A stretch of DNA of 63,883 bases, counting the filler, from Dugesia japonica (taxonomy: Eukaryota): NCBI GenBank assembly GCA_001938525.1. It is 5 parts of 5 records of this genome, joined end to end, with 100 filler letters (N's around TTAATTAATTAA, not from the genome) between each part and the next. Parts side by side here need not be neighbours in the genome. Positions count along the whole stretch, not along the records: positions 55,689 to 63,883 come from MQRL01620420.1; 4 more parts are not named here. One strand, written 5' to 3'. Positions within the stretch are counted from its first letter, which is position 1. Every line of letters starts with the position of its first letter. The notes beneath the pieces are model-generated. The model did not search any database and was not told where the DNA came from. It worked only from the letters and a program-made list of their open reading frames with translations. A program made the translations under genes and the position numbers. Below, in pieces: positions 1 through 63,883 of the stretch.

Positions 1-999
1 GATAAAATCTAAAGAATTAAGTAACAAAGATCTATTGCGTTGAATCAATCAAGAAGTCGTTATGTTCCTGAAGAAGAATATTGTCGAAAATTTGAAATTT
101 TTTACAAATACATTTTATTTTGATCGAAACTTTTTATTTATTTTAATGAAATCTATTTGACACAGTTTAACTACTGAAAACTCTGTCGTTTAGAACAGTT
201 TAACTAGTTAATAAATATTTATAAATTATACTAAATGTAGTATTTAAAGTGTTAAGGAAAATAANNNNNNNNNNNNNNNNNNNNNNNNNNNNNNNNNNNN
301 NNNNNNNNNNNNNNNNNNNNNNNNNNNNNNNNNNNNNNNNNNNNNNNNNNNNNNNNTGTACATTTTCTCGCTTGTTTTTCATTAGTAGACATATAATAAT
401 AAGTTATAACAAAAATAAAAATTTATTAAAAACTCATTTGAAAAAATCTCAATTAGAAATTACACAAAAACAGTTTGGTTCCGGATTCAAAAAATTATTG
501 AGAGAACACGCAATCTGATAATGGACGAATAACAGTCAAATAAATCTCAAACATTAGAAGAATAAATTAATATATTTAATTTAATTTCATTGGTTGTAGT
601 TTAATGTTATAATAATACTACAAAAGTTATGTTAGAAAATATTTTTTAATGAAAAACCTGAATATGGATTATAATTTAATATAAAATGAATAACAACACA
701 ATAATATGATAAGATATAAAAAATACAAACAAAATTAATTTATCCGAATACAATTCTCTGAGATACAAATACTCTTTTAGTACATGATGCAATCCATTAA
801 TATTAATTTCAGCGAATTTGATCAATGAATATCGATTATTGATGTTTTATAATAATGCAACTGTTTTCAAAAATAAAATGCAATAGTTTTGTAATTTTAA
901 TTAATGAAAACTACTTTNGTACTTTCTAAAAATTCAACTTCAATATGTACAAATTAAATGATAATAGTATTAATCATGTTACTCATACAATTTTAAAAT

Positions 1000-1470
1000 A
1001 AATAATTACGCAATTCAAACCAACAAAGAAGATTAAATAAATAAAAATAAGTGGTATTATGATTCAGCGAAATTAATGTTTCCTGAATAATAATACTACT
1101 TACAAATAATCCAGAAACGAATTATTATTATTATTAATAATAATCAATAATAATAATAAACATAATATTAAAAACAATAATAATAATAAATAATTACGTA
1201 ATTCTTCAAAGAAACAAAGAAGATTAAATGAATAAAAATAAGTTGTATTATGATTTAACAAAATTAATGATTCATAAATAATAATAATATTTACAAATAA
1301 TCCAGAAACAAATTATTTTTAATTATAACAATAATAACAATTAATTAACAATAATAATAATAATCAATAATAATTATAAAAATCAATAATAATAAACATA
1401 ATAATTAAAATAATAATAACGATAATAATCAATAATAATAAAAAAATCAATAATAATAATAATAATAATA
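1000..1470. repeat. AAT-rich low-complexity/microsatellite region with an imperfect ~190-bp tandem duplication
   Basis: (AAT)n runs; the caaagaagattaaat...acaaataatccagaaac block occurs at about 1024-1120 and 1215-1310. Confidence 0.7.
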
Positions 1471-2362
1471 ATTTGTAGTTATAGATATGATATTAAAATA
1501 TATTAAAAAAAATTGACACATGTAAATAATGTTACATGGATATTACTAATATCAATAGAACAGACGTCATATTCCAAAATATTCTCTAGATGATATTAAA
1601 TTCNCAATATAGTAACAATAATGAATGAATGTTAGAATTAATATCCGTTTACTAATCAGACGAAAAAAAATTCCTCGTAAATTAATCTCACATTTCCTAG
1701 GATAATTGTAAACAAAACATGATTTAACATATTTTCTCAATTCCCACAATACAATCAATAGTAAAGGGAATAATTATAATTAGAAATTAGATGATCAATA
1801 TGTAGATTTTGATGTATACTAATAAAATGTATTCTACACGTATTACATTTAGAATTCTATCAATTTGATTAAAAAGTCAAAAATAAATCCTTAATTTAAC
1901 AATTTATAAATATTCAATTAAAATAGAATTACATAAGAAAAAACAAAGAAATTTGAGTTTTTCTCGGAAAAAATTTGAAATTTTGATAAAATAAAAATAA
2001 CCTTATGAAATATAATCTTAGAATTATTCCATTATTTACTAATACAGAAAATAATAATAATTATGGTGTCATGATGTTCTGTATTAATGGGGACAATATT
2101 TTATCTATCAATATAATTTTTTAGAAATCTTTTGATACATATTATTACCGGGAACGAGAACAATTAACTATTTTGGATTTTATATATGTATTTTCAGGAA
2201 GCTATATCAGTTAATTAGTGCATATATCGATAGTCTGATAATATCAGGATTTTGGAGCCGAAACTTAAATTTAGGATCCGGTTCCTGAGTTGCGACGATT
2301 TTTATTTTTTTTAATAACAGTTTTTAATAATATTTATTTTATATAAAAAATTTAATTTATAA

Positions 2363-3080
2363 TACTCGGTTGTCTCAAAAGTCTTTTCGCATAATAACAT
2401 TAAATGGTTGTTTAAGTATTTCATTTGATAATATTATAAACATATATATATTTAAATGTATAATTTTTTAGATATAATCATTAATATGGCGGATGAAAAA
2501 ATAGCTATGCGAGCGATTTTGCAATTCTTATGGAAAAAAGGCCTCATTGCCAAGGCTGCTGCTGAAGAAATATGCTCAGTGGAAGGTCTTGTTGTAGTTG
2601 ATAGACGTAAAGCGTCAACTTGGTTCCAGCGCTTTAATGCCTGAGATACATCATTAATAAATATACCTTGTTCTAGGAAGCCATCTATAGTTGACATGAC
2701 GGCTTTACGGACTATGGTGGATAGTGATCAACATAGAAGCACCAGAGATTTGTCAACACACCGAGGATATTCCAAAAATAATGTCAATATTCATTTTCAC
2801 AAGCTTGGATTTTCATTGAAAAGACCAAGAGAAGCTCCTCATGAATTGTCAGTATCTCAACCTGAGCAAAGAGTATTAATATGCGAAAAGCTGCTCAAAA
2901 ATCCTGTCGATGATCAGCTTTGGAAGCAGATAATTACGGGAAATGAGAAGTGGATATTCTTTTACAATTCTGCCAGAAGAATCCAGTGGGTAGCTAGTAA
3001 CAAAAAGGCACCAAGGGTGACAAGGCAGAATTGATTTGGGCAAAATATAATGTTATGCGTGTGATGGAATTTTCTCGCAA
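2363..3080 (+). mobile_element. Truncated mariner (Tc1/mariner) transposon, decayed transposase
   Basis: ORFs 2456-2644 (HTH-like, ...WFQRF) and 2696-3034 (PHELS, IITGNEKW = decayed ITGDEKW motif), separated by a stop and a frameshift; TA + CTCGGTTGTCTCAAAAG candidate left TIR at 2363; 3' half missing. Confidence 0.85.
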
Positions 3081-5563
3081 TAATTGCAATTGTAAAACAA
3101 TATAATACATAACATATATTAATTGATTTATTAAAATTTATCCGATTTTATAAAATTAACAAATTTATGAAAGGTTAACAAGTTTAAAAATAGTAACAAT
3201 ATAACAAATTTCATCGATTAACATATATAAATATCAATTAATTACTATCATACAGAATGGCTCGATGGAATGAGTTAATAAAATTCACTGTTGTTCTGGT
3301 GAAATTTGATGTTTGTGTTGAAAGTGTTTTGAANNNNNNNNNNNNNNNNNNNNNNNNNNNNNNNNNNNNNNNNNNNNNNNNNNNNNNNGTTTCTTTATAT
3401 ATGGTTCATGTTATTTTATAAGTGATATTTTTGTTAAGAACTTGCAGAACCATCTGAACAAGAATTAAGGAATCTTGAATAAATCATAAAGTTAATTCCT
3501 AAAGATGACAAAAGTCGAAAATTCGAAATACTAACAACTACAAAAAATATTAAAAAAAAAACAACATTTTTATCAAAGCTTTTAATTTAATCAAATGCTA
3601 TATGTTATATGAAAATTTTAATTTACTTGTTTATGTATTATTATGATTCTTTTGGGTAGCGGAAATATAATTTGCGTCCGTCTGGCACAAACCCATGGAA
3701 CATAAACACATATATTATAGATATTTATAAATGTAAAATTAGCATTAAAAATTAAAAGTGAGAAATCATTTGTCAAATATATACTGGAAATGTCCACAGA
3801 AATTATATTTTATTATTAAATAGAAAATTTAATTTACATACGAGATTTGAATATCATTTATGACTGTTATGTGATACACAAAATGAATTATGATTGATGA
3901 ACAAAAATAATTTGAGGCTGATTTTGAATAAATAAATTAATTAAACGATGGCCGAGACCCAAATTTCAAGTGAAATAGGTAAACAAACTGCTTTTTAAGT
4001 AAATATAAAATCAATTAAATTTTTTCCACAACCTTTCAATAATTTTTTGAAATATTTATCAAAAGATTGTTTTAATAAGTAAATAAATTTACATATAGGA
4101 AAAAAGAAAATCTTATTTCCTAATAATATCAAAGGGATTTTTTTAAATATAAATATTCTATTGGGTAAATTAAATTGATTAATTAATAAGATTTTATGAA
4201 ATAGAATAGCAATGAGTTCATTAATTTAAATAAATCTTACTAAAATATTTATTTTTATATAATAAAAATATCCACAATTCGTCATTTCTAAAATAATCTC
4301 TAAAAATCACTACGGTTCAATTACATCATAACGATTATATTTGAAAGGCCAAGAACTAAAAGATTAAAGTATAAAATTGGAAAACTACTATTACTGCAGC
4401 TATAACAAAAAGATAAACACTCGGTATACATGATGAAAGGTTTCTAAAAATCATGTTGTCTAAATTAAAAAATTAAATTAAACCAGAATTGCCCATATAC
4501 ATATATATATGTACGTACTTTGTATAAAAACATGAGGTTTTGGCACTCGAAAAATTGCATCAATATTTTTTTAAATTTTAAAACGTTGATAAATCCCAGA
4601 GTCAAATAAAGGGGTTTGAATTGATTTAAAACAAACGTTAACAATAAAAAAAACCATATCCTCGAGCTTCACGAGAATATCGCTATAGTTTAAAATAACT
4701 TTAGAAAAAGACTTCTTTTTAATATTGAGCTTTTCAAAACAGTTTCGTTATAAAAACTTCGAAATAACCGTTTTATATTGTAAATATTTGAACAAATCAC
4801 TAGATACAAACGACAGAATTCACAGATTTCTATTGAAACTTGGATTTGTTTTTAGGTTATGCTTGATAAAGAAGAGACAGTTCGGTAGAAGAATAGCGCC
4901 GTAGTTTCTAATCTTTAAAAAGTTTGAATTGTCCATGAATATGGAAGTTCATTTAGTCATAATGAATATAAAATTACGAAATATTTGNCAGATGACGCAC
5001 CATCGAATAAATGAAAGAATTATTTAGATACTGTACAAAGAATGGAAAATATTAAAAATTACTCATTATTTTAATTTACAGATTTTGAGTATATTATTTT
5101 TATTTTCTGTACTTTTTCATTCTACTCATATTTATAAACTGAATTTTAATTTAATTTGTCTTCAATATTTTTTTGGTTTCAATATTTTGTTGGCGAATCA
5201 CTATTAATATCGATTTATCAGACTTATACGTTCCTATTCACGTCTATATATACATATAAGGTATCATTCCAGTCAAATCTCTAATATTAATTTGAGCTAA
5301 AAGCAAAAAATTTGAAAATTATTTTAGAAAAAAAATCTAAATAAATAAAAATCAATAATTTCTTAGGTGACATTTCAACTCAGATTTCAATAAATTTATG
5401 AATTTTTAGCGACAAATGTCAGATTACTATAAAACATAACTAATTCAGGAAATGAAAAAACAAATGTCGTTAATATTTTGTAAAAAATTTTACTGGTAAA
5501 TATAAATAAATCTCATTGATTCACTCGAGATGGCAAAGCACATACACACACACACGAACGCAT

Positions 5564-6261
5564 GGTGTCACGACAAAATAACCCGTCAAAACAGTTAAAG
5601 GTACATTAAAAATACTATTATATATCTATAATATATACTATATATATTATTTTTATATTATACAATTAGTAGACAAAAAGTTACAATGAAAGATTATATT
5701 TACTTTTTATTATATTACATATTATACATAGATTATTAAATATTCCACAAAGGCATTCAAGATTGGTTGATTTGCCAAAAGTTGAAACAAGATACTGAAG
5801 ACGTCGATTGCTTTGGATGTCTCTGGTTAACGGATTCCAGCTTGAAAACGTACTATTTTGATTTCTACTTCATCTTGTTCCTTTCTTAACTGACCAATAA
5901 ACTTAAAAATTGAAGGATGATGACAATCTATGGTTTGTTGAAAACTCTATGTCATGCTTCTACAAAGAAAGCCTTGTTTGAGGCGATCACGAGTTTTGCC
6001 TTACAAAGATGTTCTGCGATTACGTAATTATCGTCCTATTTAATTAATTTCCGAATAGTTCACTATATTTTTACTTGACTCCGTTTTTATTTGACAACTT
6101 CCTGCCAATATTTCAAATTCGGTTATCATGGGATGTCATCTTTCGGTTAATAAATAGTTAATTTTAGGTTGTTTTGACAATATAAAACTGTATTTTTAAA
6201 TTATTATTAATAATGAAATTATTAATAATTAGTTCATTTTAGACTATTTTGACGGGTCACC
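5564..6261 (-). mobile_element. Internally deleted MULE-type DNA transposon remnant
   Basis: Minus strand ~5960-5820 reads VEA*HR..QQTIDCHHPSIFKFIGQLRKEQ (MULE transposase C-terminus, compare 13230-13547); inverted repeat ACCCGTCAAAACAGT (5581-5595) / ACTATTTTGACGGGT (6243-6257). Confidence 0.65.
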
Positions 6262-6309
6262 CAAACGTATAAAAAGTTATTAAGGACCCAGATAAATCTA
6301 ATAAAATTG

Positions 6310-6890
6310 ATAAAATTAGTTATGTTTTAAATATTCCTTATTGTGAGGGGATTAAGGATTTTGAAAATAGTTTTTTTCTAAAGAATTCAGAAAATCTCGC
6401 AAATTTTAAAATTGTGCCTCGGTCTTGTAGAATTATTAATACATTCAGTAATATATCTAAGACTTCTTATGGATTGGTTTCTTATCTTTTTATAAATATG
6501 AGTGTAATGTCACATACATTCGAGAGACTTTCCATCATCTTAGTAAAATAATTGAGGAACATAGTCGGTTAGGTAGTCGCAGTAATATTACAGAACATAA
6601 TATTCAGTGTAAATCAGTTATAAATATTAATAATTTCAAAGTTTTGTGCAGAAACTTTAAAGATTATTAAGAGAGTCATGTGTGAAGCATTGATGAATGG
6701 ATCTTGTTATTAATCCAAAGATTAATATTCAAACGGGTCTTTCTAAATCTTTATTTAATTTGAATTATATTGAAGCCTTTACATAATCGATTGCATAATA
6801 CTGAATCTTAATATAAAAACTATATTCATAGTTTAAAACAGTTCGCCTGCAGATGACATATATACTGTCGAAACTTGTAGTTATTAATAA
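6310..6890 (+). mobile_element. Penelope-like retroelement 3' remnant (GIY-YIG endonuclease) with degenerate hammerhead-like motif
   Basis: Translates YVLNIPY... and YKYECNVTYIRETFHHLSKIIEEH (decayed VY..C..YIGET..L..R..EH); CTGCAGA-stem-GAAA motif at 6847-6879. Confidence 0.6.
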
Positions 6891-8253
6891 ATATTGGTTT
6901 AAATGGTGTGTTTCTGTGTTTATTAATAAATTGCCATTATTTTTTGACTTTTTGAATATTAATAAGAATTATTATAACAATAATATAATAAACAATATCG
7001 ATGAGAATAATTATAATAATAATAAATAACTAGATAATAACGATAATAATAAACAGTATTAATAATAATAAATAATTCAATAACTTCAGAAAATTTTCAC
7101 AGATGAAATGTTCCCGAAAATATTTCACACTTATTCTAAGAATTTTTATTTATTATAATCTAGCTTGCTCATAAATCTCATTAGATTAATCAAAAATTCA
7201 AGTTTGAATTTCGCTGTTCTATAAACTGAGCAGAGATATTTGATAGATAGTTTCAATTTTCTCGATCACATCATAATCTAACGCCTGAATTTGAGATAAT
7301 TTACTAGCCATATGCATGCGACGATTTAGCTAATGAAACTCAAATCTCCATAAAAAGCCAATCAAAACCTATTTAGCGTCAAATAATGAACAATGGACAT
7401 GATTTTATAATATCAAACAATTAGATTAACTATTTCGATAATAGATCAAATTATTAAATTAAAAAAAAAATAATATTAAATTGTTTATTAAATATATTTA
7501 GAATTTTTAGTAATTTACAACTGTGATTATTAGACAGAAACCATGTTTATTGAAACAGTCAGCTTCAATAATCCGTTAATAATTTTATCGATGCTGGCGA
7601 ACCAATTTCTATTATATTTAAAATATATATCTNAGTGTTGTTGCAAAATTTTAATTTAAAATTAATATGAAATTTGGATAATTATGAAAATTTTCTGGAA
7701 AAGAACATAACTTGGAGAGAAATTGATTTTTATTATTGCTATAGGTATAATCCATTTAGAGCTACGGTTCTCAACATTTCTAGTGTCCAGACCCTCAATA
7801 CAAATATTTCCATTGCTTCTTCATCACTGTGATTTTGTTACTGTTATGAAATGCAGAATATATTTACATAAATTCAACATAATTGAAAGCATAATATTTG
7901 TGAGAAAATATAAAAATAAAAATTAGTAATATACTACAAATTACTATTAAAAAAGTTGTATATTTACAAATTTTACAGATTAGAATAACAAAATTAAATT
8001 TCTGATGATTTTAGGTTTCACTTAGCAAATCATGATNNNNNNNNNNNNNNNNNNNNNNNNNNNNNNNNNNNNNNNNNNNNNNNNNNNNNNNNNNNNNNNN
8101 NNNNNNNNNNNNNNNNNNNNNNNNNNNNNNNNNNNNNNNNNNNNNNNNNNNNNNNNNNNNNNNNNNNNNNNNNNNNNNNNNNNNNNNNNNNNNNNNNNNN
8201 NNNNNNNNNNNNNNNNNNNNNNNNNNNNNNNNNNNNNNNNNNNNNNNNNNNNN

Positions 8254-8268
8254 TATTATTATTATTAA

Positions 8269-8317
<49 letters not shown>

Positions 8318-8325
8318 TTTATTAT
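8254..8325. repeat. (TAT)n microsatellite
   Basis: Direct run of tat repeats next to an N gap. Confidence 0.9.
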
Positions 8326-8494
8326 TTCAACTAGAGATTACACATTAATAATTTAATTTCAATTTATTAACTTTAAATGGTGAAAATTATTGAAAAACAA
8401 ATGAAAATCCATTTTAATAATTTTATCAAAATTATTATCCTTTATTTTCTATTTCCATTTAAAACAATTGTTTAATTATTGGAATAACAATTAG

Positions 8495-8780
8495 TATTGT
8501 GTTTTGAAAAGCGAGTTAAAACTTTTGTGTGGTTGGTGATCGTTTTCTTGAAATCTTTTTTGAAAAAGATTTAAATTGAAATGAAAAATTCAATGACGAA
8601 TAAGTAATTGTTTTAAATTTTGAAATTAAATTTTAATAAATAAATTGAAAATTTATTTGAAAATCTGCATAAAAAATCAAACGACTTTAAATCGATTTTA
8701 AAAGATTTTAAGAAACTATCACCAATTTAAAACAGGAATTTAATTTGTTTAAAAACACAGGTGTTGTTATAGTTTTTATT
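8495..8780 (+). mobile_element. Solo LTR-like fold-back element related to the Gypsy LTR at 43958
   Basis: agcgagttaaaacttttgtgtggttggtgatcgttttcttgaaat...aaagatttaaattgaaatgaaaaatt closely matches 43974-44055; 8499-8560 is an imperfect inverted repeat of 8700-8759; ends approximate. Confidence 0.7.
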
Positions 8781-11514
8781 TTAATAAATTTATTAAGTTG
8801 AATTTTGATGTTGATAATCCTGAGAGCTCAAAACTCATCTAACAAGTATTAAAAAAGATTATTTTATTTGTTTAATTAGTTTCAGAGCAATAAATTTAAA
8901 TTATTTTGAAAGAAAAACAATTTTACACAATATTGTTACATAACAAAACAATTCATTAAAATTTTAAAGGCATCTTCAGAATACAATTTTTTGAATAATT
9001 AATAATTCATTCTACAATACGGATATGATCAGTATTATTGGCACCTATAGACTAAAGAAATTCGATATTATTATTTATATTTAAAATTCTATTGCTGAAA
9101 CTACAAATGAATCAATAACCAAAAAAATTAAATTTTACAATTTATAGGTTATAAACTGTAAGAATTAAGAGATCAGATTGTCATTGATAAATAAATTTTG
9201 AGTTCATTTCACATCAATACCAAATGAACATAAAAATGAAATCTGATATATACCATTAGTAAAATGTAGCGCGATCACCACACGTGGCTCACGTTTCAGA
9301 CTTAATACAAAGCTACAAGATCTCACGTTTATTATGATGAATGCAGCTGATTAACTGATTTCACACTGACATGACAGGGGTAACGATAAATATAAATACA
9401 AAATTAATAAAAAAATTCATAAATAAATAATCAATAAAAATGAAATCTAGTAAAATGAATAATAACAATAACAAATTTGCGATGTCCTTAAGTCGCCAAA
9501 ACCATGCACGCGCTATTGCGGCAGTTCAGACGTGTATTCCTAGCTAAATTTATTCTGGTAAACTTGTAACAGGATTGTAAAAAGAAATTATTTCACATGG
9601 ACAAAGAATTTTTAGTAAGCATAAGCCGCTAATTTGCGCTGATTACATCCTTGTTCTTTTTACACAACACTCGTCGTTACTACCGATTTTTAGTTTGAAA
9701 TTTGCATTCGAAAAATGCATTATACAACCCTTATAAATCATCTTCACATGATTCGAAATCAAATATTAAAATTAATATTTTCACTTAATAGTGTAATACA
9801 CAATTATTATTATTATTATTATTAAAAGCAAAATAACATTAGTTCTTTATCCCAGAATTAAAATGAAATAATTGAACGTGTTGATAATTTATTAAATAAT
9901 GAAAATATTAATTTTGAAGACTGGTTTCAAATCTTGCAAAGATGGCTTGAAAAAAAGAAATAAAAACTAATGATGATATTTTCAACAGTCGAGTTATATT
10001 ATTATTTTAAATGATATATAATATTCAATAATATTTAAATAAGTTATTTGAAATATTAATAATTTTAATATATATTAACAAAAAACATGCAAAACTTTCT
10101 GAACAACCTAATATTTTTATTCAAGATATCAAAGTCTAAGGTAATTTAACGCTTTTAAAAATGTTTTAATTTAAATAATATTTTATTAAATTTTAATTTA
10201 AAAAATTAACTTAAATATTTTTTAAAATTAAATTATAAGTAATGTATATTTTTTTGTTAACATAAATATATAAATAAATATTTGGACGAATATTTTAAAT
10301 ACTTTCCAGGAATTATTTAAGATATTTATTGTAATTTAGTATTTTGAATTTTTTGAAGTAGTTAAATATTAGAATTAAAGGTGTTAGGTTAAGATACAAC
10401 GGCAATCTATTATAAATATGTATTAGGTATCAAATCTCAACCTGATTTCATTTATCATAGGTTAAATTATGATATAATAATTTCCATTTCTTATTATTAC
10501 ATAAGATGGAATATTANNNNNNNNNNNNNNNNNNNNNNNNNNNNNNNNNNNNNNNNNNNNNNNNNNNNGACACAAATATAAATACATATATTATTTAAAT
10601 TAATTAGTTAATTAATTATATCCCTAATAAAAGGAAACTACAATATTTCATATAAATTTTTAGATTAATTTTCTTTTAATAATTCTTAATAATTAATAAA
10701 ATTTTTATGGAAGACTTTGAAAATATTGCTTTAATTAATCCACACATTATCAATCAATCAATAAATAAATAAATTTCATTGATACACCTGAATTAGTATT
10801 AAATGNNNNNNNNNNNNNNNNNNNNNNNNNNNNNNNNNNNNNNNNNNNNNNNNNNNNNNNNNNNNNNNNNNNNNNNNNNNNNNNNNNNNNNNNNNNNNNN
10901 NNNNNNNNNNNAAAAATAAAATATTTAATTTTCACTGAAGCGTAAACGTTCATATTAGACTAGGAAAATAATTTATATTTCTTGACGATAAAAGGAATTT
11001 TTCTTTCGATTAGATCTCAAATATCAAATTTCAGTTTATAATNNNNNNNNNNNNNNNNNNNNNNNNNNNNNNNNNNNNNNNNNNNNNNNNNNNNNNNNNN
11101 NNNNNAAAATAAAATTTATTCCAATAATTTTAAAATGCTCTAAAACATAAAGTTAAAAATTTAATAACAAGGTATCGCCCATCAAATTCGACGGTTTGTA
11201 AATGAAATTTTAGTAATCTAAAAATTGTCTGAAAAATACTAAATTTTAAATATTACAAAAATCAAAATAAACTGAAAATTATTTTAAATCAATAATTCAA
11301 TAATAGCAATATTTTATAAATTTCTAAAATACATAGTTATTTTACAATTACAATTATTGTGAGAATAATTGATGGACTTAACCATTGATCGTTTTCATTA
11401 AATTAAAAGCTTTGATCATAATGTTTTGTTTTGCTTTTAATTTAATGAAATCACAAAGTTATTTATGGTTTTCTTAAATTTCCCTCAATAAAATTTTCAA
11501 TTATTCTTAACTTA

Positions 11515-11614
11515 NNNNNNNNNNNNNNNNNNNNNNNNNNNNNNNNNNNNNNNNNNNNTTAATTAATTAANNNNNNNNNNNNNNNNNNNNNNNNNNNNNN
11601 NNNNNNNNNNNNNN
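11515..11614. other. Artificial assembly spacer 44N-TTAATTAATTAA-44N (also at 24959-25058, 36641-36740, 55589-55688)
   Basis: Identical 100-bp structure four times; the 12-mer has stops in all six frames. Confidence 0.95.
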
Positions 11615-12161
11615 ACTATTATTATTATCTTAAAAGAATTAAAACAAATATAATTATTTATATAGAATATTAATGTTGTTTATTGAGTCATCAGACTTAT
11701 TAATTCAAAAGATATTTTTTTATTTATCATGTGTCACCAAACTCGTTAAAGTAAAATGTTTTTATAGTTATGGACTTGAGTCATGCTGACCTAGTCTAAA
11801 CGTTGTTCCATCAAACTTGAACAACCAACTGAAATTTGACGGACAGGATTTTTGGAAAGTACAACTGGCTACTAGAACACCCAGAGAAATGTTGGAAAAA
11901 TTGAAAAGTCCACGTCAGGTGTTATTTTGGAAAATCCAAAAATACATCTCTCTTGGCAGCGTCATGAAATCTTACTATATAAGCAGTGGTAGATTTTCAT
12001 AGAGAGTATTTTCACATTTTATAGAATTTTTGCAATTTTTACACTAACAGAATTTCACTCTTAAAAATTATTTCAGGCCAATAAATTTAAGTATAGTACT
12101 TTCATCGCTAATTTTTGGAAATAAAATCAATATTAAATAATATCAACCTGATGATCCAGAG

Positions 12162-12376
12162 TATTAGCAAGAAAAACGTTATCCTCATCAAACATTTATT
12201 TAAGACAAAGTTGCTATCAAATAAATAACTAACTAGAAAAGTTTTAATATTCAAACAAAAATGCGCAATAATTATTATAATTATTTTCTTAAAATATTTT
12301 AAATTTCAAAGATTTTATAAATATTTTAATTGCGCATATAAATTTGAAATTAACCAATTCAAATATCATTCTCACA
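12162..12376 (-). repeat. 3' LTR of Gypsy element
   Basis: Direct repeat of 18066-18281, preceded on the minus strand by a polypurine tract (12377-12387). Confidence 0.9.
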
Positions 12377-12589
12377 TCCCCCTTCTTTGAGAAATTTTCT
12401 GATCTTTTCAACATTTCTTTCCATTGTCCCACCCAAATCATCTCGAACCAGATATCTTCGGTCATGTATCTTTTTTACTACTAAGAATGGAACTACAAAA
12501 TTATCCTTATCCTTATTTCTCATTTCCTTCTTGATAAGCACTGCATCTTCAATAGCGAAAGTTCTTTTGGTTGGATACTTAAGCTTTGG

Positions 12590-14299
12590 GGGTTCTAGGA
12601 CAATTTCCCCCTAGACAATATCCCCCGGAAAATTATTTAATTATATTATTTCTTTTCAATTCCAAGTAATAATTATTTCAAATAATTATTTATGATATTA
12701 AAACCGAAAAAAATGTTTTTAAGCAAATTTTATTAAGCTAAATGAGTCTTGGACAATTTCTGGCAGACGAAATAATTAAAATTTTGAGGAAAGTGAAACA
12801 TTTTTTTCTTTTCAATTCCAAGTAATAATTTTTTTAAATAATTATTCATGATATTAAAACCGAAAAAAAATTTTTTTAATATTTTAAATATAAAAAATAT
12901 TAAAATATTACTTTATAAAAATATATCAAATAATTATTCATGATATTAAAACCGGATGAATTAATTAGTAAAGTAAAATATTTTAAATATTATACATTAG
13001 AATAGAACTTTCTAAAAATTGAAAAAAAATTTTACTGAAAAAGTTATTTGTTTTTTTCAGTATTAAATTATTATATTTTTAATAAAAGAAAAGGAAGCAT
13101 GCAAAATTCTATTTAAAACCCTAAATTATGGGCAATGCCACGTAAATAATCCAATTTGTTACGANTTTCAACGTCTTGTACAATAGTGAGGATTCGAGCC
13201 TTTAGATCTGAATAAGTCTTTCTTCTAGGTTAAGGTGCGTGGCCAGCAATAGCTTGTGTCAAGTGTACTTGTTGCAAAGCTTGTTCACGTTTGATGCAGT
13301 CGAGGAAACTCCAAAAATTAGGAAGATTACAACCAATATTTGACTGGAAACTTCTGTGCCATCTTTTAACAGGGTTGTTTGTTCTTGGAAGCTCATCTTG
13401 TGATCGTTGGTAGATGTTACAAAGATCAATTTCAAAGATAGGTGGACTACGACAGAAGTGGACAGCCGGAAGTTTATTAGACAACTCTTCAAATACAGCC
13501 ACCACATCTGGTGGAGGAACGAACGCTAGGGCTGCAATCATCTTCATTTTCCGTGAAAAGTCGCCATCTTCTTGATATCGTTGTTCTAGGCCGTGTTCCT
13601 AGCTCTTTCTATATACATTTTGGCTGAAGTGGAAGAAGCATCCCTTGACTACAGTGTTCGGTAGAACTTGATGTATACTTGAGATCATAGCCTGCTTGAA
13701 ATCAACCATTATTGATATTGGATTTAAGTTGCCATTAATTGCCATCAACTGCTGAATTAATTTTCTGTATGTAACTCCAGTTTTGTTTGGTAGAAGACCA
13801 AACAAACACACATGGAATTGTGCGCTCGCTGACGAGTACATGTGTTGTATACAGTTGGAAGAAAATTGAAGGTGATGTTTCAAGAAACCAGTGTGAAGAA
13901 CGTTATAAAAGATCCATATTGTTTTGTGTTCCAAAAATTAACATTCTGGTTGCCGTTGAACCGGAATAAAACAAAAGAAAATCTTGACCATCGCTTGTTA
14001 TTTTGTATTCATCTGGTAAAAAAAGTTTTTACGGTTTTAATATCATAAATAATTATTTAAAATAATTATTACTTGGAATTGAAAAGAAAAAGAATTTTCA
14101 CTTTCCTCAAAGTTTTAATTATTTCGTCAGCCGGAAATTGTCCAAGACTCATTTAGCTTAATAAAATTTGCTTAAAAACATTTTATGGGTTTAAATCTCA
14201 CAAAAAATTATTTTTTCCTCGGCAAATTGTCCGGGGGGATATTGTCCTGGGGGATGTGTTCCGGGGGGAATTGTCCAGGGGGATATTGTCCTGATACCC
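12590..14299 (-). mobile_element. MULE (Phantom-like) DNA transposon nested in the Gypsy integrase
   Basis: TIRs GGGTTCTAGGACAATTTCCCCC / rc GGGTATCAGGACAATATCCCCC with internal GGACAATATCCCCC repeats; long subterminal inverted repeats (~12650-12860 vs ~14030-14185); flanking CTTTGG duplication; transposase fragments LLPNKT, VDFKQA, GCFFHFSQ, ALAFVP, PRTNN. Confidence 0.9.
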
Positions 14300-17200
14300 C
14301 TTTGGTATATTGTCTACCTTCTCCAACTCTAGTTGTCCAGGAGGAAATAGCCTTTCTACCTGTCCATTCGTATTGTAATGATAAGGACTAGGGCAACATA
14401 GTTTAATATTCATCTCATCTGCAAATTTCTTCATTTTTTGTGATTCAAATACCTTTCCACAATCTGTATGAATATATCTCGGAGCTCCTACCTTTAATAT
14501 CCAGTAATCTTTCAATACAGGAGTTATTGACTCTTCATCTTGTTTTGATGTTGCTTTTAATGATATATATTTACTATTCTGGTCAATAATAGCCACGATA
14601 TATTTCTTTTTATGGAACGTTTCTGTCCATGGTCCTGCTATACCAATATATATTCGCTTAAACGGCCTCGCCGGCTCGGATTTCATACTTTCTTCTTTAG
14701 TTTTAGTTGTTACAACCTTCACTCGCTGACATGCTTTGCATCTTTCCACGATTTTTTTACACTTCCCCACAACCTAGTCATGTCATAATGTTCTCTAATA
14801 TATTTGGTAACTTTTTTTATTCCTGTGTGTTCTAGCAACTGATGCATTTCTCTGATCATATCCGATTTTCTAAAACATCTTTCCGTTTTGTGTTAATATC
14901 TGAGCGTATATCTATTGGAATCACTCTTCCTTACCATTTTGATCTGTTCTCGTATTATTCGTATCTCTTTGCCATTTCTATGTCTCCGTTATTGTATTCA
15001 AACGTCTCGTTTTTAATTTGCCTCCTATAAGATTTTCGTGTGACATCATGCATTGTTCACAAGTGCCACATGTCTGCCTTGAGAGAAAATCCGCATTGCC
15101 ATGTTTGTCAACTTTCCGATACAGTAAATCAATGTCTAATCCACTTAGGTAATTGATCCAATTTTGAAACTGTGCCGTTATAGGTTTCTTTGTAGTTAAC
15201 ATAAACGTAATCGCCTTATGATCTGTTCGTAGAGTGAATTTTCGCCCATATAAGTAGTGACTGAAATGGTTGGAAAAATAGAATATCACCAGCAACTCCC
15301 TTCTTGTTATACAATACCCCAATTCGTGATTATTCATTGCGTGTGGTTCATACGCTATCACCCTTTCTTGTTCATTGTTGTCAATTTTTATTGTAGTATG
15401 AATTCTCTCATTACATCTGGAAACACTAAAATTGGTGACTTTGTCAATGCTTCTTTCATATCTCTGAATGAATGTTCGCAGCTCTTTGTCCATATTAACT
15501 TATTATTATTTATACTGCACTGTTTTTCTAGTTCTCCAGCCTTCTTTGCGTAATCCTTTATGAATCTTCTGTAAAAGCAACAAACTTCCAAAAAACTTCT
15601 CAATCCTTTTACTCATTTAGGCCTTTTGTATGTCTATATTGCCACCAATTTTGCTGGGTCGGTCTGAACTCCTTTGTCACTTATGATGTGCACAAAAAAT
15701 TTGATCTCTTTTCTTAGCAATTGACATTTTGACGTGCTTAAACGTAGTCTTGCTTGATGTACTTTACTAAATAATTCATTTAGTGTTTTATAATGCTCTT
15801 CCAAGTTTTCTGAATATATTAGAATATCGTCTAAATACACCGTTGTTCCTTTTGTTGTACCTAAAACCTTTGTCATGAGTTACTGTAATGTCCCAGGCGC
15901 TGCAGCTATGCCAAACGGNATGCTATTGACACAGTAATGACCTGACTTTGTTGAAAAGGCTGTTTTATCTTTTGAATCCTCTTCTAGCTCTACTTAATAG
16001 TAAGCATTACCTAAATCTAATGAGCCGTAGAAATTTGACCGGCCTAACCTATTCAGAATCTCTTCTACATTTGGCATTGGAAATTCTTGTCTTTCCGTAA
16101 TAGCGTTCAGCTGTCGAAAATCCAGACAGAGACAAATATCTTTTTTTCTTTTTTCCAGATACATATTAACTGAGTGTTCTATGTTGAATTGCACTTTCGT
16201 ATAATTCCATTTTCAAAAAGATTACGTACACCTTCGTTTATCTTATTCTCAAGGTTCATAGTTGTCCTCTATGGCTTAACATTTATAGGTCCTCCTTTTT
16301 TACTATTTTATGCTTTACCAGTTTTGTGCATCCTTTGTGCCATTTGTCTGCCATAAAGATATTTGAATGTTTTCTTATCAACTCCATGATTGTGCCATTT
16401 TCCAATGTATTTATCTCATTTATAGCTTTTTGACATCTTTCTTCATCTGTAATAATCCTTCCAAAATGCGGCTCGATATTACAAATCCGATCTTGATTAT
16501 CTCTTTCTGCTGTATCTATCCAATGTAGTTCTAATCCAAAACTGGTCTGCAACTCAATGCCACTAATTATGCTAGGGATTACCTTTTTCACAACTATGAA
16601 ATTAATTCATCTAGTCGAATTCCCGATCCTCATTTCCACCTCAAATATTCCTTTGGTGCTTAATGAACTATCGTTAGCGCACCGTAGTCTGTCCTTGGTT
16701 GTTAATAACGAGACATCCTTGATTTTGGTTAACACATTCAAACCCATCACATTAATTCTTGCTCCAGTATCCAGTAGGTATTCAAACTCCATATTTTGGA
16801 TCTTTATCGCAATACTCGGTCTACATCTACCCTACATCATATCGTATCTAACCACACCTTTTCCCTAATCTTTCACTGTTGCGATTGTTGGTTCCACTGA
16901 TGTTTCTCCCTTGATTGCTGATATCTCTTTCTTTAAAAAAATAATAAACTCGTTCTTTGACATCATCTTCTATATTATTAGTATGACTAATTTTACTATA
17001 ACTATCGATATTTTAGGTATCACCCATTAGATTTTGAGTTCTTCAGCTCCTACCATCTTCCTTGTTGCGGAGCTGCTCCGTTTGGGTTTCTCCTTGATTC
17101 ATATACGTTTGCGTCATATCTGTCGTCCCCATATCCATTGTTACTTGTCTCATTATTTTCCACTGCATTGATGTTAACATGTCTACCCTGATATATGGGA

Positions 17201-18065
17201 GCTTTTTAACCTCATTTCTCTTATATTCCGAAGTATATTCGTTCCATCGCTTGTACTCTATCTTTTTGAAACAATCTTTGGTTTTGTGACCGTTTATGTT
17301 GCATTTACCGTACTTTATCTTGTTGTACTGTCCTATTATATGCCCTGCACTTCCATAGGCATAGCATGTGGGAGTCTATGTCTGGGCACTACCGACTTAT
17401 GTGTCCCAATTTGTGACAGATCCAACATTCTACGTTCTCTGTTCTAAACTCTCTTCTGTTATTTGACCATTTGAAGGTTGATTCCTACATCCTTGGTATC
17501 GTTCTTTTCGGTTCCGTGGATAATGACTCCTTGTAACTACGCATCTTGGTTATTACTACTGTCTTTATGGCGATTCTTGAAATGTCTCTGATAATTTTCT
17601 GTATTTATTCCAGTTCGGAAACCTTTTTCATCAGAATCTCTTTCTTTGCCTTCTTCTGTGCCGTTGCGTTTATGAGGAATGCTGATATTAACGACTCTTT
17701 TGAAATATTATGGCTAAGCAGTTTATCTGCCAGTTTTTCTACGTCGTGAAAGAATACCTCATTATTGGTATCACCCTGGTTGTAACGAATGAATTCTTCT
17801 AGGTCTTCAAAAACGTCTCTTGGTCTTTCCGCCAATAGTCGTAGCCTAGCTTCATACACCTTGACTTTGTTCTCTGATGCTTCATATCTGTCTTCAAGTT
17901 TCGGGTCAATCATCTCAGCGATTACAATTTCTTGTAAATCTTTGGGAATTTTGGCCGCTTTCAAGAATCGGCCGACGTTCGTCAAGAATCTGCCCAGATT
18001 GTCACCAAACTAGAAAGGTCTTGGGCGTAACAAATCTGTTACTAAGTTTGAGACTGAAGTTGCCA

Positions 18066-18281
18066 TATTAGCAATAAAAACGCTATCCTCATCACACATT
18101 TATTTAAGACAAAGTTGCTATCAAATTAAAAACTAATTAGAAAAGTTTTAATATTCAAACAAAAAGGCGCAATAATTATTTTAATTATTTTCTTGAAATA
18201 TTTTAAATTTCAAAGATTTTATAAATATTTTAATTGCGCATATAAATTTGAAATTAAAAAAATTCAAATATCATTCTCACA
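18066..18281 (-). repeat. 5' LTR of Gypsy element
   Basis: Direct repeat of 12162-12376; followed on the minus strand by TGGCAACTTCAG (PBS-like). Confidence 0.9.
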
Positions 18282-18799
18282 CAGAGTATAAATTTATAGA
18301 TTTTAGAGACAAGAAACATCCGATCATAAAATGGTACTGTAAATATAACACCCCTGCTAAATCATAAACGCAGTAATAGAAATAATTAAGTACAGTAAAA
18401 TGATATTGGAACTAAGATAGACATTTAACTTTCATTGTAAACTATTATTGAGATTCTTGAAGAATTAATATAACTAAACTTCCAAAGAGTTGTTTAAATT
18501 TCCTTGTTGAGCTGCTCCTAAAATGAGCTAAAAGCAAGGAATTAACATGAATAAAATAAAAATAGGAAAATAAAGAATACTCAGCAATCGAAAATTTTGA
18601 GCCCCCCGACTGAAAAATTAAGAGTCATCCAATGTAACGGCTACTAAAGTAAAGACTAAAGAAGAAACTTATGCAGACGAAACATGTGATTATTCATGCA
18701 AAAAGTAATACAAACGAAATACTATATCCAAATAAGATGTATGTTTCTGGTCATAGGTTACGAAATATGTAGTCTATAGACTAGGTTTAGCAGTATTAA

Positions 18800-19480
18800 A
18801 TTCACACAATAAGATTGATAGTGCATAACAAAAAGTTGACTGCAAGAGAGTGACGAACCTTCAATGTTGGAAGTGGAATGTGATAGCGGACATTGCTATT
18901 GAGTTTAAATTTAATCAGACGTATCGGAAAGTTACTATTAAGGATTTGAAAAACTTTAAAAAAAATTTTAAACTGTATATTGACGACATTATACAACATT
19001 TTAAAACAAATTTGATAGCATTTGATAGAGAATTAAAATGACTATAATATTGCGTATTAATGTTATACTGGAAAATGTATTGTTTTCAAGATAATCAGAA
19101 AACAATGAAATTTTAAAAAAATTTTAAAATGTTTTGCTGACATTCCATATCTAAACTTACCATATTTTTATATCATAAGAATACTGACGAGATGCCAAAT
19201 AAATATATCTTAAAAAAGCTCTTTGCTGAATACATAGCCAGATAATCATTATTGGTAATTTCTTTGTTTCGTTCTACTTGATTGCATATCTATTGCTTTT
19301 TCACTGTTTAACTGGAATTTTCTGTATAATACTTGCATTTATGTTGCATATATATTGCAATTGAAATATTTCTTTGATTTCTATATCATTTTTAAAATAT
19401 TTATGACTTCTATTAAATTTTTAAAATTTTTTGGGAACTTGCCTGATGGTCACGGTTATTCTGTCGAAATTAATCAATAA
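18800..19480 (+). mobile_element. Highly decayed Penelope-like retroelement remnant
   Basis: LYIDDII RT-like motif in ORF 18850-19041; hammerhead-like CTGATGG-stem-GAAA at 19443-19475. Confidence 0.35.
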
Positions 19481-20146
19481 ATATTTTATTAAATTAATAT
19501 TTTATTTAAAATTGAATTTTTCACAGTTTAGCAAATATAAATACAATTAAATGTGCTATAAAACGTTATTATTTCTGTTCTTGTAATCCATTTATTTTAA
19601 TATTATTATGAACACGATAACTATGAACACAATTGAAGCGAATTGGTAAAGCCAACACATTCGTTAGTAATACATCTAGTAACTATAGTGATAATCAATA
19701 ATTTCTATTAACTTTTTTCTATTGTTTCACTTCAATAGGAAAAAATTAACAAATGTTTGCATTCATATGTTTATAATAAATTTCTTATGTACAGTTCTTA
19801 TTTTCAATTATTTATTTAAATTTGTATTTCATTTTATCGATTAACTTCATTCGGAAATATTCTGATATAATCAAGTTTAAAAAAAAAGTTAAATAATATT
19901 CAAAGATTTTCAATAAAAATTGCAAATTTTACTAACAAGCTAACTTTTTTCATCCACACGCATACATACACTGACACAACTACTCGGCAATGTATGAAGG
20001 ATAATAAAAAATGTAATTGAAAATAAAGTTGGCGTGTCAAATTCATTATTTACTTTACATTCATTCTGTGAAATTATCACAAAATAATTTCAATTGTTAT
20101 TTTTCAGTTGTTAAACCAGAAGTGATTGTAAAAGCTTTACAGTTTA

Positions 20147-20965
20147 ATGTATACAAAGTTTTTAGAGAAAAGGTACTAACAAGATAAATTCATAAATGAT
20201 TAATAAATTTTCAATTTAGTATTCATCCCTTAAAAGTAAGATTTTGACTTTTATCTTGCCAACTGTATAGTTGATATTGTAGTTAACATATTTTGATGGT
20301 CGTGGACGAGGAGAATTAATTAGATTGATTTTTCATTCTCAAAATAAAAAATTTGAAGATGAAAGGTTAAGTTTTCAGCAATGGGGAACTAGAAAACCTT
20401 CAATGAAATATGGTCAACTTCCAGTTTTGACATTAGAAAATGGAATTGAATTAAATGAGAGCATGGCAATTGCGAAATACTTAGCTAGAAAAACTAAACT
20501 TTGTGGAAATGATGACATGGAAATCTATATGGTTGATCGAGCTTTGGACACAGTTTAATAATTTTTGTTATTTAATAAGCAGTGTTCTGAATAACCGTTT
20601 TAGATAGGAGATTTATTTCTTAAAGCCGTAGGTATTTCTTTCGAAAATGATGAAAATAAAAAGGAACAATTACTTAAAGATTTAAAAGAAAAGCATATTC
20701 CTCAGTATTTCGGAGTATTAGCTTTTCCACTTAGAATATTTTATTATAAATTTAGAATCTCATAAAATATATTGAAGAAGGTAAAGGAGAATTTCTAGCT
20801 GGATCAAATATAACACTCGCTGATATTCAGTTATGTAACATACTGGACAACTTTCCTGAAGCTAGACCACATTATCCAAAATTAGACAATATTTATAAAA
20901 AAGTGATGACATCTTATCCAGGAATGAAAAAATATATTGAAACACGACCGCAGACACCATTTTGA
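20147..20965 (+). CDS. Glutathione S-transferase, sigma class (5 exons: 20147-20172, 20220-20235, 20283-20552, 20604-20714, 20756-20965)
   Basis: Spliced read MYTKFLEKSIHPLK-LTYFDGRGRGELIRLIF...GQLPVL...ESMAIAKYLAR...FLAGSNITLADI...RPQTPF*; all introns GT-AG, 41-51 nt, frame preserved; exons 1-2 are less certain than exons 3-5. Confidence 0.93.
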
Positions 20966-23900
20966 AACCTTTTACATTAACGTATTCAGAAAAATCATTT
21001 GTAGTTTATTTAGAAAATTGTTAATTATATTTTTTTTGTTCGTTTTAATGTTTACAATAACAAGATTTTTGATGAAATTATTAATTCAAGTAATTACATA
21101 ACTCGAATGAAATTAATAGAAAATCCTTTAGATTTTGATGTTTTCACTGTTACTACTTCTGCAAATACTATATTTAGCAAAAAATACTGTGCTCGTGATA
21201 GTTTGTTAGAAAGTAGCACTGGAAAATATTAATTAAATGTCTAAATTTTGGGAAGATTTTCGTTAACTATAACTCCATTTGAAGTGTATGAAAGTATTCT
21301 TTTGATATCGATTTTATCAGAAAATGTAAAATAACGACTTAGACTGTTTACCCACTATAACTTTTTTATATTTTTGAAATTGAAATTATTTTTTTTAAAG
21401 TTTGTGCACCCAAATAAATTACTCCTTTTGATTCAATGAAAATAGAAAATTATAATGAATTATAATGACTTCAGCAATTTAATAAAAAATTGAAGCTCAC
21501 GCCCTGAATTTAAACCTCCCTTTAGTAAGCAGATATAAGCACATGACCTCACCTATTTGATTGGCCAACTACTGGTCAAAACCCGCCTAGCTAAAGGTTT
21601 TTGAAAAATATTTACAAATTCATAAGTGTTGGGGTGAAACACCTGAAAATAGAAAATATACCAGCGATAGGTAAACTCGAAATTCAAAAGAATGTCACAA
21701 GAAGGAAAACGAAGAATTCAGACAAAAGAAGGAGTCAGACCAGTTAGGAATAATTAAAGAACAAACCGAAATTAAGGAACTGAATATGGAGGATGATCCG
21801 TAACCTATTAAGTCGCAAAAAGAGAAAAGAAATGTTGGAAGACACAAACAGACTGAGAGCACAAAGAAAGAACAATTAATAACTGAAGAAAGTAATTCAT
21901 TAACTGAAAGAAAGAAAATCGAAGGAAATGAATAATCAACGTACAGAAAATAAATTAAATGAATTGATTAGTAGAGGAAAACAGCGAAATTAAATTAAAT
22001 TTAGATCAGAAGAACAAAGAAATGAACATATAATTAAATTTTATGAAGAAAANNNNNNNNNNNNNNNNNNNNNNNNNNNNNNNNNNNNNNNNNNNNNNNN
22101 NNNNNNNNNNTTTTGAAGCAGAAAATAAATTATTTGTCAAAAATAAGAAAAATGAAGGTTTTCGCTTGAGTTAAAATTGACAGATAAGAAAATTATGGAC
22201 AAGAAAAAATCAGGGAATTCAAAAATACAAGTTAGAAAATCGTAACAAGATCCAGAAAGAAGTTATAAGGGTTTGAAGAATGACCAATACTTGTGGAATC
22301 CCAAAATAACCACCAATAAAAATTACTCATGTGACGATCAGGCCAATGAGAACGTTAGAAAAATCATACGACTCCAGTTGACTAATAGAAAGAACGAGGG
22401 TGTATCTGAAACCCGGTCAAATTTAACTAAAAAACAATCTTAATCAATCTTCGTTATTGGAAATTTACTGAAGTTGAGAATCTTAACGGTAATGCTTTAT
22501 CCATTTGAAGTTTGGAAGCAACGATTTCCGATTTGAACCGAATATGGAAAATTATGGTGGACCCCTTGAATCATAAAATATCCACCGAGAAAATGACAAT
22601 TCAAATATTGTGCTTGCTCCGGATCGGGATCCAGACTACGTTAGTTTTATTGATTGTCCTAATTATTAAATTGATGTAAATAAGTGAAAGTTTTGGTAAT
22701 TGAATATATTTTTCACTTGTTAAATTCTTTTGTTCTTTATAACTGTAAAAAAAGGTTATTGATTTTTAAACTAAAAGTAGTAATTAAACGACCTCAGTTA
22801 AATATGCATAGCCACGTATTAGACAAAATTATAGTAAATTAGGATTCAACTAACTGATAGATTAAGTCTAATAAATGATTCATAAACTGAAATTTAATAC
22901 GTTAATGATTGACAGTAATAAGTGTGTCTCTAAAATTGAGCGAGAATCATAAAATATGAACCCGAACTAAAGGAATGCGAGCACGCATTCGAACTACGGA
23001 TTGCGAGTCAACGGCTCCACTCTGAAGATCTGGATTTTTGGGGACACTAGGACACCAGATTAAATTCTTCGCAGGGTTTTATTAGGCTGACCATCCTAGA
23101 CTTAATCTTAAAAAATCAGCCCACCTAGATAAAACCCCAACAAATGTAACTATAGTCTAAAAGGTTTCTAANGGTTATAGTTANGAGTTATCACCTTTTT
23201 GTTAAAAAGAGTAAGGTGTTGCCATTTTTTGTGGGATTTGGATGAAAGATGGTTTGTATGAACGAGGTTGAGTAGAGGTATGTGATGGTGTTGTGTTTGT
23301 ACATTTTTAAGTCAAGTATTTATTGAAAACCGACAAAAGTGACACTTAATGTGTGTTTTTTTAAAGATTTTTGGGTTTCGAGGATGGATTTGACTTGATT
23401 CACAAAATCGATCTATTGGTTGCCAAAATTAACTATGGGCTAAAATAGTTTTGTGATGCATGCATGCAGCTTTTGTGTTCAAAAATGAGTTTCAAGTATA
23501 TTTTTAAGGTTTTGTGAGACATTAATTAATTTTTTTTTCATAAGTAAATATTTTAAATCAATAAATTATTAATAATTGTTAATTATTTTCATGCATTGTT
23601 TAAGTAACAGTCTTGTTTTCTTTCCATACCATTACATTACCTCTTCCGACATGTACAGTCGAAAGTAGCGAATCCATCAAGGTCTTTAGCATCCAATTCG
23701 AATCCATTCATAATTGAACTTATCGGTTAGCTTGCGTAGTCTTAACTAGACTAAGCTCGATTACAGTATGTGAATCTCTGGTAGCAATGCTTTCGACCGT
23801 TTACATCCGGTCATAAATGGAACACTGCTACAACTGTTTAAAAATATTCAGTCATAATCTTCAATAATTAACTAGACTTAATTCCGCAAAATGGTCAGGA

Positions 23901-25135
23901 ATTCCAACATAACTGTTACTTATTCAATACATATCATATTTTATATTATTTAGNNNNNNNNNNNNNNNNNNNNNNNNNNNNNNNNNNNNNNNNNNNNNNN
24001 NNNAAGGTCTTTAGCATCCAATTCGAATCCATTCATAATTGAACTTATCGGTTAGCTTGCGTAGTCTTAACTAGACTAAGCTCGATTACAGTATGTGAAT
24101 CTCTGGTAGCAATGCTTTCGACCGTTTACATCCGGTCATAAATGGAACACTGCTACAACTGTTTAAAAATATTCAGTCATAATCTTCAATAATTAACTAG
24201 ACTNAATTCCGCAAAATGGTCAGGAATTCCAACATAACTGTTACTTATTCAATACATATCATATTTTATATTATTTAGCACATATTAGACATCTTTGTGA
24301 CATATTTGACCATATTAATGGAACCTTTAAATAACATAGACCATAGAATTATGGAACCTTTTAATATATTTACTTAAATTTCAATTCATAATAAATTAAA
24401 TTATNNNNNNNNNNNNNNNNNNNNNNNNNNNAAGTCTAATTAAAATTTAACTTTAAAAAAAAATTTATATAAAAAATATACTCACCATTTTTAATTTCAA
24501 ATATATTTATAGTATAACTATAAATTTCATTACTATAGATTTATTTGAAATTAAAAATTTAATTTATATTAATATAATTACAATGATGATAATATCAATA
24601 TATTTATTGATATAGCTTATTATATATGTAGCTTTTCATTATAATTGTAATTATGGAAATATGAAATTAATATAGTAGAAATTTTTAAAAATTAATTTAT
24701 TATTTACATGATGTCATATTTACTTAGTTACACTGTATTATTTACAAATTTACACTACGTGGGAGGGATTTTTTAGATTATTGTTACATATTAGTGGTTA
24801 GATCAGTTTAAAAAATTCCCAGACACGCGATTTTTGTGTGAATGAGTGTTGCAGCTGTGTTGCACGCCTATTGCAGTTATATTTATTAATTACTTATAAC
24901 AAATAACCAAAGTATTTGTATATTGTTATTATAGAATATAAAGAAATATAATCAGATANNNNNNNNNNNNNNNNNNNNNNNNNNNNNNNNNNNNNNNNNN
25001 NNTTAATTAATTAANNNNNNNNNNNNNNNNNNNNNNNNNNNNNNNNNNNNNNNNNNNNTTAACAAGATCCTATACATGATACTTTTATGATTAATTTACA
25101 ATGTTATTATTGGTATGAACAAACTAAATTAACTT

Positions 25136-28100
25136 ACTGGATAACTTATTTGAGAAGGATAAGTCGGATTTAACCTCGAGCTCTCTATTTGAGATCTGTT
25201 ATGACACGTTGCAGAAGACATACTGTGAATAGAATTGGGCATTGCACTAGATGAAGACGGTCCCAGAGACTTATTAATATAGCTAATTGAATCGGATAAG
25301 TTATTATTTCCTGTTTGAAGAACATTTCTATTTAGAGGCAATAAGTTTGATGGTAATTGTGAATTTATTGGTCTTTGTTGATTAAATGGACTGGGAGCTT
25401 GATTAATATAATTATTTCCATGGGGCAATGTGGAATGATATTGAGAGTGATTTCCAGGTCCAATCTGAGACGTATTGGGGAGATTTGGTCGACTTGTTGA
25501 CTGAACATTTGGAGGAGGAGGTGGCGGTGGTGGCATTCCACCATAATTTGATTTCCAATCCATTCTCCGAGAATGTTCTTGTATACTTCCAACTAAATGA
25601 ATTATATTGATTTTATTATTGATGAAATAAATATAAATTAAACCAAATTGATAAATGTAATTTTCTATTTTTATACAAAACAGACATGCAGAATAAAAAA
25701 CAAACAGGTGGTAACATTAACATAACGACATTCAAAAGTGCGATTGATGCTCTACTAAACTTACTAGAATAATACGGTGAAGTGGAATGTGAGCTGACAC
25801 TATTTGTCACATGATGGGCATTATTCATATTAGAAGAATGAGAGACAGCACCACTGGGAGGATAAATATAATTAGGATTTGGTGGATAATATGATGAAAA
25901 TGAAAGTGAACTAGGAGCAGCTTGGCGAAATGTTGAACTATATTGTCTAGAGTAAGTGAAGCATGGGTACTGCATTGGTGGATAAAACTGACTAGTATTA
26001 GTTGCCAGATTTTTATAATCACATGAAATTTCTTGCCCAGAATATTCTATATAAGGATTATTGTAGTAGGTTGCGGAGTCAGATTTAGAAACCATTTCGA
26101 CTTTATCAATATCTTTATCTGTGAAATTTTCCAAATGTTTATTATTGCTTTCAGAATTTGTATAGCGTGCCACATTAGGTTCCAATTTGGAAACATCTTT
26201 TGAATTGATGTCAAAATTATCACCAACTATTTAATTTAGAAATGTTTACATTTAATTTCAGTAACTAATTAAAAATAAACTTAAGTAATTATAAAACTCA
26301 CCTGGTTGTGATTGCTGAGATATATTAGAGATGCTATTTGTCGGAGTACCTGGAGACATTGGCATTTGCATGGGATGTGTTGAGTTAGAACTAGAACTAG
26401 AACCAGGACTGGACCACTGCTGTTGATTCAGAACCATTGATTTATTCCAATTTGGTGGGATATTAGCATCATACCTTGCATGAGGATGCATTGGATTAAC
26501 TGGGGAATTAAAACCCATCATTCTGGGACCAGTATATGGTCCGGGATACGGATTATGGCCTCTTTGAGAAGGATAGTGTATAGGACTTCTATGCATCATA
26601 GAACCATTGTGAATAACATTGTTATAAGGATTATGACCATGAAATGGATGTGGAGTATTAAAATCAGGATGTGGAATAGTTGGTCGAGGAGTTGAGGAAG
26701 TACTTCCATATTCAGAATTATGCTGGGAAGTTTGACCAGATGATATTGTGGAAGAAGGTGATGATCCTGCATTTCTAGAAGTACTTTTCTTCTTTTTATC
26801 TGACAAACTTTGAATTTCTTGCAGAATAGGTCCAGGATCCGCACTATTACGATCAAATTTGCATTCATAATCCAAAAGACACTTAATATAATTTCTTCTT
26901 AAAGTATACGCCCCGGAAGCTGAAGCATTTACATTTACTATCAAACAAATTTCTTTCCATCTTTTTGTTTTTACCACATTTAATAATCCTCCACGTTCAC
27001 GAACTGCGTGATATAAACGAAAAAGATCTAAGGGTTGTTTCACAACTGTTGGTACAGCACTTAACGGAGTATTATTTTCCTGCATAAATCGTAAATATCT
27101 TTCAATCCACGGCCCTCTTTCTGGTTCATTACCAAGTTCCATTAATTTTTGATAGCAACTATTATTAGTTTGAGATTCATTATGGTGATATTGGCGATTA
27201 GGTATCATGTTTGGATTAGGAGTAAAGGGTCTTTGTTGTGGAGGCAGATGACTGGGGAATGAACTTATCATAGTTTGTGGAACTTGGCTATTTGGATACG
27301 GTTGAGGATAAATCATTGAATGATTTTGTGACATTGGAGGTGTTATTTGATGTTGACTAAATTGAGACTGATTTGAAATAGATGGATGGTGAAGTAAATT
27401 GGTCTCATTGGGACCTAGACTGCTGACACTATCTTCATTTTCATCAACCATTGAACTCATACTTGTCTGTGAAGGTGAAGGAACGGTATTGCTTACAGGT
27501 GTTGCAGGATGACTTTCGTTCTGGAATAAAAAGTTTTTAGTTTGGAGATAAGTTTACTAAAAATATATTAATTAATGATTAAGCATTTCAATTCCAATAG
27601 AATTTTATTATTAATTTAATAATTATATTTGAAATGAAAACATTTTGATCAGATTTTAGACAGTCATACTAACTTTTTCTTTATTTGATATATATATATA
27701 TCAACCATTCTTTTTTAGTTACATTTTATCTGCTATTAAAAAATGTTTCCTCATTCAAAGTGAATAATTTTATATGATGGTGTTAAAAATTAAAATTAAT
27801 TATATTTTAAATAATTTTCATTTAAGCATTGATTCTAGTTTTTAAAAAAAATAAGAACGTAGATAAAAAATGGTCCTTAAATTTTTTATAACAATCTTCG
27901 TCAGAATAGACTTTATTGTCCATATTTTGAAAAAATAACTATAAAGGAAAAAATTTAAAGAATATTTTGATCTACCCTTTAATGTTATTTAATTTCATGA
28001 CAGCAAATTAATCATGTTTATTGTTTCTTAATCAGAATCGCATAGTTAATGTGAATTTTGTTATCTAAATCTAAACTAAAATGAATGAAATTAAGGAAAT

Positions 28101-31100
28101 ATTAAATTTATATGTTGTAAATATTATTCTTTAGTGAATATATTTTGAATAAAGTATAAAACTATAACTTAGGTGCTGTTTTGAGTTTTCATCAAATTTT
28201 ACTTTTATTTTTATTATCCTAATATTATTTAATATTTCCACAATTAAGCAACAATAGAAATAGTAATGTTGCTCCATACATTTTGTTTGAAACGAATTAT
28301 CAGAAAACAAACTCACAGATTTCAGCGAAATATTAATTAATGCATATATTTAATATCACGAGATCCATAAATAAATAACAAAAGATAAAATAGTAGTAGT
28401 TTAAAAGGCAATGTTAAAATTTCTAATCACCACCCATTTAGACTGCAACTCGGTTCTTCTAATTCTCAAAACACAAAACAACGGATATAGTTCTATCAAA
28501 AATAAAGTTATGACTATGAAGAAGTTTAAAAATTGAGCATTAAGTTATGAGCTGTCATTATGAAGAAGATTTAGAACAAATATTAATCATGCGATGTAGT
28601 TTCTTCAAAAAAGTCACATTTGTTATAATTCCAGTTATATATTCAAAATGAAATGATTACACCACACCATGGTATATTTATTTAAATGCAGAATTTTTTT
28701 TTGCGTTAAATTAATATTTTAACAGAAATTAATAAAAAATAATTTAAATTGAAACATAAAAAACAATGGAATATAAGATTCTGAATTTTTCCACTTTTAA
28801 AATTTTAGTATATAATGCATACTTCTTTTATTTCATATAATCTTAAATAAAATAAGAATTGAGTATTTTTTTTGAAGGTTCCGAAAGTATTTTAAAAACT
28901 GATAATTAATTGGGAAAATTGAAATTGTAATTTTATATACAAAAATATTCACAATTGAGTGATACTTGGAACCATGGGTGATTAATTTGACCATGATTAA
29001 ATTAACTCAAAGAATTTAATTAAAATAATTTTTCAAAGTAATTAACAAAATAAAGTTTAATAAAAAGTTTAATTTTTTTAATTTCTTGTTATCCGAATTT
29101 TAAAACTGTCTTCAAATATTTAGTTTAAAAACAACTCGAATACTTGTTTTGGAAAATTTGTATAACTAGTGAAAATGAGATTAAGCATTTTGATCTGTTT
29201 ACTTTTGATGATTAAATTAATTACGCCTTATGAACTGTAAAGCGAATTTAAATAAAATGAATACAAAATAAATTATCAGTTATATTATTCAAAATCTTAT
29301 AAGTTAATTTCCCATCAAAGTTGCATGCAGAATCGAAAATAAAGCATTCAATGCACATTAAATAATTTTTAAAAAAATTAACAAGACTTTTTTAAAAGAA
29401 GTATCCTTCTGAAAGATCATTAAAAGTATCCTTACAAAGACATTTTTGAGGAACAAACATTAGAAATAGAGCAAAATCAAATATAACAATATAATTTTAG
29501 TAAAGTGATCTCTTTTCTTTTTCTTAAAATTAAATTTTTGTATTAACAAATGAAATTAAACAGATGGCAAATGTTTCATTGCAGCATAATACTTTTTTGG
29601 TCATGGTAATATAATCATTCAAAAATGAAATATATAGAAATTTATTATAAAACAAAACGTTAGGAAATGTATGTAGAGCTAATTAAAGACAACCAATTTT
29701 GGAATCGTTTATTAACAAACTTTTATTCTGTATAATTTATCTTATAATTTCTTGTTATCCAATATCACTGTCAAAAATTATACTATTATAAAAGTTATTG
29801 AATATTAAAGTTGGTAGATAATTTTAATGTTCTGACGATTCAACTAAAAGAATTTTTTGATAAATTATGTCACATCCACTTTAATTGTTAAATTCAATAT
29901 CAAACTCCAAATAACTTTTTGAAATTATTTTTTTCTGAAAATAAATTTTGATACTGACTATAATAAATGAGTTTTGTTATATTTAATATTACGACTTTGG
30001 ATTTGAAAAAACGCGAGGCCTATATACTTAAAAATGAATAAGAATTACTGCTATTTAAAATAATAACGTGTTTAAAATACTTATATACAAATTGATGTTA
30101 AATATATACAGAAAACAAATGTTATTTTAAAATATTCTTTGTTGTAAAAGTTAAAAGTAGATACATGATTTCTAAATATTTAATTTCTTTATAAAATTTA
30201 AATAATATAAATATAATAGAGACATTATAATTTATATAAATATGAAAATTTGTTCAAACTTACTTTTTGGGTATTTTTGGTCTTAGAAGCAGTTGACGAT
30301 CGTGCATTTACTGATTTATTGGAATTACTTCCTGCACTAGATGTGTCTTGATTAACACTGGTTGATGCATTCACTTCATCTGGAAAATTACATTAATAAT
30401 GAGTTTCTAGAAAATTAGTTGTCACCTTTTCTGTCAGACAATTCTTTCGTACTGTTATTTTGATGAGGAGGAATAGAACCATTCATATAAATATCTGAAC
30501 TACTGGAAAATGGAGATTGTGATCCACGTGATACAAACGGACTATGCACATTATATGGACGATTTTGATGCATAGCTACAGGAGGAAGGTATCCATAACC
30601 TGGACCTGGGCTGGATGTTTGAATATAATTTGGATAATTCATAACTGGCGGTCTAGCTAAATTACTTCCCATAAGTGCGTTATTGTTTGGATTTAAATAA
30701 TTATGAGTATTATTTCCTTGTTGGGGATTAGCATAACGAAATTGTGAATAATAAGGTGAATTTGGGTGCATCATCATGTGACTATATATAGAATTATCAT
30801 AACCAACGGAAGATGCTTGAGTTTTTAATTGAGCTAAATTAAATACTAAATTTAAACGTAGCTTAGAAATTATCATTCATTTACATTGATTAACTTTATC
30901 ATAAACATAATTAGGTCCATTATGCATAATATCACTTTTATCTGATGTAGAATCAGTACAAGATGTATTTAAATGGAAACCGGGGTTAATATTTGCATCT
31001 GATTTAGATATATTACAATCAGATTCAATTGAATTTTGTTTTTCAGACTTAATCTAAAATTTAATAAAAAAATATTTCAATAAAAAGCATTTTTAATTAA

Positions 31101-31813
31101 TTTTAAATAAAAATATTTCAATTTTAAGTAAACAATTTCAAATTACTATATAATTTAAACAAACAAAAAAATGTNNNNNNNNNNNNNNNNNNNNNNNNNN
31201 NNNNNNNNNNNNNNNNNNNNNNNNNNNNNNNNNNNNNNNNNNNNNNNNNNGGCTTCCATTCTTGCATATTAGTTTTTGATTTATCAATTTCGTTATTTTG
31301 GTATGATCTATTGTCAGTTTTATAATTACTATTTCCCTGTATATCACCTGTGATATTATAATCCGAAGGTTTCATTTTATCTATTTTGGAATATGTAATA
31401 TCATTTGAATTTTGGGGATATGTTTCCTGATATTGTGAATAATACATGCGCTAAATAAATCAATACATAACAATAAATTATTAATAGTAGCTGCTTACAG
31501 CTGAATCTGCTTGAGATCTCGATAAATTCCAATTATTTTCATAATTTCGAAAATTCGAGTGATAATTAGTTGATGCAGGTGGACGAAAAGGTAAATTGGA
31601 ATAAGGCCCATATTGATTATTTTGTAAAAGTTGATTAAGAGATGAAGGTGGATTTTGATATTGATACGTTTGTTTGTCATCATAATGACTATAAGTAGCA
31701 GGTGATAAGACTCCAGTTTCACTTGAGTTTTCACCAAAATGTTGAATACCTTCCGTTGACATATGATTTGGTGATTGTAGATTTGTTGTTGCTCCAGAAT
31801 TTGAATATTCCAT
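25136..31813 (-). CDS. ARID1: Osa/ARID1 (BAF250) family SWI/SNF subunit, multi-exon, 3' end not visible
   Basis: ARID domain in ORF 26258-27460 (KLMELGNEPER..W.ERY..F..PLDLFRLY..V.ERGGL..V.K.KRWKE....S.AYTLRRNY) is of the ARID1/Osa type; flanked by P/Q/N/S-rich exons; ATG at 31813; GT-AG introns, e.g. 31451-31498 and a ~2.7-kb intron ~27522-30263; last visible donor near 25135, just before the spacer. Confidence 0.85.
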
Positions 31814-33075
31814 TTAAGTAAAAATTCCAATTGATATCGATTGTTGATTGCTAGGGTAAATAGAGAAGAAAATTGAAATTGAGTTTAATAAATTTACAAT
31901 ACGAGCTCCTAAATAAAAAAAATATACAAGAATTCAGAAGCTCATAGTAAAACTCAATTTTGCACACATTGAATTAAATAGCATACCACAAAGTTAGACT
32001 GAACGTAATTTCTAAAGTAGGAACACAAAGCGATTTTGAAAAATCCACTAGACGATTATAAACCTTGAAATAACGATGTCATAAGTGATTTTGCTTAATA
32101 AATTTCGTTATTTAATAAATACAAAGAGTAACATAAGCAAATCACGTTAACGTTAATATTTTTAAAATTTGTATTTAAATTACCAAAAAAATAATTTTTC
32201 TATATATCTGCATATACAGAAATTTATAATAATATTTTTTAAAAATCTATATAGTGCAACTTAGAAATTCAAGAGAAGCATGCAAAATATTAAGCGAGAT
32301 GTCGCATCAATAATGATTTATTGACTGTTATTGTATGGCAACTACATTAAGAAAATGAAAAATATAAAAGCTTATAACTACGAAAAAAGAAGATTAAATA
32401 AATTTTTTAGTCAAAAAAATTATTTAATATGTTATATTTACACAAATTTTTCTTGTTTGAAAGTTTACTGTTCATTACATAGTGAAAATTTACGATTTTA
32501 TTTTAATTGAAAATTAATAAAATTGAGCTACTTAACATTGTAGTTGTTCGTGCGACAACACACTGAATCAACTGTCGCCTGCTAAATTCTTCATAAAGTA
32601 AGCGCATGATATCTTGTCCGTTCTCTCATTACCATTCCGGCCTGCAGTTTTTGCAAAACCTATTTACGAGCCTAGCTCTTTTTATGTTTTATGCACGGGT
32701 TGAAGCTTAGCTTATTTGTGCGCACTACTGCCTTACATGGTAAAAATTTCAGTAGATTTTATTCAATATAAACTGTTTTCAGATGCTAAAATAAGTAGTA
32801 TTGCTTTATTAGTAGCTAGTTAAAAGAAATTATTTTTATTCTATAGCTATATTTAAATTTTTAACATTAAACACTAAAGGGAAATCTGAAGTTGAATTTG
32901 CAGTGGTGAGTTGTTGCTTAAAATAATATCACCAAGGAGCCAATAAAATTAAAGGAATTAATTGGATTTACAATAAATTAATTAATAATCTAAAACTTTA
33001 TGAAGAAAATAATTTACAAATATAAAAATTTAAAACATCAAGACAAATGTATTTATTTAAATAAATGGGTATCGA

Positions 33076-34229
33076 TTATTTCTCGACATGTAAATTATTA
33101 TTTGTATCACTGGAAGATTGTCTAAATTCATAGGAATGAAGTGATAATGTATTCAACCACAACAACATTGATTTTTCTTCTTTTTCGATTTGAAAGATGT
33201 GTGAATAGACAAATTCCTGTCGAAATTTCTCTATTTGACTTTTATAAAAATCCCAACTAATAGGTTTTCTTCCACCTTCGACCGCATATTTCTCATTATA
33301 GGAGTCATAATTAACCCTGTCTAGAATTAATCCAAGACCCGGAGCTCGGGGCAAGTCTATCTAGAAATGAAATTAATTCAGTCAAATTATAGATTGTTAA
33401 TAACCTTTTGTAATTGAAAAACTCTTTCAAATACAGTGTCATCACAAAATCCCCTCACTACTGCCATGGTCAAAGCGATCATTTTTCTAATTTGATGAAG
33501 CATAAATGATTGCCCATTTATAACAATAGAAACATATTCAATATTTTCTTCTACACAAGCAGGTTCACAAGTTAAACTCATTAAATAACGTCGACAACTA
33601 GAATCTGTTGGAAGACGGCCAGAAGTAAAATTGTGAAAATTATGGGTACCCAAATAAAAAGACAAGACTCTATTCACTTTATTAAATGTATCAACATCAA
33701 TGCGAAAATTATGTAATTCATCTTCAGATATATTTCTTGGGGAGAAAGCAAAACTTGGAGTTAAATATCTATATGTTCGATATTTAACCATACCCTTAGC
33801 ATGAAAACTTTTAGTAGTTTGAAAAACATCTAATATCCTAATTTGCGCGGGTAATTTACTATTTAAAATATCATGTACGTTATCGAATTTCGATAATTTA
33901 ATTGAACAGACTTGCCCAAGAGCTGACACGCTTTTATCAGTTTTTGAAGCCCGTTGGAATTTCAATTTCATGGGTTGCTTAAAATTTTCTTCGTCTATCA
34001 ACTCAGCCTCTAACATTGCTTGCAAAATGTCACCTTCAATGGTTCTAAATCCTTCATTTCGTTGCATTCCAAAGTAACCAACACCAGAATACATCATCAT
34101 TATAGCACACGTCTTTTTACGTTGAATAGAAATTTGTTTAACTTTCTTAGTATCATCTAGCACTAAATCTGAAGCTCTTCTTTTTAAAATATGAGAATTC
34201 TCTAATTTATCATCTATGATTTCGGGCAT
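33076..34229 (-). CDS. PUS1: tRNA pseudouridine synthase Pus1 (TruA family), 2 exons (34229-33405, 33360-33076)
   Basis: YSGVGYFGMQRN, FQRASKTDKSVSA (catalytic Asp), GTHNFHNFT, GQSFMLHQIRKM, PRAPGLGL motifs; 44-nt GT-AG intron 33361-33404. Confidence 0.95.
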
Positions 34230-34230
34230 T

Positions 34231-34464
34231 TTAAAGTTCAGATTTTTCTTCTATCTTTTTTTTCAAATCAATAGCTTCTAAATACAATTTACCTGTTAAT
34301 TTAATTTCAGGTCTAACTTTCGTATAATAGTTAAATACAACACTGCTTAAATATACTAAGCCTACTGATGATCCTAAAAATAAAGTAAAAACAGCAAATT
34401 TATGAGTTTTATCAAGAAATCTAGATAATTTTGATGGTTTATTTTTTCGAATGAACAATTCCAT
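34231..34464 (-). CDS. Small single-TM protein, COX14-like (cytochrome c oxidase assembly factor)
   Basis: 77 aa from ATG 34464: LDKTHKFAVFTLFLGSSVGLVYLSSVVFNYY resembles the COX14 D-x-x-H-(R/K)-x-x-V-x-T-L + TM pattern, followed by a charged tail; recognised by eye only. Confidence 0.6.
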   Translation of the reverse strand: MELFIRKNKPSKLSRFLDKTHKFAVFTLFLGSSVGLVYLSSVVFNYYTKVRPEIKLTGKLYLEAIDLKKKIEEKSEL

Positions 34465-34739
34465 AAAATAAACTACCAAATTGGGCAAAATTTTATACTA
34501 ATATGACGATTTACAAATAAACCTGATATACCTAGTTGAAAATAATTTATAATTATATTAAAGAGGATATTAAAACAATTTATTTAAAATTTCAACTTAA
34601 ATATTTAAGAAGAAATTGTATTAAATAATTAAAATATGAAGCTAACTTTTAAAATTTAATAAAAATTAATAAATCAGTATTGTCCATTGAAAAGCTAGTA
34701 AAAACTCATCTATATGCTGAACTTTAAAATGTTCAAAAT

Positions 34740-35368
34740 CATAGGTGATAAATCATTGAACTCATATGTTAAAATTATTTAATTAATATATTTAATTAAA
34801 CATCATTATGAGCCATAACCATTATAAAATAAGTATACACAATCATATATTTTATACAAAAAATATGAAGATACAAATTCAGCGTGATCGCATTACCTCA
34901 AATCAGTTGATTATAAAACAAAATGTAAGAAATGGGGATTAATCTTAAAAATATTGGATGGTTCTACAAAAGACCTCCATACACACTTATTAACTAAGCA
35001 CAGTTTAAAAGTTAACGAAGTTCGTCATGATATACTTATTTTTAGTGGAGAGGACAATGTCAATAATAAGCCTTCAAAGAAACAAAGAATCACACATCAT
35101 TTTACACTAACAAAAAACACGGACTGCTAATTTAATTGAAATTAAATTAGAAGGAAACGAATATTTTTGAAAATGGTGAAATCCGAGGACAAAATTTATA
35201 ATGAGTGTATAAATATTTATTATCAATTCCACCAGCAAGCATTGAACATGAGCGGTCATTTTCTGTAGCTGCACATTTTGGCAATAAAATAAGAATTAGG
35301 TTAAGTGACCATACATTAGATGGATTAGTACCCCTCCATGCATATTTTCAAAAAGAAACAGAATAAAT
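34740..35368 (+). mobile_element. hAT transposase C-terminal (dimerisation domain) remnant
   Basis: ~35220-35365 reads PPASIEHERSFSVAAHFGNKIRIRLSDHTLD (decayed P.TS...ER.FS.......R.RL); 5' boundary approximate. Confidence 0.65.
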
Positions 35369-37119
35369 AATAGAATATGCATGTTATATAAATATAATTC
35401 TATTTTGTTATTATTTACTTTTTTATGTTACATAACAAATAATCTTCCAAAATACTAAATACGTTTGTAATTCAAAAGCTTCTGAACATTTTTTGAATTA
35501 CAAATGTGTGGGGTTGTCCATAAATGACACCACAGACTTACGGGGAAACGGGTGGGACTAGTAGTGGGTTTGAGAAAAGAGACGCACAACAAAAATCGAA
35601 ATGATCCACAAATTCATAAATTTAAAAAAATGTTTTACTTAATAAATAGTAAGTTGATGATATTAATTTTAATTGGGTTTTATAATATTAATTTTTTGAT
35701 TATTTAAATTTTTCATCGTCACAGTCAGATTTTATTAATAGTACAATAAAATTGCCGAGCTTCGAGGTTTTTGATGTTGTTATTTAACTATGGACACCTT
35801 ATTTTGAGTATCCTCTTTGTTTTTTATCATGAAATACCCAAAGCCAGCCGAAATTGGATAATGCCTCGTGCATTGTTCCATCTAGCCCAGGTCCATGCGG
35901 TACTATACGGTATCCAGTCTATATCATTCAATCTCGTGACTGTTGTGCCTTTTTCTTCTGTCTTTGATTATTTGATTTTTTTATCCAAGATTCAAAAACA
36001 TATAAATGTGTTTTTATAACTAATGATTTATTCACAACAAAAAATTTCACAGTTCGTCAATTATTTCCTTTATTATTTCCTTCTTGTCTTCTCCTGAGGC
36101 TTTGCTATTTGCTCGGGAAAAAATGGGGAAAAGCGACTTTACTTCAGTATGGTAGCTAGCTTCAAGCATAAGGCATAAAGTAAAAGTTTTTGGTTTGTTA
36201 TTTTAGTATATAAATGCCAATGCTTACTCCAAGCATAAGGCATAAGTTTTTGGTATTTGGTGTGTAATTGTGATTGTTAATGCCAATGCAAATTATAAAG
36301 TTAATTCCTGAAGTAAAGTCGCATTTTTCCCATTACTCGTTATGTTGGGCTGAAACAGACCTGTTGATAACATGAAAATTTAAACAAAGGTAAACTAGGG
36401 AAGAGTGAAGACAATGTTACTGAACTCATAAAGAAAATAGGAGTATTAAAAGAGATGATAAAATACAGGAAAAGTTCATCAAAATGATAAATTGACTAGA
36501 ANNNGAATTAAATTAAAGAAAAACAGAGAATCAAATAAAAATAATAATTAAAATAAAAAGAATTAATAAACATGGTACGAAAAGATAAAGAATCAATAAA
36601 AGTGCTCAAGAAGATAACGAATCCGACAGATTACTCAAATNNNNNNNNNNNNNNNNNNNNNNNNNNNNNNNNNNNNNNNNNNNNTTAATTAATTAANNNN
36701 NNNNNNNNNNNNNNNNNNNNNNNNNNNNNNNNNNNNNNNNCTAATTTGTACTTTTAAAATCTAGATTTAAACAACTGTACATAATGGCTGTAATTATCTG
36801 TTTTATTAACAATACATTTTAGGTTTTGCTCGGAGCCTTTAATATTGATGTCAATATTGGTCGTAGGGAAATTCACTTCAAAATTTGAAATTTTAAACAA
36901 ATGTTTTCTCATCGATTTTCTTTTAAAAAAAATTCGTAAAATTCATTAAATCACTTAATGTAAATAAAAATCTCAATAATCAGTAAATTAAAACAAGTCA
37001 CAAAAAAATCAATTAATTTAAACAAAAATAAATAAATAAACATTAAAACAAAAAATGTTGTCTGCGCTGGAAATTTAATTATGAAGTCTGCCTTGATGAT
37101 AGTTGCTATGGATATTACC

Positions 37120-37412
37120 TTGACCTACATTTATTCGACCTTGAAATATTNNNNNNNNNNNNNNNNNNNNNNCTGTATCACTGACCTTAAAAATTTCAAC
37201 CAGTCAGAATCGAGTATAATGAGCCACTTTGACCTTGAAAATTCAAAATTGAAATGGATCAGCCAAACAGAATCGAGAAAAATGAGCCACTTTGACCTTG
37301 GAAAAATTTCAACCAATCAGCATTGAGTATAATGAGCCACTTTGACCTTGAAAAAATTTGAAGTTGAGGGGGGAGGGGTGGCTATGTGCGCCAGGATCTA
37401 TCTACTGCTGCT
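37120..37412. repeat. Probable Polinton/Maverick terminal region with ~55-60-bp tandem units
   Basis: AATGAGCCACTTTGACCTTG + CCAATCAG-like units repeated 3-4 times, then a G-rich tract and ...TCTACTGCTGCT (rc AGCAGCAGTAGA, like an AGTAGT terminus). Confidence 0.5.
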
Positions 37413-38030
37413 ATAAATCTACCACCTTGTATTACTTTTTTCATCAATCTCCTATTCTTTTGTATTTACAAGCGATAGTAAGGTTTTTTTTAATGTTTTT
37501 TCAATGTTTCCTTTTTAGCTTCGCTCAAATTTACATTATCAGGAACAATATTTTAAATGATCTCAAGTAAATCATTCATAACATATATTGGAAATGATTC
37601 CCAAATTTTCATTCTCATTGATTTTGATGATTTAATCACTAAAAACGTAATACTTTTTTCTAATTTCATTTTTATTTCAATACCAAAGACATACCAGTTA
37701 ATTGTATATATCCATTTTCTATTCATCAATTCCAGTTCCTTTCCAGAACTTTTTGTAAGTATTTTAAACTTATTCAATTCATTTCTCTTATTTGCGTATG
37801 TTGTCTTATGTGATATCCATCTTCCATCCATCATTTCCAGTTTCTTTCCATTACATTTTGTAAGTTTTTTAAACTTATTCAATTGTTTTTTCTTATTTGT
37901 ATTCGTTTTTTTATGAGAATAATTCTTGTGAGACTTTTTCTTAAAAGATTGATTTATTTTTTTCTTCAAAACCAAACTTTTTTGTTGTTTAACAAAATCA
38001 GCATCAGTAACTGAATAAACTACAATTTTC

Positions 38031-38649
38031 TTAAACTTTGTCATTTTTTATAATATTATAAAAATGATCTATTTTTTTATATACTGTGATACCATTAGGG
38101 TTGAATATATCAGTTCTCACCCTATAATCATCTGAACATTGTTGTATAAAGTACAGAAATAGATATCCATGTGGTTTATCTGTGGCATCTTGAAATGATT
38201 CAATAAGAAATTGTCTGTTATTTGGATATGCTTGTCTTGGTAGAAAATCAACATAAGTTTGATCTCTAGGATCTTTGAATAAAACCAATTATTGCACGTT
38301 TAAGTTACGGGTTTTATGACTACCTCCTTGATAAATAGATTTTTAGTTATAAATATCTTAGTCACACTACAAGTCTCGATATCTTTGTGAATAAATTATC
38401 GAAATCTTTTTCTTTATTTGCCTCCTGATACAGATCTTTAACAACAATAACATAACCTAGTCTTCATCTTTTGCTCCAATTAGAATCATTTATGATTTTC
38501 ATTTTAATACTACAAAATTCGGATTTAGTCAATCCATGCTCCTCATCTTCACCCCTATGCCAGTATATGTTTTTAAATTTTGACTTGAATACCTTTGATT
38601 TCAATAATTGACATGCAAACAAGTTTTCTTTTTTCTTTAATTTACTCAT
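38031..38649 (-). pseudogene. Decayed Polinton/Maverick A32-like packaging ATPase
   Basis: Minus strand VIVVKDL (Walker B remnant), LFTKISR, NLNVQ*LVLFKDPRD, DATDKPHGYL, RVRTDIF; stops and frameshifts. Confidence 0.75.
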
Positions 38650-40499
38650 AATTTAGTATATTGTTAATAATTGAAAGTTAAAAACACACATACACTAAAA
38701 ATAAAATGACTATGACCTTTTAATTAATTAAATGCAACTCATATGCAACACAAATACACTGAAAATTACATTCCTGGGAATTTTTATTGATTTTTTCAAT
38801 AAATGCATAGGCATGCAACTCACATGCAATTCATATGAACACACATAAAATGAAAATCAAGTGCCAATTAGTTTTAGACTACCCCATGCCTTGCAAAATA
38901 TCAAGTCTGCCCCATCCCATGCTAAATATAGAGACTGTCTCATGCAAAATATAGGGACTCGTCCATGCAAAATATCAAGACTACCCCATACCATGCTAAA
39001 TATAGAAACTCCCAGTTACTAAATATTGAAACTCTTTATGGTGAATATTGAGACTGCTCCATCTCATACATAAACATTAAGTCTTATAAAAAAATTTGAT
39101 TATATTAAAGAATTTCTCTTCCAAAAATAAAGTTTTGAATTTCTCGCTACAAAAAACATTTTAAATTTCCCGGACAAAAGATTTTTTGAATTTCCGCTAA
39201 AAAGAAATATCAAGACTGAACTTTTTCAGGCTCAAAAGTTATTAAAAAACAAACCTTCCCTGTTCAAAAATACTCAAAAAGTATTCAAAAATACATCATT
39301 TTTACAAAAATGCAATTAATTTCCTTTATTTCATCATTTTAAGCAAAATACAGCATTTTTAACTAAAATAAAGATTTTAAAAGATTATGACGTCATACCC
39401 ACCTGTACGAAAAATTTCAAATAAATCTTAAAAAATCCGATAATTAATTTTCTACTCCCGACATTTTTTTAAACAAACTTATACTACTTTCAAAAATCAA
39501 CCAATCAAATTAAAACCATCAAAATCAAAAAATACAAAATCTTCTCCAGCACATTACTTTTTCAACAACACATAAAACATTCAAATCCAATAACCTCTTA
39601 CAAACCTCAAACTTTCCTAAAAACCCGCCACGATAACTCTTACGACTGTGCCAGTGCGCCACTACCCTTCTAGCGAAAACCATACATTCCACCTCATAGG
39701 TTATATAGACAATATATAGAGCAAATCTTTGTCAGACATCAAACAAATCTTAAAAAAACAAAAAAATTATTTCCAAGATCTCCAACTCAAACTCGAGTCC
39801 AAATTCCGTCTTTTACACACACACACACTCAAATTGACCTACTTTTTAAAATCCACCTTAACAACACAAACACACACAACTTTTAAAATTTAAAAATATA
39901 CACACACCAATAGGATCAAACCAAATGATCCGATCAAAAAAAATTTGATTCGATCATAAATGTTTTGACCACAAAATCTAGAAAAAAACTAACCAAAAAA
40001 TCAGAGCCCAATCGTAATATTTTTCCAAGCCTTCTGCCAAAACAAGTGTGTGCATCCAATGTCTCATATATCTGCCATAAATGTATTTTGACTATTCTGA
40101 ATAATCGCAGTTAATCTATGATCTTTGTAAATTTCTAGAATCTCCATTGTATGTCTCAATCGTTCACTCAATGTTGCAAACAATTTTCTTTTGCACTTTT
40201 TTTGCTGATAATACTCAAAAGTATTCTGAAATTCCACTTCACCAATTAGATCTGTGCAAGTGTTTTGATGCGCTACTATCTACTTACTCATAATAAAAAG
40301 TCAAGATCCAAGAAAAGAATACCCAAAAGGCAGGGCTCCATCAGTAGAGGAGTTTGTCGGAGCCATTTATTAAACGAGTTAACGTTTAAATATCCTCAAG
40401 AGCCCGCAAAATGGGATGAGACGAGTAAAGTGAGAGAAAAGATTTACAAATTCCTAAAAAAAGTTTCAATGATGCGGAAGTTAACAAAGCAGAAGTGAT

Positions 40500-43400
40500 A
40501 GGAATAATTGAAGAGAAACAGAATGTTGAAATTTAGTATGATAACATGCAAAGGAGACCTAGCATTTTAGTGATGATCAAGGGTGAACAGTTTGATTGTT
40601 TGTTAGATACAAGAGCAAGAATAAATGTGATAAGCATGGAAGGATTTAATAGACTCGGAGAAACAATGTTAGACAAAAGAGAGGAACGATTGCATTGCGC
40701 AAATAACAGCTGTAAGAAACGATTGGAAAGATACGTGTTGAAGTTGAAGTTTCAGAAGTGTGCCCGGAAGTAACATTTATAATAGTAAAGAAATTAATAC
40801 CAGATCTAATAGGGTGAGTGGAATTTCAGAATACTTTTGGGTATCATCTGCAAAAAAAGTGCAGGGTAGACATCAATAGTCATCGAGAAAATTTTGTTTG
40901 CAACATCGAGGCAAAATTTGGAAGACAAATACAGACGGGTGAACGATTGAGACATACAATGAAGATTCTAGAAATTTACAAATATTATGATTAACTGCGA
41001 TTATTCAGAATAGTGAAAATGTATTTATGGCGGATATATGGGACATTTGATGCACACAGTTAACGAAGCATCGAAAAATCACTAAAAATGATCCAATCAA
41101 CATAAAACCGTATCGCCAACCAGTGAATCTAGAGGAGAGGATTGAAGAGGCCATCAAGAATCTATAGGATAATGGTATCATCCGGAAGTGTAATTTGCAA
41201 TGGAATACGTCATTAATCTGTGTTTGGAAAAATGAAAAAAAGGATATACGATTATGGTTAGATTTTAGACAGCTTAATGCAATAACAGAAAGACAAGCTT
41301 TCCTATGCCAAATGTAGACGAAATGCTAGATGCTTTAGAAGGTACGCAGTATTTTAGCTCAATAGACTTGGAAAATGCATACTATCAAGTGGAACTTAGT
41401 GAAGAGTCTCAAGAAAATACGGCTTTTTCGGCCAAACAAAGGCAATTTTGTTTAAATAGAATGCCTTTTGGAATTGCAGCAGCACCAGGTACGTTCCAGG
41501 AAATGATGAATGAAGTAGCCGGTAAAATAAAAGGAGCGATAATTTATCTAGAGGATATTCTCATATTTACCGAAACAAAGGAGCAACACTAAGAACAGCC
41601 ATGTAAGTGTTTTTAAAAAGCAAGTCAAATTTTTTGTGTGATTGGTGATTATATTTTTAAAATTTTTTGTTTAAAAGAAAGATTTAAAGTTTTGATGAAG
41701 TATTTAAATAACAAAAATTTATTTTAATGATAAATTAAAACTTTTCAGTAAACGGAAATTTATTTTAATTTTAAATAAATAAATAAAATTTTTTGAACGA
41801 AAATTATGTTAAATAAAATAAGTTTCAATTTAAAAAATTCAAAAATGATGAATGGATAATTAAGTAAATTTTTAATAAATAAAATTTTCAAGGTGAAAGA
41901 AATTGCCTTAAATTTTAAATAAACAAATAAAATGTTTGAAATAAATTAAATTAAATGTTAAATAAATAAATTACAGTTTTAGATTTTGAAAAAGGATCAC
42001 CAATTAAAACACGGTATTTTAATTTGTTTGTTTAACAAATATTGTTGGGTATATTTTTGATTTTAATAAAGCGTTGTAATGAATTCGAATTTTTATATTG
42101 ATGATACTATGAGTGTTCCAAACTCAACTAAAAACTATTAAATAATCAATAAAGTATTAACAGAAATTAAGAAGGCTGGTCTTAGAGTTAATCTGGAAAA
42201 ATGCCAATTCATGCGAAAGGAGATCAAATTTTTGGGACACGTTATCAGTAAAGACGGTGTCAAAACAGATCCAACTAAAATAGAAGCAATTAAGAACTTT
42301 GATAAACTAAAATGCGTTAAGAAAATGAGAAGCTTTTTGAGAATTTGCAATTACTATCAAAAGTTTATTAAAGATTATTAAAGAAAGCTAGATGTAGCTG
42401 TGTAGTTGGCCAAGTAACAAGAAAATTGAATGTGCGAATGAATTAGAAGAAGTTTTTAATGGAATGAAATTAGCACTAATGATGTCTCCAATCTTATGTT
42501 TTCCAGATATAAATAGAGGATTATTTTTGGACACAGATGCGAGTTTCGATACGATTGGGGGAGTACTGTCTCAGAAGGAAAACAACGGACAAGAAAGAGT
42601 AATTACATATAGGTCACATGCAATGACGAGCAATGAGAAAGAATATTGTATTGCTCGCAATTTACTACTTTTGTATTCATTTCAAACCTTACTTATAGGG
42701 GAAGAGATTTATCCTCAGAACAGCCAATAAAGCTATCACTTTTATGCTAAATACCAAGAGGTCTATTACATCACAGTTCCACACCTCGATTAACTATTTG
42801 AGCACTTTAGATATAAAATTGGAATATAGAAAAGGATCACTTCATACAAATGCGGATATGTTGCCAAGGAAGAAATGCGGTACATGTACACAATGTCTAA
42901 CGTCATATGAAGATTCAAAAAGTGGAAAATTAAGAACAAGGATGTTAAATACAGTAGATATTCAAGGAAAACCAGGCAATTTTCGTGAAAATGATGAAGG
43001 AACATGGATACCTGATCATAAAGTAGAAGAGGTTATAATGAGGATACACCGTCTTTTGTGTCATGCTGGAGCAGAAAAGGTAGCAGCGTATATGAAGTAT
43101 AAATATAACGCGAAACATTTGTAGAGCAAAGTACAAGAGGTTGTGCAAAGCTATTTAACATGCCAGAAACCTAAAGTGTTGACAGCAAGATCGAAGGAAG
43201 AAACAAAAAATACGCAGCCAGCCAAAATGTTTGAACTGTTATTTATAGATGTGTGTGGACCACTGTCAGAGACAAGCGGTCGAAAAAATATGTTCTCAAT
43301 ATAATAGACCAATGCGGTAAGTATGTAGCGTTAATAGCAATGACAAGACAAGATGAAGATACCATACGGAAAGCAATATTGGAGAAGTGGATTTTAAAGT

Positions 43401-44340
43401 TCGGATGTCCGAGAGAAATTCAAGTTTATTGTGGGAGAGCTTTTGAGTCTAAATCAATGAAAGATTTTGCAGCTGAACATGGAATTACCCTCAGGATTTT
43501 GAGTCCATATCATCATAAAACAAATGGACAAATCCAGAGACAGTTTTGAAATATGCGAAATCTAATTAATGCAACACTTAAAGAAAGGAAAACCTCAGAT
43601 CGGGCTGATGTATTGCCAGAGATGGAATTTATATTAAACGCTACAAAAAAGAAAATTATAGGAAAAAGCCCAGCTGAAATCGTATTTGAGAAGAGAATAG
43701 GCAGAGAAAATGGTATGAAACTAAAACTTAAAGAGTGCATAAAGAATAAGAGGAAGAAATATTAACTAAAAGAAAATTCGAGATCGGTGATGAGGTCTTA
43801 GTGAAAGTTGAAACAAGAAACCAGAACCAAAATCGTTATGAAGGACCCTATAAGATTAAGAGGAAGATTCATGACGACGTTACACCCTGGAAGATACAAA
43901 CGGAAAAAGTCTTGAAACAAACTTAGAGAAGATCAAAAATTTTCTTTAAAAGGGGGATGTGAGTATGTTTTTAGCGAGTTGAAATTTTTGTGTAGTTGGT
44001 GATCGTTTTACTTGAAATGTTTTATGAAAAAGATTTAAATTGAAATGAAAAATTAAATAACTAATAAGTAATTGTTATAAATTTTGAATTTAAATTTTGA
44101 TAAGTAAATAGAAAATTTATTTTAAAAATGTTAATAAAAAATCAAATCACTTATGAGTAATTGTTTTAAATTCTGCAATTAAATTTTAACCAATAAATTG
44201 AAAATTATTTTAAAAATCTGATTTAAAAAATCAAATGACTAAGAAGTAATTGTTTTAAATTTTGAAATTAAAGCTTTAATAAATAAACTGAAAATTTATT
44301 TTAAAAATTTAAATAAAAAATCAAATGACTTTTTGATAAA
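40500..44340 (+). mobile_element. Second decayed Gypsy element (PR-RT-RH-IN + 3' LTR), same clade as 12162-18281
   Basis: LLDTRARINV (PR), IDLENAYYQ and YLEDI (RT), DTDASF (RH), SPYHHKTNGQ (IN); PPT AAAAGGGGGA then LTR starting TGTGAG at 43958; no 5' LTR or gag seen. Confidence 0.9.
41592..42133 (+). mobile_element. ~540-bp LTR-like fold-back insertion splitting the Gypsy RT
   Basis: RT reads ..KEQH | IINKVL.. on either side; ACTA at both flanks (41588-41591, 42134-42137); 5' end resembles the 8499 and 43958 LTR-like sequences; internal inverted repeat ~41607-41662 vs ~41984-42038. Confidence 0.65.
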
Positions 44341-44751
44341 TAAATATTTTTGATAAAAAAAATGTTTATATCAATACCTATAAATAATATTTTTAAAATA
44401 AATATATTTTTTATACAAAAAAAATTTAAAAAACGAAATAATATTAATTAAATATAATAATAATAATAATAATTAAATATATTAATTAGTTGTCCTAATA
44501 CGAATTTGAAAGAAACTTTAAAATTTTTAGTTCAAAATAAATTAATTTTATAATATTTTGTAAAATTAGTTCATTTTTGAATGAATTTTAAAAGAGAAAT
44601 TTATAAAAAATAATATTTATTTAAAATAATATAAATTATATGTATAAAAAACAAAAAAACAAAAAAAAAATATTTTAAAAATTTTCAAAAAAAATACAAA
44701 AATTCAAAATTAAAAAATTCTAAGTATAATATTATTAAAATTTCTAAAAGT

Positions 44752-45176
44752 GATCCACTAACTATATTTGAAAAATTAACATTATTAATTTCAGTGAAAG
44801 CTGGTCATAATAATTTACACAAAGAAATTAAATCTGTCTGTAAAGAATTATTAGATCAAGAATTAATTACCAAAGAAAAATATAATGTTTATAAAAATAA
44901 ATATTTTAGTTAAAGAAAGTGTCTCATCAATTTTTAGTTGTTGGACAAGAATCTACGTTACAAGTAGATTTAAGATTTCTAATAGAATTAGATTCGGATT
45001 ATGAAATGAGATTATTATGTTTTAGTTGTTATAATATAATTTTTAATGTTATTAGTAATAATAATACTTTTATACTCCTAAAAGTCATGAGCTGAAGCGA
45101 ATAGAAACAAGAACAAAAATCCATTGAACCAGGTGCTTATTATATTAAAGAAATATCTAGTACATTAAAAGTTTAA
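44752..45176 (+). pseudogene. Remnants of Polinton-like KAGH-motif gene end and penton 5' part
   Basis: DPLTIFEKLTLLISVKAGHNNL..LITKEKY aligns with the C-terminus of ORF 57199; (V)SHQFLVVGQE...IEPGAYYIKEI aligns with penton 58122 (MSHQFLIYGQE...LTPGAYEIKQI), in the same gene order. Confidence 0.85.
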
Positions 45177-45179
45177 ACT

Positions 45180-47850
45180 TCATTTTAATTTTTGTTTTAA
45201 TTTATCCAATCTTAAATCCCATTGTTTAAAAATTTTACAATAAAATTTATTTTCATGTGGCCAAGTTCTTACACCGTTATCTTCAATTAATCTTTTATCT
45301 TCGTAACCAGTTAAAGCTATTTTTTGTTAAATTAATTCAACTTCGTGTTTATGGGATTTTAAACTATGATTAATTCCATAAATTATTTCTTTTGGATTAT
45401 TTAAAACTTTATCATATTCTTTCATTCTTATTTTATTAATTTTTGAAACTCCTTTGTCTTTAGTTTCTAAATTTTTGTTATAATCACCTCCGGTTTGAGC
45501 TAAATCATTCTCAATTAAATAAAGTTTTGTTTTTATAAAATTACATTTAGTTATTTCTGAATTTTGATTCTCATCGTTTATTTGAAATAATTCATTACCA
45601 AGTAAACTTTCAAATTTAGTCAAATTTTCTTGTCCAATTATTTCTTCAAAAACAGAGTCAGTGTCTGAGAAATGAATTTTGTATTTATTTTGTATTTTAT
45701 TTTCTAATTGATTATATATAAAGTCATAAATTACTTCTTTTGCATATTCCAAAATAGTAAAACCTATATATGGGAATTTATTATATTTTAAATTAGTTTT
45801 TCTCATATGCATAGCAGCTGATTCAGCTTCTACAGTTTCTTTATAACTAAATATTTTGCTAGATCTAAAATTAATTTTTGAAGCAAAGGTTTGATAATCT
45901 TTATCAGTGTCAACTATTTCTACATTATATCTATTTCTTATGTTTTCTAAAGATGTACCATAAATGTAATCTACAAAGACATCATTATTTCTTTATACTT
46001 CTCTTCTTAATTCTACAAGTTTGTGAACATAATCTTTAAACTATGGTGTTGTTCGCATTTTATATTTAGAATATTATTTTTTTATTTTCATTCCTAAAGA
46101 TTTGTATAAATCTAGTGTTGAACCAAGAATAATGTAATTTTCTTTATCAAATTGATTCAATGTTATTTTAATACTTTTCTTGCTCAAATTCCTGTTAAAT
46201 GATAATTGAAAAGGAGCTAACATTACTTCAGTTATATTAATTCTATCTCGAGCTAGAGGAAAGCATTTTGTCTTTTCATGAATTTCTGGAGGATATTCTA
46301 AATCAACTTTATAAATATAATTTCTTTTAATTGTTGATTGAGTTTAAGTTAAGTCTTTAGATTCATAGATTTCACCTATTGGTAAAGGCTTAGTCATACA
46401 AGATGCATACAAAACTATTTTCATCTAGATATTTAATAAATGTATCGTCAAAATAATCAGGTGGAATTTCCTCATTTGAATTCATCATTTTTATTTAATC
46501 ATCAAATTGAGCTTTATTTATTTGTTTAGTATATGGATTTTTATTATTGTTTTGGTTAAATACTTTTCTCTCACCACATACACCTGAAAACACACTTCTA
46601 ATTCCTTTTTCTATTTTTAAGAAAATATCATAAGTTTCTTTTTTTTGCAAATTTTAAATTTACATTTGCGCAATTCATACACGTAATCCAACTATATCCT
46701 GAAGCCGAATATAAATAACATGGATCTAATTGAAGAATATTATTTTAAAATTTATCTCTAAAGTTTTCAATAAAATCTGCTAAAATAATTATATCTAATT
46801 TCATGTTATGTAACATATATTCAAATAAATTAAAATTATTTCCACCTTCGGCTTGAGCTCCGCAAAAACCTTGTAAAAATTCACTATTCTTGTTCATTTA
46901 TCTTTTGTTGCTTTAATTTATTGAAAAAATTTCTTTTGTTTGAATATCATTTGATTTTAATAATTGAATTACTTCTTTTATATTTTTTTCTTTTACATAT
47001 CCATAAGGAAATAATATTTTCTTTGGTTTTAAATTAAAAGATTTCAAATGATTATATTTTTTAGATTGATTTAATAATTTACTCATTGTTTTGATCGATG
47101 CAAAATGACATAAGTTTGCTGAATCTAAAAATCTTATATTTTTATATTGAACTGAAATGTAAATTTCATCTGTATGAGGAATTATTTTTTTAACTTTACT
47201 TGAAAGTTTTGCTAATAATTCTTTAAAAAAAATATTATCATATCCAGATCCATTGTGAAAGTAAAATGGAATAAATAAATACTTTAATGATTTATCTTGT
47301 AAATTGAATTTAGAATGAGTATAACCTCTAAATTCTCCATTAAAATGATACTGATCAATTACTGGATTTTCAGTTGAGATTATATTTTTAACACCATATC
47401 TACATTTAGTTTCTTGTGTAAATTTTGGATGCTCAGTTTCAGTATAAAATTCAATTAATTTTTTTTCTTTTATATCTTTTAATTTATTATTAATCTCTTC
47501 TAATAATTCAAAGAATTGTTCATAAAGGTTTTCTCCATAAAATTCTTTGTATTTAGTTTCCATTAAATGTGGATATTTACTCACTACATAAATTCCAAGA
47601 GATCAATTGCATCTTCTCCAGGAAGTTGGTCAAATAATGATTTGTTAATCATTTCTTTGTTTCTTTGAATTTTAATGAGATTTTGCATAATCTTGCCTTG
47701 TAAATTTTAATTTACAAATTTTACAATACAAAGGCATTTATGTGGATTTCCACAAATTGCTGAATTCAAATGTTCTTATAATCCAACTTCAGAACGAAAT
47801 GATACAAAACATTTCGGACATCTAAATCTTCTTGAAGTTGGAATGATATG
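45180..47850 (-). pseudogene. Decayed protein-primed family B DNA polymerase of a Polinton/adintovirus-like element
   Basis: FHNGSGYD, RFLDS, FPYGY, MKLDIIILADFIENFR, YIGFTILE, SDTDS, KGVSK motifs; many stops and frameshifts; homologous to 61543-63883. Confidence 0.9.
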
Positions 47851-48469
47851 TTAAATCTGCATTATTTTTAAAAAATAATTTTGCAAAAAACTTTTGAACA
47901 GACCAATTGATTATTGCTAGTCATTTTAACTATAAATAATTTAGTCATAGATTTCACATGCTTTAAAAAGGGTTATTTATATTTGGTTTATGCTTGGCTA
48001 ACTTTTAGTTTTGAAATTAAATGTTTTGTTTAAATCATTATCTATTTCACTATCTAAATATCTACCACCACTTTCATTATTTATTTTTCTTGATTTTTTA
48101 CTTATTGATTTATTTATAGTTGATGAGCTTTTTGATTTTGATAATGTTAAATTATTTCTTTTATATGTTAAACCTTTTTTTCCAGAATTTCAAAAGAATT
48201 GGTTTTAACATTAAAAATTTATTCACTATAATTATTTTTTATATATTGTTGAGATTTATCATCAAAAAAATATTTTACTCGGGGATATCTTTTTCTCTCA
48301 GGTTTAAAATTTAATTCTCTTAAATTTTTATTTAATTTTCGAACACGTATTCTCATTTCTTTAGAAATAATGGAATCTTTTAAATTTGGATCTTTAAAAA
48401 TAATTTCTTTTTTTTGAGATTTATTTAATTTGGATTTTATCAGAGATTATGATAAATTGGTCTCTGAAA

Positions 48470-51400
48470 ATCCAACCGATTCCAGAAAGAAAGCGGTAAA
48501 CCATCTCCGATTTATGAATAAATATGACAACTCAGAGTATGAAGAATCCTTCTTCCGAGAATTTCAGGCAATTGAGAAAATTCTGTAGAATAAAAAACAT
48601 GCTTCCTCGTAATAATGAAATATACAGATTTCTCTATCCAAAGATTAAAAAAGAAGATCATAAAATTGCATTGAATTCGGTTGCCTATTCTAATGTTGAT
48701 CAATCTTCTACTCCGTTAACTTCTTACTTTAAATCAACTTGTCCGAAAAACAATGATGTTACTACAGAATTGAATAATACAGATTTGGACTTAATTAACT
48801 ATCTGATTGCAAATTTTTCAATTACTGATACTGATACATTAATGACGTCTTAGACCTCACTGTCGGAAATTCTTACTCTTTCTTCTAAAAGGGTTTCTCA
48901 ATCCTTAGCTTCTGAAATTTCTAAGCCATTATTTTTTGAGAATACCAAGGAAATATTTGAAAAAACGCTATAATAACTCGTAGTAAGGCTCAGAAACAAA
49001 ATAACGCAAAAAATGAATCAGAAGAAACCTCTACTATTTATGATTACTCAGCAATGGTTAAATCGGATGCTGTTATTGATTTCAAGAGCAATTCTTGCAA
49101 CAGCTCAATTGACTCAAAACAAATGCTTTACGGTTAGCGCCCACAGTTGCCCCCACAGTTGCCCCCACAATTGCTATGTCTTTGGCAACTGTGGTGAATC
49201 CTACACTCGATAAAACTTGGTTCAGTGCTGAACAAATTAATAATTTTATGGACGCTCACTTGAATGAATGTAGCTTTGTGCATATTGATCCTTGTATTAC
49301 ACAGGTTGTTATTGCGAAGAGTGAAACCTATATTTCACTTGGCTGTGATATCGATAAACTTTCTGTTGCCTCAATTATTATTTCGGTTGTTAATCTCGCT
49401 AACCAACATTGGAACCTCTATGTGTTTGATAGATTCAAAAACATTGCGTAAAACATAGATCCATTAAAAAAACTTACAGACCTGATCTTGTTATTGAATA
49501 TGGTTTACATATAACTGCTAGTTTGAATATGGCCATAAATGACACTGTTGTGTTTATTGACAAAAATGAAATTGATAGACAGTTTCAACAAAACAGCTTT
49601 TGTTTGCAGTTATGCTACTAATTTCTGTGCAGAAAACCTTTTTTCGATCTCAATGTCTACATGGTAAGGAACTTTGTTCGCAAGGAAAAAGTAAATATTG
49701 GTCAAAGTTTTAATGATGGTGGTTGTGGTCCAATTGTTTCTTCCAAATTAGACTCAATTATTTCGATTATTGAAATCAATCAATACAACATTTTAGGTTT
49801 TGCTTATAGTTTTATTCAAAATAGTGGTTGCTTTGTTGTTGATTCAACTCTGTCTAGTGTTAATGTAGATGACGACTAGGTTTCTGAAGTAGTTTCATTT
49901 TAAATGTTTCAAGTCTCACAATATAATTTTCTGCCATTTCCTGGCTTCTGATTTAAGATTGGTGCTGTTTGTTTTCGATCTTGATGGCAAGATATCAAAT
50001 CTTCTTGATCCTAAAGCCAACAATGGCGAAGTCGTTGATAACGAAGTTTCTAGTAGACTACATGTTTTCTTTTTCAGAATTTTGCAGAAGGAAAGATATC
50101 GTTTTGACTAAACCTCTTTTCAATTTAAGCACCTTTCAAAGAAACAACAATGAAAGTGGGCTCGTTGCTTATGGCTACATTTACTCTATTGCTCATATGA
50201 ATAGATTTGATAAAGTGGATATTAGCAGCCTTAAATTAAAGTATTCTAATTTCATCAATAATAATTCTAATAGGAATATTAATAAAATTGGTTACAAACA
50301 AAATAAAGTTAACCTCATTAAAAAGAACATGAATAAATTTAATGAAATTCTTAAATTTGTCAAAAACAATGAAGGCAATATACCAAGGAATTCATTTTAT
50401 AGCTTTATTCATTCTTTTCATAAAATTAAACAGAAAATTCTGAATTTTAATATTGGAGAACGTAAATGTAACCATCGCCCAGAGATAGACCTTAACTTAA
50501 GTAATATTTTATACTATTCGAAAAAAGCAGTTTTTGAGTTAATTTAAAGTGGGGCTTCAGCTGACTGTCATCCGTCTAAGGAAGATCTTGAAGCATACTT
50601 TATATTTAAAGTCGAGGCTGGACCATTGACTAATTGGAATTTATGTCCTACTTTGAAAACTGGAAGTGATAGTTTGAATTTTTTTGTCCTGAAATCAATG
50701 TAATCAAAGACATTTTTTCAGTATTTCTGTTTTGTCTTCTAGTATTAACAACATTACATGCCAGGATCATGAATCTGTTGATCCAAACTTACAAATAATT
50801 CAGTCTTTTTAACAAAATTATTGCTTCCGGTATTACTCCAGATAGTTGGAAAGTGTATTTGACTTTGATATCCAAGCCTGACAAAAATGATTCGTACCAC
50901 TTTGTCTCGTTTTGGAGACCTATAGCCATGCTTGACTGTTTTTACAAGCTTTTAATGGCCTGTTTTGCATCTCAACCCTTGAAATGGCCTCAGAATTTGA
51001 AATTTTTAGATGGTCTGCATAAAGGTGCTGGTTAATCAGATGGCTGTTCTTAGCGCAATTTATTGCTTTGATGTCTGCTAGATTAGCAAAATAGATATGT
51101 CACGTTTAACTTGCATATCGCCTTTTTGGACAAAGCTGATGCCTTCGATAGCATAACAATCAAGCGAATTCTTGGTTTGTTGACCCAGATGGGTGTCACT
51201 GAAAAGGCTACTAGTTTAATCAGAGCTCCCTATTCTGACTGCTTCAGCTATTTCATCTGCAATCAGGTTTCTACTAATCTTATTGTTAACAGAATTGGTG
51301 TTAGACCAGGCTGTTCTCTATCTATGTTGTTATTTAACATTAGCATTAATCCTATCATTACTGAGATTTCTAAAACTGAAGGTGATGGTGTTAAATGTGC

Positions 51401-53100
51401 TGGTCATCCCATATTTTGTTTGGCATATGCAAATGATCTAGTACTTGTAGACTCTTCTAAGGCTAGCCTTCATTATATGGCCAACGTCGCTGTTAAATTT
51501 GCAAATTGGTTACATTTTGATTTTCCGCCAAGCAAGTGCACTTATTTACCTTGTCTAATAAATTGCAAGCTTGCTCAAATTGCCATTATTGGTTATCCCA
51601 AATCTGTTGAATAAAGTCTTTTATCGCTATCGTGGGGTCGATTTTAATCGTGAATACTTTCAAACACCAACGGAAATGTTTGATAAAGCAGCTAGGGATC
51701 TTGAGAAAACTTCAAATTCAGTTATATATCCTTAGCAGAAAATCCATGCGTATCGAATCTTTATTCATTCTAAGTTCTCGATCGCGTTCAATAACTTTAA
51801 CATTCCGTTAGGAAAGTTTGATTGCAGTGAGTATAATGAAAATTAGATTCTTCTTCGTCCACGAGGTTTCGATAAAAGCATTCAATCTAGCACTCAACAG
51901 ATTTTATCTGTTCCAAATACTGCTACTTCTGACAATTTATTTAGTACCCGCAAACTTGGAGAAGTTGGGCTAACTTCTGCGAGAGACGAATATTCTGTAA
52001 AATTTCTAGTTCAGACGTTCAAAATGTTTGCTTGCCCTGATAAAATTATACGGAATGTGGCTAACAACAATCTTGTCCATGTTGCGACTAAGCATCTCAA
52101 GCGTTTTAAATTGTGTTCCATAGATGAAGCACTTGATTGGCTCTCCATAGATACCACCAACTAAAATCTCATGTGTTAGTGGTCTAAGGTCGATGATGCA
52201 GTTGCTCATTTTTATAGATCGTATTAAATACAAATTAAGTTCAAACGGAACGAACTTGACATTTGTTAGCAGATAATAGATTGCATTACAGAAGAAAATT
52301 ATTTTATTTTCTTCAAGGACCGGAGAAGTCTGGACAAATTGCTACTTATTCTTTTGAGTTTGGTTCACATGAGAAAGTGGAGCAGTCTGTTGAAGGCAGG
52401 AAGGTAGTCAACTGCAATCAGTGCCTTACCTCTCTCAACTAAGCCACTATCAATATAGAAATCTGAAGGTTCATTCATAAGGCAATAACAAGCACCATTC
52501 TTATAGGGAGCAATTATGGTATGCCTTTAAATGCTCTTTTCATCTCGAAACTCAAGCATATGATTTCTGTCATTGTGGTTCTTCTTCTTCATTTTGAATT
52601 CATCAAGACACAATGACGTGCTTGAGCTAATTACCAGCTTTGTTAGATCCAACACTAGCTCTAAGGTCATTATTGATTAGAATTGTGAATTTGTCAACAG
52701 AACTGATAGAATAGATCTTTAGATGATAAATTGCGAGACTTTGCGTATTATCCTTTTAGATGTGAAGATTCCCCATGACACTTCCAATAATATTAAACTA
52801 GCCAGAGATTAATAATAATAATAATAGTAATATCGTCAAATACACATCACAAAGGTAAATATCCTGGAAAATTTGTCTGAATATAAAGTTTTCCTTAAGA
52901 CAATCGCAGTGTGATGTCTAGGATCTTGGTGTTCAGAAAATAAAAACCTGTTTTAAATCAGATAGGTTTTAAGGCTAGTGTGATTAAGAAATTTGCGTTG
53001 ATATCGATTAAAAAAATGCATTGTCTGATCGTGTAAAAATTTTCGCTTCCATAACGGACAAGCTGGTGCTATAGACAATTCTGCTAAAAAAATGTGGAAT
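48470..53100 (+). mobile_element. Decayed NeSL-like non-LTR retrotransposon (Ulp1-like protease, RT, CCHC, restriction-like endonuclease)
   Basis: WFSAEQINNFM...NLANQHWNL (C48-like); WRPIA, FLDKADAFDSI, GVRPGCSLSMLLFNI, LAYANDLVL (RT); ETQA.D.CHC..RHND and RIDL..LDVKIP (RLE); boundaries approximate. Confidence 0.85.
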
Positions 53101-53319
53101 TGCTTATGGCAGTGAGTCTGAAATGGTAGAATTGAAATAGGGTCCTAAATTTTGCGTGTTTTCTGATCTTTCTTTGTTTTCTATTCTTTTTGTTTTTTAT
53201 GTTTTCTTGCAGAATCTCCACTGGCCAAACCGGGACTCGATTAATCTTGGGGAGAGATTTCTGGTCCGAAAAATGAACATTGGATATCGTGGCGTGTGGT
53301 TTTGGGTTTGATTCTTATG

Positions 53320-54220
53320 ATTGTCCATTTATTTTACACTTTGTTTTTCAGATTTCGTAAGTCTCATGTAAAGTTTGACGATTTTAGATTATGATATTCA
53401 GAATCAGTTGAAACGTTTCTATCTAATAGATACTTTGATGTTCAAATTTGAGTTACTTTTTATTTTTTCAAAATTTGATGGTTCATCATTAGAAACTTTA
53501 ATAAGAGCAACCCATAATAAGTACTTGATTTTAATTTATTTCGTCAATAATAAATAAATTTTTATCCGTATTAATAATGATATTTGAAATATTTTTATTG
53601 GATGTTTAGTCAATTGGTAAGTATTTTCTTTTACAACTCATCAGTTCAAATACAATGAATGATCATTTATTTTACACTTTGTTTTTCGAATTTCACAGGT
53701 CTCCTATAAAAATTGACGATTTTAGATGTTGATATTTAGAATCAGCAAAACACCTTGATCCTTAAATTTGAGGGACATTTTAATTTTTTCCGTCTAATAT
53801 CATTGGTCCTCGGGGACTCCCAAGTTAAGTACATGTTTTTTCAATAACATTTTATCTATAACGTTTGATGATTTGAAGTTTACATATTAAATAGATACCT
53901 CTTTGACCAATTTTAAGATAATTTTTCAATTTTCAAAAAAAGTTATCAAATCCTGGAGGAGAGCTAAATATCTTTGTTAAGAAGCTTTTTTGTTGAGAGG
54001 ATATTTAAACTTTGTACAGTCACCTTTCCTCTTGAGAAAAATAACACCAAATTTAAAAGCATACGAGTCAGGTACGCAGAGAAAATCGAGCACTTATAAT
54101 CAAAATTTGAGATTTTTCATCACAAAACCACATTTATTTCATCCCGGATAAACTTTGGTTATTTTAGATTTATATATTTGGAATCAGCGAAAAATTGTGT
54201 CTAATAGACATAGTTATTTT
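53320..54220. repeat. Three dispersed imperfect copies of a ~100-bp unit (probable DNA-transposon subterminal repeats)
   Basis: catttattttacactttgtttttc...gattttagat...gaatcag at ~53325 and ~53664, more diverged at ~54131. Confidence 0.45.
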
Positions 54221-55688
54221 ATGAAAGATGAGAAATGTTTTTTTCAAAAATTATTTATTTGTGAAAAATATTCTCCATCGAATTCTACATCGATTGATGT
54301 AAAAATCTCGAAAAACAATTTTTTCAAAGATTTTCAAAATTTCAGATGTTTTTCTGGATTCCCATAAAAATTTATTTAAACAAAAATGACTTAATTTCAC
54401 TAATTTACCACAAAAATTTAATAGAATTTTAAAAAACTTGAAAATTTAAACAAATTTGACTTGTTTCATCAATTTACGTAAACATGCAGCCCAAACTAAC
54501 CAATCCCGAGGAAAGATTTGACCAAACTGCCTTAACCTAGTAAATAATTGACTCCAAAAGATTACCCAAATTTTCCAATACCCAGGGAAAATTAAACGTA
54601 ATTCACCGGAAACAACCAAAAATCAACCTTATTCGATCTTGTTAACTTGTCCGCGGACATAAGTTAAAAAATTTGCATAAGATTTATCAAATATATTATT
54701 TAAAGTTTGAATAAATTTTAATGAAATTTATAATAAACATATTGAACACAGTCTATATTTTATTGAATTTCCATGACTAAATAAAATCAATGTATGAATT
54801 ATTAAACTTTGTATATTTATTGAATTTTCTATATATTCTTAATTTGAATTTTCTGTCTTAATTAAATTTGTATGTATTTATACTTTTAACGAAAAAGATA
54901 ATTTTTCGTGTCACTATATTCACCTAGCGCAATGGTGGGCAACTAGTGTGTCGAAAATTTGAATAATAAAAGAAACAAAACAAAATTTTGATCGAAGTTT
55001 ATATTTTAATGAAGACATAATGAATCTCAAACTAAATTTATAGCAATAGACTGAAATAAAATTAAGAAATAAATAATATTAAATGAGCTCGAAGGTATAA
55101 TTCAATTTAATATAAAATAATTCAATTTTAGGTTCTGGAAGCAAAAAACAAACATTTGTTAAATAGTAAGAGATGGGACAAAATGGATTTTACTCTTAAT
55201 ACAAGATGATACAATTTCAAAGAAGTAAATTAACGACAAAATTTTCATTAAATGTAATTAATTTTAAAGTGAAATTAAATATACTCCAAACTAAATCATA
55301 ATTTTAAACAGACATTGTAAATAAATTTTTGATTAATCGAAGAAATCGTAATTACTGATTACAAGTAAATTAGATATTACTTGACGGTAGAAATGTGATG
55401 AGTATAAATATTTAAAAATAAAAAGTGGAATCGTATTATCAAATAAAAAAACATTTGACAGGTTATAACTACATCATAATGAACTGTATCAATTTTCTGA
55501 TCGAGAATTCTCTAATGACACTTGACAGTGGGTTTCACTTCAACATTTATAAAATTCATATTAATACAATCAGAAAACAATTCATATCNNNNNNNNNNNN
55601 NNNNNNNNNNNNNNNNNNNNNNNNNNNNNNNNTTAATTAATTAANNNNNNNNNNNNNNNNNNNNNNNNNNNNNNNNNNNNNNNNNNNN

Positions 55689-56450
55689 CAATTTAGATGT
55701 TTAATTATTGGATCAAGTGGATGTGGGAAAAATGTTTTACTATTAAAGATTTTACTAACACCTAATTTTATAGATTATAATAATTTGATAATCTTTTCAA
55801 CTACTATTAATCAATTTGAAATTCAATTATTATATCATGGATTAAATCAAGGTTTAAGTAAACAAGATTTAATGAATATTTTTTCAGATGAAATACAAGA
55901 TAGAATTCCTCAAGATTTAAATCCACAAGAAATAATCTTTTGGTACTGCAACTCCTTGCATTCCAGTTTACTGGGTTCTAGTGGATTAAGTAAATCAGAT
56001 AATCAACAGGAAACTGAACAGATAAACATTACACTATCTTCTAAAGCATCTGAAATTGTACCATGTGACAAGTTACCTGCTAATAAAAAGAATTNNNNNN
56101 NNNNNNNNNNNNNNNNNNNNNNNNNNNNNNNNNNNNNNNNNNNNAATGAAAAGAACCAATCAATACAGAAATCTTACTTTACTAGAGGAAGACATAATAA
56201 TTGTAATGTAATTTACATTTCACAAACTTATTATGATTTAGACAAGAATTCAATAAGAAATAATAGTAATTGTTTTATCTTCTTTAAACTAGGTAAAAGA
56301 GATAAAGATAATGTTTATCATGATTTATTTAGTAATATTTTTAATAGTAAAGAAGAATATGATTTCGAAACCAATCACCATTGGAAAACTAAATATAATT
56401 ATTTTTATCTTTACAAGGAAAAAGAAATGTTGGTAGATAATTTGTTTTAA
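55689..56450 (+). CDS. A32/FtsK-like DNA packaging ATPase (5' truncated)
   Basis: FRCLIIGSSGCGKN (Walker A, starting upstream of the ORF-track start), FTRGRHNNCNVIYISQTY, IRNNSN; Walker B falls in the N gap. Confidence 0.92.
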   Translation, partial: QFRCLIIGSSGCGKNVLLLKILLTPNFIDYNNLIIFSTTINQFEIQLLYHGLNQGLSKQDLMNIFSDEIQDRIPQDLNPQEIIFWYCNSLHSSLLGSSGLSKSDNQQETEQINITLSSKASEIVPCDKLPANKKNXXXXXXXXXXXXXXXXXNEKNQSIQKSYFTRGRHNNCNVIYISQTYYDLDKNSIRNNSNCFIFFKLGKRDKDNVYHDLFSNIFNSKEEYDFETNHHWKTKYNYFYLYKEKEMLVDNLF

Positions 56451-56567
56451 TAACCCGAGCGAAGCGAGGGTTTGTAATCTAAATCTTAAAGTTAAAAATC
56501 TTAATGCTAAATTATGTTAAAGCTAAATTATTATATATAAAAATAGAAACCTCGCTACGCTCGGTTA
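56451..56567. promoter_or_regulatory. Intergenic cassette: inverted GC-rich repeats enclosing a TATA-like element
   Basis: TAACCCGAGCGAAGCGAGGGTTT (56451-56473) and AAACCTCGCTACGCTCGGTTA (56547-56567) are inverted copies; TATATATAAAA at 56532; function inferred. Confidence 0.55.
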
Positions 56568-56569
56568 CA

Positions 56570-57193
56570 ATGCAAAGCAGTACAACTGAACAAGAATTAA
56601 TAGATTTAATAAATAGTGATAAATGTAAATCAATTAGAATTGATGGTAAAAACTATTGGATTGGTAAAAAGACTAAAGAAATATTAAAACAAAAGCACGC
56701 ATCTGGAGTTAAAACGACAGCTGGAGGAATTTTTCCATTATTAGCTTTAATACCTGGTATTTTGGCAGGAATTGGAGCTGCAGGAGGCGCAGCCGCTGGC
56801 ATTGCAAAGGTTGTTTCCAATTCAAGAGAAGCTAGTAATAAAGTTAAAGAATCTATTGAACTTGATAAAAAGAATGAATTATTAACTGAACAAATAAACC
56901 AGTTGAAAAGTAAACAATCTCAATCAACTGTTGAACCAGTTAGTTCTAATAAAGTTGATCCAGTTAACTTGAACAATAAAGTTGAGAATAAACTTCCACA
57001 GTCACAGTCTACAACTGGACAAGGAATTTATTTAAATCCTTATCAAGGATCAGCTATTCATAAATATTTAAAACCATACTTGATTAACTCTAAAGTAATT
57101 AAGAAAAAGAAATTTAAAAAAGGAATTGAAATTATACCTAGTGGCAAAGGAATATATTTGAATCCATATCATGAGAGTCCAAATAAAGCTTAA
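56570..57193 (+). CDS. Putative virion core/membrane-active protein (adenovirus pX-like) with adenain-type sites
   Basis: AGGIFPLLALIPGILAGIGAAGGAAAGIA resembles the adenoviral pX GG-FLP hydrophobic segment; two GxGIYLNPY repeats; start taken at ATG 56570, after the intergenic cassette. Confidence 0.6.
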   Translation: MQSSTTEQELIDLINSDKCKSIRIDGKNYWIGKKTKEILKQKHASGVKTTAGGIFPLLALIPGILAGIGAAGGAAAGIAKVVSNSREASNKVKESIELDKKNELLTEQINQLKSKQSQSTVEPVSSNKVDPVNLNNKVENKLPQSQSTTGQGIYLNPYQGSAIHKYLKPYLINSKVIKKKKFKKGIEIIPSGKGIYLNPYHESPNKA

Positions 57194-57198
57194 ATAAA

Positions 57199-58104
57199 AT
57201 GAATGATTGGATTGAAGATAGAATAAAAAGTTTAAAAGAACAAATTAAAGGAAGAGAGAAATATGACAAGTTAATAGTTGACCAGCTAGCTGGACAAGTT
57301 TCTTTTCCAGTTAACTGGACTAACCAGTTTTCAACTGGACAGTTTTCATCCACAGTCCAACCAGTTGGAAACAATAATTTATCAAGTGGTTTAACTGTTA
57401 AAGATAGTCCAGTAAACCTGGAACCTGTTCAGTTAACTATTAAAGAACTAGAACCAGTTGAAAGAATAACAAGTGATGTATTTAAAATAAAAAAAGAAGA
57501 ATTAAAAGTTAGTAATAAATATGAATTACCTCCAACTTTAATTCCTTATATTATTTATGACTATGATAATACTTTTGATTCTTTTAAAATTGGTTCAGAT
57601 ATTATTTATTTAAAACAAAGAAAAGAAGAAGGAGAATTAAAGAAATTTTTTCTTATAAATGGAACAAAAGAAATAGATTTTAATCAAGAAGTATTAAATT
57701 TAATGTTTGGTTATGGTTCGAATGATAATGAAGCTAAAAGAATTTATTTAAGTGGTTTTAATTTTAAAATTCCACATACAAGTAAATATATTCAAGCATG
57801 TAAGAAAAGAGGAATATTTGATGAAGAATTTAAAAAATTAAAAAATCCACCTGATTATAAAGAAGTTGATTCTATTAAAACTATTCCAACTAGTAGTGGA
57901 GAAGGTATTCCAACTAGTGGACAGTCTACTGGATACAAGAATCCAATTAAACTATTGGAAAAGTTTGTAATAGTTACTAGTGCAATAAAAGCTGGACATG
58001 ATAATCTGTCAAATGATTTTAATAAAATAATTAACAAGATGTTGGATAATAAATTAATAACTAAAACAAAATATGATAGACTAAAAGTTAAATACTTAAA
58101 ATAG
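57199..58104 (+). CDS. Conserved Polinton-like protein of unknown function (C-terminal KAGH helical motif)
   Basis: Intact 301-aa ORF; C-terminus is homologous to the remnant at 44752-44913 and precedes penton in both elements. Confidence 0.7.
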   Translation: MNDWIEDRIKSLKEQIKGREKYDKLIVDQLAGQVSFPVNWTNQFSTGQFSSTVQPVGNNNLSSGLTVKDSPVNLEPVQLTIKELEPVERITSDVFKIKKEELKVSNKYELPPTLIPYIIYDYDNTFDSFKIGSDIIYLKQRKEEGELKKFFLINGTKEIDFNQEVLNLMFGYGSNDNEAKRIYLSGFNFKIPHTSKYIQACKKRGIFDEEFKKLKNPPDYKEVDSIKTIPTSSGEGIPTSGQSTGYKNPIKLLEKFVIVTSAIKAGHDNLSNDFNKIINKMLDNKLITKTKYDRLKVKYLK

Positions 58105-58121
58105 CTACGCTACGCTCGGTT

Positions 58122-58896
58122 ATGTCTCATCAATTTTTAATATATGGTCAGGAACATGAATTAGAAACTAATTTATCTAGAGGAATAGAATTACAAGGTG
58201 AATGGGAAATTGCTTTAATCTGGTTTACTACATCCAACATGGTATTGAATATAAATAATAAAAATAATAAATATAAAATTAATGGTATTGACAAGATACT
58301 AACTCCAGGTGCATATGAAATTAAACAAATTGCAGAAAAGTTAAAACAAGATGCTCAGTCTGGAACTGGTTTATTATTAACATTTGATGTATCAACAGGT
58401 AAAGCATTATTATCTTTAGATGTAGGAGATAAAGATAAAAATTCTAATGTTAAAGAACTAAAGGTTGAGTTTGATAAATTTTCTTTTTTTCATACTATAC
58501 TTGGATTTAATGTTTTACCTGGAGGTTATTTGGTTAAGGAGGGCAATAGTTTCATTTCAGACAATAAAATTAATATTATTGACATAAATACAATTAATAT
58601 TATTTGTAACATTGTACAAGGTAATTATTTAAATAANNNNNNNNNNNNNNNNNNNNNNNNNNNNNNNNNNNNNNNNNNNNNNNNNNAAAGAATACAATTT
58701 ACTACATAGTTTACCAATGGGAACAGTTCCTTATGGATATAGGATAACTGACAGACCTGCTAATCCAATTTATTCTCAAATTAATACAAACTTTATAACT
58801 AGAATAAAATTAAATATAGTAGATGAGAATTTTAATACAATAGATTTTGATGGGGAAAAAATAAATATCCTATTACATTTGAGAAAGGTTGACTAG
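58122..58896 (+). CDS. Minor capsid protein (penton)
   Basis: GEWEIAL, PGAYEI, NIICNIVQGNY; after the N gap continues KEYNLLHS..VPYGYRITDRPANPIY..VDENFNTIDFDGEKINILLHLRKVD*; the frame break is confined to the N gap. Confidence 0.88.
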
Positions 58897-58916
58897 TCAA
58901 ATTAATACAAATTAAA

Positions 58917-59432
58917 ATGGAATATCCAACACATTGGAACATATTAGATTTTTTAAAAACATTTGGCATATCATCTACAACTAATTATGATTTATTAGAT
59001 ATTGCTAAATTTTTAAATCTTGATATTTATGTAGTAATGAAGGATGAGTTTCCAACTAGATGGAGTCCACAGCCAACTGCCAACTGTCCAACCCAGTTAA
59101 CTGGAAGTTGTCCAGCCCAACTAGTTGGAAGCTGGATAATAAATTATCAAAATTCAAATCAAAAAGGTAGTCATTGGGTTGCCTATGTACAAATGGCTCC
59201 AAGTGGAGCTTGGAAAACTAGTTATTATTTTGATTCTTATGGTTTACCTCCATTAGATTCAATTTCTAATCCAGTTAAATGGAACAGGACACAAGTACAA
59301 CCTTGGAAAACTAAAATATGTGGTATATTATGTATTTAGTTTATTTATAAAATCCAGCTAGCTGGAGTTAATGGAGGGAATTTTGATTTAATAATTAAAG
59401 AAATGAAGGAGACCTTCAAAGATTGGCTTTAA
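58917..59432 (+). CDS. Adenain-type cysteine protease with one in-frame TAG (59337-59339)
   Basis: IINYQ..GSHWVAY (His), YYFDSYG (Asp), QVQ..CG (Gln/Cys); frame continues FIYKIQLAG...DWL* to 59432. Confidence 0.9.
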
Positions 59433-59448
59433 GTTATGTATATAAGAA

Positions 59449-60690
59449 ATGACTCACAGCTTTTCAAATGTAATAATGAATAGGTTTGGGGAAACATTGG
59501 ACAATAAAAATACTAACCAATTACTAGAAGCATTTGATGGTAAAGTTGAAAGTAAAACTAATTTAAAATTAAGAATCCATGAACATGAGGAACAAGTTAG
59601 AAATAAAAAGTATGATGATAGAGAATATATTGATAAAAAGGTTGATCAACTAGTTGGAAAGTTAACTAAGCAGTTTATTGCTCAAATTGTCAAACAACAA
59701 GTTACTATAGAAACTTTAATGGAAAGTAATAAAATACAGTTGAGTGGTAGGAAAAAAGAATTTATTAATCTAAAAAGTGAAATGTTACTTCAACTTGAAA
59801 ACTTTAAACAAATTAAAAATTTTTATAGAGATGAATTTAATAACCAACATGATAAATTAAAAAACCAACTAGTTGCACAGTTAACTAGACAAATTAAAGA
59901 TTTAACAAGTAAATGTAGTGAAGAAAAATGCAACAACTTGAAAAAACGAGTTGATAGATTAAAAGAAGAATTTGATTATTATCTTCAATATAAAAATGAT
60001 CCTTTATATGAATTGGAAAAAACATTTTCTTCATTAAACCAGTTGTATAAAAAAGATAGAGAATATCTTGAAGACATTTTAAAGAAATTAAAGAAAGAAA
60101 GAAGTCAAAAGAAAATTTATTCTCCTGATTTATTCAAAACCTTTAAAGAAGAAGTAGAAAATTATTTTCCATATTTCTTAGATCCAAAAGTATCTTCATT
60201 AGAAGTAAATAAGAATGTAATATTTTATTTAACAGCAGAAAAAGAAAATGAAGAACTACCAAGTGTTGTAATTTTTAAAATGAAAAAATTAAAAGGATTT
60301 AGAGATGGGGAAGTAGTAAATAAAGGAGATGGGAAAATTTATTTTGTACTAGAGAAAATGATGGTATTAAATTTTGAATTATTAAAAGAAGAAAATGAAT
60401 TATATTTCCTTTTTAAAATTGGTAGTGAAATACATGTTTATGAACCACATCTAACCTTTAAGTTTAATAATGAAATTTTAATAAAAAATGAATCTAGTCC
60501 AGTAGTTTTTAAAAACTTTAAATTTAAAACTAATATATCACCTAAAATACTAAATATTTTCAAGATAAATACTAGAGAAATAGATGAGGGAAAATCAAAA
60601 TGGTTTAAATTTTCAATAACCATTGGTCCTGAAACTCTTTTAAATTCTTTAACTATATCAACTAAAAACTTTAGTGATGGGGTTAAATAG
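59449..60690 (+). CDS. Hypothetical 413-aa protein, coiled-coil N-half and beta-rich-looking C-half
   Basis: Intact ORF with tight spacing inside the viral cluster; no recognised motif. Confidence 0.7.
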   Translation: MTHSFSNVIMNRFGETLDNKNTNQLLEAFDGKVESKTNLKLRIHEHEEQVRNKKYDDREYIDKKVDQLVGKLTKQFIAQIVKQQVTIETLMESNKIQLSGRKKEFINLKSEMLLQLENFKQIKNFYRDEFNNQHDKLKNQLVAQLTRQIKDLTSKCSEEKCNNLKKRVDRLKEEFDYYLQYKNDPLYELEKTFSSLNQLYKKDREYLEDILKKLKKERSQKKIYSPDLFKTFKEEVENYFPYFLDPKVSSLEVNKNVIFYLTAEKENEELPSVVIFKMKKLKGFRDGEVVNKGDGKIYFVLEKMMVLNFELLKEENELYFLFKIGSEIHVYEPHLTFKFNNEILIKNESSPVVFKNFKFKTNISPKILNIFKINTREIDEGKSKWFKFSITIGPETLLNSLTISTKNFSDGVK

Positions 60691-60702
60691 ATTTAATAAA
60701 AA

Positions 60703-61461
60703 ATGAATGACCAATTAATTAGAAATCAACAAGTTGAAAAACTGTATCCCGATTTAAATAGTGATTTTAATGATAATTCAGATTTAAGTGAAAAGTCTGT
60801 TACTTGTTCCACCATTCAAGATTTGAAAAATAAATTAAACAAAACAAGAATTAAAGATTTTGAAAGTGATCTTGAATGGATAGAAGATAAACTAAAACAT
60901 TATAAAAAGTTAAAGAAAAGGTGGTCAAGATTTGATAATGGAGTTAGATTTACGGATGTTGGAATATCAACTGTAGTAGGTATAGCTTCAGGAACAATAA
61001 TATTAATGTCCACTTTATCTTTTACAATACCTTTAATAGTTACAGGAATAGTAACAGGAATACCAATTATATATTCTATTGCACATGGATCTTTAAGAAT
61101 TAGTTTAATAAAAAGTAGAATGATTAAATATTCTAATAAAATTAAATTATTAGAAGAAACTAAAAATAAATTATTCCTTTTTTATATTAAAGCATTGGAA
61201 GATGATGAATTAAGTAATGAGGAAATTAAAATTTCAAAAGATATAATTAGTAATGTAAAGACTCAGTTAGTTAGTATGTCCAGCAAGCTGGATGGTAGTA
61301 AGCAGTTACCCAGCAAGTTGGATGGTTCAGTTAACAGTAACCAGTTGACTGAACAGTTGTCCAACCAGTTGGCCAGTCAACTGGATCAATTTGCAAAATC
61401 ATTTCCAATCTTGATGAACCAGATTTCCAACCAGTTAACTGGCCAACAAGCCAAAAAATAA
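60703..61461 (+). CDS. Putative membrane protein (coiled coil, two hydrophobic segments, N-terminal LYPDL)
   Basis: Hydrophobic stretch VGISTVVGIASGTIILMSTLSFTIPLIVTGIVTGIPIIYSIA between charged helices; palindrome-derived C-terminal tail. Confidence 0.7.
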   Translation: MNDQLIRNQQVEKLYPDLNSDFNDNSDLSEKSVTCSTIQDLKNKLNKTRIKDFESDLEWIEDKLKHYKKLKKRWSRFDNGVRFTDVGISTVVGIASGTIILMSTLSFTIPLIVTGIVTGIPIIYSIAHGSLRISLIKSRMIKYSNKIKLLEETKNKLFLFYIKALEDDELSNEEIKISKDIISNVKTQLVSMSSKLDGSKQLPSKLDGSVNSNQLTEQLSNQLASQLDQFAKSFPILMNQISNQLTGQQAKK

Positions 61462-61542
61462 ATTTTATAAAAATGAACTAGGTAAAAAAAAAATATTCAT
61501 CAACAAGGACAACCCCCTTGAACCAAATCTTTTCTATAAGAA

Positions 61543-63883
61543 ATGAATATTGGTTCCAAGAATATGTTTTCTAATATGCTTGAATTGTTTTGTGAAATCT
61601 GTAATCAAACGTTTAAGTCAGACTATCATTTACAAACTCATCTCAAAGGAAAAGCCCATTTAAGGAAAGTAGAATTAACTAATGCAGGTGATGTTTGGAG
61701 AAGATGTCATACATGTAACATAAACTTTGATAATTTAGTTAATTACAATAGACATATTAATGGACGTAAACATATTGAAAAGGTTGGTCAATTAGAAGAT
61801 AATCAAAATGATGAAGAAGAAGTTGAAGAAGAATTTCCAGTTAACTGGAATATCAAAGATTTATTTAGACAATATATTAAACCTAGAGGAGAATATCAAG
61901 TAGAAACATGTCAACAATCCATGATTAAATTGAAACAAGATTTCCTAGTTTATAGAAATGAAGAACAACCAGCTATAGAAAATATACATCAATTCAATTA
62001 TAGAATTAATTTTAATCTTTTAAAAGAATATTCTTCAGACATGAAAGAAATGGTTAATATATTTATTAACAAATTTCAAAAGGTAGCAGTTTCAATAACA
62101 TGTTCTACTGCATACACAAAAGACTTTGTTGGACAAGATAGTACAACTAATCAAAGATGGATAAAGGATTATGATGCACATTCAGAGAAAATAACAATGA
62201 CTACTCAAATTAATGATACGATTGACAAAATGTTGAATCAACTTTCGGAAGATATTTTCACAACAGAGACTCAAGGATCAGGTTGGTCATTTGAAAAGTT
62301 TAATTCTTTTACAATTGAACTATCAAATTATGAATCTCTAGTTGGCCAGCTAGCTGGACAAGGTTATTTTCCATTACCTAGTGTATGGAAAAATATTCGT
62401 GGAATTCTAAATATCAAGAATCCAGAAGGAGATTTCAACTGTTTTAAATATTGTATAATGGCTCATCTTGATCCTTCTCTCAATGATTTAGTTATAAATT
62501 ATCAATTTCAATCAAATCCAACTACTTTGAATCTAAATTGGAAAGGAATAACAATGCCAATGGAAATAAAAAATATAGCCAAGTTTGAAAGATTAAATGA
62601 TTTTCAAGTTAATATCTTTGAGGTAATTCCAAATAAAACTAGACCAACAATTCAAAAACTCTATTCATCTCACATTGAAACTAATCCCCATCACACAGTT
62701 AGGAAATGTAATTTACTATTTTTAAATAAACACTCAGGAGGTCACTACATTTTAATTAGGAATCTTAACAAGATTAATAAAAAATCTAATCACACTAATG
62801 AATTGTGTATAAACTGTATGAATTGGAAATCGAATAAAGAAGCTTTAATTAATCACCAATTACTTTGTTTAAAACAGAAAGAAGCAGTTATTAAATTTTC
62901 TTTTAATGATTCATATTCTTTTAATAAATTTTACATGAAAAACAAGAATCCTTTTACAATCTACTTTGATATAGAAACCTATAAACGAAAATCTAATGAG
63001 GAATCTAACGAGGAATCTAACAATGAATTAATTCCATTCGCTTTAGGATTATATCTAGTAAGTGAACATCCATTAGTTGAAAATATTTATCAATCTTTCA
63101 CAGGACCTAAATGCATTGAAAAGTTTATTGATTGGCTATTAAAATTTAATGAGTTATTTGAAAGATTAATTAATAAAAGATATCAATCTTTTCCACTAAG
63201 TGATCGAGATCTTGAGCTAGCGTCCAACGAAAAGTGTTATTATTGTGAGTCGAATACACCACAGTGTGACTCACTTTCAATAAATCCATGGACAGGAGCT
63301 AGTAGAAAATCATCTACTTATGCACATGAAAATTGTATCAAGAAATTTGAGAATCCAAAGAATTATTTCATTCCAGTTTATGCACATAATGCTTCTAAAT
63401 TTGACAATCATTTTGTTTTTAAGGAATTATGTAAATCTCATCCTGATAAAATAAATAATCTAATTCCATTAAATGATGATGTTTACATTTCATTTTCTTT
63501 AGAAAGATTAAGATTTCTAGATTCTTTAAGAATGTGTAGTGGTCATTCAGTTGAAAAGTTGGGTCAGGATTTATTAAAAAGTAAAAATCATCTTCATTTG
63601 GATAAATTAAATCTCAAACCATCAATAGGAATCTATCCATATGATTATGTAAGTGGAAAAAATTATTCTGAAGTTAAAAAGAAATTATTAAACTTTACTC
63701 CAAATATTAAAGACTTTTTCAATTATTACGACAATCTGAATTATCTGAATCTGATTATCAAACATTTCTAAAAGAATATTCAAATTTCCCCAACTTATTA
63801 GATTATACTCTACATTACATGAAACTTGATGTAATAATTCTAGCAGACTTTTTCGAGAACTTTAGGACTTTATCACTAGATAG
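61543..63883 (+). CDS. polB: Protein-primed family B DNA polymerase with two N-terminal C2H2 zinc fingers (frameshift at ~63727; runs off the window)
   Basis: CEIC..H..H and CHTC..H..H fingers; QGSGW, LNIKN..CFKYC, YFDIET (ExoI), AHNASKFD (ExoII), RFLDS, YPYDY; shifted frame continues YMKLDVIILADFFENFR (ExoIII). Confidence 0.95.

What the first reader, a model, noticed from the sequence alone, without database searches (positions are those of the whole stretch)
55963..62357. Family of 12-bp palindromes (CCA-RY-TA-RY-TGG) written in-frame throughout the Polinton-like virus genes
Seen, perfect copies: CCAGCTAGCTGG at 57282, 59354, 62346; CCAGTTAACTGG at 57307, 59093, 61431, 61837 (extended to a 16-bp palindrome at 61835-61850); CCAACTAGTTGG at 59117. 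Near copies at 55963, 56960, 57357, 59052, 59271, 59646, 59865, 61280, 61310, 61341, 61361 and 61373. They are GC-richer than the background, occur in seven of the eight ORFs, and explain the recurring peptides QLAG/QLTG/QLVG/PVNW. The central pairs co-vary (GT..AC, GC..GC, AC..GT), so symmetry rather than exact sequence is conserved. They look like insertions: PolB YESLVG-QLAG-QGYFPLP, and the adenain stretch between DEFP and IINYQ built almost entirely of units. I saw no such density in the other 55 kb (by eye). Inference: a DNA-level code overprinted on proteins (packaging/condensation or dimeric-protein sites, or hairpins on displaced ssDNA), or a codon-length micro-mobile element analogous to Rickettsia palindromic elements.
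Basis: partly seen in the sequence, partly recalled or inferred. Interest (0 to 1): 0.88.

Follow-up and report, generated by a model that had tools for sequence, protein, structure and literature searches.

The report
Twelve-base palindromes inserted in virus genes
A Polinton-like virus element carries about 28 copies of a 12-base palindrome inserted as exact four-codon units into loops and tails of its proteins; its relatives have none, which points to a very small DNA unit that has multiplied inside coding sequence.

Summary
The 8.2-kb piece (26.7% G+C) holds 8 perfect CCA-RY-TA-RY-TGG palindromes, 12 one-mismatch copies and 10 two-mismatch copies. Dinucleotide shuffles give 2.2 in total. 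With the proteins held fixed, synonymous-codon shuffles give 0.28 perfect copies against 7 seen in coding sequence (0 of 2000 shuffles reach 7).

The units work at DNA level. They are read in all three frames, and every frame-1 copy has lost the central TA that would make a stop codon. All 8 exact matches are symmetric.

They are lineage-specific insertions. 73% of unit codons lie in alignment columns that homologues lack, against 11% elsewhere. Four-residue extra runs coincide with single 12-mers. About 48 kb of related metagenomic elements with similar composition holds no perfect or one-mismatch copy.

They are not classical transposons and not local tandem duplications. There are no target-site duplications, and one copy shares 20 of 23 flanking bases between PolB and another gene.

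Best reading: self-propagating palindromic micro-insertions, spread by templated copying and filtered by protein tolerance. A cis-acting function as binding sites for a dimeric protein is not excluded. Host, mechanism and function remain unknown. Both assembly gaps lie inside single genes and do not touch the finding.

The parts
55689..56450 (+). A32-type packaging ATPase gene, cut at its 5' end by the piece's edge; contains assembly gap 56095-56144
   Evidence: 39 homologues at 35-57% identity, with precomputed PF04665. Both gap flanks are colinear with the homologues.
55963..55974 (.). One-mismatch unit read in frame 1, with the central TA changed; coincides with a 4-residue run that all 17 ATPase homologues lack
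56570..57193 (+). orf207, a Gly/Ala-rich protein; homologues sit beside the capsid or ATPase genes in relatives; holds near copy 56960-56971
57199..58104 (+). orf301, whose homologues carry DUF8207
57280..57345 (.). 22-codon lineage-specific insert in orf301 (42% G+C). It holds perfect units 57282-57293 and 57307-57318 and the interrupted palindrome 57324-57338 (3-nt spacer)
57275..57309 (.). 35-nt patch 91% identical to 62339-62373 in PolB: a unit plus 23 flanking bases, 20 of them identical
   Evidence: family D1. Over 40 flanking positions identity is 26, against a background maximum of 24 in 20000 random pairs.
57357..57368 (.). One-mismatch unit; the same 14-mer also occurs at 61359-61372
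   Evidence: D2
57408..57435 (.). Second orf301 insert (8 codons, 57412-57435), overlapped by an interrupted palindrome at 57408-57422 with 5-nt arms and a 5-nt spacer
58122..58896 (+). One gene in two pieces across assembly gap 58637-58686 (orf171 plus orf69); the only gene without a unit
   Evidence: Both pieces hit adjacent parts of single 254-268 aa genes in L164, L167 and L169.
58917..59432 (+). Clan-CE-type cysteine protease gene, broken once by an in-frame stop; carries perfect units 59093, 59117 and 59354 and near copies 58926, 59052 and 59271
   Evidence: His, Asp, Gln and Cys are invariant in the alignment with two syntenic homologues. No Pfam or PDB hit.
59052..59135 (.). Protease loop expansion, 16-20 residues longer than in the homologues and 50-53% G+C, built of nested and adjacent units
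59449..60690 (+). orf413, with a coiled-coil-like N-terminal half and no homologue found; near copies 59646-59657 and 59865-59876
60703..61461 (+). orf252, a membrane protein (weak match to DUF1235); homologues are 181-188 aa
61263..61458 (.). C-terminal extension of orf252, about 55 residues absent from both homologues. It holds a period-12 array (61339-61375), near copies 61280, 61310, 61361 and 61373, and perfect unit 61431-61442
61543..63883 (+). Protein-primed family B DNA polymerase gene with two N-terminal C2H2 fingers; broken once by a frameshift and cut at its 3' end by the piece's edge
   Evidence: 2335 HMMER hits; zinc fingers; homology uses two reading frames.
61835..61850 (.). 16-bp palindrome around perfect unit 61837-61848, in a disordered linker of PolB (pLDDT below 50, residues 74-102)
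62346..62357 (.). Perfect unit in PolB at a 4-residue insertion. 57 of the 58 homologues that cover the site have a full 4-column gap. It lies in a loop after a strand, where pLDDT dips to 63 between 85 and 84

Best explanation
The piece is part of a Polinton-like element with an A32-type ATPase, a clan-CE-type protease and a protein-primed PolB. One lineage-specific family of 12-bp palindromic units, CCA-RY-TA-RY-TGG, has multiplied inside its genes. Shown: the units are insertions of exactly four codons, single or clustered, that relatives lack. They sit in loops, linkers and tails of the proteins. They are read in all three frames, and they persist only where the frame stays open, since every frame-1 copy has lost the central TA that would be a stop. 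They form a series from perfect to decayed copies. One copy shares 20 of 23 flanking bases with a copy in another gene. Inferred: the units spread by templated copying, meaning template switching or break repair that uses another copy as template. This would be seeded by the self-complementary unit, which can anneal to any other copy in either orientation. Selection on the proteins then removes everything that is not in frame and free of stops. Also inferred: the strict symmetry, with three variants that differ by paired compensating changes, reflects how the unit is handled while being copied, as a duplex palindrome or a transient hairpin, rather than a benefit to the element. On this reading the units are selfish or neutral micro-insertions, not a code.
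For: Enrichment survives codon-aware controls and dinucleotide shuffles. Frame use and loss of the central TA in all five frame-1 copies. 73% of unit codons lie in columns that at least 80% of homologues lack, against 11% elsewhere; odds ratio 22. Four-residue query-only runs coincide with the 12-mers at 55963, 58926, 59052 and 62346. Larger unit-rich inserts occur in orf301, the protease and orf252. Relatives of similar G+C have 0 perfect and 0 one-mismatch copies in 33 kb, plus 14.7 kb of a more distant one. No adjacent tandem source except at 62346. No target-site duplication at 10 of 11 sites. 35-nt patch shared by orf301 and PolB. Decay series of 8, 12 and 10 copies. Both PolB units lie in low-confidence loop or linker regions of the model.
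Against: There is only one copy of one element, from a gapped assembly of unknown host, so no insertion is seen as a presence/absence polymorphism. The copying mechanism is inferred from one clear patch. Alignments for orf301, orf252 and the protease rest on 2-5 homologues at 24-43% identity, so gap placement is uncertain by a few residues. Strict symmetry and the biased flanks (A after the unit in 17 of 20 sites) would also fit selection for a binding site. A neutral process does not by itself explain why the unit is always this sequence.
Confidence: 0.5

Rival explanations
1. The palindromes are cis-acting sites for a dimeric DNA-binding protein of the element, its host or a helper virus, serving genome packaging, condensation or transcription. 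They would be gained by insertion and kept by selection wherever the proteins tolerate them.
For: A 12-16 bp perfect palindrome with a fixed outer triplet and centre is the usual shape of a dimer site. The flanks are biased: A at +1 in 17 of 20 sites and T at -1 in 10 of 20. Sites are spread over 7 of 8 genes. The same 12-mer occurs as paired, extended palindromes upstream of uvrB and uvrA in unrelated bacterial contigs, where an operator role is likely. A homologue of orf207 has a weak match to an adenovirus core-protein family.
Against: Relatives with the same gene set have none, so no ancestral process needs them. Decayed copies exist in frames that would allow a perfect copy. Independent reading of two half-sites does not require the observed symmetry of all 8 sites. 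Sites cluster where the proteins are permissive rather than being spaced along the genome. No cognate protein was identified.
Confidence: 0.25
2. The units act as hairpins in single-stranded DNA displaced during protein-primed replication, or in the mRNA, and the co-variation preserves base pairing.
For: Paired compensating differences between the three variants. Interrupted versions with 3-, 5- and 8-nt spacers. Unit clusters fold better than shuffles, z -3.1 to -3.8.
Against: Isolated units give only -3.9 to -4.9 kcal/mol, z -1.6 to -2.1, as 4-6 bp stems with 4-nt loops. In those folds the co-varying inner pair lies in or beside the loop. No Rfam family matches. Relatives lack the units.
Confidence: 0.1
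3. The repeats are a peptide-level feature, such as protease cleavage sites or linker motifs like Q-L-x-G, and the DNA palindromes are a by-product of codon choice.
For: With the proteins fixed, synonymous shuffles still give 5.6 CCAN6TGG sites, so the peptides contribute. One Q-L-A-G-Q-G stretch in PolB fits the adenain-type cleavage pattern as I recall it.
Against: The same 12-mers encode different peptides in frames 0, 1 and 2. Perfect palindromes number 7 against 0.28 with the proteins fixed. Only 1 of 7 Q-L-x-G sites fits that cleavage pattern. A 35-nt DNA patch is shared between unrelated proteins. Homologues lack the peptides altogether.
Confidence: 0.03
4. The pattern is an assembly or library artefact, or chance.
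For: The scaffold has two gaps in 8 kb and two broken genes, so its quality is modest.
Against: All units keep the reading frames open, and the frame-1 copies are specifically altered at the centre. The enrichment statistics argue against chance. No literature or adapter match was found for the 12-mers.
Confidence: 0.02

Closest known systems
Rickettsia palindromic elements (RPE; reviewed in PMC10969869)
   Same: Dispersed palindromic repeats inserted in frame into protein-coding genes. They are tolerated because they land in permissive parts of the proteins, and they are lineage-specific.
   Different: RPEs are about ten times longer (roughly 100-150 bp, from my own knowledge), occur in a bacterial genome, and fold into long hairpins. 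Here the unit is 12 bp, four codons, in a eukaryotic-type virus-like element.
HIP1-type highly iterated palindromes of cyanobacteria (PMC5861425, PMC4390886)
   Same: A short palindrome greatly over-represented inside coding sequence, read in several frames, beyond what codon usage explains. Its function has been unknown for decades.
   Different: HIP1 is genome-wide, is linked to DNA methyltransferases, and sits within otherwise colinear coding sequence. Here 73% of unit codons are extra sequence relative to homologues. No methyltransferase gene lies in the piece.
G+C-rich palindromic clusters of A+T-rich yeast mitochondrial genomes (own knowledge, not tested)
   Same: G+C-rich palindromic islands that spread in a very A+T-rich genome, sometimes in frame inside genes.
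   Different: Those clusters are tens of bases long and organellar. The unit here is 12 bp and lies in a virus-like element.
Templated insertions and quasi-palindrome template switching during replication or break repair (own knowledge)
   Same: Short inserts copied from elsewhere, sometimes inverted, and correction of imperfect palindromes to perfect ones. This fits the shared 35-nt patch and the paired compensating changes.
   Different: Such events normally give unrelated one-off inserts, not about 28 copies of one defined 12-mer family.
Operator-type palindromes bound by dimeric regulators
   Same: Same size and symmetry. The identical 12-mer, extended to 18 bp, is paired upstream of uvrB and uvrA in bacterial contigs L157 and L147.
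   Different: Those sites are intergenic and few. Here the sites are intragenic and many, and relatives lack them.

Membership tests
Polinton / Polinton-like virus (the element itself) | Protein-primed family B DNA polymerase | tested here: met
   2335 HMMER hits, 13 of them at E<=1e-30. A named hit carries PF03175.
Polinton / Polinton-like virus (the element itself) | A32/FtsK-type packaging ATPase | tested here: met
   39 homologues, with PF04665 precomputed for most.
Polinton / Polinton-like virus (the element itself) | Clan-CE (adenain/Ulp1-like) cysteine protease | tested here: inconclusive
   His, Asp, Gln and Cys are invariant in that order with two syntenic homologues, but there is no Pfam, PDB or word-search hit.
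Polinton / Polinton-like virus (the element itself) | Double jelly-roll major capsid protein and, for Polintons, an rve integrase | not testable with these tools
   Neither lies inside the 8.2-kb piece. Relatives carry a DJR-like gene next to the ATPase (L167, L169), and L164 carries rve.
Rickettsia palindromic elements | In-frame insertion into protein-coding genes at permissive sites | tested here: met
Rickettsia palindromic elements | Unit of about 100-150 bp that folds into a long stable hairpin | tested here: not met
   The unit is 12 bp; single units fold at -3.9 to -4.9 kcal/mol.
Cut-and-paste transposon / MITE | Target-site duplication flanking each insertion | tested here: not met
   No adjacent direct repeat at 10 of 11 sites.
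Cut-and-paste transposon / MITE | Discrete element boundaries, with flanks unrelated between copies | tested here: not met
   20 of 23 flanking bases are shared between 57275-57309 and 62339-62373.
HIP1-type iterated palindrome | Over-representation beyond codon usage | tested here: met
   7 against 0.28 with proteins and codon usage fixed.
HIP1-type iterated palindrome | Occurs within colinear coding sequence and is shared across the clade | tested here: not met
   Units are extra sequence and are absent from about 48 kb of relatives.
HIP1-type iterated palindrome | Cognate DNA methyltransferase | not testable with these tools
   No such gene lies in the piece, and the rest of the element and the host are unknown.
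Local tandem duplication / minisatellite | The inserted 12 nt resembles the adjacent 12 nt | tested here: not met
   Only 62346 reaches 9 of 12; the others are at background. One true period-12 array lies at 61339-61375.
Adenain-type protease cleavage sites | Match to the cleavage pattern (recalled from memory, so a lead only) | tested here: not met
   By reading the translations, 1 of 7 Q-L-x-G sites fits.

The most novel reading that the evidence does not exclude
A defined 12-bp palindrome is itself the propagating unit. It would be the smallest self-spreading DNA element described, exactly four codons long. It would multiply inside the genes of a eukaryotic-type virus by annealing to its own copies during protein-primed replication or repair, and remodel protein loops and tails as it goes. 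Alternatively, the same units are newly acquired genome-wide recognition sites for a dimeric packaging or condensing protein.
Probability: 0.3. Interest if true: 0.85.

Novelty: new variant of a known kind. Interest (0 to 1): 0.68.

Why it matters
Short palindromic repeats that invade coding sequence are known from bacteria and organelles. They are not known at codon length, and not in Polinton-like viruses. If the reading holds, it shows how a DNA-level drive can lengthen loops and tails of viral proteins. Here that amounts to about 110 extra residues in 8 kb, including the polymerase, the protease and the packaging ATPase. It would also give a natural marker for the tolerance of these proteins to insertion. 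Finally, it would offer a compact case for asking whether iterated palindromes are selfish or functional, which is still open for HIP1.

Tried and rejected
- **Exact look-up:** a look-up of an element protein found no record.
- **Close relatives:** word-based searches with PolB and the protease gave one distant hit and none. IMG/VR scans with PolB and orf413 found no relatives. IMG/VR scans for the 14-bp palindrome and for the intergenic 15-mer gave only single chance matches.
- **Metagenome scan for two units within 36 nt:** 18 contigs were returned and none is related in protein. They include bacterial operator-like sites, a hAT-like MITE with similar subterminal repeats, and tandem arrays.
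- **Annotation of the small ORFs:** Pfam, PHROGs and PDB searches added little.
- **RNA and regulatory signals:** no Rfam match, and promoter and terminator scans were at background.
- **Literature:** nothing was found on these 12-mers or on in-frame palindromes in Polinton-like viruses.
- **Ideas considered and dropped:** transposon excision footprints and hairpin-opening (P-nucleotide) scars do not explain a constant 12-mer without target duplications. Eliminated or spliced sequences are ruled out because the units are kept in frame and free of stops. A restriction-type CCA-N6-TGG site is a memory lead only, and such sites are normally avoided rather than enriched.
- **Structure prediction:** no model was attempted for the protease and ATPase inserts, because their homologues come from loci or the query carries unread letters.


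Full report
**What the piece is.** Positions 55689-63883 are 8195 bases, 26.7% G+C, with two 50-N gaps. All genes are on the + strand.
- **ATPase:** an A32-type packaging ATPase, cut at its 5' end. It has 39 homologues at 35-57% identity, most with PF04665.
- **orf207 and orf301:** both have homologues in the relatives; those of orf301 carry DUF8207.
- **Split gene:** one gene is split by the second gap (orf171 plus orf69).
- **Protease:** a cysteine protease with His, Asp, Gln and Cys invariant in that order against two syntenic homologues.
- **orf413:** no relatives found.
- **orf252:** a membrane protein.
- **PolB:** a protein-primed PolB with two N-terminal C2H2 fingers.

Relatives fetched from metagenomes (L164-L173) share this gene order. 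They place a double-jelly-roll capsid gene beside the ATPase, and L164 has an rve integrase. The label 'Polinton-like' is therefore supported. The host is unknown. The best PolB hits include proteins from mollusc, beetle and springtail genomes. I did not fetch those contigs.

**Gaps, tested first.** Gap 1 lies inside the ATPase gene. Both flanks align colinearly with 17 homologues, and about 8 residues around the expected Walker B region are missing, far fewer than 50 N suggest. Gap 2 lies inside one gene: the two flanks hit adjacent parts of the same 254-268 aa gene in three relatives, with almost nothing missing. The frames as written across the gaps carry no information. No unit touches a gap. 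I filled nothing.

**Broken genes, counts only.** The protease has one in-frame stop. PolB has one frameshift, because homology uses two reading frames. The piece may be a decaying integrated copy or simply a modest assembly.

- At up to two mismatches there are 30 sites (8, 12 and 10) against 2.19 +/- 1.45 in dinucleotide shuffles.
- In coding sequence there are 7 perfect palindromes. Expectation is 0.28 when proteins and codon usage are kept, and 0.02 when codons are permuted; 0 of 2000 shuffles reach 7 in either control.
- The half-site CCAGTT/AACTGG is the most over-represented hexamer in the piece.

**It is a DNA-level feature.**
- The same 12-mers are read as P-x-x-W in frame 0 and Q-L-x-G in frame 2. 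All five frame-1 copies have lost the central TA, which in that frame would be TAA or TAG. The units are therefore translated, under the standard code, and selection has only filtered them.
- All 8 matches to the degenerate pattern, which allows 16 combinations, are symmetric. P is about 3e-5 if the halves were independent. This P value overstates the case if copies descend from a few palindromic founders. Even so, the three variants differ by paired, compensating changes.

**They are insertions.**
- **PolB:** 57 of the 58 homologues that cover the site have a full four-column gap at the unit at 62346.
- **ATPase:** all 17 homologues lack four residues at the unit at 55963.
- **Protease:** two four-residue query-only runs coincide exactly with the 12-mers at 58926 and 59052. 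The loop that holds 59093 and 59117 is 16-20 residues longer than in the homologues.
- **orf301:** it has a 22-codon and an 8-codon insert, both carrying units.
- **orf252:** it has a C-terminal extension of about 55 residues made largely of units, including a period-12 array.
- **Overall:** 73% of unit codons lie in columns that at least 80% of homologues lack, against 11% of other codons. The inserts are 42-53% G+C.
- **Structure:** in an AlphaFold model of PolB (mean pLDDT 72.5), one unit lies in a disordered linker. The other lies in a loop where confidence dips.

**They are lineage-specific.** Nine related contigs of 21-27% G+C (33.2 kb non-redundant) have no perfect and no one-mismatch copy. 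Their half-site density is 2.0 per kb against 8.0 here. A more distant 14.7-kb relative also has none.

**How they spread.**
- They are not local tandem duplications. Only 62346 resembles its neighbour, at 9 of 12; the rest are at background.
- They are not classical transposition, because 10 of 11 sites have no flanking direct repeat.
- One event is visible. Positions 57275-57309 in orf301 and 62339-62373 in PolB are 91% identical over 35 nt: the unit plus 20 of 23 flanking bases. Counted over 40 flanking positions, identity is 26, against a maximum of 24 in 20000 random pairs.
- The right flank of the PolB copy aligns with residues that nearly all homologues have (occupancy 0.97), so it is native to PolB. 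The orf301 copy lies inside an insert. The patch was therefore probably copied from PolB into orf301.
- This points to templated copying, meaning template switching or break repair with another unit as the annealing point. That step is inference.

**Function.**
- Single units fold weakly as ssDNA (-3.9 to -4.9 kcal/mol, z -1.6 to -2.1). Clusters fold better (z -3.1 to -3.8), partly because any two units can pair with each other.
- The flanks are biased: A follows the unit in 17 of 20 sites and T precedes it in 10 of 20. Part of the A bias may come from the common GGA glycine codon.
- A binding-site role for a dimeric protein cannot be excluded. Against it stand the absence of the units from all relatives, the decayed copies in permissive frames, and the clustering in permissive protein regions.
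- I commit to selfish or neutral micro-insertions at 0.5, cis-acting protein sites at 0.25, hairpins at 0.1, a peptide-level feature at 0.03 and an artefact at 0.02.

**Comparison with known systems.** In behaviour the units resemble Rickettsia palindromic elements (in-frame, tolerated inserts; PMC10969869), HIP1 (an iterated palindrome in coding sequence; PMC5861425, PMC4390886) and the G+C clusters of yeast mitochondria (own knowledge). They fail the defining size or context features of each; the membership table gives the details. I found no description of codon-length palindromic inserts in Polinton-like viruses. I rate this a new variant of a known kind.

**Limits.** There is one copy of one element, from an unknown host. 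Some alignments rest on few and distant homologues. The mechanism rests on one clear patch.

- In my reasoning I noted where the two gene breaks lie. An early script and the ORF list print stop-to-stop segments from which those places can be read. I compiled no list and give none here.
- Two notebook entries carry a short majority motif of the PolB homologues.
- Proteins from animal genomes that the searches returned were used only in alignments and as alignment rows for the PolB model. Their contigs were not fetched.

Noticed in passing
window 56451-56569, and 58104-58123: The 15-mer at 56553-56567 recurs at 58109-58123, in both cases just before the ATG of a gene. An inverted partner at 56455-56472 bounds a roughly 115-nt intergenic segment with three 15-16-nt tandem repeats (56481-56531); this segment folds with z -3.2. 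Relatives have only about 15-40 nt between these genes and lack the motif. It may be a promoter or terminator hairpin, or a second small inserted element.
   Followed up: partly
window 61543-61800: PolB begins with two C2H2 fingers of the zf-met/JAZ type (E 5e-12). A mollusc homologue is also named as a C2H2-domain protein. This is an unusual N-terminal addition to a protein-primed polymerase.
   Followed up: no
window 56570-57193; L169 1679-2173: orf207 has a Gly/Ala-rich hydrophobic stretch and a short Gly/Tyr/Pro-containing peptide that occurs twice in it and recurs in its homologues. Its L169 homologue has a weak precomputed hit to an adenovirus core-protein family (PF05829). It may be a core or membrane protein.
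   Followed up: no
window 62990-63021 and 61035-61062: Two other in-frame period-12 tandem repeats (2.7 and 2.3 copies) are unrelated to the palindrome family. Four-codon slippage therefore also occurs in this element.
   Followed up: no
window 58917-59432 and 61543-63883: Two genes are broken: the protease by one in-frame stop and PolB by one frameshift. The copy may be degenerate, or the assembly may be imperfect.
   Followed up: partly
L157 250-470 and 2811; L147 6130-6260: Bacterial contigs from a marine-sediment metagenome carry the same 12-mer, extended to an 18-bp palindrome. It sits with an AT-type variant upstream of uvrB and uvrA, and downstream of an RNase R-type gene. This looks like a DNA-damage regulon operator.
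   Followed up: partly
L156 2560-2990; L153 1-260; L155 1990-2130: Metagenomic contigs carry a small element bounded by roughly 16-nt inverted termini, whose subterminal regions hold arrays of the same half-sites with spacers of 0-3 nt. It looks like a hAT-like MITE with transposase-binding repeats.
   Followed up: no
L163 1-1151: A contig is made almost wholly of the half-sites in inverted pairs with spacers of 0-6 nt (45 half-sites per kb), around a G+C-rich core. It is an unrelated repeat of unknown nature.
   Followed up: no
window 59263-59283: The near copy at 59271 lies in protease sequence that both homologues share (occupancy 1.0). Its flanks are 86% identical to those of the perfect unit at 57307. 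It could be a native near-palindrome that served as a source or template.
   Followed up: no

Follow-up and report, generated by a model that had tools for sequence, protein, structure and literature searches.

Frame bias of short DNA words that are iterated through genes is already known from bacteria. The origin of HIP1 and other highly iterated palindromes of cyanobacteria is argued between mutational drive and selection (PMC5861425, PMC4390886); HIP1 is an invariant 8-mer that is tied to a methyltransferase and spread through whole bacterial genomes, and the available text of these papers reports no stop frame for it. DNA uptake sequences (DUS/USS) are also DNA-level words in genes, but they are non-palindromic, are selected through bacterial uptake and arise in place, with one-mismatch sites forming the pool for perfect ones (PMC2817400). 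For the palindromes that lie in coding regions of Nematomorpha mitochondrial DNA, which reach 284 bp and share no common word, template switching has been proposed (PMC6649704, which also cites the Rickettsia palindromic elements, larger mobile units). The VANC target motifs of Arabidopsis VANDAL transposons are mainly non-coding and non-palindromic and form same-orientation arrays with a proven binding protein (PMC5735166). Finally, Mavericks/Polintons/adintoviruses are compact, intronless elements that carry a protein-primed DNA polymerase B (polB), a packaging ATPase, a penton and an adenain-type protease; purifying selection on the core genes is documented for fish Mavericks (PMC8502044, PMC8097293), and ACT and AGT are given as Maverick end triplets (PMC8097293).

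The window analysed here, i.e., the whole stretch of 63,883 nucleotides of Dugesia japonica DNA, contains at 55689-63883 a partly decayed Maverick/Polinton (adintovirus-type) copy, a compact array of plus-strand ORFs that resembles described Mavericks in the four genes named above and in its intronless layout. Unlike them, it carries a 12-bp palindromic word, scored here as CCARYTARYTGG; the string "palindrom" occurs 0 times in the available text of PMC8502044 and PMC8097293, and the stem CCARY-NN-RYTGG is found in none of 10 related viral contigs. Depending on the frame, the word reads P-V-N-W, reads Q-L or places a TAA or TAG codon at its centre (the stop frame). Like HIP1, it is a short palindrome that is over-represented beyond codon effects, runs through coding DNA in several frames and has enriched near-matches; unlike HIP1, it has three co-varying forms, clusters at indels, is absent in perfect form from the stop frame (0/8, with only centre variants there) and belongs to a eukaryotic virus-like element, none of whose observed genes encodes a methyltransferase. 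It shares with DUS/USS a coding-driven frame bias and a pool of one-mismatch sites, but several of its copies lie at length changes. As in the Nematomorpha palindromes, the copies lie inside protein genes, are phase-biased by protein selection and have complementary arms; at 12-16 bp and of one word, they differ both from these and from the larger Rickettsia elements. With the VANC motifs the word has in common that it is short, specific to one family and multiplied through tandem repeats in a mobile element, whereas its own setting is coding. Given these differences, we class the word with none of the four systems. A literature search at the level of titles and abstract starts, with supplements, Repbase and paywalled papers outside its scope, returned no report of the word or of internal Maverick palindromes; a family-specific palindrome in a Maverick is real and apparently undescribed.

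Products of the element's ORFs match ORFs on the polB-bearing IMG/VR contigs L051, L055 and L059 (packaging ATPase, penton and adenain-type protease), and its protein-primed DNA polymerase B has eight homologs at 26-29% identity, one with PF03175 (10 viral loci); these matches identify the element as a Maverick/Polinton of the adintovirus type. The names packaging ATPase, penton and adenain-type protease are based on sequence motifs; a Pfam scan gave no domain match for the three ORFs concerned. The element and its genes, with copies of the 12-bp word where they are mentioned, are:

55689..63883, plus strand: partial Maverick/Polinton copy; cut off on the left by an N gap and extending past the window on the right
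55689..56450, plus strand: packaging ATPase gene; 5' end missing, 50 N inside; tblastn and alignment to L051, L055, L057 and L059
58122..58896, plus strand: penton (minor capsid) gene; 50 N inside; terminal TAG within TTGACTAGTCAA (58889-58900)
58917..59432, plus strand: adenain-type protease; premature stop at 59337-59339; copies at 59052, 59093, 59117, 59271 and 59354
60703..61461, plus strand: 252-aa ORF of no named family; hydrophobic middle; of the five stop-frame copies, four lie in its low-complexity tail
61543..63771, plus strand: gene for the protein-primed DNA polymerase B; ORF interrupted close to the end; word perfect at 61837 and 62346

Decay is marked by the premature protease stop and by the break in the polB ORF at 63771. 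CpG is depleted in the element (0.23) relative to the flank (0.82). The polB N-terminus carries C2H2 (zf-met) zinc fingers, with a zf-met domain at residues 15-39, and the Pfam scan found no DNA methyltransferase among the ORFs of this incomplete element. For the 252-aa ORF, no homologs were found among 1,676 candidates of 138-441 aa, and its matches in the Atlas were unnamed only (best score 0.91, low recognition); single-protein patterns, used in viral contigs to find relatives, returned 22 stretches, none of which was confirmed. In public DNA runs, approximately 8,000-9,000 contigs per run map to the element at 80% likeness, and the element family is likely abundant in the host genome. One RNA run gave 0 reads on 61235-61470 and is uninformative on expression.

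Several other observations concern the assembly and its surroundings. The gap at 55589-55688 is written N-TTAATTAATTAA-N, apparently a scaffolding marker, and the 50-N runs within genes seem, from the ATPase alignment, to be longer than the sequence that they replace, so that reading frames across gaps are undefined. GC-rich words occur at the gene junctions 56454-56470, 56550-56565 and 58104-58119 (GAGCGAAGCGAG at 56457; CGCTACGCTC at 56553 and 58108); they are near-complementary to each other and CpG-rich inside a CpG-poor element. The DNA word GCGAAGC forms a very stable mini-hairpin. A second, divergent Maverick family is present in the window as decayed fragments at 44752-45170 (plus strand) and approximately 46970-47602 (minus strand), with 35-40% identity to two element ORFs and 33% for polB. 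In the host flank, 14198-15493, 26258-27460 and 33387-34229 (all minus strand) hold LTR-retrotransposon RNase H and integrase fragments, an ARID-domain ORF and a tRNA pseudouridine synthase ORF.

The palindrome family is far beyond chance. Scoring for CCARYTARYTGG identified 8 perfect copies and 20 copies with at most one mismatch in the element, compared to 0 and 3 in the flank (1-55588), and the stem CCARY-NN-RYTGG occurs 15 times in 8,095 element bases and is absent from 54,494 flank bases and from the 3,149 bases of the second Maverick family. The arms are complementary in 13 of these 15 stems, as GT/AC, AC/GT and GC/GC forms (permutation P=2e-5), and in all 8 perfect matches; complementary 5-bp stems with a 2-nt centre occur 13 times, whereas each other centre length from 0 to 10 nt occurs at most once. 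Spacings between words peak at 12 and 24 bp, and one word dominates the enriched palindromes of the element. All 20 copies with at most one mismatch are in coding segments, the element termini being outside the window. As DNA, the 12-mer folds weakly (-0.9 to -1.2 kcal/mol with a 4-bp stem; -4.9 at best with flanks). The copies are not independent, and all P values given for them are hence optimistic.

As a null, synonymous codons were shuffled in blocks of 40 codons, so that the protein and the local codon usage stayed the same. Against this null, 13 complementary stems were observed where 1.8 were expected; by frame, the counts were 2 vs 0.62 for P-V-N-W (P=0.06), 7 vs 1.0 for Q-L and 4 vs 0.15 for the stop frame (both P=3e-4). 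The word is therefore a DNA-level feature, stop frame included, and the initial annotation was right to propose that it arises at the DNA level in all frames. CpG deamination was considered as a source and rejected: it could give CCA/TGG ends but leaves the co-variation of the arms unexplained, and two related contigs with lower CpG (0.14 and 0.17) are without the stem. The word may resemble Myb, E-box and Grainyhead/CP2 sites, but these resemblances, which some of its variants fit and others do not, were not retained.

Palindromic words were also seen elsewhere. A double-motif pattern had 0 matches in viral contigs and 49 loci in metagenomes, none of them matching element proteins at E 1e-4. 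Five unrelated metagenome contigs (L005, L009, L038, L044 and L045; GC 43-47%) hold dispersed CCAGC-NN-GCTGG, mostly outside long ORFs, an independent family of nearly the same word; its centres are not TA in 7/9 (L005), 5/8 (L038) and 0/8 (L044) cases, and this mostly free variation means that no coding filter is needed for centres to vary. The related Maverick-like contig L051 has an enriched palindrome of its own, TAGGCCTA (7 vs 0.12 expected), and L056 has GC-rich palindromes; iterated words may thus recur in other Mavericks. The ACTAGT-centred variant at 57886-57921, 59117, 59646 and 59865 is what results when the Maverick end triplets ACT and AGT are joined, a match that may be chance.

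The 20 copies with at most one mismatch divide by frame into 5 (P-V-N-W), 10 (Q-L) and 5 (stop frame), and the perfect copies into 2, 6 and 0. All eight perfect copies thus lie in the two open frames, as had been reported from the sequence initially, and the three third-frame copies reported with them all exist, with the words and coordinates that had been given; two further ones, at 61361 and 61373, had been missed. The stop-frame copies, to which no strand is assigned, are:

55963..55974: stop-frame copy CCAGTTTACTGG, altered at centre position 7; doubtful as to its original frame
61280..61291: stop-frame copy CCAGCAAGCTGG; reads S-K-L in the ORF at 60703-61461
61310..61321: stop-frame copy CCAGCAAGTTGG; reads S-K-L; arms non-complementary; duplicate of the copy at 61280 at a 30-bp offset
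61361..61384: two abutting stop-frame copies, at 61361 (CCAACCAGTTGG) and 61373 (CCAGTCAACTGG); overlap a Q-L array of 12-bp period

At most one mismatch being allowed, centre positions 6-8 are altered in 5/5 stop-frame copies and 1/15 open-frame copies (Fisher P=4e-4); with two mismatches allowed, the counts are 5/5 and 5/24 (P=0.002). The proposed tabulation of frame against mismatch position therefore does recover an association, but a stop-frame copy in an open ORF must differ at positions 6-8, so that the test cannot fail, and we rejected the association as evidence because it is circular. All five stop-frame copies do lack the stop, as claimed for three of them; this is ordinary and expected from open genes, and one open-frame centre is altered as well. 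By contrast with the altered copies, none of the 14 copies with an intact core lies in the stop frame (P=0.003 under equal and independent frames, although the copies are not independent) and none of the 14 ends an ORF early, which indicates that the word accumulated while the ORFs were kept open. The perfect Q-L-frame copy at 59354 lies just past the premature stop of the protease. To this extent the proposed filtering under selection stands; its dating to the active virus is unsupported, the named copies being lineage-private in the three DNA runs compared. The companion claim, that this did not happen during decay, agrees with the lack of the stem in the flank and in the second Maverick family in the window, which argues against a decay process imposed by the host.

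Of the centre variants, 5 of 6 at one mismatch (binomial P=0.018) and 5 of 10 at two (P=0.21) fall in the stop frame, and the word of the copy at 61361 is also found in an open frame, at 57357. The five stop-frame copies represent about three events; those at 61280 and 61310, with 16/17 bases identical at the 30-bp offset, count as one event. The ATPase codons at 55938-55973 have G or C in 8 of 12 third positions (GC3), compared to 16.5% for the element (P=1e-4) and 3/12 in the neighbouring frame; the original frame of the copy at 55963 is therefore doubtful, and its composition suggests that this stretch may once have been read in a different frame. The palindrome TTGACTAGTCAA, which had been put forward as a relative that supplies the penton stop codon, does hold the TAG but has only ACTAGT in common with the family. 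Extension of one of the other seven ACTAGT sites to 12 bp has a chance probability of approximately 0.17, and the stop coincides with the end of two homologous pentons, a natural gene end; we thus did not retain this palindrome as evidence.

Short contigs from three public DNA runs were aligned to 61235-61470. One identical public contig covers 61235-61402, and the stretch is therefore no assembly error. However, 61275-61346, which includes the copies at 61280 and 61310, is covered by a single identical contig in one of the three runs (depth 6.8), compared to depths of 60-106 to the left of 61275 and of up to 650-1,150 at 61387-61410; these two copies are real but private or hypervariable among sisters. 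At 61373, 6 of 24 sister records, among the matches listed, have a match that starts at 61377-61378, and depth increases from 30-37 at 61363-61370 to 381-543 at 61379-61386. The CA centre and right arm of this copy are therefore shared and its left arm is not, which suggests, for this one site and among the matches listed, that the left arm is newer and that the centre was no stop in those relatives. This is at odds with the initial view that perfect copies arrived and then had their centres mutated; a perfect stop-frame copy would, in addition, truncate the protein and be removed rather than repaired. Across 30 bins of the element, half-site density did not track sister-copy depth (Spearman 0.03, P=0.88); the idea that motif-rich bins are the most variable among sisters is unsupported at 258-bp resolution.

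Outside the protease and polB, the open-frame copies, again with no strand assigned, are located as follows:

56960..56971: one-mismatch copy in the open P-V-N frame; in the ORF at 56504-57193
57275..57368: cluster in the ORF at 57199-58104; the word is perfect at 57282 and 57307 and has an altered centre, in an open frame, at 57357
59646..59888: in the ORF at 59449-60690; two copies with one mismatch (59646, 59865), a weaker copy following each at 12 bp
61431..61442: perfect copy in an open frame; altered in sister contigs at positions 7 and 8 of the centre and in the arms

A 35-bp stretch at 57275-57309 is 91% identical to 62339-62373 in polB, in unrelated genes 5 kb apart, and extends into the conserved polB motif Y-F-P-L-P; a possible source of this match is ectopic copying inside the element. 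At 62346, polB is four residues longer than five of the eight homologs that cover the site and two residues longer than the other three; the extra 12 bases fit either an inserted palindrome or a tandem duplication with the palindrome as junction, and the homologs, approximately 26% identical, are too distant to date the insertion. In the protease, 24 bp separate the copies at 59093 and 59117, which lie in a length-variable loop that is 18 residues longer than in all five viral-contig homologs and the longest of 19 aligned, although the length of this loop varies in other homologs too.

In our judgement there is about an even chance that a lineage-specific CCARY-TA-RYTGG word was built piecemeal, through template switching together with short duplications that kept the reading frame, and that its stop-frame copies stalled one base short. 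Strand-displacement copying by the protein-primed polymerase would expose single strands, on which the nascent end could switch template and rewrite one arm as the complement of the other; rewriting of this kind would give the co-varying GT/AC, AC/GT and GC/GC forms. Duplications of 12, 24 and 30 bp would raise the number of copies where loops and tails tolerate them, and copies may spread between genes through microhomology, as the 35-bp match of two unrelated ORFs would suggest. Purifying selection would remove frameshifting lengths as well as any in-frame TAR, and stop-frame copies would persist only with CA, AA or TT centres. Many of these probably began as Q/K-L codons that were already there and acquired a complementary left arm; completing the word in the stop frame would create a stop, which is likely why they stalled one base short. 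If built piecemeal, the word need have no function. Enrichment, complementarity of the arms, the 12-bp geometry, the presence in all three frames in excess of the protein-preserving null, the lack of an intact core in the stop frame and the placement at in-frame length changes of polB and the protease are direct observations. Piecemeal building has weak points: template switching is not sequence-specific, yet one word dominates, and the choice of word is left unexplained; TA is kept in 8 of 9 complementary open-frame stems, though it is unpaired in a hairpin; the hairpin is weak; and the direction of change comes from one site and short contigs.

Constancy of the word is what would be expected if it were a selected site for a dimeric, probably element-encoded protein, for which the C2H2 fingers of polB are a candidate; it would then be a putative replication, packaging or anti-silencing mark, with stop-frame copies as the best sites that coding allows. 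We hold this tentatively and consider it unlikely. A single fixed word and geometry, the TA centre, a T/A preference at flanking positions 0 and 13 (27/40), specificity to the element family and the zf-met domain of polB all agree with it, as do precedents in VANC motifs, multiplied via tandem repeats (PMC5735166), and HIP1, kept in all frames (PMC5861425), although the VANC precedent is non-coding. A degenerate symmetric site should, however, accept mixed arms, which none of the 8 full matches and only 2 of the 15 stems have; furthermore, variable loops and tails are where the copies concentrate, and no sister contigs cover the two named ones. The literal form of the initial model, according to which perfect 12-mers were inserted as mini mobile palindromes and those in the stop frame were rescued by centre mutation, would account for the exact four-residue gain at 62346, for the near-identical 35-bp stretch in two unrelated genes and for the five of six one-mismatch centre variants in the stop frame. 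It is nevertheless decidedly improbable, given that a stop inside a needed gene would be eliminated before a rescuing mutation, that the five copies are about three events with the excess gone at two mismatches, that sister contigs have the centre and right arm of 61373 in common, and that the polB gain is equally a 12-bp tandem duplication; no pair of an empty and a filled site was seen in the sequences compared.

The copies could also be by-products of a Q-L-x-x protein repeat and common P/G/W codons, the stop-frame copies being out-of-phase readings. The overlap of 61361 and 61373 with the Q-L array fits this, some half-sites coincide with conserved protein motifs (K-A-G-H at 57990, shared with the second Maverick family), and the P-V-N-W frame does not reach significance against the local null; but the Q-L and stop frames both exceed the protein-preserving null, which largely refutes a by-product, and CAG is used in 15 of 26 Q-L pairs compared to 31 of 114 Gln codons overall. 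We therefore regard this origin as very unlikely, and even more improbable is one after integration, through a host mutational process during decay: the copy is indeed decayed, with its premature protease stop and broken polB ORF, and the named copies are private among sister contigs of the three DNA runs, but no stem occurs in 54.5 kb of flank or 3.1 kb of the second decayed Maverick family, and no ORF is broken by any of the 14 intact-core copies.

The part of this finding that is worth keeping is the palindrome family and not the missing stops, as the family reshapes loops of the polymerase and the protease. The co-variation of its arms is a record either of errors that the little-studied Maverick polymerase makes in copying or of a binding code, and copy number in the host genome is likely sufficient to separate mutational drive from selection, an issue still argued for HIP1. 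It is possible, though on balance unlikely, that this Maverick lineage carries a signature like that of HIP1 or uptake sequences, i.e., a putative protein-recognised 12-bp palindrome (possibly bound by the polymerase zinc fingers) that is driven through coding DNA, with stop-frame sites one base short. If so, gain of the word would be traceable site by site, and drive and selection would become testable against each other in an animal DNA virus.
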